The translations under genes and the position numbers were made by a program. 64,000 nucleotides of DNA, taken from the NCBI GenBank assembly GCA_016201275.1, contig JACQDB010000114.1, forward strand, positions 32,111-96,110, given 5' to 3'. Positions 1 through 64,000 of this stretch are shown here, piece by piece. The stretch's first letter is position 1, and each line of letters opens with the position of its first letter. Source of the stretch: Acidobacteriota bacterium (GTDB lineage Bacteria > Acidobacteriota > Blastocatellia > UBA7656). The notes below the pieces were generated by a model, which was given only the letters and a program-made list of their open reading frames with translations, had not been told where the DNA came from and did no database searches.

Positions 1-4
1 TAAT

Positions 5-568
5 TTATGTGAGTTGCGCTGCCAGCCAAGCTTTGGCGCTGCGCCATTCGCGCTTGATGGTCGAATCCGATACGCCCAGAACTGCGGCTACTTCTTCGTT
101 CGATAAGCCGCCGAAAAAACGTAACTCGACCAGGCGCGCCTGCATCGGGTCGAATTCGGCCAGGCGATTCAATACGGCGTCAAGCATCACCAAGTCGAGG
201 TCGCGCTGTTGGACAAGTCCCAAGGCTTCGTCCAAGGCAAGCAGGGTTTGGCCAGCGCCGCGCTTGTCGGCCTTCCGATTGAGCGCGTGATTGACCAGTA
301 TGCGCCGCATCATCTCCGCCGCGATGCTGAAAAAATGGGCGCGATTACGCCAGTCCACGGAATGCTGATCAATCAAACGCATATAGGCTTCGTGGACCAG
401 CGCTGTCGCCTGCAAGGTGTGATTCGAGCGTTCGCGGGCAAGTTGACGCCCGGCTATGCGTTTTAATTCCTGATAGACTAGCGGCAACATTTCATCGAGA
501 GCAGCGCGGTCGCCATCGCGTGCCTGTTGCAGCAATCGGGTGACGAGGGATGATCTTTCTTCCGCCAT
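5..568 (-). CDS. ECF-subfamily RNA polymerase sigma-70 factor (may run off window edge at C-terminus)
   Basis: 187-aa ORF with sigma-70 region 2 (LVHEAYMRLID) and region 4 HTH (LRFFGGLSNEEVAAVLGVSDSTIKREW) typical of ECF sigma factors. Confidence 0.85.
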   Translation of the reverse strand: MAEERSSLVTRLLQQARDGDRAALDEMLPLVYQELKRIAGRQLARERSNHTLQATALVHEAYMRLIDQHSVDWRNRAHFFSIAAEMMRRILVNHALNRKADKRGAGQTLLALDEALGLVQQRDLDLVMLDAVLNRLAEFDPMQARLVELRFFGGLSNEEVAAVLGVSDSTIKREWRSAKAWLAAQLT

Positions 569-717
569 AAATGAATGTCCATGTCATAAGAGAACCAAAT
601 GTCCAATTCATTCTATTATGTCTGCCGCTCCCTGACAAAAAAAATTGATCGGCTGACCCCTGTGGCGCTCATTTCTTGCGATTGACTAGAGAAAGGTATA
701 GAGGTTAAGAAACAGGA

Positions 718-786
718 GTTTGGAGGTCCGCCTACAGGCGGCAGATTGCGACTGCGAAGCCTGCCGCCTGTAGGCGGACCTCCAAA
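718..786. repeat. 27-bp-arm perfect palindrome (agtttggaggtccgcctacaggcggcag / ctgccgcctgtaggcggacctccaaac) in divergent intergenic region
   Basis: Read directly; right arm is exact reverse complement of left arm, 15-nt loop. Confidence 0.9.
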
Positions 787-835
787 CCCCGCTTCTCCTT
801 TTTCCAGAAACAAGCAGAGGCATAAGGTAAATCAG

Positions 836-1450
836 ATGAATTGTCCGTTATGTAATTTTGAGAATGTGCTTGATGTGGAAAGGTGCGCGCAATGTGATGC
901 GGCGCTGGCGAAACCTGTGAACGATTCACCCGAAGAGGCGATGGAGAAAGTGCGCCGCATTGCCGAAGACATCACCAAACTTACCACCGAGATGCAGGAG
1001 AAATTGATTCCGGCGCGCACCACTTCGTTCAATGGCTGCGGCGTGATGCTGCTGGATTATCGCCCGGTCGAAGGCGGCGATTACGAAGTGACGCGCTGGG
1101 TGACGCTGTTCGGCTTTCCGCTCATTCCGTTAGGCGTCTGGCGGATTCGTCCTCGCCATTACGAAAGGAATTATCAGGGCGAGCGCCAGAGTTTTTATCT
1201 GCTCGACAAGCGCCGCCTGACCTTGAGTCGCTGCGTTCGCCCGTACCTGTTTCTGGCGCTTGGAGCGTTGCCGTTCCTGCTCGCCTACTTTGTTTTGAAG
1301 CCGGTCATGTACGCCATCAACCGCGCCCTCGGCAGCGGGTCTGCAGTGGCGTTGACTATTCTGCTCATCATTGCGGCGCTGGTCTGGATTGGTTTCATCA
1401 TGACGCGATTCCACAATGTCGAAAAAGCCTATCAGCAGAAAACGCCATGA
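836..1450 (+). CDS. zinc-ribbon domain membrane protein (hypothetical)
   Basis: N-terminal CPLCNFENVLDVERCAQCDA double CxxC motif; C-terminal hydrophobic helices; AAGG Shine-Dalgarno 8 nt upstream of ATG at 836; ORF track starts earlier at 746 inside the palindrome. Confidence 0.55.
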   Translation: MNCPLCNFENVLDVERCAQCDAALAKPVNDSPEEAMEKVRRIAEDITKLTTEMQEKLIPARTTSFNGCGVMLLDYRPVEGGDYEVTRWVTLFGFPLIPLGVWRIRPRHYERNYQGERQSFYLLDKRRLTLSRCVRPYLFLALGALPFLLAYFVLKPVMYAINRALGSGSAVALTILLIIAALVWIGFIMTRFHNVEKAYQQKTP

Positions 1451-1862
1451 AGCCAAGCTCCGTTCTATGGAGCAAAAGAAGAAAACGAAAGCAGGCAAAA
1501 CATAACCTGAAGGGAGAAATTTTCATGCTACAGTGGTTGATGATTCGCAGACCTATAAATCGGCAGCGCTGGTAAGTTGCAGCGCCAAAGGTCGCCTCTG
1601 ATTCGTCCAATCCGCCTGATCCGCCTGATCCGCCGAATCCGTGTTCCCTCCGCAAGGCCCTAGCGAAGCTTGCTTTTTTCGCGGCGAAACGGTTGCACAC
1701 GGCGGTGCTGTCCTCTGCCGGAGTTTCTCAGAAGAGGCGCGTCGCCGCCCACTAATTTTTTTGTGTGGTTGCAAGCGCTTTTAATTTCGATTATTTTATC
1801 TGTTTAGAAAGTGAGAGAGAATCCGTATTGACTCACGTAAATCAAGGCTCAACCATACAACC

Positions 1863-1944
1863 GCCGGGGTGGTGAAATTGGCAGACACGCAGGTCTTAGA
1901 AGCCTGTACCGCGAGGTGTGCGGGTTCAAGTCCCGCCCCCGGCA
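1863..1944 (+). tRNA. tRNA-Leu (anticodon UAG), long variable arm, no encoded CCA
   Basis: Cloverleaf folds by eye: acceptor GCCGGGG/CCCCGGC, D-arm GTGA-AATTGGCAGA-CAC, anticodon stem CAGGT/GCCTG with loop CTTAGAA, long variable arm, T-arm GGGTTCAAGTCCC; near-identical architecture to E. coli tRNA-Leu. Confidence 0.9.
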
Positions 1945-2037
1945 TCTAGTTTCAATCTCCAGATGACAAGCGCAACACGACGCGGCAGTTTGTCCACCTC
2001 GCTGGTTGTCTGGTGTTGATGAAAGGCGAAACACAAA

Positions 2038-3633
2038 TTGAATATAACTGTTACCAATCAGGAAAACTGTAAGAAACAACTGCAACTGGAAATCCCCGCC
2101 GAGGTGGTCAAGGCAGAGGTTGACCGCAAAGCCGCCACCTATGCGCGGCGCATCACCATACCGGGATTCCGCCCCGGTCACGCTCCGGTCAATCTGGTCA
2201 AAAAGCGTTTTCAAAAAGAACTGCGCGACGAAGCGGTTTCCGAATTGCTCCCGACTTCCTTCACGCAGGCGGTCAAAGAGAAAGCGCTGAAACTGGTCGC
2301 CGAACCGAACCTCGATGAAATGAAAGTCAACGATGATGATTCCATTAGTGCCACTTTTTCCTTGGTGACTGCGCCGGAATTCGAGTTGTCGGAATATAAA
2401 CATCTGTCGCTTACCAAACACCTGCACGAGACCACCGACGCCGAGGTGGACAAAGCCATAGAGATGTTGCGCGAAGGTCGCGCCGAATTGGTTCCGGTCA
2501 CAGATCGCGGCGCACAAACCGGCGACACCCTCAGCATTATCTTGAGCGGCAAAGCCGATTTGACCTATCAGCCGCAAGACCTAAGCAGCACGGAAGCGGT
2601 GGCAGCCGTGAATACGGAAGAAGCCGCCGCCACCGCATCGAACCAAAACGCCGAAGCCTCTGACGAAGAGGCGCAAGAAAAAACCGCTGCCAACGAAGCG
2701 AGCGAAGCCGACGTAAAGACGGCAGGCGAGGCCGTGACCCGTGAAGCTGTCGAAGCCCTTACAGAAGATGACGCCAGCGCTGCCGCTACCGAAGAGGCGA
2801 TTACCGTAGAGGCGGAAAAGACCATCGAGATAAGCGAACAGAACCTTGATATTACGCTCGGCGCGGAAGGCAATCTGCAAACCTTTGATGAAGTGTTGAC
2901 CGGCGCACAGGCGGGCGAAAAAAAATCGGTGACCATTGATTACCCGAAAGATTATCCAGACCCTAACTTTGCCAATCGCCGCTGGCATTTCGATTTGGAA
3001 GTGACCGCCGTGCGCGCCAAAGAATTGCCCACAATGGATGAAGAGTTTTTGCGCGGCATTGATGCGGAAATCAAAACCGTGGACGAACTGCGCGCCAAGA
3101 TTCACGCCAATTATGAGGAGCGCAACACCCAGCACAGCAAAGACGCGCTCCGCAACGCGGCGATCAAGCAACTGATCGCTGCCAATTCTTTTGAGGTGCC
3201 AGAATCGCTGGTCGAAAAACAGACCCAGCAACGCTTTTCCGAAACTCTCAATGACTTGATGCGCTCCGGCATAGACGTTCGCAATCTGGGACTTGATTGG
3301 AAGGCCATGATGGAGTTGCAACGCGACAAGGCGATTGATGAAGTTCGCAGTTATTTTATTCTTGAACGCATCATCGAAGCCGAAAAGATTGAAGCCACGG
3401 ACGAGGAATTGGAGCGGGAAGTGGCGTTGATGGCCACGGCCATGAATCAACCGCTGGCGGCTTTGAAAGCACGCTTGACAAAGGAAGGGGGCGTGGATAC
3501 CATCAAAGAGCAGATCAGACATCAAAAAGCCCTTGACCTTATTATCAATTCCGCCGATATTAAAGAAGTAGTGGGAGAAGAAACAGAAGACGCAACCGAG
3601 AATACCGAGGAAGGGAGTCAGGCTGAGGGGTAA
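2038..3633 (+). CDS. tig: trigger factor (peptidyl-prolyl cis-trans isomerase, ribosome-associated chaperone) with a long acidic/Ala-rich insertion
   Basis: N-terminal ribosome-binding signature GFRPGHAP; position directly upstream of clpP-clpX-lon (conserved tig-clpPX-lon synteny); 531 aa versus ~430 typical. Confidence 0.9.
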   Translation: MNITVTNQENCKKQLQLEIPAEVVKAEVDRKAATYARRITIPGFRPGHAPVNLVKKRFQKELRDEAVSELLPTSFTQAVKEKALKLVAEPNLDEMKVNDDDSISATFSLVTAPEFELSEYKHLSLTKHLHETTDAEVDKAIEMLREGRAELVPVTDRGAQTGDTLSIILSGKADLTYQPQDLSSTEAVAAVNTEEAAATASNQNAEASDEEAQEKTAANEASEADVKTAGEAVTREAVEALTEDDASAAATEEAITVEAEKTIEISEQNLDITLGAEGNLQTFDEVLTGAQAGEKKSVTIDYPKDYPDPNFANRRWHFDLEVTAVRAKELPTMDEEFLRGIDAEIKTVDELRAKIHANYEERNTQHSKDALRNAAIKQLIAANSFEVPESLVEKQTQQRFSETLNDLMRSGIDVRNLGLDWKAMMELQRDKAIDEVRSYFILERIIEAEKIEATDEELEREVALMATAMNQPLAALKARLTKEGGVDTIKEQIRHQKALDLIINSADIKEVVGEETEDATENTEEGSQAEG

Positions 3634-3749
3634 GCCAAATTCGTAAGGTCTGCGGCTCTGTACATCGCCGGTTTCTCCAGGCGGTCGCGGCTTACCGAAT
3701 CGGCTCCTGCTGGCCACTAATCTGAAGGACAATTTACGCTATAACTATC

Positions 3750-4367
3750 ATGAGTAACTTCGATAAGAACTACGAAACGCACATGGCTCTTGTGCCGATG
3801 GTTGTCGAACAGACAGCGCGTGGCGAAAGAGCTTTCGATATTTATTCGCGCCTGCTGAAAGACAACATTATCTTTTTGGGGACGCCGATTGACGATATGA
3901 TTGCCAATCTGGTGGTCGCCCAGTTGCTCTTTCTGGAAGCCGAAGACCCCGACCGCGACATCTCGCTTTATATCAACAGCCCCGGCGGTTCGATCACCGC
4001 AGGCTTTGCCATTTATGACACTATGCAATTCATCAAACCCGATGTGACGACCATCTGCATCGGGCAATGCGCTTCGATGGGCGCATTGCTGTTGACCGCA
4101 GGCGCGCCCGGTAAACGCTACGCCTTGCCGAATTCGCGCATACTGATTCATCAACCCTCTGGCGGCACCCAAGGACAGGCGACCGATATTCGCATACAGG
4201 CCGAAGAGATTTTGCGTATGCGAAAACTGACCAGTGAAATTCTGGCGCATCACACTGGGCAAACTATGGAGCGCGTCGAACGCGATGTCGAGCGCGACTT
4301 GATTATGAGTCCGTCGCAGGCTAAAGAGTATGGCTTGATTGATCAGGTCATTGCTCATCGTGAATAA
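3750..4367 (+). CDS. clpP: ATP-dependent Clp protease proteolytic subunit
   Basis: Ser-His-Asp triad context ([12 protein letters not shown]), characteristic ClpP sequence throughout. Confidence 0.95.
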
Positions 4368-4453
4368 TCAGCCCGCAAGAGCATCCGCCGATTATTCGTA
4401 ATTTACTGTTTACAGTTGGCCTCTGTAATACCGAGTTCGAGAATTTATAACTG

Positions 4454-5698
4454 ATGGGAGACTGGATGAGACGAGGCGATGATACCCTGCGTTGCTCGTT
4501 TTGTGGCAAATCACAGAACGAGGTAAAAAAGCTTATTGCCGGACCTACCGTTTATATTTGCAACGAGTGCATAGACATCTGCAATGAGATAATCACTGAC
4601 GACCAGCAACAAGAGACCGCAGCCCGTCGTCCCCCATTGCCCAAACCAATTGAGATTAAAGAGTTCCTCGATGATTACGTCATCGGCCAGGACGAGACCA
4701 AAAAGAAACTGGCGGTCGCCGTCTATCAACACTATCGCCGCATCGAAATGCAGAAGCGCCGCAACTCCGATGTCGAAGTGCAGAAATCCAACATCATGTT
4801 GATTGGCCCCACGGGAACCGGCAAAACTCTGCTCGCCCAAACACTGGCGCGTATGCTCAATGTGCCGTTTACCATAGTGGATGCCACGACTTTGACCGAA
4901 GCCGGTTATGTTGGCGAAGATGTCGAAAACATCATCCTGAAATTATTGCAGTCGGCCAACGGCGATATTGAACGCGCTCAAAACGGCATCATCTACATAG
5001 ATGAAATAGACAAGATTTGCCGCAAGGATGAAAACCCTTCGATTACCCGCGATGTGTCGGGCGAAGGCGTGCAGCAGGCGTTGTTGAAAATCCTTGAAGG
5101 CACGGTGGCCAATGTGCCGCCGCAGGGCGGACGCAAACATCCGCATCAGGAATTTTTCCCTGTTGATACGACCAACATTTTATTCATCTGCGGCGGCGCT
5201 TTCGTAGGGTTGGAAAAAGTAGTCGAACGGCGCGTCGGCAAAAAAGCGTTGGGCTTTCACGCCAACGTCAGGAGCGCTCGCAAACGCCGACTCAGCGAAA
5301 CCCTGCAACAGGTCGAACCCGAAGATTTAATCAAGTACGGCTTGATTCCCGAATTCGTCGGGCGCTTGCCGGTGGTTGGTACGCTGCATGAATTGGATGA
5401 AGCGGCGATGGTCGAGATTTTGACCAAGCCCAGAAATGCCTTGAGCAAACAGTACAAAAAATTGTTCGAGTATGAAGGCGTCAAGTTGCGCTTTGCCGAT
5501 GACGCGCTTGAAGCGATTGCGCGCATGGCTTGCGAACGCAAAGTTGGCGCACGCGGCTTGCGTATGATTCTCGAAGAGTTGATGCTCGATGTGATGTATA
5601 TGCTGCCGTCGAACAAAAAGGTGAAGGAATTTGTGGTCACCAGCGAGATGGTCGAAAATCGTCGCGCCACCTTTCCTGTCCTTGAAAAAGCCGGCTAA
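4454..5698 (+). CDS. clpX: ATP-dependent Clp protease ATP-binding subunit ClpX
   Basis: N-terminal C4 zinc finger (CSFCGK...CNEC), Walker A GPTGTGKT, sensor motifs; follows clpP. Confidence 0.95.
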
Positions 5699-5780
5699 CG
5701 AAACTTCAGGATAGCAGAAAATTCCCCCGATTTTTCGGGCTACCAACAGTTAAACTTGTTCTCTTGAAATCGTAAATACC

Positions 5781-8231
5781 ATGAATGAATTCAGTGATAG
5801 CACCCCAAGCGACGTTGTTCGATGCCCTATGGTTCCGATTCGGGACGTAGTGGTTTTTCCTTATACGATGGTCGCCTTTGTCATCGGCAGACCGGCCAGT
5901 GTGCGCGCTCTGGAAATCGCTTTGCGCGGCGACAAGACCATCTTTCTGGCCAGCCAGCACGACGCCACCGTTGACGAACCCGATATTGATCAGGTTTACA
6001 ACATCGGCACCATCGCACGCATCACCCACAACCTGCGCTTGCCCGATGGCAACATCAAAGTGATGGTCGAAGGCATTGAACGGGCGCGTGCGGTGCGCGT
6101 CGAAGATGAAGATGGCTACTGGCAGGCGACGGTTCGCAAAGCGCCGCAAGTCAGTGAATCGCGGGCGCGCTTGAACGCCTTGATCGGGCGCGTGGGATCG
6201 CTGGTTGATCAATATGTTCGTCAGTCAACCGACTTGGCCAATCCCGAAACCGTCACCGCCGCTTTACGCATTGATGACCCAGCGCGTTTGTGCGACACCG
6301 TGGCCTCGAATTTGAAGTTGTCGGTCGAAGACAAACAAGGGTTGTTGGAAATCTTCCCGCTGTATGAACGGCTGGTGCGTTTGACCGAAGTGCTGGAAGT
6401 CGAACTGGAAAAAATTCAGGTTGACCGCGCCATTCACGGGCGCGTCAAACGCCAGATGGAACGCGCTCAGAAAGAGTATTATCTCAACGAAAAAATCAAA
6501 GCCATTCACAAAGAGTTGGGGCGCAAAGACGAAAAGGCCGAACTCGAAGAGTTGAAGCAGAAGATCGAAGCGGCAGGCTTGCCGAAAGACGCTTATGATA
6601 AGGCTATGGCCGAGCTTCGGCGTTTGGAACAGATGCCGCCGATGTCTGCCGAATCAACCGTCTCGCGCACCTATCTGGATTGGCTGCTCGCCGTTCCCTG
6701 GCAGGACAAGAGCGAAGAGTTGCGCGACATCAAAGCGGCGCAGGAAATTTTGGACGACGATCATTATGGCCTGGATAAAATTAAAGAGCGCATCATCGAA
6801 TACTTGGCGGTGCGCCAACTTGTAGAGCGTCCGAAAGGTTCTATACTCTGTTTTGTTGGCCCCCCGGGAGTCGGCAAAACCAGTCTCGGTCGTTCGATTG
6901 CCAAAGCCACAGGCCGCCATTTCGTGCGCCTTTCGTTAGGCGGTGTGCGCGATGAAGCCGAGATTCGCGGCCATCGTCGCACCTACATAGGCGCACTGCC
7001 GGGACAAATTATTCAGATGGTGAAGAAGGCCGGTACGGTCAATCCGCTCATCCTGCTGGATGAAGTAGATAAACTCGGCATGGATTTTCGCGGCGACCCG
7101 TCATCGGCCTTGCTGGAAGTTTTAGACCCCGAACAGAACTTTACCTTCCACGATCATTATCTCGATGTCGAATATGATTTATCCAACGTGATGTTCATAG
7201 CGACGGCCAATGTCCTGCACACCATTCCTCCGGCGCTGCAAGATCGCTTGGAAACTTTGCGCTTGCCCGGTTACACCGAACGCGAAAAGCTGGAGATTGC
7301 CAAACAGCATTTGCTGCCGAAACAACTGGAAGCCAATGGCCTGACCAAAGAGCAGGTCGAGTTTACCGAAGACGGCTTCAAGGCCATCATTCAACATTAC
7401 ACACGCGAAGCCGGTGTGCGAAATCTTGAACGCGAAATTTCTTCGGTCTTGAGAAAGATCGCCCGCAAATTATTGACCTCCGATGACGCCGAACATTACA
7501 GCGTCGTCATTACTGGCGAGGTGGTCAAAGAATTATTGGGTCCCATCAAATTCCGTCCGCAATCTCTGGCTGCTGAAAACGAAGTTGGCTTGGCAACCGG
7601 CATGGCATGGACGGAAGTCGGCGGCGAGATTCTGCACATCGAAGCCTCTTTGATGAAAGGTCGTGGCCAGATCAAACTCACCGGCAAACTCGGCGAAGTG
7701 ATGCAGGAATCGGCACACGCGGCCTTGACCTGTGTGCGCGCTCGCGCTGATCGCTTGGGCGTCAAGGCCGATTTTTATAAGAAGTTTGATTTGCATCTGC
7801 ACGTACCGGAAGGCGCGATTCCCAAAGATGGCCCGTCGGCAGGCATCGCCATTTCGACAGCGCTGGTTTCGGTGCTGACCGGCATACCGATTCGCAACGA
7901 CGTAGCGATGACCGGCGAGATTACCTTGCGCGGCAAAGTCTTGCCGATTGGCGGTGTCAAAGAGAAATTGCTGGCCGCACATCGTTCGGGCATTACCACG
8001 ATTATTCTTCCGAAGGACAACGGCAAAGACTTGGTTGAATTGCCGGAAGATATTAAACAGGCGCTGACCATTCACGAAGTTGATGATGTTGATCAGGTCT
8101 GGCGCATTGCTCTGGAAGATGACCCGATTCAACGGCATCTGGAAAAATTGAAGAGCGAGCCGTTGACGCCTGAACTGCCGATTTGGAGTCAACCGCCGAC
8201 GGGCGATGCCGCCAATCAGATTTTGGAATAG
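5781..8231 (+). CDS. lon: ATP-dependent Lon protease
   Basis: LON N-domain, AAA+ Walker A GPPGVGKTS, C-terminal Ser-Lys dyad motif PKDGPSAGIA; 816 aa. Confidence 0.95.
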   Translation: MNEFSDSTPSDVVRCPMVPIRDVVVFPYTMVAFVIGRPASVRALEIALRGDKTIFLASQHDATVDEPDIDQVYNIGTIARITHNLRLPDGNIKVMVEGIERARAVRVEDEDGYWQATVRKAPQVSESRARLNALIGRVGSLVDQYVRQSTDLANPETVTAALRIDDPARLCDTVASNLKLSVEDKQGLLEIFPLYERLVRLTEVLEVELEKIQVDRAIHGRVKRQMERAQKEYYLNEKIKAIHKELGRKDEKAELEELKQKIEAAGLPKDAYDKAMAELRRLEQMPPMSAESTVSRTYLDWLLAVPWQDKSEELRDIKAAQEILDDDHYGLDKIKERIIEYLAVRQLVERPKGSILCFVGPPGVGKTSLGRSIAKATGRHFVRLSLGGVRDEAEIRGHRRTYIGALPGQIIQMVKKAGTVNPLILLDEVDKLGMDFRGDPSSALLEVLDPEQNFTFHDHYLDVEYDLSNVMFIATANVLHTIPPALQDRLETLRLPGYTEREKLEIAKQHLLPKQLEANGLTKEQVEFTEDGFKAIIQHYTREAGVRNLEREISSVLRKIARKLLTSDDAEHYSVVITGEVVKELLGPIKFRPQSLAAENEVGLATGMAWTEVGGEILHIEASLMKGRGQIKLTGKLGEVMQESAHAALTCVRARADRLGVKADFYKKFDLHLHVPEGAIPKDGPSAGIAISTALVSVLTGIPIRNDVAMTGEITLRGKVLPIGGVKEKLLAAHRSGITTIILPKDNGKDLVELPEDIKQALTIHEVDDVDQVWRIALEDDPIQRHLEKLKSEPLTPELPIWSQPPTGDAANQILE

Positions 8232-8260
8232 TCCGTAGCCCGTAGTCCGTAGCCCGTAGC
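8232..8260. repeat. tandem heptamer repeat (Y)CCGTAG x4
   Basis: tccgtagcccgtagtccgtagcccgtagc read directly after lon stop. Confidence 0.9.
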
Positions 8261-8326
8261 TGTTTTTTGAACTCCCTGAAAGTGGCTCCTGTAGCCGGTT
8301 TCAAGGTTTCCTGTCAAACAGCGAGT

Positions 8327-8357
8327 GACGAAGGACGAAGGACGAAGGACGAAGGAC
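8327..8357. repeat. tandem heptamer repeat GACGAAG x4.5 immediately upstream of engB start
   Basis: gacgaaggacgaaggacgaaggacgaaggac read directly. Confidence 0.9.
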
Positions 8358-8358
8358 T

Positions 8359-8940
8359 ATGAAGGTAACGAGCGCAGAGTTTATCAAGAGCGCCACCGCG
8401 CCGGAGCATTATCCGCTGGACCGCCGCCGCGAAGTCGCTTTTATGGGGCGCTCGAATGTCGGCAAATCGAGTTTGCTCAACAGTCTGTTGGGCGTGAAGG
8501 GGTTGGCGCGCACCAGTTCGACACCGGGACGCACCCAACTGATTAATTTCTTTCTGATTAATCAGGCGTTCTACTTCGTGGACTTGCCGGGATATGGGTA
8601 CGCCCGCGTGCCAACGGAAATCAAAAACGAGTGGGGACCGATGATTGAAAAATATCTGGCGTCCCGTGACAATCTGGTGTTATCTATAGCGATTATTGAT
8701 GCGCGACATGGCCCTACCAAGCTTGACCTCATGTTGAAAGAGTGGCTGGAGACCAATGACAAACCGTTCATCGTAGTTGCTACGAAAGCCGACAAATTGA
8801 GCAATAATAAATTAAGTGCCAGTATGAAAAGTGCGGAAGAGAGTTTGGGGAAAGGCCGTGTCATTCCCTATTCCGCGATCACCCGTCGCGGTGCTGACCG
8901 CATCTGGAAAGAGATCGCGGCGCGAACTCTTTCCCGTTGA
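8359..8940 (+). CDS. engB: ribosome biogenesis GTP-binding protein EngB/YihA/YsxC
   Basis: G1 GRSNVGKSSLLN, G3 DLPGYG, G4 TKADK motifs; ~190 aa; conserved position after lon. Confidence 0.85.
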   Translation: MKVTSAEFIKSATAPEHYPLDRRREVAFMGRSNVGKSSLLNSLLGVKGLARTSSTPGRTQLINFFLINQAFYFVDLPGYGYARVPTEIKNEWGPMIEKYLASRDNLVLSIAIIDARHGPTKLDLMLKEWLETNDKPFIVVATKADKLSNNKLSASMKSAEESLGKGRVIPYSAITRRGADRIWKEIAARTLSR

Positions 8941-9153
8941 CCAGTGCAGGTTGCAGATGGCGGATGCCTGACTTTCCCAATCCGCATTCACCGGAATCCA
9001 GCCTGAAACCACACGGTATAGCCATTGACAAAGTGTACCGTTTCTCGCTCTACAATCTGCACCGGATGACTTATCCCTGTAACCAAACTCCCTGCCGTGA
9101 GGCGCAACTCAGGAAGGCGCACGCGGCTAAAAAATCGTGAGGATAGAAAAATT

Positions 9154-10428
9154 ATGGCTGAAGAAGTAAATGAGTTGATGGACATCAGCGATTTGAAAGA
9201 GATGTCCATCTCGAAACTGACCCAGATCGCCAAAGAGTTGGATATAGCGGGGGCGACCGGTATGCGAAAGCAGGAGATTATCTTCAAAATCCTACAGGCG
9301 CAGACCGAAAAATCGGGGTTGATCTTTTCCGAAGGCGTGTTGGAGACGCTGCCCGATGGCTTCGGGTTTTTACGCGCCCCGGATTACAACTATCTGCCGG
9401 GACCGGATGATATTTACGTCAGCCCTTCGCAGATACGCAAATTCGATTTGCGAACCGGCGACACCATCTCCGGGCAGATACGTCCGCCGAAAGAAGGCGA
9501 GCGTTATTTCGCTTTAATCAAAGTCGAGGCGATCAATTTCGAGCCGCCGGAAATGGCGCGTGATCGAGTGTTTTTCGATAACCTCACGCCGCTCTACCCG
9601 GAAGAAAAACTGCGCCTGGAAACCGCCTCGGAAAATCTTGCCGGTCGCGTTCTTGATTTGATGACGCCCATAGGCAAAGGCCAGCGCGCCTTGATTGTCG
9701 CGCCGCCGCGCACCGGCAAAACCATGCTCTTGCAATCGGTCGCCAACTCCATCACCAAGAATCACCCGGAAGTCACCTTGATCGTGTTGTTGATTGACGA
9801 GCGCCCCGAAGAGGTCACTGATATGCAACGCTCTGTGCATGGCGAAGTCATCAGCTCGACCTTCGATGAACCGCCTACGCGCCACGTTCAAGTCGCCGAC
9901 ATGGTGATTGAAAAAGCTAAACGCCTGGTTGAATACGGGCGCGATGTGGTGATTCTGCTCGATTCGATTACCCGACTGGCGCGCGCTCATAACTCGGTGG
10001 TGCCGCCATCGGGCAAGATTCTGTCTGGCGGTATTGACTCGAACGCTTTGCAAAAGCCCAAGCGCTTTTTCGGCTCGGCGCGCAACATTGAAGAAGGCGG
10101 CAGCTTGACGATTATCGCCACGGCGTTGATTGATACTGGTTCCAGAATGGACGATGTTATTTTTGAAGAGTTCAAGGGCACAGGCAACTTGGAGATTAAT
10201 CTCGACCGCAAGCTGACCGAGAAACGCATCTTCCCTTCGATAGACATCAACAAATCCGGCACTCGCAAAGAAGAGTTGTTATTGGCGCAGAAGGATTTCA
10301 ATCGCATCATCGCCTTGCGTCGCGTGTTGTCGCAATTGTCGGCCACCGAAGCGATGGAGTTGTTATTGGAAAGATTGGGCAAGACCAAAGCGAATTCCGA
10401 CTTCCTCGATTCGATGCAATCACAATAG
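9154..10428 (+). CDS. rho: transcription termination factor Rho
   Basis: N-terminal RNA-binding domain, Walker A APPRTGKT, RecA-like core highly similar to Rho; likely start MAEEVNEL (ORF track begins at 9097). Confidence 0.95.
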
Positions 10429-10794
10429 CGCAAAAGAGGTAGGCGTTGCGCCTGTCTGGCGGCAATATCTTTTGCCAGTCCCCGCGTTTTTTGGGCGGCT
10501 TGAAATTTCAGGCCGCCTGAAAAACGCTTTCGTTTTTGACTTCGCTGTTCTCTTTGTCGTCACCACGAAACTGACACGCGGTTGAGAGGCGGTCTATGAC
10601 TTCCGCCGTGCGGTCAGCGACCGCTGCTCAACAAGCCTGCCGCACCAATGAAAGACGAGCGCGCATTGCCATGAATCAAGCCCCTTGAGGCGTCTTGAGT
10701 GGTGCAAAGATGGGGCTGGAAAAAGTGAACCCGACAATGCAGCGCGACGAGTATGATGCGTCGAGGCCAGCGCTTCGACATACTGCGAAAGGGT

Positions 10795-10903
10795 TACTAG
10801 AGCGTGTCGCAGAAATGAATGTTTTGTCCAGATATTGTGTGTGATGGTTTAATCATCTACAACATATAGACGGTTGCTGGGATTCTGCGACACGCTCTAA
10901 CTA
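10795..10903. repeat. 17-20 bp inverted repeats (tagagcgtgtcgcagaa / ttctgcgacacgctcta) enclosing ~68 bp AT-rich spacer; MITE-like or structured RNA
   Basis: Arms are exact reverse complements over 17 nt. Confidence 0.7.
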
Positions 10904-10933
10904 TTCAGCTTGGTTGTGAGAGTCGAACTCTGG

Positions 10934-10998
10934 GCGGCGGTGCCGCTTTGAGGTGCGGAGAGTCCGAGGCTCTCCGCACCTCAAAGCGGCACCGCCGC
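10934..10998. repeat. ~29-bp-stem perfect palindrome (gcggcggtgccgctttgaggtgcggagag ... ctctccgcacctcaaagcggcaccgccgc)
   Basis: Read directly; exact reverse-complement arms with short loop. Confidence 0.9.
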
Positions 10999-11107
10999 AA
11001 GCCTTGGCCGGGTAGTTACTCTTTGTTAGGACTGAATCTGGAAGATGGCGAGCCGCAAAGAATTAAAACGGCGGCTGGCTCATTCGTGGCATGAATTTCA
11101 GGCTTGC

Positions 11108-11222
11108 CGCTTGACGAAACTTTCCCATAACTTTTATGTTGAGAAGTGATTCGCGTTGACGAATCTATCTCTGGCGTTACCGGACTTCAGCCCCCCGGAA
11201 CCTTTTGCCAGCAACGGCTGAG
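11108..11222 (+). repeat. 114-bp direct repeat copy 1 (promoter/leader-like, contains two cgnTTGACGAA motifs and a gattcg...cgaatc hairpin)
   Basis: Near-identical to 12215-12328 (1-2 mismatches over ~114 bp). Confidence 0.9.
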
Positions 11223-11279
11223 GCCATGAGCCAAGACCATAGTGGATGAGTTATTATGAAAGGCAACAGGAGAAGTCAA

Positions 11280-11708
11280 ATGTCACAAACCGTCACCCTG
11301 AATTTGCCGGATGATTTTTTTCAGCCGCTTCGCCGTGCAGCGGTGGCGACCAATCAAACCATAGAAGAGACGTTATTGACGGCGTTGCAGGCTTCGCTGC
11401 CATCGCTTGAGGGCTTGCCGGAAGAGCTGATCGAACAATTGATTGCGCTGGAATTGCTCGATGATGAATCACTCCGGCAGGTGATGATGGAGATAGTGCC
11501 GTCCGACCAACAGCAAAAAATTCATGAGTTGTTGGCACGCCATCAAGACCACAACTTATCGGATGAAGAGGGCGCAAGGCTGACGGAGTTGCAGCACCAA
11601 GCCGATCTGGTCATGCTTCGCAAAGCTCATGCAGCATCGCTGTTGCGTTTTCGTGGCAAGCGCCTGCCGACACTTGCCGAACTGCAACCCTCCACGGATA
11701 TTTCGTGA
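11280..11708 (+). CDS. hypothetical protein, possible ribbon-helix-helix-like small regulator/antitoxin candidate
   Basis: Strong AGGAGA SD before ATG 11280; N-terminus TVTLNLPDDFFQPLRRAA resembles RHH beta-strand + helix; stop overlaps start of HNH gene. Confidence 0.5.
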   Translation: MSQTVTLNLPDDFFQPLRRAAVATNQTIEETLLTALQASLPSLEGLPEELIEQLIALELLDDESLRQVMMEIVPSDQQQKIHELLARHQDHNLSDEEGARLTELQHQADLVMLRKAHAASLLRFRGKRLPTLAELQPSTDIS

Positions 11709-12142
11709 TGAAGCGTGCGCGTCGAAAAATTCCTGCGGCGCTGGAGCGAAAACTCCGCCAACAGGGACGCAATCGCTGCGGCTATTGTTTGTCGAGCGAA
11801 GTGCTGATCGGGATGCCTATGGAAATCGAGCATCTGCTTCCTGTGGCGTCCGGTGGGCAGAGCGTAGAAGCCAACTTATGGCTCTGTTGTCGGCGTTGTA
11901 ACGAATTCAAGGGCGCGCAGACGCAGGGCATTGATCCGCATACTTTGGATACGGTAGCGCTCTTTAATCCACGGGAGCAGGTATGGAGCGAACACTTCCA
12001 ATGGAGTGAAGACGGTACGGAAATCATTGGTCAAACGCCAAGCGGACGCGCCACTGTGATCGCTCTCAAATTGAACAACTCCATCATTGTCGTTACCCGC
12101 AGACAATGGGCCAGCGTAGGCTGGTTTCCTCCCACTGAATGA
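11708..12142 (+). CDS. HNH endonuclease family protein
   Basis: CGYC...EIEHLLPVASGG...NLWLCCRRCNEFK matches HNH motif (CxxC, His, Asn, CxxC); start overlaps upstream stop (TGATG). Confidence 0.8.
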   Translation: MKRARRKIPAALERKLRQQGRNRCGYCLSSEVLIGMPMEIEHLLPVASGGQSVEANLWLCCRRCNEFKGAQTQGIDPHTLDTVALFNPREQVWSEHFQWSEDGTEIIGQTPSGRATVIALKLNNSIIVVTRRQWASVGWFPPTE

Positions 12143-12214
12143 AGCGTAGTGATTGAGCGCTGGCGGAAGATCAGCCGACGGCTCAGGCATTGACGAAGCG
12201 CGTTTTAAGGTTTT

Positions 12215-12328
12215 CGCTTGACGAAACTTCCCATAACTTTTATGTTGAGAAGTGATTCGCGTTGACGAATCTATCTCTGGCGTTACCGGACTTCAGCCCC
12301 CCGGAACCTTTTGCCAGTAGCGGCTGAG
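12215..12328 (+). repeat. 114-bp direct repeat copy 2, immediately upstream of small Zn-ribbon ORF
   Basis: Matches 11108-11222. Confidence 0.9.
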
Positions 12329-12331
12329 TGA

Positions 12332-12622
12332 ATGTACAAATGTCAAATCTGTGGTAGCAACTCCGAACCCAACACTCCTGCACACAAAATCATCATCGCA
12401 GCCCGCAAAGCGACTTATCCGTTTCGCGCCAGAGCCAACGCCTGTTGGAAATGGATCAAAGAGCGGCGCAAATTTGTCCATACCGATGACCGAGGCGGGC
12501 AAGGTGTAGAGCGTGTGCGCGAAGTTCTCGCTTGCGCGGCGTGCGCGATGAAGTTCGCCAATTCCGCAAACGGCGACAACGCAAAAACTGATTTCCGCAA
12601 CGACGGCAAGCGTCGCCGCTGA
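12332..12622 (+). CDS. small C4 zinc-ribbon protein (hypothetical)
   Basis: 96-aa ORF with CQIC and CAAC pairs; preceded by repeat copy 2; weak support. Confidence 0.4.
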   Translation: MYKCQICGSNSEPNTPAHKIIIAARKATYPFRARANACWKWIKERRKFVHTDDRGGQGVERVREVLACAACAMKFANSANGDNAKTDFRNDGKRRR

Positions 12623-12738
12623 CGGGAATTCTAATTGACGTTCATCCGACGGGTTATGAAGCAACAGAGAGATCGTGCGCCGCCGCTTTGGGGGGAAGTT
12701 AGAACTTTTGGCGCGACAGAATGAATAGCAAGTCTGTA

Positions 12739-13818
12739 TTAGAGCGCTAAATGTGCCAAGTATATACCGATCTCTTCCAAACTAATGACCAGATCGGCTA
12801 GACCGGCATCAATCGCGGCTTTCGGCATACCAAAGACCACGGAACTAGCCTCGTCCTGAGCAATGCAAAATCCCCCTGCCTTTTTAAGGGCGCTCAATCC
12901 TTCGGTGCCATCGCTTCCCATACCTGTCAAAATGATGCCCACTGCAGCACCGCCAAAGCAGTGTCCTACCGAGTCAAATAAGAGATTGGCTGAAGGGCGA
13001 TGTCCTTTGACTGGTAAGGCATTCGACAAGAGGATTTTTCCATTCGCACTGAGCAATAAGTGACGATCATCCGGGGCAAAATAGATATTGCCGGGCACTG
13101 GTGTCTCACCATTTACGGCGGGAACCGCTTGGAGTGCGATCTCGGAGTTCAGCCAGTTAATCAATCCTTGGCCAAACCCTGTAGTGATATGCTGCACCAC
13201 AAGAATGGGGATGGGATACGAAGCGGACAACTTCTTAAAAACTTCTTTGAGAGCGACGGGGCCTCCGGTAGATGCCGCAATCGCTAGCATTCCTGGTGCG
13301 ACGCTATTCTTGAAACCCAATCGGGGTCTTTTTGACGGTTGTAGGGAAGGCAACTTGCGGGTTACTACTTTAACTCCTGCCATCAATTTGATGGTCTCGA
13401 TGATGCGCGATAAGGTCTCTTTACCATCTGGAGTGGTAATTGCTAGAGGTTTTTCCGCTACTTCGAGCGCGCCTGCCTGGATGGCTTCGAAACTGATGGC
13501 ACTGTCCGTGACCGCAGTGATAACGACAATAGGGGTGGGTGTAGATGCCATGATCCGGCGAATGGCTTCGATGCCGTCGAGTTTGGGCATCATGATATCC
13601 ATAGTGATGACATTGGGCTTTAATCGTGCCGCCATGGCAACGGCCTCTTCTCCATTGCGGGCAACAGCTCTTACCTCCAGATTACTATCCTCTTCGATAG
13701 CTCGGATTAATATTTGTTGTAGCGACTCCGAGTCCTCGACTATCAATACACCAATCTTTTTTCCGCTCACTATTGCGCTCCTTGATCCAAAGTCGCTGAC
13801 TCTATTTATCGTCGTCAA
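12739..13818 (-). CDS. cheB: chemotaxis response regulator protein-glutamate methylesterase CheB
   Basis: N-terminal receiver domain (VEDSESL..D) fused to C-terminal CheB methylesterase domain (GASTGGP..., catalytic Ser/His/Asp context). Confidence 0.9.
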   Translation of the reverse strand: MTTINRVSDFGSRSAIVSGKKIGVLIVEDSESLQQILIRAIEEDSNLEVRAVARNGEEAVAMAARLKPNVITMDIMMPKLDGIEAIRRIMASTPTPIVVITAVTDSAISFEAIQAGALEVAEKPLAITTPDGKETLSRIIETIKLMAGVKVVTRKLPSLQPSKRPRLGFKNSVAPGMLAIAASTGGPVALKEVFKKLSASYPIPILVVQHITTGFGQGLINWLNSEIALQAVPAVNGETPVPGNIYFAPDDRHLLLSANGKILLSNALPVKGHRPSANLLFDSVGHCFGGAAVGIILTGMGSDGTEGLSALKKAGGFCIAQDEASSVVFGMPKAAIDAGLADLVISLEEIGIYLAHLAL

Positions 13819-13845
13819 AAATTAGAATTGTCGCTCATTATCTTG

Positions 13846-16158
13846 CTAGGCCGCGATCATACTTTCCACCAACTCCAGGAAATGCGCCTGCTCGAACTGG
13901 CTTTTTACCATATAGACATCGGCACCCGCTTCCGCGCCTTGCACCTTGTCTTGTTGCGAGTCTCGTGAACTAACCAGAATCACTGGCAAGCGCTTTAACC
14001 GCGCATCGCTCTTGATCCGCTTGGTAAGCTCAAAGCCATTGAGTTGCGGCATCTCAATATCACTGATAACCAGATCACAACCGGAGGTATGTGCCAGTGC
14101 CAGCCCTTCAGCGCCATCTTTGGCTAAGATGACTTCATAGCCTGCTATCTCTAAAATATTTTTCTCAAGCGTTCTGGTCGTAATCGAGTCATCAACGACC
14201 AAGATTTTCCGCTTTGAGCTTCTTCGCTCTTCTTGCTTGGGCGGCGTAATCGCTATTTGGTTCTTGCTGCCATGTACGGTACGCAGCAAGTCCGCAGGGT
14301 TGAGCAAAAGGATCACGCTGCCATCACCGAGAACGCCGCCGCCTGCAATGTTGTTCACCTTTTTCAGTTGCTTGCCCAGTGATTGAATGACCATTTCCTG
14401 CTCGCCCAAAATCTCAGTAACAATGAAAGCTGCACGCTCTCCACTATGCGAAACGATCAACACGGTCCAGTTGGCAGTTTCGGCCTGCCTGCTCTCCTCC
14501 AGTCCTAATAAGGCATCAAGCGCAATTAAGGAGATCGAGCGAGAATCGAAAGAGATAGCCATTCGTGATTCCACTGTATAAGTGTCTTTCGGGTTTATCC
14601 GCACCGCTCGGTCTATAGATGAAACGGGCAGCGCGACGATCTGACTGCCACTCTTGACCAGCAATACGTGCAGGGTCGAGAGTGTGAGCGGCAAGGTGAT
14701 GCGGAACAGGGCACCCGCATCCTCCTTGGTCGTGACCTCAATCTGCCCTCGTACCCGTTCAATATTGACTTTAACAATATCTAGTCCCATACCGCGCCCG
14801 GAAGTTTCCGTCGCCTTAGTCCGCGTCGAGAACCCCGGACGGAAAATCAGGGAAAGCAGTTCCGCCTGCGTGAAGGTCTTCAGTTCCGGCTCTGTAAATA
14901 GCCCCAGTGCGCGGGCTCTATCTTTAACGCCATCCAGGTTAATGCCTCCTCCATCATCGGCAATTTCAATAACTATCTGATTGCCTCGCTGTTCCGCCAT
15001 CAACTTGATGGTGCCTTCGGGATTTTTACCGAGCTGTTGGCGAGTTTCCGGCGGTTCTAAGCCGTGATCAATGCTGTTGCGAATAAGATGGACTAAAGGA
15101 TCGCGTATCGCTTCGAGCAATTGTCGATCAAGTTCGGTCTCTTCACCACTAAATTCTACGGCCACCTTTTTGTCATGCTTGCGAGCTAGGTCGCGCGCCT
15201 GACGCCGCAAGGGGTCAAACAGGGTGCGTAGCGGTAGCATTCGCAACCCTTGGATTTCCTGCTGTAGGGCAGCAACCGATAGCCCAAGATGCAGTTCATC
15301 GTTGGCAGAATTTTTGGTTAGTAACTGAGATAGCCGGTTGATATTCCGGAGCCGCAACTGGTGGGTATCCAGGCTGTCAAGCAGACGCTGCACCGCTTTA
15401 CCCTCTACGGACTTTGATAATTTGCGGCGCAACGGTCGCAAGCGCGACCAATCCTTTAATGCTAGTTCTACTTCTGCGCCGATTTGCTCTAGCTCGTTGA
15501 GCCTCTGTTCATAGCGGTTCTTTGAGATAAGCAACTCGCCTATATCCGACATCAAGCGGTCTATCTTTACGATGGGAATACGTATGGAATCGCTCTGACT
15601 ACTGGCAAGCGCTTCGCCAGATATGGTGGTGGGCAGAGGGGAGTCGTCCTTGACACCAAGATGACTCGCCGCCATCATCTCAACAGGACTAGGGGCTTGG
15701 AGGGACAAATTTTCAGTGATACAAGGGCTTTCTGAATCCGCGTCCACCGGTTCGCCGGGCGTACTTTCGAGTAGCTGATAGACTCTTTGTTCAAACTCAA
15801 CATCAACCAAAGCGGGTAGTTCCAGTTCGCGAAGTTCTGCTTCCAACAACTCGCTCATCGTATCCAGTCCTTCATAGCACAGATCGAAGGCCGCTGGACT
15901 AAAGATATATTCCCGGCGTCGGGCTGCGCCAAACAGATGTTCCAGACTATGCGCGATCTTCTGGATCATCGCCAACCCGATGGCACTGGCTGCGCCTTTT
16001 AAATTATGTACGCTGCGAAAAACCTCGTGCAAGACTTCCTCTTGCATTCCGGTGCGCTCCAGTTCGATTAAATCCCGATTGATTAGCGCCAGATGCTCTT
16101 CCAGTTCGCTCTTAAAAGTAATCAGCAAGTGCAACGGCAGTTCATCATCTAATGGCAT
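13846..16158 (-). CDS. cheA: CheA-type histidine kinase fused to C-terminal receiver domain (FrzE/WspE-like)
   Basis: HPt motif HNLKGAASAIGL, HATPase_c (DDGGGI, GRGMGLD), CheW-like domain, C-terminal REC (ILVVDDS...D). Confidence 0.9.
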   Translation of the reverse strand: MPLDDELPLHLLITFKSELEEHLALINRDLIELERTGMQEEVLHEVFRSVHNLKGAASAIGLAMIQKIAHSLEHLFGAARRREYIFSPAAFDLCYEGLDTMSELLEAELRELELPALVDVEFEQRVYQLLESTPGEPVDADSESPCITENLSLQAPSPVEMMAASHLGVKDDSPLPTTISGEALASSQSDSIRIPIVKIDRLMSDIGELLISKNRYEQRLNELEQIGAEVELALKDWSRLRPLRRKLSKSVEGKAVQRLLDSLDTHQLRLRNINRLSQLLTKNSANDELHLGLSVAALQQEIQGLRMLPLRTLFDPLRRQARDLARKHDKKVAVEFSGEETELDRQLLEAIRDPLVHLIRNSIDHGLEPPETRQQLGKNPEGTIKLMAEQRGNQIVIEIADDGGGINLDGVKDRARALGLFTEPELKTFTQAELLSLIFRPGFSTRTKATETSGRGMGLDIVKVNIERVRGQIEVTTKEDAGALFRITLPLTLSTLHVLLVKSGSQIVALPVSSIDRAVRINPKDTYTVESRMAISFDSRSISLIALDALLGLEESRQAETANWTVLIVSHSGERAAFIVTEILGEQEMVIQSLGKQLKKVNNIAGGGVLGDGSVILLLNPADLLRTVHGSKNQIAITPPKQEERRSSKRKILVVDDSITTRTLEKNILEIAGYEVILAKDGAEGLALAHTSGCDLVISDIEMPQLNGFELTKRIKSDARLKRLPVILVSSRDSQQDKVQGAEAGADVYMVKSQFEQAHFLELVESMIAA

Positions 16159-16180
16159 AGCGACTCCTCACGAGTAACGA

Positions 16181-17812
16181 TTAATTTAGACGATAGCGCT
16201 GAATAATAGCGCTGATGACTTTGGCGAGTTGGGTCAAATTCTCGGCGGTCGTTGCTACTTGTCTGGTGCCGGAGACATTATCATTTGCGCCCTGGTTGAT
16301 ATTCTTCATGGCTACGGCAATCTGCTCAATGCCGGTTACCTGCTGATTCGTAGCGGAAGCGATTTGTCTAGCGGCATTCGAGGCTTCGGTAATGGCTTCC
16401 GACAGATGGCGGACATTGATGCCGACCTGATGCACTTGACTGACGCCTGATTCAACGCGCTTGCCGCCTTCTTCTGTAACCATAACTGCGGTGTTGGTAG
16501 CCTTCTGTATTTCACTTAAAATGGCGCGCACCTGTGCGGTCGCCTGCTTCGATTGAGCGGCCAGATTTTTTACTTCTACTGCTACAACGCCAAACCCTTT
16601 ACCGACCTCTCCAGCTTTGGTGGCTTCAATCGTGGCATTCACGGCAAGCAGGTTTGATTGCTCGGCAATATCATTTACCGAGGCCGTAATCTCGCCGATT
16701 TGTGCGGCTTTTTCACTCAGGTCGAGAATATTTTCTGCTATCGCTTCGACCTGCTCCTTGATTTTTGCCATGGCTTCTACGGCTTGCTCAAGAGCTTGCT
16801 GACTGGTTTTAGAGACTTCAAGCGAGCGATTCGAGCCGTCCACCACGGACTTGGCTTTTTCACTGGCTTGATTGACAATCGCTTTGATTTCATCAAGCGT
16901 AGTTGAGGTTTCTTGAATGGAGCTGGCTTGTTCGGAAGCGGTAGCCTGCTGCTGTGAGGTGGCGGCAACCAGTTCATTAGCAGAAGAACTGAGGGTCTGT
17001 ACCCCCGCAGACAACTCTTGAATCATTACGCGCACACCATCAATCATCTTCTTGGCGGAGCCTAAGAGGATGCCGATCTCATCTCGTCGCGTTACATTGG
17101 GAATCTCATGATTCAAATCACCTTGTGCGACTTTCTCGACGATCTGGGAAACCTGACGAATAGGTGTAGCGATACTGCGGCTTAAGAAAATGCCAAGACC
17201 GAGTGCCACCAATATCGCAGTTATTATCATGCCATAAATGAACGAGCGCTTGCTGTTGTATATCGCTTGGGCTTCAATAGTTTCTTGAGCGATTCTTTCT
17301 TCTTTTAATTTCACCAGTTCATCCAATCGCACATCAAGTTCATCCGCCATAATGCGGGCTTCTTTCAGTGTGGCGCGTGCTTCTGCGTCTTTTCGCGCTC
17401 TAGCTAATTGCATGATGAGGTTTTGCTTCTGTCGCAAGTCCTTAAACAACTTCTCAGTTTCAGCGGCTTTCTCTTTCACTTCCATTTGGATGATTGATTT
17501 CTTATAAAGTTCAAAGGCTCTGAAAAACCGTTCCTCGTAAGCTTTGGCGTTGGCGATGCGCCTATCTATATCGGTCTCATTTTCATCCAGAATCGCATTC
17601 GCAACGCCTCGCGAGAGGCGCATCATTTCGGTATGCGCCTCGCCCAGTTTGGCGATGCCGACGGTCTGGCGATCTTTGAAATCGTTAAGGATGTCATAGA
17701 TCGTTTCCATTCCACTTTTTGCCTGATAGCCGACAAACCCCACCAGCATAGCCATAAAGAGAAATACCAGCATCAATTTTGTTCCTATCGTGCGATCTTC
17801 AAACCATTTCAT
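16181..17812 (-). CDS. methyl-accepting chemotaxis protein with two TM helices and HAMP domain
   Basis: N-terminal TM, second TM + HAMP (PIRQVSQIVEKVAQGDL), highly conserved MCP signalling domain (LLAVNATIEATKAGE.GKGFGVVAVEVKNLA). Confidence 0.9.
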   Translation of the reverse strand: MKWFEDRTIGTKLMLVFLFMAMLVGFVGYQAKSGMETIYDILNDFKDRQTVGIAKLGEAHTEMMRLSRGVANAILDENETDIDRRIANAKAYEERFFRAFELYKKSIIQMEVKEKAAETEKLFKDLRQKQNLIMQLARARKDAEARATLKEARIMADELDVRLDELVKLKEERIAQETIEAQAIYNSKRSFIYGMIITAILVALGLGIFLSRSIATPIRQVSQIVEKVAQGDLNHEIPNVTRRDEIGILLGSAKKMIDGVRVMIQELSAGVQTLSSSANELVAATSQQQATASEQASSIQETSTTLDEIKAIVNQASEKAKSVVDGSNRSLEVSKTSQQALEQAVEAMAKIKEQVEAIAENILDLSEKAAQIGEITASVNDIAEQSNLLAVNATIEATKAGEVGKGFGVVAVEVKNLAAQSKQATAQVRAILSEIQKATNTAVMVTEEGGKRVESGVSQVHQVGINVRHLSEAITEASNAARQIASATNQQVTGIEQIAVAMKNINQGANDNVSGTRQVATTAENLTQLAKVISAIIQRYRLN

Positions 17813-17845
17813 AAGGGTCTCCTCCTCCGCTGAAGTTTTGGGTCC

Positions 17846-18451
17846 TTAACCTTGATCAACCATCAGGTGCTGGGCGCAAAGCAATTCCTGAAGGTTAAGC
17901 AGCGCAATACCGGCGGCGGTGACACCGAGTAAATATTGTGCCTGTTCTCCCGATAGTTGCGAGGGCAACGACTGGATAGCACTGGGCGCTAATTTCGTGA
18001 TCTCAACAATGCAATCTACAGCAAAACCCAGGCTGAGGTGTGGCGCGTCAATGAAGACGATGGTTTGACGGGAATGGTGTTGCGTCAGCCCCAGAAATTT
18101 CGCCAGATCAATAACTGAGACAATTTCCATTCGTCGGCTGATCACTCCCAGAACAAAATCCGGCACTCCAGGTATCCGGGTTAGGTGTGTTCGCTGGATC
18201 ACCTCTGAGAAATACTGCGTCTCAAGTGCATAGCGCTCTTGCTCCAATTCAAAAACTAATACCTCAAGGCTCTGTTCAAGCTGGTCATTCTTTGCGGTTT
18301 TTGCCAGTTGTTCAGCGCGCTTGGCAAGAAGCGCCTCTAGGCCATCGCCATCAACTTCGGCGTTCTCATCAAGTAAAAGCCCCGCCATTTTTTGCCGCAG
18401 CACGTCCCAACCAATAAAAGGTTTATGCCCCTGCTCTCTTCGCTGTCTCAT
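17846..18451 (-). CDS. CheW-like coupling protein (FrzB/WspB-like)
   Basis: CheW domain similarity in C-terminal half; 4-bp overlap with cheR stop. Confidence 0.7.
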   Translation of the reverse strand: MRQRREQGHKPFIGWDVLRQKMAGLLLDENAEVDGDGLEALLAKRAEQLAKTAKNDQLEQSLEVLVFELEQERYALETQYFSEVIQRTHLTRIPGVPDFVLGVISRRMEIVSVIDLAKFLGLTQHHSRQTIVFIDAPHLSLGFAVDCIVEITKLAPSAIQSLPSQLSGEQAQYLLGVTAAGIALLNLQELLCAQHLMVDQG

Positions 18452-19884
18452 TCGGATACTCCTTGCAGGATTTGAGTCGTAACACTCAATAACCTTGCTG
18501 CCGTTTGACCTTCAGAATGGGCTACCTCGCTATCTCCTGGCAAAGCGGTCAGCAGTTTTTTAACCCGCGTCAGATGGAGACGTGCAGACCTTTGCTCCCC
18601 AAGTTTTCTATAGAGCAAGCCGAGACTCCAATGTCCCATCACAAAACTACTATCAAGAAAAAGAGCGCGGCGCAGCGCCTCGACGGCTGCCTCAAGCTTA
18701 CCTTCGGCCTGACAAATGAGCGCCAATAAATAATATCCTTCGATTTGATCCGGCGTTTGATTGATATAGTCTTGGCAACACTGTCTAGCTTGGGCATATT
18801 CGCCACTATCCGCCTTGAGCTTTGCCAGTAGGTAAAGGGCGTGCGCCTCTTCAGGCGCTGTTGCCGTGAGCAATTGCTCCGCTTTCGGCAGATCCGCTTC
18901 TGCTTCTGCAGCAGTCACTTTTGCGTTGACTGGTTCATCAGCCGACAGCGTTGACTTAGCTGACCACGGTGATTCCGGCTGTGATGCAAAAGGGCTGCTT
19001 TCGGTAAAGAGTTGAAAGACTGGTGGCTCAAGAACCGCTTGGCTGCTCAGTTTATCATTCTTGCGATAGAAGACGGTATCAGGAAAATTGACGATTTCAT
19101 ATTGGTGGAAATATTGCTGCGATAGCTCGCTTGCGCCGACGATCAGCCATCCGCCATCTCGTAGCGCGCTAAAGCAACGTGATGCTATTTTGGTTATCAA
19201 GCCGGGAGAGAAATAGATTTTGACATTGCGGCAGAGAATTAAATCCAGTTCACAAAAAGGCAAATCCTGAGCAAGATTCAAATGCTGGAATCGCACCATA
19301 CGCCGTATCTCATCCGCAAGTTGGTAACGCTCTCCGATGAGCTTAAAGTAACGCTCGCGTATGAAAGGCTCAACGCCACGAAAGGACCATTTGCTATAGC
19401 TTGCTTGTGTGGCTCTGGCCAGGGCTGCGGCGTTAATATCGCCACCAATCAAATTGATTTTCCAGCCTAGGCGATCCAACAACATTTCGTGCAAGAGGAT
19501 GGCAAGAGAGTACGGCTCTTCCCCGCTTGAGCAACCGGCACTCAAGATGGTTAAGCTTTTGCTGCGTTGATTTTCCCTAATCAACTCTGGCAATACTACT
19601 TCTCGCAAGGTTTTGAATTGCGCTGCATCACGAAAAAAGAAGGTCTCGCCGATGGTCACTCGCTCTAACAAGGTTTGAAAACATGGGTCGGCAGGTTGCG
19701 CCGTTGCCAGCGAATCGAAAAAGTGTTCAAAGTTATGGTAGTCATACCCTGTAAGTATCTCTTCGATAGCACCGCACGTTTGGTCAAAGCGATCCTCCCG
19801 GGTCACAATGCCGATACGGTCTTCGACTAGGTTGCATAGTCTTTTCGCCTGAGCAAACGTAACGATAGCTTGACGCTCTTTCAC
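18448..19884 (-). CDS. cheR: chemotaxis protein methyltransferase CheR with C-terminal TPR repeats (FrzF/WspC-like)
   Basis: SAM-binding CheR core (SAGCSSGEEPYSLAILL), C-terminal TPR-like helical repeats. Confidence 0.85.
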   Translation of the reverse strand: MKERQAIVTFAQAKRLCNLVEDRIGIVTREDRFDQTCGAIEEILTGYDYHNFEHFFDSLATAQPADPCFQTLLERVTIGETFFFRDAAQFKTLREVVLPELIRENQRSKSLTILSAGCSSGEEPYSLAILLHEMLLDRLGWKINLIGGDINAAALARATQASYSKWSFRGVEPFIRERYFKLIGERYQLADEIRRMVRFQHLNLAQDLPFCELDLILCRNVKIYFSPGLITKIASRCFSALRDGGWLIVGASELSQQYFHQYEIVNFPDTVFYRKNDKLSSQAVLEPPVFQLFTESSPFASQPESPWSAKSTLSADEPVNAKVTAAEAEADLPKAEQLLTATAPEEAHALYLLAKLKADSGEYAQARQCCQDYINQTPDQIEGYYLLALICQAEGKLEAAVEALRRALFLDSSFVMGHWSLGLLYRKLGEQRSARLHLTRVKKLLTALPGDSEVAHSEGQTAARLLSVTTQILQGVSE

Positions 19885-20465
19885 TCGCCCTCCCTCTCTT
19901 CTGAAGCAATGATCTTTTCGAGGTATTGTTCTTCCTCAAATCGCAACAGTCTGGTGTGATCGAGTACCGTTATCAAGCCATTCTGCTGACGTACTAGAGC
20001 CAGAATGAATTCAATGCCGGGCATTATCCCTTCAGGCTCTTCGAGATCATTTTCGGTCACAGTTATTACTTCCGTAATGGCGTCGGCTATCAGGGCGCGA
20101 GTGTGATTCTCAGATTCCAGCAGGATTATCGGGGTATTTGCGTGATAAGGTTTGGGCGGCAAACCAAGCAAAAGTCTTAGATCCATGACGGGGGCAATAC
20201 AACCACGCAAATTGAGCAGACCCACGACCATCGGCGGTGCTCCGGCTAAGGGCGTGAGTTTCACCATGCGGATGACCTCTAAAATGACCGGTAGATAAAG
20301 GGCAAATTGCTGCTCTTGCAATTGGAGGCAAACCAGACGCAGATGGCCTGTTGGCAATTGAAACTTGCGGCGCTGGGGCTGAACCTGTTTTCGCAGTTCT
20401 CTCAACTGCTCTTCAAGCACTGCCAGTTTGCCCTTCAGTTCTGAATAATTCCACATCTCTCGCAT
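19881..20465 (-). CDS. cheW: CheW coupling protein
   Basis: CheW domain (GLLNLRG..APVMDLR); 4-bp overlap with cheR start. Confidence 0.8.
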   Translation of the reverse strand: MREMWNYSELKGKLAVLEEQLRELRKQVQPQRRKFQLPTGHLRLVCLQLQEQQFALYLPVILEVIRMVKLTPLAGAPPMVVGLLNLRGCIAPVMDLRLLLGLPPKPYHANTPIILLESENHTRALIADAITEVITVTENDLEEPEGIMPGIEFILALVRQQNGLITVLDHTRLLRFEEEQYLEKIIASEEREGE

Positions 20466-20492
20466 TGTTCACCCTATCCATCTGCCAATTGT

Positions 20493-20966
20493 CTATCGTA
20501 AATAGGCGGAAATCTTTTCGATGACCTGTTTAATCGGCAAGGTTTTATGTATGTAGCCTTGCGCCTTGTGTTGGATCACTTTCTCGCTGAGTTCGGATTC
20601 GCTTAGGGAAGAGTAAAAGAGAACGGGAATACTTGCGATATTAGCGCTAGATTTGCTCCTTTTGATCAGCCCACATAGTTCAGGCCCATCAAGTAAGGGC
20701 ATCTCAATATCAAGCAGGATCAGATCAGGCTTTTCACGAAATATGGTTAGGATGGTTCCAGACACTTGCGTAAGCGCCACAACTTGATAACCGGCTTTCT
20801 GTAGATGAAATTCGAGCGTTTCAACAAAGGTCGGGCTATCATCCACAATTAGCAGTTTAGGTTGTCGGTTGGATGGTGGGATGCTTTTCGGTGTTAGGTC
20901 ATCTAGCTCTGTCTGAGTCTTTTGGCTCAAGCCAGAATCAGTTGGAAATATTACTCTGGTCTTCAT
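20493..20966 (-). CDS. CheY-like single-domain response regulator
   Basis: Receiver domain with conserved Asp pocket (LLIVDDS...LLDIEMP) and conserved Lys. Confidence 0.85.
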   Translation of the reverse strand: MKTRVIFPTDSGLSQKTQTELDDLTPKSIPPSNRQPKLLIVDDSPTFVETLEFHLQKAGYQVVALTQVSGTILTIFREKPDLILLDIEMPLLDGPELCGLIKRSKSSANIASIPVLFYSSLSESELSEKVIQHKAQGYIHKTLPIKQVIEKISAYLR

Positions 20967-21303
20967 AACTGACTATGCCCCCTGCCAGGAATCAAGAGTA
21001 AATCGCTCAATAAGAATTGAGGATATCCCAATTCACGGCAAACCCTTATTTGCTCGATATCAAGTTGGGGGACAAGTTCTCTTTACCAGTAACATCCTGA
21101 TGCAATGCGTCCACCATAGACTAGGTCTCTTTACTTGTCTAGACAAAAGATGGTGTCGTCTCATATCCCATGAAAAGTGCGACTTGAGGCAGCATAGACT
21201 TTCCCCAAAACTGACGAAACTGCTCAACCGGATTTGCCTCGCAGGGAATTAGGAGAATGGCCGGTGGATAATGCTCGGCAGGGCTGTAGCGTTACAGGGG
21301 ATT

Positions 21304-24141
21304 TTAGTCCTTCTTGCGCGACAGAATTTCGATGCCGCTCATCAAGCCTGCGCCGAACATCAAGCCTTCAATAGCGCCGAAGAGAATTTCGCGGGCGTGC
21401 TTCAAACTGTCGGTGCTGAAATATGGCGCTAAGGGTTCCATGCGGATTTGCGAACCGGCGAAGGAACGTGCGATCACTTCCAGGCTGCCGCTGAAGAGAT
21501 TGCCGCCAATCACGGTTAATAAAATGCCCGCGCCCATCGCTCCTAATGCCGCGCCTAACACTCTTTGAAAAGGGCGCGAGTCCTTAATTAATTGGGTTGC
21601 CAGGACTGCGCCTAATGATAATCCCGCGCCGATAACCGCGCCTTCCAGCGCCCCTGTGATACCGCTTGGCGCACGCCCAAAGACCGCACGAATAATGTCC
21701 ACGCCTAAAAGATTGGTGATGCCGCCGACGGTTGCGCCGCCTGCCGCGCCGCCTATCACTGCCCACCAACGACTGTGCCGATAGGTGATGTGCGAGGCGG
21801 CTACCATGCCGTAGCTGACGCCCAGACCACCGATGCCGCCGATGAAAGCACCCAGGCTGATGATGACAAACATCAACGAAGCCGCTTCGATTGCCGTGGT
21901 GTGGCGAGCGATGGCCAGCGCCAGCCCCAGCATCACGCCGCCAACTAAACCGGAACCGGCTGCGCCCAGCGTGCCGCCTATGCCTTGTCGTAAAATCGCC
22001 TGCCCACCTCTGAGCAGGCGCACCCACATCAAACCGCCGACTACCAACAGACTCACCGGCGCAGCCAGATGCGGCAAGCGGATCAAACGTTTGTCATAAT
22101 CGCGTATCATCGCCAAAGAGATGGCGCGGCGAATGGTTCCGACTTTTTTGCGGTCGTGCGCTTCTGCCGAATCTGCCAGAACCTTGGCCACCTCGGTTTG
22201 AAAGCACTCGGCGAGCGCGATGCTGGCGGCTTTTCGCACCGCCAGTTCGTCGTCCCACAAAGCAAGATGGCGCAGCAACTCTTGGCTCTGTTGAGCTGGC
22301 ACATAAAGACAGGCGGCAATGGCGCACAAGCGAATTTCCGCGTCCGGCTGGCGCGCCGCTTCTTGAATCAACGCCGCCAGCGAAGGCGCGCCTGCGGCTA
22401 ACCATTGCGGCACGCTGCGTCCGCGATAGATCAAACTGGTTGCTAGTAAATCGGCCTCTTCGCCGGTCAAGCCAAGTTGATTGCCGAACGGCAACAACAC
22501 TTCGAGAGCGTCAACATCTATGAGCAATTGATGGGCGTGGAAATTTTCCATAGCGCGTTCCAGCACCCGCCGTGCTTGCTTCAAAGCGCGTTCATCTTCG
22601 CTCAACCAGCGCGACACTTCCGGCGTCAGAAAATCGTGCGCCAGTTCCAACCACGCTTCGCCGTCCTGATTCCTGCGCCGCACCACACGCGCCGCCACCA
22701 ACTCTTCGATCAAGGCGCTGACGGTGGACGCCGAGGGCTGCTGATTTTGCACTCGCGTTTCTACCCTTGCAGCGCGCAACACCAGTCGCCGCCCGTCAGC
22801 GGCAATCAAAGCTGTCAGTATCGCTTTGGCGATTTGCAATTCGGTGGCGTTGAACCGGCGCAAGACGCGCTCTAAATACCCGGCCAGAATTTGCGAAGCC
22901 GTCCCCAGCGCTTCATAGGCCGCCAGCGTCAAATGGCCGGTCGCATCTTTGGCGTCGAAGAGACAATCGCAGACGATTTGCAATTGCGGCGGGTCAACGC
23001 TGTGTTGATCGCTCAAATCATCGAGCAGGCGTTCGACCAGCGCCGTTGCAAATTGACAACCGACAGCGCGTGCCGGTTCGGTGATGGCGCGTGCCGCCTG
23101 TGCGCGGGGCAAACGCTTGAGGCGATATTCGTGATGAAAAATTTCCGGCAGAGCGATTTTGAATTGACTCATCTCGGCGAGAAAATCTTCGCGCAAGGCA
23201 AAGACGAATTTCACCGGCAGTGGTTCGGCGGCAGCTAAACAGCGCAAGGCTTCGATGAATTGTTGATGACTCGCTTCGTCCAGCAGCGAGAAGAACTCTT
23301 CAAACTGATCGAGAAAAAAGATGACAAAACTATTCGGCGTGTGGCGCGTTGCCTGCTCCAATAGGTCTTTCAATTGCGCCGCCTGCGCTTGCGGCGCGAA
23401 GCCATTTTCCGAAACGGCAACAGACGCTTCAATCCCGGCCTCTTCGAGGGCTTTGAGCATTTGATGCAGCGGGTCTGTGAAGCTGCGAATGACGAAGACC
23501 TGATGGCCTGCGGCTTTCAAACGCGGCAGCACACCGGCGCGCAGCACAGAGCTTTTGCCGACTCCCGAACGCCCGTGCAGTATGAAGGAACGCCGTGCCA
23601 GAATCTGCGAGCCGATTAATTCGATTTCCGTTTCACGTCCGAAAAAAAGCTCGCTGTCCTGCTCGGTGAAGTAGTCCAGAAATTTATACGGTCGTGGTGC
23701 AACCAGCCCTTGGTTTGGCGTTGCGCCTTCCGGCAATGACGGCGGACTGGCGTTGCTGACAGCGGCGCTGGCAAAGAGCGTTTCGCCGTGACTGGCAATC
23801 GTGTTAGCGATGAAGATGTAGCCGTGTTTGGGAACGGTTTTGATGTAGCGCGGATGGGCGGCGTCATCGCCAAGTTGCTTACGAATATCTTTGATACATT
23901 GCGTAAGCGCGGCATCGCTGACAAAGACGCCTTTCCAGATTTCCTCGAAGATGCGTTGTTTTTCGACAAGCTGTCCGGCTTCGCTGACCAGCAGCAACAG
24001 TACATCGAAGTATTTTGAGTTGAGCGGCAGCGGCGCGCTGTGGCGTCGCAATTGCCGATTGGCAACGTCAACGAAAAAGTCGTCGAAGTGATACCCTGTC
24101 GCCTGCATTCTGACTTGGCTCATGAAGTTTGATTTTCTCAC
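21304..24141 (-). CDS. multidomain regulator: OmpR/CadC-type winged-helix DNA-binding domain + STAND/AAA P-loop NTPase + HEAT-like repeats + C-terminal Gly-rich multi-TM region
   Basis: N-term trans_reg_C-like (FEEIWKGVFVSDAALTQCIKDIRKQL...YIKTVPKHGYIF), FFGRETE...GRSGVGKSS Walker A and hhhhD Walker B (FFLDQFEEF), HEAT-like helical repeats, ~6 TM helices at C-terminus. Confidence 0.7.
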   Translation of the reverse strand: MRKSNFMSQVRMQATGYHFDDFFVDVANRQLRRHSAPLPLNSKYFDVLLLLVSEAGQLVEKQRIFEEIWKGVFVSDAALTQCIKDIRKQLGDDAAHPRYIKTVPKHGYIFIANTIASHGETLFASAAVSNASPPSLPEGATPNQGLVAPRPYKFLDYFTEQDSELFFGRETEIELIGSQILARRSFILHGRSGVGKSSVLRAGVLPRLKAAGHQVFVIRSFTDPLHQMLKALEEAGIEASVAVSENGFAPQAQAAQLKDLLEQATRHTPNSFVIFFLDQFEEFFSLLDEASHQQFIEALRCLAAAEPLPVKFVFALREDFLAEMSQFKIALPEIFHHEYRLKRLPRAQAARAITEPARAVGCQFATALVERLLDDLSDQHSVDPPQLQIVCDCLFDAKDATGHLTLAAYEALGTASQILAGYLERVLRRFNATELQIAKAILTALIAADGRRLVLRAARVETRVQNQQPSASTVSALIEELVAARVVRRRNQDGEAWLELAHDFLTPEVSRWLSEDERALKQARRVLERAMENFHAHQLLIDVDALEVLLPFGNQLGLTGEEADLLATSLIYRGRSVPQWLAAGAPSLAALIQEAARQPDAEIRLCAIAACLYVPAQQSQELLRHLALWDDELAVRKAASIALAECFQTEVAKVLADSAEAHDRKKVGTIRRAISLAMIRDYDKRLIRLPHLAAPVSLLVVGGLMWVRLLRGGQAILRQGIGGTLGAAGSGLVGGVMLGLALAIARHTTAIEAASLMFVIISLGAFIGGIGGLGVSYGMVAASHITYRHSRWWAVIGGAAGGATVGGITNLLGVDIIRAVFGRAPSGITGALEGAVIGAGLSLGAVLATQLIKDSRPFQRVLGAALGAMGAGILLTVIGGNLFSGSLEVIARSFAGSQIRMEPLAPYFSTDSLKHAREILFGAIEGLMFGAGLMSGIEILSRKKD

Positions 24142-24236
24142 AGATTGCTCACACTCTGCTCATTTTTCTTGCGCCGATTGACGCTATACTGACACTTACT
24201 TACGCGAGCTTGGATGCCGGAATCAGCGCCCCCCTG

Positions 24237-24785
24237 ATGGAAAAATTCATGAGTATGAAATTCAAACCGTATGCTATCACAGCCGCCGCCTTGGTGGGGA
24301 TTGGGCTGCTGTTGGCCACCTATGCCGGGTTGAATCGGCGCAATCAAACCGTAGGCTTGAATCAGGAGATTCAATATGACGATTTCGGCTTCGCGGTGTT
24401 GGGGACGGTGAAGGCCAATGCGGTCGGCGGCTATGCGACGCAGCACAGCACCGAGGGGCAATTTTATCTGGTGACTTTGAAAGTGACGAATCACGCTCAG
24501 AGGGTAAATTACCGCTTCAACAAAAGCGCCGCTATACTGGTAGATGAAAGCGGCAGAGAGTATCCGATTTCCAGCGTCGGGCAAAAAGCTCTGGACGGCG
24601 AAACAACGCCAAGCGGAGGATGCGAATCTGAGCTTCCGCCCGGCGCTTCGTGTGTCGCCGATCTGGTGTTCGAGTTGCCGAAAGCGGCGCGCCTCGCCTA
24701 TGTGCGAATCTCCGAAGGCGGCGCGGTGGGCGATGTGCTGGACACGATTTTTTATGGCAAGAAGATGATTAAAGTAGGGGAGTGA
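24237..24785 (+). CDS. membrane-anchored hypothetical protein (DUF4352-like beta-sandwich, tentative)
   Basis: Single N-terminal TM (YAITAAALVGIGLLLATYA) then soluble domain; start uncertain (ORF track 24129). Confidence 0.5.
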   Translation: MEKFMSMKFKPYAITAAALVGIGLLLATYAGLNRRNQTVGLNQEIQYDDFGFAVLGTVKANAVGGYATQHSTEGQFYLVTLKVTNHAQRVNYRFNKSAAILVDESGREYPISSVGQKALDGETTPSGGCESELPPGASCVADLVFELPKAARLAYVRISEGGAVGDVLDTIFYGKKMIKVGE

Positions 24786-24910
24786 GGGAGTGGGGAGTAG
24801 GGGAGAAGGGGAGAAGATGCGATGGCGGAGTGGGAAAAAGTTGCGATGAAGAATTTTTCGACTGATAAAAAATCTCCTCCACTCCCGTACTCCTCCATTC
24901 CCCTACTCAC
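24782..24910. repeat. imperfect hairpin built from GGGGAG(W) heptamer-like repeats with complementary C-rich arm; contains G-quadruplex motif
   Basis: gggagtggggagtaggggagaaggggagaag ... ctcctccactcccgtactcctccattcccctactcac. Confidence 0.8.
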
Positions 24911-24931
24911 GGTTTTCTTTTTAATCAAGGA

Positions 24932-25741
24932 GTGAAATGCAAACCTATGGCTATGCGAATTTTTAATAAGTCAATCAGTGATGAAGAGTATCTATACCAG
25001 CAGCTTGATCCGGCAAAGTTGCCGACCCACGTCGCCATCATTATGGACGGCAACGGACGCTGGGCGGGCAAACGCAAGCTGCCCAGAGTTGCGGGGCATA
25101 GGGAAGGCGCGGAATCGGTGCGGACGATTGTCGAGACCGCTGCACGCCTCGGCATCCAGCATCTGACGCTCTTTGCTTTTTCCACAGAGAATTGGAAACG
25201 CCCCAAAATTGAAGTGCGCGCCTTGATGGATTTGTTGATGGAGTTCATACGCCAGGAGATCGCTACACTCAAAAAAAATAACATACGGTTTCAAATGCTG
25301 GGGCGCAGCGAAGGGCTGCACATTTCGGTGCTGGAACAGATACGCAAAGCCGAACTCTCGACCTTTCAAAACACCGGCTTGCAGTTGAACATAGCCATCA
25401 ACTACAGCGGACGCGCAGAGATTTTAGACGCCTGCCGCGAACTCGCCAGAGAGGTTGCCGAAGGTCGCTTGCAGGCCGCTGACATCAACGATGAAGTGAT
25501 TGCCAATAAACTTTATACCAGAGCGATGCCTGACCCCGACTTGTTGATTCGCACCAGCGGCGAAATGCGCGTGTCAAATTTTCTGCTCTGGCAAATTGCG
25601 TATGCGGAAATTTATGTCACCGAAAAGTTGTGGCCGGATTTTCGCACCGCCGAGTTTTATCAAGCTCTGCTTGCTTATCAGAAACGCGATAGGCGATTTG
25701 GCGGCATCAGTTTGTTGCAGGACGCCACCGCACCGCGTTGA
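24932..25741 (+). CDS. uppS: undecaprenyl diphosphate synthase (isoprenyl transferase)
   Basis: HVAIIMDGNGRWA, FAFSTENWKRP, and C-terminal RFG motifs diagnostic of UppS. Confidence 0.9.
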   Translation: MKCKPMAMRIFNKSISDEEYLYQQLDPAKLPTHVAIIMDGNGRWAGKRKLPRVAGHREGAESVRTIVETAARLGIQHLTLFAFSTENWKRPKIEVRALMDLLMEFIRQEIATLKKNNIRFQMLGRSEGLHISVLEQIRKAELSTFQNTGLQLNIAINYSGRAEILDACRELAREVAEGRLQAADINDEVIANKLYTRAMPDPDLLIRTSGEMRVSNFLLWQIAYAEIYVTEKLWPDFRTAEFYQALLAYQKRDRRFGGISLLQDATAPR

Positions 25742-25883
25742 GAGGCAACGCTTGAAGCAAACCTTGAACGCGCCGGACTCCTTGCCGAGGTTTGGCAAGC
25801 GCCTTGAAGGTAGCGCACAAAATGTTCACAGGCGCTAAACAAACGCCCGTTGACAACGGTAAAATAGCAGCAGGAGGTTTCAA

Positions 25884-26693
25884 ATGATGAGCATTCAATT
25901 CAAACTTGCTGTTCTACTTTTTGGGGTTTTGCTTTCCGGCGCAGCGAGCGCTTTAGCCCAGCAGTCCCCGGTGATTACTGAAAAAGAGTTGTTGAGAATT
26001 GCTCCGCGTCCGAAATCTGAGCCGCGTGCCAACCTCCCCGCAGCGGCGAAGGTGGCGGTCGAACCGGAGAGCGCGACCACGGCGGAAGAGCGCCGTCGCA
26101 ATGCCGAGATGGCGTGGTCTATACGGCTGCGAATCGCGCAGGAACGCGCCCGCGACTTGGAGCGCCGCGCCGATGCTACGGAACTGGAGATCAATCGCTT
26201 ACAGAACCGGCTGTTCAGTGGCGAACCGCGCCCCTCAAAAACTCAAGTGGAGTGGATAGCCAATATCGGAGAACTCACACGCGAGTTGCGGCGCTTGCGT
26301 GGCGAAGCGCAAATCGCCCGCGCTCAAGTTGAAGAGTTGCTCGATGAAGGCGTTGCGGCGGGCTTTCGCGCCTATGCGACGACGACCGCTTTGCAACTGC
26401 AAGAAGGGATGTCCGCAGGGCAATACTATCGCACTCGTGATGGCGAGTTGAAGACCGAGTTGAGCGATACAGAGAGGCGCGCCGAGGTGATGCAATTGCG
26501 TATCAACGACCTCAGCCGCCGTATCCTGCTGAATTCCGGCAGCGGCGACGAGTTCTATAATGCGCGCCTGCGCGACCGGAAAACTGATTTGGAGGTGGAG
26601 TTGTCCGCCTTGCTGACACGCGAAGAATATACCAATCGCAAGCTCGACGAGTTGCGTCGTCAGGCGCGCGCCGTGGGCATCTACTTGAATTGA
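25884..26693 (+). CDS. secreted coiled-coil protein (hypothetical)
   Basis: Signal peptide (LAVLLFGVLLSGAASALAQQ), Arg/Glu-rich heptad-like sequence. Confidence 0.6.
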   Translation: MMSIQFKLAVLLFGVLLSGAASALAQQSPVITEKELLRIAPRPKSEPRANLPAAAKVAVEPESATTAEERRRNAEMAWSIRLRIAQERARDLERRADATELEINRLQNRLFSGEPRPSKTQVEWIANIGELTRELRRLRGEAQIARAQVEELLDEGVAAGFRAYATTTALQLQEGMSAGQYYRTRDGELKTELSDTERRAEVMQLRINDLSRRILLNSGSGDEFYNARLRDRKTDLEVELSALLTREEYTNRKLDELRRQARAVGIYLN

Positions 26694-26783
26694 AGCCCTT
26701 GCGATTGGCACTCACCGATGACCCTCACCGCAGAGCCTACAGTTTGCCAACTTCGGATTGTGGGTGCAATAACCTGCAACCCT

Positions 26784-26814
26784 GTACGGGCGACCACCGC
26801 AGACTCGCCCGTAC
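26784..26814 (+). terminator. 10-bp perfect stem-loop downstream of 25884-26693 gene (possible terminator, no clear U-tract)
   Basis: gtacgggcga ...11 nt... tcgcccgtac. Confidence 0.35.
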
Positions 26815-27129
26815 AAGGCATGGGAAAAGTACGCAAGCCTTGCACTTTATTTCATCCATAATCTTTTAGGAAGGGCGTGAACAAGATGACTAGGCCGTAG
26901 GCAGTAGAAAGCCGCAACGAGGCAAAGATGGCCCCGCTGCAAGGTTCCGAAGCCTCAAGTGAGGACTGAACGTCAGAGCAAATAATGCTGATGGTTAGAT
27001 CAGTGGCCGTCTTTTCTCTTAGCTTCCTTTCATAGAACTCTGCATTCGACTGTAGCCGGGCTTTGTGCTTCGCATGAATGCCAGTGGGCTTAGGTGCGGT
27101 CAACTCTGGAGTAGGTTACCGAGGAATCA

Positions 27130-27429
27130 ATGAACTATATGCAACTAGACGCAATTGCCGAGCAGCTACCGAAGGCGTGGAGTTCGATCATCGTTGCCCA
27201 GGTCGGCGCGTCCAACCTGAAGGTACTACGCATGGACGGAACGCCATACGCGGAGGAGGTTCATCCGTACCCCGAGGCGCTTCTAGTCTTGAAAGGACAG
27301 CTTAACTTAACGGTTCAGGGAGTAGCGGTCACGGTAAGCGCGGGTGGCATCTATGTGGTTCCGGCTGGTATCGCGCACGGCGTCGCCGCAGGCAGCCAGG
27401 GCATACTGGTAATCATGGATGCTGCATAG
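27130..27429 (+). CDS. cupin domain protein
   Basis: 99 aa, two-His cupin-like beta-barrel pattern (EVHPYPEALLVLKG...VVPAGIAHG). Confidence 0.65.
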   Translation: MNYMQLDAIAEQLPKAWSSIIVAQVGASNLKVLRMDGTPYAEEVHPYPEALLVLKGQLNLTVQGVAVTVSAGGIYVVPAGIAHGVAAGSQGILVIMDAA

Positions 27430-28130
27430 TAGTTCGCGCTTCGGGGCGACAGTGCGCTACTGGCGTGGGGGCATCGCGTACCTGGGTCGTCAACAAGTGC
27501 CTTCCGTGCGTATCTATGCAAGAGCCGTAGTTTATCTCCTGCACTTTTTCAGGGCGCGAAGAACTGGCGCAATGAAATTCCAAGGGCTGCACCACGGGCT
27601 AATCTTCTCAATTCTTGCAGGGCAAATTTGCTGAGTCGCCACGTTTTTTTTCATCGGTGTTTATCTGTGGTTGCTTTGCGGTCGCTGCAAACTGGATGAC
27701 GCTGAAATTTTTGCCATCATTGGCGACAATTCAGAATTCTTTTTCTTGACAACCGGCAGCAGTTCTATAAACTTGTGTCGCTGTCCATTGTTTTGATAGC
27801 ACTTCAAGTGGAACCCAATCATTTTTTTGTGGTCTTTTACGTGATGAATTTTTTTGTTCACCCTTTCAACCTTGAAGCCGGTAACGGTTTCAAGCAGCAG
27901 CACAATCTTGTCAAGGCGTACCCGGTTCGATTCACTTCAATCGCAATTCATTGCCGTTGACGGGAGGATGCTTTTCTTTACGCGAAGCTTTTCCTCTTTG
28001 CGGCTTTGAGTCTTTCTCATTCAAACCCTTAGCAGGCCGAGGGCAACTTGCGCCCTTCGCCCGAAGGCTTTTTGATAATGCAACTCGACACCCAGTCCGG
28101 CGGCATTGCAAAAACCGAGAGGAGAATCGT

Positions 28131-29366
28131 ATGGCTTCTTTGACCGCGTTTTCTATCGTGCAACAGTTCATCGGCAATGACAGCAAAACCGCCGCCTCGC
28201 CGTTTGTCATTCCGCCCAACGTCACCTACACTGGCGCGAACTCTGCTTTCGCGGCGATCAACATCACCATCGCCAATGTCGCAGGCAGCAGCAGCGGCGC
28301 TTCCTGCAACATCGCCACCGGCGGCAACAATGTGGATTTTGCGCTCAACTGGTCGAATCAACAAGCTGTCGTCACCGTGCAACCGACCAACGTGTGGGCT
28401 GGCGACCCGGCCAAACGCGCTACCCTGCGCGCTTCGTTTGACGCTTTTCGCCAGCAACTGGAAACCCTCGAACTGACCAACAAATGCTTGAAACCCGGCG
28501 GCGCTTTTTTAGTCGCCCAGCGCGTCGCTGAATCCTTGCCGCTCTCTTTGGACGAGAGCCTGTATTATCGCTACAGCTTTGACAAGGTGAACAACTACAT
28601 AGACCTGCAACCCGGTATGCGCTTGCGCGTCGAATATTCTTCTTATCAATTCATCGCCAGTTCCGGCAGTTACAAAGCCCTGAACGGTTACGCGGGCAAT
28701 GGCGTAGGCTTGTACAACGTCGTGCGTCGCGCCGATCAGCGCGTCGCTTTTGACGCTTTTCTCGGACAATTGACGCCACCCGCCATAGATCAACCGTCGT
28801 GCGGTTTGCCCGGCGCTGGCGGCATCATTGATTTTCAAGGCGCAAATTCCGCCCGTCGTTATTACAGGCTTTTTTATCCGGCCAATTTTTCTGCGCCGGA
28901 TTGTCCGAACGGCGCAGGCATGGCGCGCAATGTCACCTTGATTGGCGCGGACACGCTGGCCGACTTGGCCAGTGCGACTACGAGTTTCGCTGGTGCCACC
29001 TGTGCGACTGCCGCGCAAGGCAATCAACCGATTCTCTGCACCATTTTTCGAGGCCGCGACATCGCCATACCCGAAGTCCTGGTGCGCTTGAATTATCAGC
29101 AGGTCTATGTTCCTGTAGGCGCTACGGTTCGCAATCTGGTTGACCAGTTCATCAACTCGTCGTTTACGACGGCGACGCCAACCATAGGCTTTTTCCCCTT
29201 CTTCAGTCTCTATCGGCAATGGGGGCCTCTGCTTGATTCCTCGTATCAACCGAGCGCCGTCAATTTTGGCGCGGTGGATACGACGACGTTGACCGCAGGG
29301 CAACAGGACGTTTTCGATTTGCCTGTGGTCAAAGGCGATGCCTTGACCTTGCCCAATCTTTCTTAG
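28131..29366 (+). CDS. hypothetical protein, paralog 1 of island pair (no recognisable domain)
   Basis: GAGGAG SD 7 nt upstream; shares long conserved blocks with 29461-30762 (FDAFR.QLE.LEL..CLKPGGA, LYYRYSFDK, PGMRLRVE, ARRYYRLFYP, NVTLIGADTL, GNQPILCT.FRGR). Confidence 0.8.
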   Translation: MASLTAFSIVQQFIGNDSKTAASPFVIPPNVTYTGANSAFAAINITIANVAGSSSGASCNIATGGNNVDFALNWSNQQAVVTVQPTNVWAGDPAKRATLRASFDAFRQQLETLELTNKCLKPGGAFLVAQRVAESLPLSLDESLYYRYSFDKVNNYIDLQPGMRLRVEYSSYQFIASSGSYKALNGYAGNGVGLYNVVRRADQRVAFDAFLGQLTPPAIDQPSCGLPGAGGIIDFQGANSARRYYRLFYPANFSAPDCPNGAGMARNVTLIGADTLADLASATTSFAGATCATAAQGNQPILCTIFRGRDIAIPEVLVRLNYQQVYVPVGATVRNLVDQFINSSFTTATPTIGFFPFFSLYRQWGPLLDSSYQPSAVNFGAVDTTTLTAGQQDVFDLPVVKGDALTLPNLS

Positions 29367-29460
29367 TCACAGTCAATGATGCGTTATGTCAAGGCGTGCC
29401 AACGGTGCGCCCGTGAAGGCACGGTTATGCAGCAGTGATTCGAGCAAGAGGAGAGCGATT

Positions 29461-38900: not shown

Positions 38901-41900
38901 TCAATCCGGTCATCGAATTCGGCATAGGCTTGTCGTTAGGCGTCGGCAAAACCATTAATGAAGGCGTCTTTTCGGCGGGTGCATCGGTCACCGTGCAGGG
39001 CATATTGCAGGGCGTATTGGGATGGTTCAACCCGAACGACAACGCCTTGCCCAAAGAGATGTACTACTGGATTCAAGGGACGATTTCCATCGTCGGCAAA
39101 GTTTATGGCACTGTGGATTTCGTGATTATTTCGGTCAGCATCTCGATTACCGTTTATGCCAGCGCGACCTTGACCATCGAATGTTATCAGCCGATTTTAA
39201 TCAGCCTGTCGGCAGGTGTGTCGGTGACCGCAAGCGTCAAGATTCTCTTCATACGCATACATTTTTCGTTTTCGATGCAGATCAATTTATCGTTCACCAT
39301 CGGCCACGCTTCGCCGACGCCGTGGATTAAAGCGTCTTCCGGCGGACAACAGTTGCAGCAGGCCAAAGCGATGTCGGCCAGTCGTGCGGTGTTGAAAGCC
39401 GCATCGTTTATGGCCGTCTCTTCGACCTCGTATTCGCTGGTGTGGAATCCGGTCAATGTGTTCGGCGGCACTTCCTACACCTTGCAGATGTTCATCGTTC
39501 CGGCCTTCACCGTCGCCGTGCAGGAGTGCATAGCCAATCCCATCACCACGCCGCAGGTGCAGGCGGTGATGCTGCCTTTTGTCGAGAACAGCTTGCCCAC
39601 TACGCCCACTTCGTCAAAAGACATACGCACCATCAACAGCGACACCGCCAGCGAACTGCCGTTCAATCGCCTCGCACACGCATTGCTGGCGTGGTCTATT
39701 TATGCTTTGACGCAAGGCAACAGCACCACTATCAAAGCCGATGGATTGGATTACATCTATGACCAGATGATGGCGGATGATGCAGGAGAAACGATCTTCG
39801 CTTATCAAGGTTCGACGATTTATCAAAATCTCTCGAACTTCATCGGCAACAACTTCACGTTTCAGATCACCGGCACTTCCGACAGTTCGCAAAACGCGAT
39901 GAGCGCTACCATCTTCCCCATCATGCCGGATTTGGTGATGACCGCCGGAAACAACGCGCCGATTGATTTCAGCCTCTTCAATCAGGTTGACCAGAATTAT
40001 GAAGAGCAGCTTGCCGAATATTTCAAAGAGCGCATGGCCAACGCCGACGCCAACAACGCCCAAGACCCGCTGGCCGATCAAAATGGTTCCTCACTGATGT
40101 TGCAATCGTCGAATGAACCCGCCGAAGAATCTTTGGCGACGGTCATCTTCAAAGACTATTTTTTCATGGTTGCCAAAGCTGGCATACAGGCGGCGCAGGA
40201 TGCCATGAACACCTATCAATATGCCGTGCAGTCGGGCGATAAATTGACCACCATCGTTGACAATTTCCCCAGCGGCGCAACCACAGTCGAACAGCTTGCC
40301 GTAGCCAATGCCGATGTCACGCTCCAACAAAATACTTTGTTGACCAATATTGGTTTGTTGTATGGCGACAGCCAAACACCTGTAGTCAAATATCAAATCA
40401 AGAGCGGCGATACCTTGGCCTCCATCGCCGCGAGTTTCAACGGCAACACCGGCATCGTCACGCAGAACCTGAGCAACGATTCGATCTTCCAGTTGACCGC
40501 CGTGGTCAACTATCCGGCGTCGCAATACACCACGCAAAGCGGCGACACGCTTGATTTCGTAGCCGCTTATTATCTGGTTCGCAATCTGGAAAATGGCAGT
40601 CAAAGAGACCTGCGCTGGTTCACGCAATTAATCATTGACTCGAATAACAGCGTGGATTTCCGCTTGCCTCTGACGAATGGAGCGACTTTGCAGATGCCGC
40701 AATTTACGGTCAACCCGCAAGGTCTCGTGGTGCTGGGCAACAACACGACCTACATAGTGCAATCGGGTGACACGCTCGCTTCGATTGCCGAAGCGAATTT
40801 GAATGCGATAGCCGCGTCGTTGAATTTGACGCCGCAATCGTTCGCCATTGATCCGGTCTTCGGTTGGTTCGAGCAGGCAATTGTGGCGCTCAGTTCGCAG
40901 AACGCCAATAATCAAAACGTAGATTTTACGGGCATTTTGCCGTTCGGCACGGTGATGACCATTCCGGTGATTCAATTGACTTCGGCAGGTGTCATTCAAC
41001 CGCCCAACAATCCTACGTTCAATTACACTTCGCGCAACGGTGACACCGTTGGTTTAATCGCCGGGTATTTCCTGTTGACGCAGGTCGAGCAGAGTCTGTT
41101 GACGCCTATGGAAACCAACATCAAGAACGCCAACCCCGGCGCGACCTTCAGCCCGCTGCCCGCTACGCTCAACATTCCTATGCTGCAACATCAGATTGAT
41201 CCTGCCGATTCGTTCGCTATTCTCGAAACGCTGTTCGACACTACGGTTGATGTGGCGACGGCGAATAATCAATCAGCGGGACTCTTAACGCCGCTGGCGA
41301 TTCTCGATATTCCCAACGTCACGCACCCAATAGCAGCGGGTGAAACGCTCACCAAAATCGCCGCGATTTACAACTTCACGGTTGACGATTTCGCCGTGAT
41401 GATTGAAGACGTAGAAAATATATTTGTCGCATCAACTGCCGAGACGCCTGCTTACATCACCATTCCGGCATTGCAGGAAATCAATATTCAAGAGTTGTTG
41501 ACTTATATGGTGAACAACGGCGATTTCAATAATATGGCGGGAATGGTGTCGCGCTTTATGCTGCACGGTATGCGAATCCCGCAACCGCCGCCCGCAGGCG
41601 AACAACTCAACCTCACCATTCAACATTTCAAAGACGGCTTGGTTGACACAGGCACGCTCTGCCCGTTGTATCAAATGACTGGGCAACAGTTCGCCGCGCC
41701 GCCAAGCGTACCGGAATCTTACGACATCACTTTCGTCAACAAAGGGCAGGCGAGTTGGATCGAATTTTTACCGACCGGCACTTATACGTTGCCAAGTGAA
41801 CAGACGTTGGCGCAGATTGCTCAAACGCTTGGTGTGCCTGCGCCGCAGATTGTTGCCTTAAATCCGAATGTTGATTTCAACCAACCGGTTCCGCAAGGCA

Positions 41901-44900
41901 CGTTGTTGAATGTGCCGTCCGGCTCGCTGGTCGTGCAATTGACCAGCACCACGCCGAACGATTATCCCAGCGCGACGTTTTCGCCCAATATTCAAAGCGG
42001 CCCTTCGCCTATGGTGCTGGCGCAGGAAGCTCCGGCGCGTTATTCGCTCACGCAAAATTATGCGTGGCAGGTTCCCGACAATTCTTTGTTTGCCGGTCAA
42101 GGCAGCGGTCAACTCGCAGGGCAGCCGAGTATGTGGCTGTTCCCCGATAACCTGTTGTCGAAAGTTGAAGCCCTCGCGAGTCCGACGCAATTTGATTTGC
42201 AGACCGGCTCATACACGACCGGCGCAGTGATGAATACCACGCCGGTGCAGGCGTATTACTGGGCGACGGCTTTGAAAGTCAACATACGACAGATTGATTC
42301 GGAAGCCACCAAAGCCACTATGCCTGGTAGTTATTTGGTTCTCGGTTCCGACCAGGCGGGTAACGATTTGCTGCGCGAAGTCTATGACTATTTGACGACG
42401 CCGAAACAGACCGACAAAGCGACTTTGTATCTGCTTTATCAACCGAATCCTGCCAGCGCCAACAGCAACGGGCTGGCGTCGGACCTACTCGACACCACCA
42501 ATACCTTTGTCTTGAAGACCAATCTTTCGACGGAAACGCACAGCGGCCCACAGCTACTGATGGCAAGCGAGATGGTTTTGGAAGCCAACATCGCCGCGCC
42601 AGTTCCCGAATCGGGCGACTATTATGCCAACATCGCCGCGTCGCAAGATTTCATGCAATTCCTCTGGCAGGCCAGCATCGTCGGCACCGGCGGATTCTAT
42701 TTGAACTACGCCACACAAAGCGGCGGCATAGGGCTTCCCGGCAGCGTCTTTTCCAACGGCACGGATGCGACCTTGTGGCTGGTCATACTGCTCAGTTCGC
42801 AGACCACACCCGGCGCTACACAACATCAGGTCTATTCGTTCAACAACTGCGCCATCATTGACGACAACATCAACACCTCGAAAGTCAATCTGTTTGCCGA
42901 ACGCACCGATGGCACAGATTTGGTTCCTTACACCACCGTTGCGGCTGGCAATCTGGGCTTTGAATTGACGCGCCCGAATCCCGATCAAGCGCCCGAATCG
43001 CCTACGCAATTGACTCAGGCTCTGTATAACCTTCTGGGTTTTGAAATCGTCGGCGACACGCTGTTTTCCGACAGCGGCGAAATGCCTCCGGTAGGGCCAA
43101 CCCAGGACGACCCGAACAGCAGCGGCGGCATGGCGTTGCCGCAAAACGCCAGCACCGACGACACCACCTGGCGCTTTCAACAGGTCGTGCCGATTTATAA
43201 ATTCGCCTTGTTGAACAATGTGCCGCAGGTCTCTGGGCTGCCCAGTCCCACAGAAAATCCGTATGCCGGTATCACCAAAATTTTGTCCGGCCAGCAATAC
43301 AATTTAGGCAGCGCCACGTTCAGCTTCGCGTTTCAGGATGTCTATGGAAATCGCACGCCGCCCGATGTGCCGATCAATAATCTGCCCATTCCCGTGGGCT
43401 ATTTCGACACCATCATAGGCTTGTCGCAATGGCCGGGTACGGCTTCGACGTTTGAATTTACCGGCGCAGGTGGCAAGCCGATTTTGAATATTGAAATCGG
43501 CCTGGACATCTCGAAGTACGTTCCCAACGCGGGCAACCCTTATACCAACGCCGTCTATAGCGCGAGTTCGCATCAGCAACGCTACAAGCAGCTTTATTAT
43601 CAGGTGCAACAGAAACAGATCAGCGGACAGACCGAGACCTATGATTTGACGTTCTATTTAAGCACCACGATGAGCCAGCAATCATCGTCCGTGTTGCCGA
43701 CGCGCTACGAAATTGAACCCAGATATTTGCTGTCCAATTTCATCAACTCGGCTTATGTGTTTTTGAACACCGCGATGTGGTGGCGCGCTTACAATTATTC
43801 GCTCAATGCGAACGACACGTTTGCGACCATTGCCAAAACTTTCTTCGGCGTGGATGCGGGCAGCGACCCGGCGACGCTCGAAGCGATTGCCACGGCCAAT
43901 CAAAACACGGCGGTCGCCAACTTCCTCGCTTCCGATATAGCGATTCCCAATTTCTATGTTGTCGCGCAGGGAGACAGTTTGCAAACTATCAATGAACGCA
44001 CCGGGTTTGCCATTGATACCTTGGTGCAGCAAAACGAAAGCGCGCCGCTCAATGCCGGAACCGACATCGCTTTGCCCAATCGCACCGTGACGTTGCAATT
44101 CACCGACGATACTGACAACACGCTGGCCAATGTAGCGGCTTCGGCAAACGTGCTGGCAACCGTAGGTGGCTTGGCGGTTGCCAATCTTACCTCAGCCAGT
44201 TTGTTAGCCAAAGACACGCCGTTCACCTATCAAGGCTTCACTGTGAAAATCGGCGACACGGTTGGCACTTCGACCATTCAGACGTTTCAGGATTTGGTCA
44301 ACTATTTCGCCAACGCCTTGCAGGGCAAAAACGTCAGCGTCACCGCCGAAGACATTGCCGTTGCCAATCAAACCGTGCAGGGCGTCTTTGTTGAAGGCGC
44401 GACCTTGACGATTGCCGACTATGTTTTTCAAACCGGCGACACCATTGAAAGTGTCCTCGCTTATTTCAAACCCTATCCGCAAATTGGCCTTGAACAACTC
44501 ATCAGCACGGTCAGTCAAGGCGTGCCGAATTCTGCGTTGCCGAATTATTTTGCCGCAGGAACTCCTCTCTATCTCAATTCCACTACGCAATCGTTCAGCG
44601 ACACCGACACGCTGGTTTCGATAGCCGCAGAAAATCATCTGACCTTGCAGCAACTGGCGTTTTACAATGCCGGAACCGCTTTGAAGGAGACTGCCTCGCT
44701 GACCATTCCGAATCTGGTTTACATTGAACCGAATCTGGGGCGGTTCTATTCGTTCTATGAAACGACGGGCAGCGAAACCTTCCAGCAAATCGCCCAACTG
44801 TTCAACGCACAGGTCAGCGATATGGCCAACGACAATCAAAATCAAACGGGAATCTTTGCGCCGCAACAGACCATCAAGATTATTGAAAACAGCAAACCCT

Positions 44901-47900
44901 ACAGCGTGACCACAGGCGACTACGACACCTTCAACACCTTGATTGCCGCTTTCGCCGCACAGGGCTTGACGATTTCGCTTGGCGATTTCGCGGCGGCGAT
45001 TCAGACCAACAGCGGCTTGATTGCCGAAGGCGGATTCCTCACCATGCCGTTGCCGCAAGTTCAAGCGACGGCGACAAGCGGCGGACTTGCGACTACAAAA
45101 TCGCTGGCGCAGATTGCCGAAGATTTTCAACCCGCGTATGTCAAAGCGGCTGGGCTTGCCGAAGCCGTCAGCAATTTGGGACTCGCCAACAGCGCCTTGA
45201 AAGGATTTTTGCAGGCAGGGGCAACCGTTTATCCGAATCAAACCGAAGCCAGCAAACAGGGCGTGACCTTGCAGACCGCTGCTAATGATACGTTCGTTTC
45301 ACTGGTGACGCGCTTTTTATTAGAGACCGGCATCACCACCACGGTTGATGACATCGTTACCGCCAATCAGAATTTGACGACCTTGGTTGCGCCAGATGCT
45401 GCGTTTATGCTGCCGCCGATTTCGGCCATCATCAATCAAACGATCAACGCGCAGTTCCCAGACATCATCTTCCCTGTGTCTGCAAAACTGGAGATGGAAC
45501 GCGATGATGATTTGATTGACGCGGGATTCAAACAGACTTTGCCGACGCCGAATTATGATGATGTGTCGGGCGCGGAATTAGACCGCTCGACCATCGCGCC
45601 GCGCACCACTACAGGCGCAGGGCAGTCGTTGAATCTAGGCGATTTCGCTGTGGATTTCGAGACCAACGCCTTCCCAGGTTTGAAGATCGCTACCGGCAAA
45701 TCGCAGAGCGAAGCGCAAACGCAATCGGGCGTACCGCCTCTATGGGCGGTCAATTTCAGCACAGGCGGTTTCAGTCAGTTCGAAATTCAAAGCGCCAGTC
45801 CGAGTTTTTACGCCGTCAAACCGCTCTCTACGCAATTGCAGTCGCGTTCAAACGTGCCGATTCAACCGTATGCCAACGGCGCGCTGGAAGCGGCGAAGGC
45901 CATGAATTTTCAAGCTATTGATCTGGATGTGTGGGTGCGAGATTTCCTCGCTGCGGTGGATTTATTCCTGTCTCCTGAGTACGCGGTTCCGGCTTATACT
46001 CTTGACCCGACGCACGCCGCTTATACCAGCGTCGTCACCTCGAAAGGCTCGATTGCCAACGCGGTTTCCGCAAGTGTGGATTTCATACTGAATCAGAATC
46101 AGACGGAGAGCGGCAACCCGGCGCTCGAAGCGGCACAGCAAGCGTTGCTGCAACAACTGCTCATCAATTTGTCGAATGGTTACGCGACCGATGCGATCAT
46201 TCAATATCCGGTCAACATACAATCGCCTTACACCGACGCCGACACCACGCCGCGAATTTCCGGCACGCCAGTTTCAATGATGTACTTGACCGGCGCAAGC
46301 GATGTCATCAGTACGATTGCCAAGGCTTATACGGTCAGCAATGAATATGTGACGGAACTGTTGGCCAACACGCAGCGGATTTTGAACAGCAATGCAACGC
46401 TGTCGCTCAACAACAAATCGGCGACGATGGTGATGATTGCCGACTGGGCGCAGCTTTCACTAGATGCCGTTGCGCTGCAAACCATCGCCAATTATTACAA
46501 CCAGTTTTTCCCTACGACTCTGGATATGATCGCCAATGATCTGCAAGTGACGGGCGGCGGCGGTCTGTTTATGGCCAACACCGTGATCAACATTTCGCAG
46601 ATTAAAAAACCGCTGACCGCTGCGGATTCGTTTGATAGCCTCGCCGAATACTTCAATCAAACGATTACTCAGGTAGCGATAGCGAATCAATATCTGCAAG
46701 GTATCTTCTCGATCACCAGTCTGACCGCCAGTAATCAAACCGTGCCGGTGACGGCGCAGGATTCGCTGTATTCGGTCGGGCAGAAATTCAATCCGGTCTT
46801 GACTGCTGACGCCTTGGCCAATGAGATCGCCGGGCAGAGCAATTTGTTTAATCCGCAATCCATCTTCTCGATGATTCAGGTGGTGCCGGATTACACGCTT
46901 TCGACAGCCAAGACGCCGCTCATCAATAACGGCGCGATGCTGACTTTTATGTTCAACACCAAAACCGAAGCGCTGTATAAAAAACTGTTCTTCGATTTGA
47001 ACTATGTGATGAACGAGATGGAATACGACATTCAAGCGGGCGGCTCGAACATCAGCGATTATCAAGCCTCTTCGTGGTTGTCGTTTATCATCCCGATTGA
47101 TTCAACGGTCAGCAGTCTGCCCAACATCAGTTCACAAATCGGCCAGGTGGAAGTGCCGATACCGCTGCGTTCCTATCCGACGCCGCCTTCGCTAGTGTCG
47201 CAGGAAAGCGTCACCGAGTACCCCGAAGCCACTACGGTGGGTGAAGCCAAGCTGTGGGATTATCGTTTGACGTATGAGCGTCAGGACGCCGCGCAGGACA
47301 CCGATTATATGACTGTCACCTTCAACACTACATCGGTTGATAATGCGGTCAAGAACGCCGCCAGCAACAGCAATCTGGCGCAATTGTTTGACGCGCTGTT
47401 CAATGCTCTGGCGCAATTTTCATCCGTTTATCCGGCGGTTAAAAATGATCTGGCAGTGTTGCCGACCTTAAAACCCGGTGCGCCGAATCCATTGGCCGTA
47501 AGCGCTATGAATGTCTTTCAACAGATCGTCAACGGTGTAGCGAAGGCTTGGGAAAATCTGGTCAATGCGTCGAATCAGCTATCGCGTATGCGGCTTGGCG
47601 CGATGCAGGGCTTGATTGAATTCACCTACAACTACAGTCTGGAATCCACCATTGCGCCGGACGGCAATCTGGCATCGCTGACGGTCAAGCAGCTGGATGC
47701 GATGACGACGGCCTTCCCGGAAAATGTGTATGTCTATACGACCAACAAAGCCGGACAGGTGATTGAGTATCAATTGACCACCAGCAGCGAAGCCGAAGCC
47801 AACGAAACCGAAAAGACGTTTTACTACCCGGACGGCACGGGCGATGCGAACCCAGTGGCGGCGCTTGGGTCGGTGAAACAGATTTTTGAATTTGCCGGTT

Positions 47901-48490
47901 TGGATATGGTGTTGGTGCAAAACGCCTGGGGCGGCGTTTATGTGACGCGCAACGAAAATCTGGTCAGTTACGCGCCGACCAGTCAGACGTTCATTTATCA
48001 AACACCGTTGGCGCGCTTCTCGAATATGATGATTCCGCTAGTACAAAACACCAGTTGCATCAACATCACAGCGACACAAGACCCAACGGATTTCGCTAAG
48101 AACCTGACCGATAGTTTGAACCAGATGTTTACCGAACTGTTTTCGGTGGATGCGTCCGGCACTACGCACGACATCAAGATCGCCTGTCAATATGGTTATC
48201 AGGTGGTCTCTTCATCAAGCGGCGCAAACCCTTGCGGCAATCCCAACGACCCGCTTACCAGTCTGGTCAGCCGTTTGCCGGTGTTGTTCGTGCCGAAATA
48301 TCCTTATGCCTTAAACAATGCGGATTTGGTGAATCAAATCGTGACTTATATTGTTGCGTGGTCGCAGCAGGCATCTTCGGCGGGTGGGTTGTACATTTTT
48401 GAAGTAAGTCTGTTTTCCACTCTCGACCCGCAATTGACGCAGCCTTTATTGGAATTGAAGAATCTGGTTTATCAACCGCCGACCTCCTGA
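35912..48490 (+). CDS. giant (4192 aa) protein with ~20 LysM-like repeats in two arrays, N/T/S-rich beta-type sequence elsewhere; no signal peptide
   Basis: Single uninterrupted 12.6-kb ORF; repeats of type Y.[IV].SGDTL.SIA..[FY]......L...N ...IP (e.g. YQIKSGDTLASIAASF, YIVQSGDTLASIAEANL, YVVAQGDSLQTINERTG). Confidence 0.85.
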   Translation: MNSLQDLINLLTDAIKQGGGNLTLPVNNLPESTTLVGYFQLDTLTINNAKLSSTASEVTVVGTTSISTLNLTNVQATLTGQVVNQATLLQLQVYSLGANWNLTTSFPNLPVSEDFSSSKGTYFLKNSYFGELVLSSPAFTASTFDDTNSNYITGLNFTAGAAVTGPFQQIAHLISSVKLLDIYGGITMQKTDPPLFDLRADLPGFNFNLGQISMTDVHLTMTTDPPADDGEVWTSSLGIAGTISVGTTAPIAMTISSALQNTGIWVFTGVPVGKSTQLANGLADLSALISGSASDLQIPTVGKVFSLFYLSKVSVMLSATDSSVQSIFVSVTSTDPWVLPLPGFTINQISTGWTILNPLVSTKRSISGYVSGIFVFGEEQVGLQVTALVPNFILTASLVTVTNTDDDATALMTTDDPPEGIHLRDVLTTLTGSDGGIPDFIVTEFDLMLDPNNNSYSLATAIYENWTLPVKLGRTTLTFERMTFSIAYNQTSLSGKIASYFNILSTDFMVSAEKPAGDNGWIFSGEMLSGQQLTLQTLATGFLPEDWNVTLPKPLDTLALTTLSASFNTKDNTYALAAGFTWLLDDLVPNYTFEIDANFSLQSICTMVNNVATYSYNGSVSGVFKVNSLTVTVSYQFQSNNSTLSFSINFRGTTLSCSYSTKTVAGQTQKVLTVSIGNLNVGEMIEYLVNLADPSSNFKLSSPWDVLNDISMKNLSLEINLTTNDISIAYTPTSPLDLIIIKLSFIKLTYRKTAGQGSVNIELGGDFLGQEYTSADPLKWDMLNDQPPATPGAGAALLDMEYLGIGQHIALDTTNLNNVTQVINALEAMLQPVDDPSKNPLTQLQGLSFSQNSNWLIGTRFTVMGTVTIAVIFNDPQIYGLLIALGGEKAKSFAGLQFEILYKKVTDTIGVYHIELKLPDAMRHLEFGEVSVTLPIIVLDIYTNGNFKVDFGFPWNVDFSRSFSVQVFPFVGYGGFYFAYLNGDTSTSVPKITNGNFNPVIEFGIGLSLGVGKTINEGVFSAGASVTVQGILQGVLGWFNPNDNALPKEMYYWIQGTISIVGKVYGTVDFVIISVSISITVYASATLTIECYQPILISLSAGVSVTASVKILFIRIHFSFSMQINLSFTIGHASPTPWIKASSGGQQLQQAKAMSASRAVLKAASFMAVSSTSYSLVWNPVNVFGGTSYTLQMFIVPAFTVAVQECIANPITTPQVQAVMLPFVENSLPTTPTSSKDIRTINSDTASELPFNRLAHALLAWSIYALTQGNSTTIKADGLDYIYDQMMADDAGETIFAYQGSTIYQNLSNFIGNNFTFQITGTSDSSQNAMSATIFPIMPDLVMTAGNNAPIDFSLFNQVDQNYEEQLAEYFKERMANADANNAQDPLADQNGSSLMLQSSNEPAEESLATVIFKDYFFMVAKAGIQAAQDAMNTYQYAVQSGDKLTTIVDNFPSGATTVEQLAVANADVTLQQNTLLTNIGLLYGDSQTPVVKYQIKSGDTLASIAASFNGNTGIVTQNLSNDSIFQLTAVVNYPASQYTTQSGDTLDFVAAYYLVRNLENGSQRDLRWFTQLIIDSNNSVDFRLPLTNGATLQMPQFTVNPQGLVVLGNNTTYIVQSGDTLASIAEANLNAIAASLNLTPQSFAIDPVFGWFEQAIVALSSQNANNQNVDFTGILPFGTVMTIPVIQLTSAGVIQPPNNPTFNYTSRNGDTVGLIAGYFLLTQVEQSLLTPMETNIKNANPGATFSPLPATLNIPMLQHQIDPADSFAILETLFDTTVDVATANNQSAGLLTPLAILDIPNVTHPIAAGETLTKIAAIYNFTVDDFAVMIEDVENIFVASTAETPAYITIPALQEINIQELLTYMVNNGDFNNMAGMVSRFMLHGMRIPQPPPAGEQLNLTIQHFKDGLVDTGTLCPLYQMTGQQFAAPPSVPESYDITFVNKGQASWIEFLPTGTYTLPSEQTLAQIAQTLGVPAPQIVALNPNVDFNQPVPQGTLLNVPSGSLVVQLTSTTPNDYPSATFSPNIQSGPSPMVLAQEAPARYSLTQNYAWQVPDNSLFAGQGSGQLAGQPSMWLFPDNLLSKVEALASPTQFDLQTGSYTTGAVMNTTPVQAYYWATALKVNIRQIDSEATKATMPGSYLVLGSDQAGNDLLREVYDYLTTPKQTDKATLYLLYQPNPASANSNGLASDLLDTTNTFVLKTNLSTETHSGPQLLMASEMVLEANIAAPVPESGDYYANIAASQDFMQFLWQASIVGTGGFYLNYATQSGGIGLPGSVFSNGTDATLWLVILLSSQTTPGATQHQVYSFNNCAIIDDNINTSKVNLFAERTDGTDLVPYTTVAAGNLGFELTRPNPDQAPESPTQLTQALYNLLGFEIVGDTLFSDSGEMPPVGPTQDDPNSSGGMALPQNASTDDTTWRFQQVVPIYKFALLNNVPQVSGLPSPTENPYAGITKILSGQQYNLGSATFSFAFQDVYGNRTPPDVPINNLPIPVGYFDTIIGLSQWPGTASTFEFTGAGGKPILNIEIGLDISKYVPNAGNPYTNAVYSASSHQQRYKQLYYQVQQKQISGQTETYDLTFYLSTTMSQQSSSVLPTRYEIEPRYLLSNFINSAYVFLNTAMWWRAYNYSLNANDTFATIAKTFFGVDAGSDPATLEAIATANQNTAVANFLASDIAIPNFYVVAQGDSLQTINERTGFAIDTLVQQNESAPLNAGTDIALPNRTVTLQFTDDTDNTLANVAASANVLATVGGLAVANLTSASLLAKDTPFTYQGFTVKIGDTVGTSTIQTFQDLVNYFANALQGKNVSVTAEDIAVANQTVQGVFVEGATLTIADYVFQTGDTIESVLAYFKPYPQIGLEQLISTVSQGVPNSALPNYFAAGTPLYLNSTTQSFSDTDTLVSIAAENHLTLQQLAFYNAGTALKETASLTIPNLVYIEPNLGRFYSFYETTGSETFQQIAQLFNAQVSDMANDNQNQTGIFAPQQTIKIIENSKPYSVTTGDYDTFNTLIAAFAAQGLTISLGDFAAAIQTNSGLIAEGGFLTMPLPQVQATATSGGLATTKSLAQIAEDFQPAYVKAAGLAEAVSNLGLANSALKGFLQAGATVYPNQTEASKQGVTLQTAANDTFVSLVTRFLLETGITTTVDDIVTANQNLTTLVAPDAAFMLPPISAIINQTINAQFPDIIFPVSAKLEMERDDDLIDAGFKQTLPTPNYDDVSGAELDRSTIAPRTTTGAGQSLNLGDFAVDFETNAFPGLKIATGKSQSEAQTQSGVPPLWAVNFSTGGFSQFEIQSASPSFYAVKPLSTQLQSRSNVPIQPYANGALEAAKAMNFQAIDLDVWVRDFLAAVDLFLSPEYAVPAYTLDPTHAAYTSVVTSKGSIANAVSASVDFILNQNQTESGNPALEAAQQALLQQLLINLSNGYATDAIIQYPVNIQSPYTDADTTPRISGTPVSMMYLTGASDVISTIAKAYTVSNEYVTELLANTQRILNSNATLSLNNKSATMVMIADWAQLSLDAVALQTIANYYNQFFPTTLDMIANDLQVTGGGGLFMANTVINISQIKKPLTAADSFDSLAEYFNQTITQVAIANQYLQGIFSITSLTASNQTVPVTAQDSLYSVGQKFNPVLTADALANEIAGQSNLFNPQSIFSMIQVVPDYTLSTAKTPLINNGAMLTFMFNTKTEALYKKLFFDLNYVMNEMEYDIQAGGSNISDYQASSWLSFIIPIDSTVSSLPNISSQIGQVEVPIPLRSYPTPPSLVSQESVTEYPEATTVGEAKLWDYRLTYERQDAAQDTDYMTVTFNTTSVDNAVKNAASNSNLAQLFDALFNALAQFSSVYPAVKNDLAVLPTLKPGAPNPLAVSAMNVFQQIVNGVAKAWENLVNASNQLSRMRLGAMQGLIEFTYNYSLESTIAPDGNLASLTVKQLDAMTTAFPENVYVYTTNKAGQVIEYQLTTSSEAEANETEKTFYYPDGTGDANPVAALGSVKQIFEFAGLDMVLVQNAWGGVYVTRNENLVSYAPTSQTFIYQTPLARFSNMMIPLVQNTSCINITATQDPTDFAKNLTDSLNQMFTELFSVDASGTTHDIKIACQYGYQVVSSSSGANPCGNPNDPLTSLVSRLPVLFVPKYPYALNNADLVNQIVTYIVAWSQQASSAGGLYIFEVSLFSTLDPQLTQPLLELKNLVYQPPTS

Positions 48491-48593
48491 AGCGCTGCGG
48501 GAAGAGAAGTGAAGGCTCATCGTTATTGGAAACTTTGAGCCTTCACGGTGTCAGCCATATGGCCGAGAACTTCTGCGCGAGAACCCGGCATTT

Positions 48594-48679
48594 GCCGCAC
48601 GTTCATTTCGAGTGATGCCTTGAAACTGGCTCTGGTAGCCGGTTTCGTGTCGCGGTGTGTTCACCTGCCTAACGCTTCC
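48594..48679. repeat. dispersed structured repeat family, copy R2 (modules ccgcacGttcatttcgagt / tgaaactggctcYgtagccggtttc / cctaacgcttcc)
   Basis: Shares modules with 8271-8310, 49945-50135, 51131-51368. Confidence 0.8.

Positions 48680-64000: not shown

What the first reader, a model, noticed from the sequence alone, without database searches (positions are those of the whole stretch)
8232..8357. Genome-signature intergenic elements built from locus-specific tandem heptamer repeats
Different intergenic regions carry 4-5 tandem copies of a different heptamer each. Examples are YCCGTAG and GACGAAG (lon-engB), GGTTAYT (rpoB-rpoC), GATTGCG (rplJ-rplL), CACGAAG-like (30790-30863) and GGGGAGW (24782-24910). 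Four of the five loci are followed by their reverse complement so they fold into long imperfect hairpins. This is reminiscent of cyanobacterial STRR heptamer repeats but with locus-specific units. It may mark an unusual terminator/attenuator architecture or a replication-slippage-prone repeat class.
Basis: seen in the sequence. Interest (0 to 1): 0.5.

Follow-up and report, generated by a model that had tools for sequence, protein, structure and literature searches.

The report
Heptamer-repeat hairpins between Acidobacteriota genes
The spacers between genes in this soil acidobacterium carry short runs of a 7-base unit, usually followed by the same run inverted to form a long hairpin; this is a real, lineage-wide feature that closely resembles heptamer repeats already described in Xanthomonas and cyanobacteria, whose function is still unknown.

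Summary
The repeats are real. The window has 5 strict period-7 arrays, against 0.04 expected in shuffles of the window and 0.002 in shuffled spacers. None lies in 56.6 kb of coding DNA. Four of the five listed loci fold into long hairpins (z -6 to -11).

Three corrections:
- 30789-30863 has period 9, not 7.
- 24773-24908 is an irregular 7/8 repeat.
- Units are not strictly locus-specific. GGTTAYT recurs at nusG-rplK in the same genome, and unit families recur across species.

The organism is a Blastocatellia acidobacterium. Period-7 arrays are 6-20 times denser in Acidobacteriota loci than in other phyla. Twenty-six of 43 long inverted repeats there have 7-nt periodic arms.

In the rplJ-rplL-rpoB-rpoC operon, relatives carry such hairpins at the same spacers with different units. 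The hairpins start within 13 nt of the stop codon and leave the next Shine-Dalgarno free. A hairpin-less relative has a 20-nt spacer instead. Arrays are 3-6 units long, and the G-rich arm comes first in 24 of 28.

Best reading: locally generated, fast-turnover heptamer microsatellite palindromes that are read through in mRNA. As a class they are not terminators. They match the Xanthomonas GGGAATC pairs and STRR-like repeats, so this is a new member of a known but functionally unexplained kind.

The parts
8229..8260 (+). Array A: (TAGTCCG TAGCCCG)x2.2, period 7. Its first TAG is the lon stop codon (8229-8231).
   Evidence: lon identified by Pfam
8261..8326 (+). Centre of the lon-engB spacer. 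It contains a REP-like palindromic element (8275-8306, CCTGAAAGTGGCTCCTGTAGCCGGTTTCAAGG) that also occurs at 48618-48650, 50072-50104, 51301-51332 and in the rplK-rplA spacer.
8327..8357 (+). Array B: GACGAAG x4.4, perfect. It ends 1 nt before the engB ATG (8359). GAAGGA lies at Shine-Dalgarno distance. The outer GGACTAT pairs with ATAGTCC at the lon stop codon.
8941..9010 (+). Decayed heptamer hairpin (GCAGGTT GCAGATG GCGGATG ... CAATCCG CATTCAC) directly after the engB stop codon. It is orthologous to clear CGGATTG hairpins in relatives L083-L086.
24773..24817 (+). 5' arm: irregular 7/8-nt G-rich repeat (GGGGAGW). The TGA stop codon of the DUF4352 gene (24783-24785) lies inside it. It has runs of G3-4 with G-quadruplex potential.
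24874..24908 (+). 3' arm, reverse complement of 24773-24817. It is followed by a T-rich tail and then the uppS ribosome-binding site.
30789..30863 (+). Hairpin whose arms have period 9 (CACGAAGNN / CTTCGTGNT), not 7. It has a T-rich tail. It is a related architecture with a different period.
57805..57900 (-). rpoB-rpoC intercistronic hairpin. In sense orientation it reads (TTAYTGG)x5, a 36-nt loop with its own small stem, then (CCARTAA)x4. It starts 3 nt after the rpoB stop codon and ends 10 nt before the rpoC ATG, leaving GGAGGG free. There is no U-tract.
   Evidence: MFE -52.8 kcal/mol, z -8.2
63306..63436 (-). rplJ-rplL hairpin. In sense orientation it reads (GATTGCR)x5 ... (CAATCYG)x5, with a GGACGC/GCGTCC outer clamp. 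It starts 8 nt after the rplJ stop codon.
   Evidence: MFE -58.5 kcal/mol, z -7.5
63970..64000 (-). 3' arm and ribosome-binding-site side of the rplA-rplJ heptamer hairpin (GGTGTTA / TAACACC), cut off by the end of the window. The full element is seen in L163.

Best explanation
These are heptanucleotide microsatellite palindromes, a class of STRR-like long simple-sequence repeats. Each consists of a short array (3-6 units, median 4.4) of a 7-nt unit. In about two thirds of cases an inverted array of the same unit follows 5-66 nt downstream.

What is shown:
- They are a lineage trait of Acidobacteriota, especially Blastocatellia.
- They are confined to non-coding DNA.
- They sit at the same spacers in different species but with different, internally homogeneous units.
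- They begin at or within 13 nt of the upstream stop codon and leave the downstream Shine-Dalgarno unpaired.
- Their arms pair in several 7-nt registers.
- The G/T-rich arm is almost always the 5' arm.

What is inferred:
- They arise and turn over in place by slipped-strand tandem duplication in 7-nt steps, seeded from the local sequence at gene ends. Often the seed is a small palindrome spanning stop codon to start codon.
- Template switching between the arms, or selection for pairing, keeps the two arms alike.
- They persist because a self-closing stem leaves the effective stop-to-ribosome-binding-site distance unchanged at 13-31 nt, as in hairpin-less relatives.
- In the polycistronic mRNA they are read-through stem-loops. 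Their most likely effect is REP-like: a barrier to 3'-5' exonucleases, or a processing site.
- They are not terminators, except possibly the few that have U-rich tails.
For: - Enrichment and restriction to non-coding DNA.
- Lineage specificity: 11.7, 6.7 and 20 arrays per 100 kb in the Acidobacteriota sets, against 0.9-1.1 in other phyla, with no other period enriched.
- Of 43 long inverted repeats in about 430 kb of Acidobacteriota loci, 26 have period-7 arms.
- Same spacers, different units: the rpoB-rpoC unit is TTAYTGG in the window, GTGATTC in L003, GGTCATT in L004, GGTCTTT in L005, GAGTCNN in L025, GCGGAWT in L030 and AGTRAGC in L032.
- L067 lacks the hairpin and has a 20-nt spacer with the same flanks.
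- The stop-to-arm distance is -1 to 13 nt in all 14 stop-adjacent cases, and the Shine-Dalgarno is left free.
- Local seeding:
  - The lon TAG is part of the first unit.
  - The outer ATAGTCC/GGACTAT are complementary, and relatives have a 30-nt spacer of (ATAGGTCCT)x3.
  - The arrays run into the C-terminal codons of engB in L084-L086.
  - In L006 a 12-nt duplication includes the rpoB stop codon.
- Copy number differs among relatives whose engB is 87-90% identical.
- Multi-register complementarity: 0.85 in register against 0.74-0.79 when shifted by 7 nt.
- No terminator calls, and no U-tract at rpoB-rpoC.
- The same syndrome is described for Xanthomonas, and polymerase slippage has been proposed to explain the excess of heptamers.
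Against: - No strain-level length polymorphism could be observed, because the only same-strain contigs are identical. Slippage is therefore inferred, not seen.
- Pure local slippage does not predict three observations:
  - the restricted unit repertoire (13 identical unit pairs against 0.68 expected);
  - reuse of one unit at two loci in the same genome;
  - the narrow length range of 3-6 units together with the G-first polarity, 24 of 28, p about 2e-4.
  These three point to some selection or to a directed generating process.
- Persistence of hairpins at the same operon positions across a class-level divergence is also what selection for an RNA structure would give.
- Why the step is 7 nt remains unexplained.
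Confidence: 0.5

Rival explanations
1. Selected RNA stem-loops that punctuate operons. The hairpin is kept because, in the transcript, it protects the upstream cistron from 3' exonucleases, provides an RNase III-type processing site, and/or brings the stop codon next to the following ribosome-binding site so that translation stays coupled. The 7-nt periodicity would only be the route by which such stems grow.
For: - Hairpins occupy the same intercistronic positions in many species although their sequence is replaced.
- They start at the stop codon and stop short of the Shine-Dalgarno.
- In lon-engB the basal stem pairs the stop codon with the AU of the start codon, and relatives have no Shine-Dalgarno there.
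- Stems of about 26-31 bp in a narrow size range would suit a double-strand-specific RNase.
- Three of the 4 rif-cluster spacers in the window carry one, against about 4 of the other 27 spacers.
Against: - There is no sense-strand signature. Counts are 21 G:U-type against 14 A:C-type mismatches, and sense against antisense stability gives p = 0.2.
- Arrays occur in co-directional, convergent and divergent spacers in proportion to the available sequence: 15/6/3 against 126/27/31 (crude gene calls).
- Some close relatives do without the hairpin (L067, L007, L012).
- About a third of arrays have no inverted partner.
Confidence: 0.25
2. Arrays of binding sites for a sequence-specific, multimeric DNA- or RNA-binding protein, such as a global regulator, a nucleoid protein, or an S1/Csp/CsrA-like factor. 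This has been proposed for the Geobacter and Beggiatoaceae heptamer arrays.
For: - The unit repertoire is restricted, with families such as CGGATTG, GGGATGA, GTGACRA and GGTTAYN recurring in different species and loci.
- The copy number is fairly constant at about 4.
- There are literature precedents for this interpretation.
Against: - At least ten unrelated unit families coexist, and five or more occur in this genome alone.
- The unit at a given orthologous spacer is replaced between species.
- When paired, the sites are buried in a duplex.
- No candidate protein was identified.
Confidence: 0.08
3. Miniature mobile elements (MITE/REPIN-like) whose terminal inverted repeats happen to be heptamer arrays, spread by a transposase encoded elsewhere in the genome.
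For: - The nusG-rplK and rpoB-rpoC hairpins of the same genome share their outer roughly 12-17 nt on both arms.
- The same unit is found at several loci within L003 and L030.
- A genuinely dispersed REP-like element sits inside the lon-engB spacer.
Against: - Loops and copy numbers differ between loci that share a unit.
- No target-site duplications were seen, and there are no near-identical full-length copies in 64 kb.
- Units look derived from the local flanks.
- No Y1 (IS200/IS605-type) transposase was found among the 20 window ORFs scanned against Pfam.
Confidence: 0.07
4. Intrinsic terminators or attenuators of an unusual long-stem type.
For: - T-rich tails follow the hairpins that end at 24908 and 30863.
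- The elements sit just after stop codons.
Against: - No terminator-consensus call was made at any locus.
- rpoB-rpoC and nusG-rplK lack U-tracts, and rpoC has no room for its own promoter.
- In rplJ-rplL a separate, conserved small hairpin plus T-run follows the heptamer hairpin.
Confidence: 0.05

Closest known systems
Xanthomonas GGGAATC (and Nostoc GGGGAYT) heptamer repeats (Rehm et al. 2015, PMC4692102)
   Same: - Intergenic tandem heptamers, mostly 4 units.
- Very often two arrays in convergent (G-rich arm first) inverted orientation that could form stem-loops.
- Closer to the upstream ORF than to the downstream one.
- Position conserved but length variable between related species.
- Transcribed.
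Sources: compared.
   Different: - Xanthomonas has essentially one G3-tract unit with G-quadruplex potential, and arrays reach 26 units.
- Here many unit families coexist, most have no G-tracts, and arrays never exceed about 6 units.
- The phylum is different.
Cyanobacterial STRR (short tandemly repeated repetitive heptamers; Calothrix/Nostoc)
   Same: Tandem heptanucleotides dispersed in non-coding DNA as a lineage signature, with function unknown (and my own knowledge of Mazel et al. 1990).
   Different: - STRR are defined by a few genome-wide units (CCCCAGT, TTGGTCA, CAACAGT) in heterocystous cyanobacteria.
- Here the units differ; only chance-level near-matches were found.
- Here the inverted-pair hairpin is the rule.
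Long simple-sequence repeats of 5-11 nt with a heptamer excess (Mrazek et al. 2007, as summarised in PMC4679880 and PMC4692102)
   Same: A statistically over-long tandem repeat class dominated by 7-nt units and excluded from coding DNA. Polymerase slippage is the proposed cause.
   Different: That survey, as summarised in those papers, did not single out Acidobacteria. No paper linking heptamer repeats to Acidobacteria was found in the library.
Beggiatoaceae TAACTGA direct repeats (MacGregor 2015, PMC4679880)
   Same: Heptamer arrays of 2-6 copies inside ribosomal-protein and translation operons, next to start codons. They were interpreted as post-transcriptional elements.
   Different: There a single unit is used, almost always as direct repeats (one inverted case), and positioned just upstream of start codons rather than after stop codons.
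REP/BIME/REPIN extragenic palindromes
   Same: Intergenic, transcribed, stable stem-loops just downstream of stop codons, often inside operons. This is the best functional analogy: mRNA 3' protection, and effects on the upstream cistron when the element lies within about 15 nt of the stop codon (my own knowledge).
   Different: REPs are hundreds of near-identical copies spread by RAYT transposases and have no internal 7-nt periodicity. Here each hairpin has its own loop and, mostly, its own unit.
Geobacter metallireducens hepta-/octanucleotide repeat elements (Aklujkar et al. 2009, PMC2700814)
   Same: Four to five tandem heptamers, some as pairs on opposite strands, dispersed between genes.
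   Different: They are multicopy families with one consensus each (GGACCGG, MTYCTGA), and were interpreted as regulator binding sites or RNA elements.

Membership tests
Heptanucleotide long SSRs (Mrazek-type LSSR) | Head-to-tail repeats of a 5-11-nt unit, longer than expected from composition | tested here: met
   5 arrays against 0.04 (window shuffles) and 0.002 (spacer shuffles)
Heptanucleotide long SSRs (Mrazek-type LSSR) | Period 7 predominates, and arrays are excluded from coding DNA | tested here: met
   Period 7 gives 32 arrays, against 0-5 for any other period, in the Blastocatellia-like loci. There are 0 in 56.6 kb of coding sequence.
Xanthomonas-type inverted heptamer pairs | Two arrays of the same unit close together in convergent (G-rich arm first) orientation | tested here: met
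   26 of 43 long inverted repeats are heptamer-periodic. In 24 of 28 the G-rich arm comes first.
Xanthomonas-type inverted heptamer pairs | About 4 units, lying nearer the upstream ORF | tested here: met
   Median 4.4 units, range 2.6-5.7. The 5' arm starts -1 to 13 nt from the stop codon.
Xanthomonas-type inverted heptamer pairs | One dominant G3-tract unit able to form G-quadruplexes | tested here: not met
   There are many unit families. Only GGGGAGW (24773-24817) and the GGGATGA arrays carry G3+ tracts.
Cyanobacterial STRR | Units STRR1-3 (CCCCAGT, TTGGTCA, CAACAGT) repeated genome-wide | tested here: not met
   No array matches STRR1 or STRR3. There are only near-matches (1 mismatch or fewer) to STRR2, at roughly chance level.
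Cyanobacterial STRR | Occurrence in (heterocystous) cyanobacteria | tested here: not met
   The closest relatives are Blastocatellia/Pyrinomonadaceae genomes assembled from metagenomes. rpoC is unsplit at 1407 aa.
Intrinsic terminators | Short GC-rich stem, loop of 3-8 nt, U-tract directly after the stem | tested here: not met
   The scan calls none at the five loci. Loops are 21-97 nt. There is no U-tract at rpoB-rpoC. T-rich tails follow only at 24908 and 30863.
REP/REPIN | Many near-identical copies of one palindrome per genome | tested here: not met
   Within the window, each heptamer unit family occurs at a single locus. A different element in the window (8275-8306 and three more copies) does behave like a REP.
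REP/REPIN | Associated RAYT (Y1 transposase) gene | tested here: inconclusive
   None was found among the 20 window ORFs scanned against Pfam. The rest of the genome was not available.
MITE | Terminal inverted repeats plus target-site duplication, with conserved full-length copies | tested here: not met
   No duplications flank the hairpins. Loops differ between loci that share a unit.
Known structured RNA families (Rfam 15) | Score at or above a family's gathering threshold | tested here: not met
   Only tRNA-Leu passes the threshold. The hairpins give sub-threshold matches to plant miRNA-precursor models only.

The most novel reading that the evidence does not exclude
The heptamer palindromes may not be passive microsatellites. 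They could be the product of a directed process shared by distant phyla (Acidobacteriota, Xanthomonas, cyanobacteria). For example, G-rich reiterative extension of both 3' ends at a break in a small intergenic palindrome, followed by rejoining, would give G-first inverted arrays with locally seeded units and a bounded length. Alternatively, they could be the substrate of a dedicated enzyme or RNA-processing system that punctuates operons. Either way, their polarity, their roughly 4-unit length and their restricted unit repertoire would be functional signatures that finally explain the long-noted excess of heptamers in bacterial genomes.
Probability: 0.12. Interest if true: 0.7.

Novelty: new member of a known kind. 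Interest (0 to 1): 0.36.

Why it matters
The excess of heptanucleotide repeats in bacterial genomes has been noted since 1990 and 2007, but it has no accepted cause or function. This case adds a whole phylum in which such repeats are the dominant kind of long intergenic hairpin.

It also offers an unusually clean comparative system. The same positions in a universally conserved, essential operon (rplJ-rplL-rpoB-rpoC) carry hairpins with different units in different species, and some close relatives lack them. That makes several questions directly testable in cultivable Blastocatellia:
- Is there +/-7-nt polymorphism?
- Why is the polarity G-first?
- Are the hairpins read through, or do they terminate transcription?
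- Do they affect the downstream cistron?

There is a practical point as well. These arrays break short-read assemblies, as shown by the Logan contigs that end inside the GACGAAG array. They also inflate ORF calls at gene ends.

Tried and rejected
1. Sense-strand RNA selection. Strand-symmetric detection of 15 periodic hairpins of known orientation gave 21 G:U-type against 14 A:C-type mismatches and no stability difference (p = 0.2). An earlier apparent bias came from defining the stems on the sense fold.
2. Polarity relative to transcription. I first read the G-first bias as a transcription polarity. I then realised that X-loop-rc(X) reads the same on both strands. The bias is real but strand-independent, and says nothing about direction.
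3. Strain-level length polymorphism. The only same-organism contigs (L001, L002, L163, L164) are identical to the window or end inside an array. A look-up of the DUF4352 protein found nothing. The metagenome scan returned no relative closer than 74%.
4. Position-specific covariation between arms. In-register complementarity is only slightly better than the shifted registers, and part of that is selection of the best diagonal.
5. Spacer-class preference (operon-internal, convergent or divergent). No bias was found, though the gene calls were crude.
6. Mobile-element (MITE) copies in the window: none.
7. Rfam and terminator/promoter scans gave nothing relevant.
8. Literature on Acidobacteria heptamers: none found. 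Elhai et al. 2008 was not available.

Full report
**Observation.** The flagged interval lies between lon (5781-8231) and an EngB-type GTPase gene (8359-8940); both were identified with Pfam. It holds two period-7 arrays.
- Array A is at 8229-8260, (TAGTCCG TAGCCCG)x2.2. Its first TAG is the lon stop codon.
- Array B is at 8327-8357, a perfect GACGAAG x4.4 that ends one base before the engB ATG.

Tandem Repeats Finder and my own lag scan also recover GGTTAYT and its reverse complement at 57805-57838 / 57868-57900, and GATTGCG and its reverse complement at 63317-63348 / 63394-63426.

Two of the listed loci need correction. The 24773-24817 / 24874-24908 pair is an irregular 7/8-nt G-rich repeat. 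The 30789-30815 / 30837-30863 pair has period 9.

Chance is excluded.
- There are five strict period-7 arrays, against 0.04 per dinucleotide shuffle of the window.
- The expectation is 0.002 per shuffle of the 31 spacers, which total 7.4 kb.
- There are none in 56.6 kb of coding sequence.

Four of the five loci are inverted pairs that fold into long hairpins: rpoB-rpoC -52.8 kcal/mol (z -8.2) and rplJ-rplL -58.5 kcal/mol (z -7.5). The lon-engB arrays are not reverse complements. They share only a periodic GTCC/GGAC match, and the fold is weak (z -3.1).

Independent Logan assemblies reproduce the rplJ-rplL element exactly. Other Logan contigs end inside the GACGAAG array.

**Organism and lineage distribution.** rplL, rpoB and rpoC are closest to Blastocatellia genomes assembled from metagenomes: rplL 81%, rpoB 86%, rpoC 88% to L003/L004.

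Density of period-7 arrays per 100 kb across the 160 fetched loci:

| Set of loci | Arrays per 100 kb |
|---|---|
| Blastocatellia-like | 11.7 |
| Other Acidobacteriota | 6.7 |
| EngB 55-63% identity set | 20 |
| Other phyla | 0.9-1.1 |

No other period from 4 to 12 is enriched in the acidobacterial sets. In the other phyla the commonest periods are 6, 9 and 12, typical of coding repeats.

In about 430 kb of Acidobacteriota sequence there are 43 long inverted repeats (arms of at least 20 nt, loop of at most 70 nt). Of these, 26 have arms with period 7, three have period 9, one has period 10, and 13 are aperiodic. Heptamer-periodic palindromes are therefore the main class of long intergenic hairpin in this lineage.

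**Comparative anatomy.** In the rplJ-rplL-rpoB-rpoC cluster, nearly every Blastocatellia/Pyrinomonadaceae locus has such a hairpin at the same spacers, but with a different unit. Some Terriglobia and unclassified Acidobacteriota loci have one too. The rpoB-rpoC units are:

| Locus | Unit |
|---|---|
| window | TTAYTGG |
| L003 | GTGATTC |
| L004 | GGTCATT |
| L005 | GGTCTTT |
| L025 | GAGTCNN |
| L030 | GCGGAWT |
| L032 | AGTRAGC |

The 5' arm starts -1 to 13 nt after the stop codon in all 14 stop-adjacent cases. At rpoB-rpoC the 3' arm ends 10-18 nt before the start codon in four loci, leaving GGAG unpaired.

L067 is a Pyrinomonadaceae locus without the hairpin. Its spacer is 20 nt (TAA AGACTTATATC GGAGAAAAG ATG), and its flanks match those around the hairpins of its relatives. 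The L007/L012 lineage lacks the arrays altogether. Once the hairpin is subtracted, the remaining spacer is 13-31 nt, similar to the hairpin-less relatives.

In the long rplJ-rplL and rplL-rpoB spacers the hairpins sit at the extreme ends, next to conserved leader and attenuator elements that are not periodic.

The same genome carries further examples just outside or at the edge of the window. One lies at nusG-rplK and has the same unit as rpoB-rpoC. Another lies at rplA-rplJ with unit GGTGTTA. A decayed example follows engB at 8941-9010.

**Signs of local generation and turnover.**
- Arrays are nearly perfect within a genome, yet the unit is replaced between species.
- The lon stop codon is part of the first unit.
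- The outermost bases of the lon-engB spacer, ATAGTCC and GGACTAT, are complementary. The nearest relatives have a 30-nt spacer made of (ATAGGTCCT)x3, or a GTGACRA hairpin that runs from the stop codon to the start codon.
- In L084-L086 the engB-rho hairpin runs into the last codons of engB and supplies its stop codon. These three loci are 87-90% identical in engB but differ in unit copy number.
- L006 has a 12-nt tandem duplication that includes the rpoB stop codon.
- The arms are complementary in several registers: 0.85 in register against 0.74-0.79 after a 7-nt shift.

**Features that simple slippage does not predict.**
- Units come from a restricted repertoire. Among 38 independent elements there are 13 identical unit pairs against 0.68 expected, and 53 pairs within one mismatch against 13 expected. 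The families include CGGATTG, GGGATGA, GTGACRA and GGTTAYN.
- Array length is narrow, at 3-6 units with a median of 4.4.
- In 24 of 28 periodic hairpins the 5' arm is the G-rich (G+T-rich) one (p about 2e-4). An inverted repeat reads the same on both strands, so this polarity is independent of strand. It says nothing about the direction of transcription.

**Tests of function.**
- There is no sense-strand signature: 21 G:U-type against 14 A:C-type mismatches, p = 0.2 for stability.
- There is no preference for co-directional, convergent or divergent spacers, with crude gene calls.
- The consensus scan calls no terminator at any of the five loci.
- The rpoB-rpoC hairpin has no U-tract and leaves no room for a promoter, so it must be read through.
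- Only the hairpins ending at 24908 and 30863 have T-rich tails.
- No Rfam family matches; there are only sub-threshold hits to plant miRNA-precursor models.
- No near-identical full-length copies or target-site duplications were seen.

**Comparison with what is known.** According to later papers, Mrazek et al. (2007) found heptanucleotides to be the most abundant long simple-sequence repeats in many bacteria, and proposed polymerase slippage as the cause.

The closest described case is Xanthomonas GGGAATC. Those repeats have mostly four units, and 70-75 pairs per genome are always in convergent orientation. They lie nearer the upstream ORF (28 nt against 160 nt). Position is conserved but length varies between species, and they are transcribed. 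Every one of those features is met here.

Other relatives:
- cyanobacterial STRR and GGGGAYT repeats;
- Beggiatoaceae TAACTGA arrays inside ribosomal-protein operons;
- Geobacter heptanucleotide elements.

What differs here is the phylum, the coexistence of many unit families, the short bounded arrays, and the occupation of fixed positions in a universal operon. I found no paper linking such repeats to Acidobacteria.

**Verdict.** The feature is real and lineage-wide. It is best explained as locally generated, rapidly turning-over heptamer microsatellite palindromes. They are tolerated because the stem closes on itself, and they probably act in mRNA as read-through, REP-like stem-loops. The slippage mechanism, the homogenisation between arms and any RNA effect are inferred, not shown. 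The polarity, the length bound and the unit repertoire remain unexplained, and they keep a functional or directed-process reading open.

Noticed in passing
window 8275-8306, 48618-48650, 50072-50104, 51301-51332; L163 1205-1245 (rplK-rplA spacer): A dispersed palindromic element of about 33 nt (CCTGAAAsTGGCTCyTGkTAGCCGGTTTCAAGG) with conserved flanks (…CATTTCGAGTGATG…). It is REP/REPIN-like. One copy sits between the two heptamer arrays of the lon-engB spacer.
   Followed up: partly
window 53321-53430: A 38-bp unit repeated 2.9 times at 98% identity, just downstream of the rpoC stop codon. Each unit contains its own small hairpin (GCGGTCAAAGACCGC).
   Followed up: no
window 53125-53206: A long hairpin whose arms have period 10 (ACACCGATAC x2), with the A/C-rich arm first. 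It has the same architecture as the heptamer hairpins but a different period and the opposite polarity.
   Followed up: partly
window 715-790, 10484-10527, 10798-10899, 10934-10998, 48848-48942: Several very stable, aperiodic long hairpins (arms of 17-30 nt, 88-100% complementary; z -6 to -13). Three of them cluster in the 827-nt spacer after rho.
   Followed up: partly
window 63265-63313 (- strand); L003 and L004 rplJ-rplL spacers: A small conserved hairpin plus T-run (GGCGTC…GACGCC TGTTTGATTTTT) directly after the heptamer hairpin. It is conserved in L003 and L004 while the heptamer hairpin is not, so it is a candidate rplL attenuator. Pyrinomonadaceae loci share another conserved structured block upstream of rplL (…GTCCCGTGGGTTCTCCTGCTGC…AGAACCC).
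   Followed up: no
window 62510-62556 and 62618-62646 (- strand): A conserved hairpin in the rpoB leader (ACGCGAAGCTCGCGGTTGGA…TCCAACCGCGCTTCGCGT), also present in L003 and L004. It is preceded by a promoter-like TTGACC-17-TAACAT and a terminator-like hairpin at 62665-62700.
   Followed up: no
L028 160-400; L006 150-225: The two inverted heptamer arrays (CAATCGG / CGATTGC) flank the whole rpmG (L33) gene, so the 'loop' of the potential stem is an entire small cistron.
   Followed up: no
L030 4830-4900; L008 342-375: Heptamer arrays (GGGATGA hairpin; TCACTCC x5) lie immediately upstream of a tRNA gene.
   Followed up: no
window 35912-48490: A single ORF of 4192 aa. It was not characterised.
   Followed up: no
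window 21304-24141 (-) and 11705-12142 (+): A 945-aa protein combining a winged-helix Trans_reg_C domain with an nSTAND1 NTPase domain, and a small HNH endonuclease ORF next to the hairpin-rich spacer.
   Followed up: no
window 1610-1641: A 9-nt tandem repeat (ATCCGCCTG x2.8-3.7) upstream of tRNA-Leu (1863-1944).
   Followed up: no
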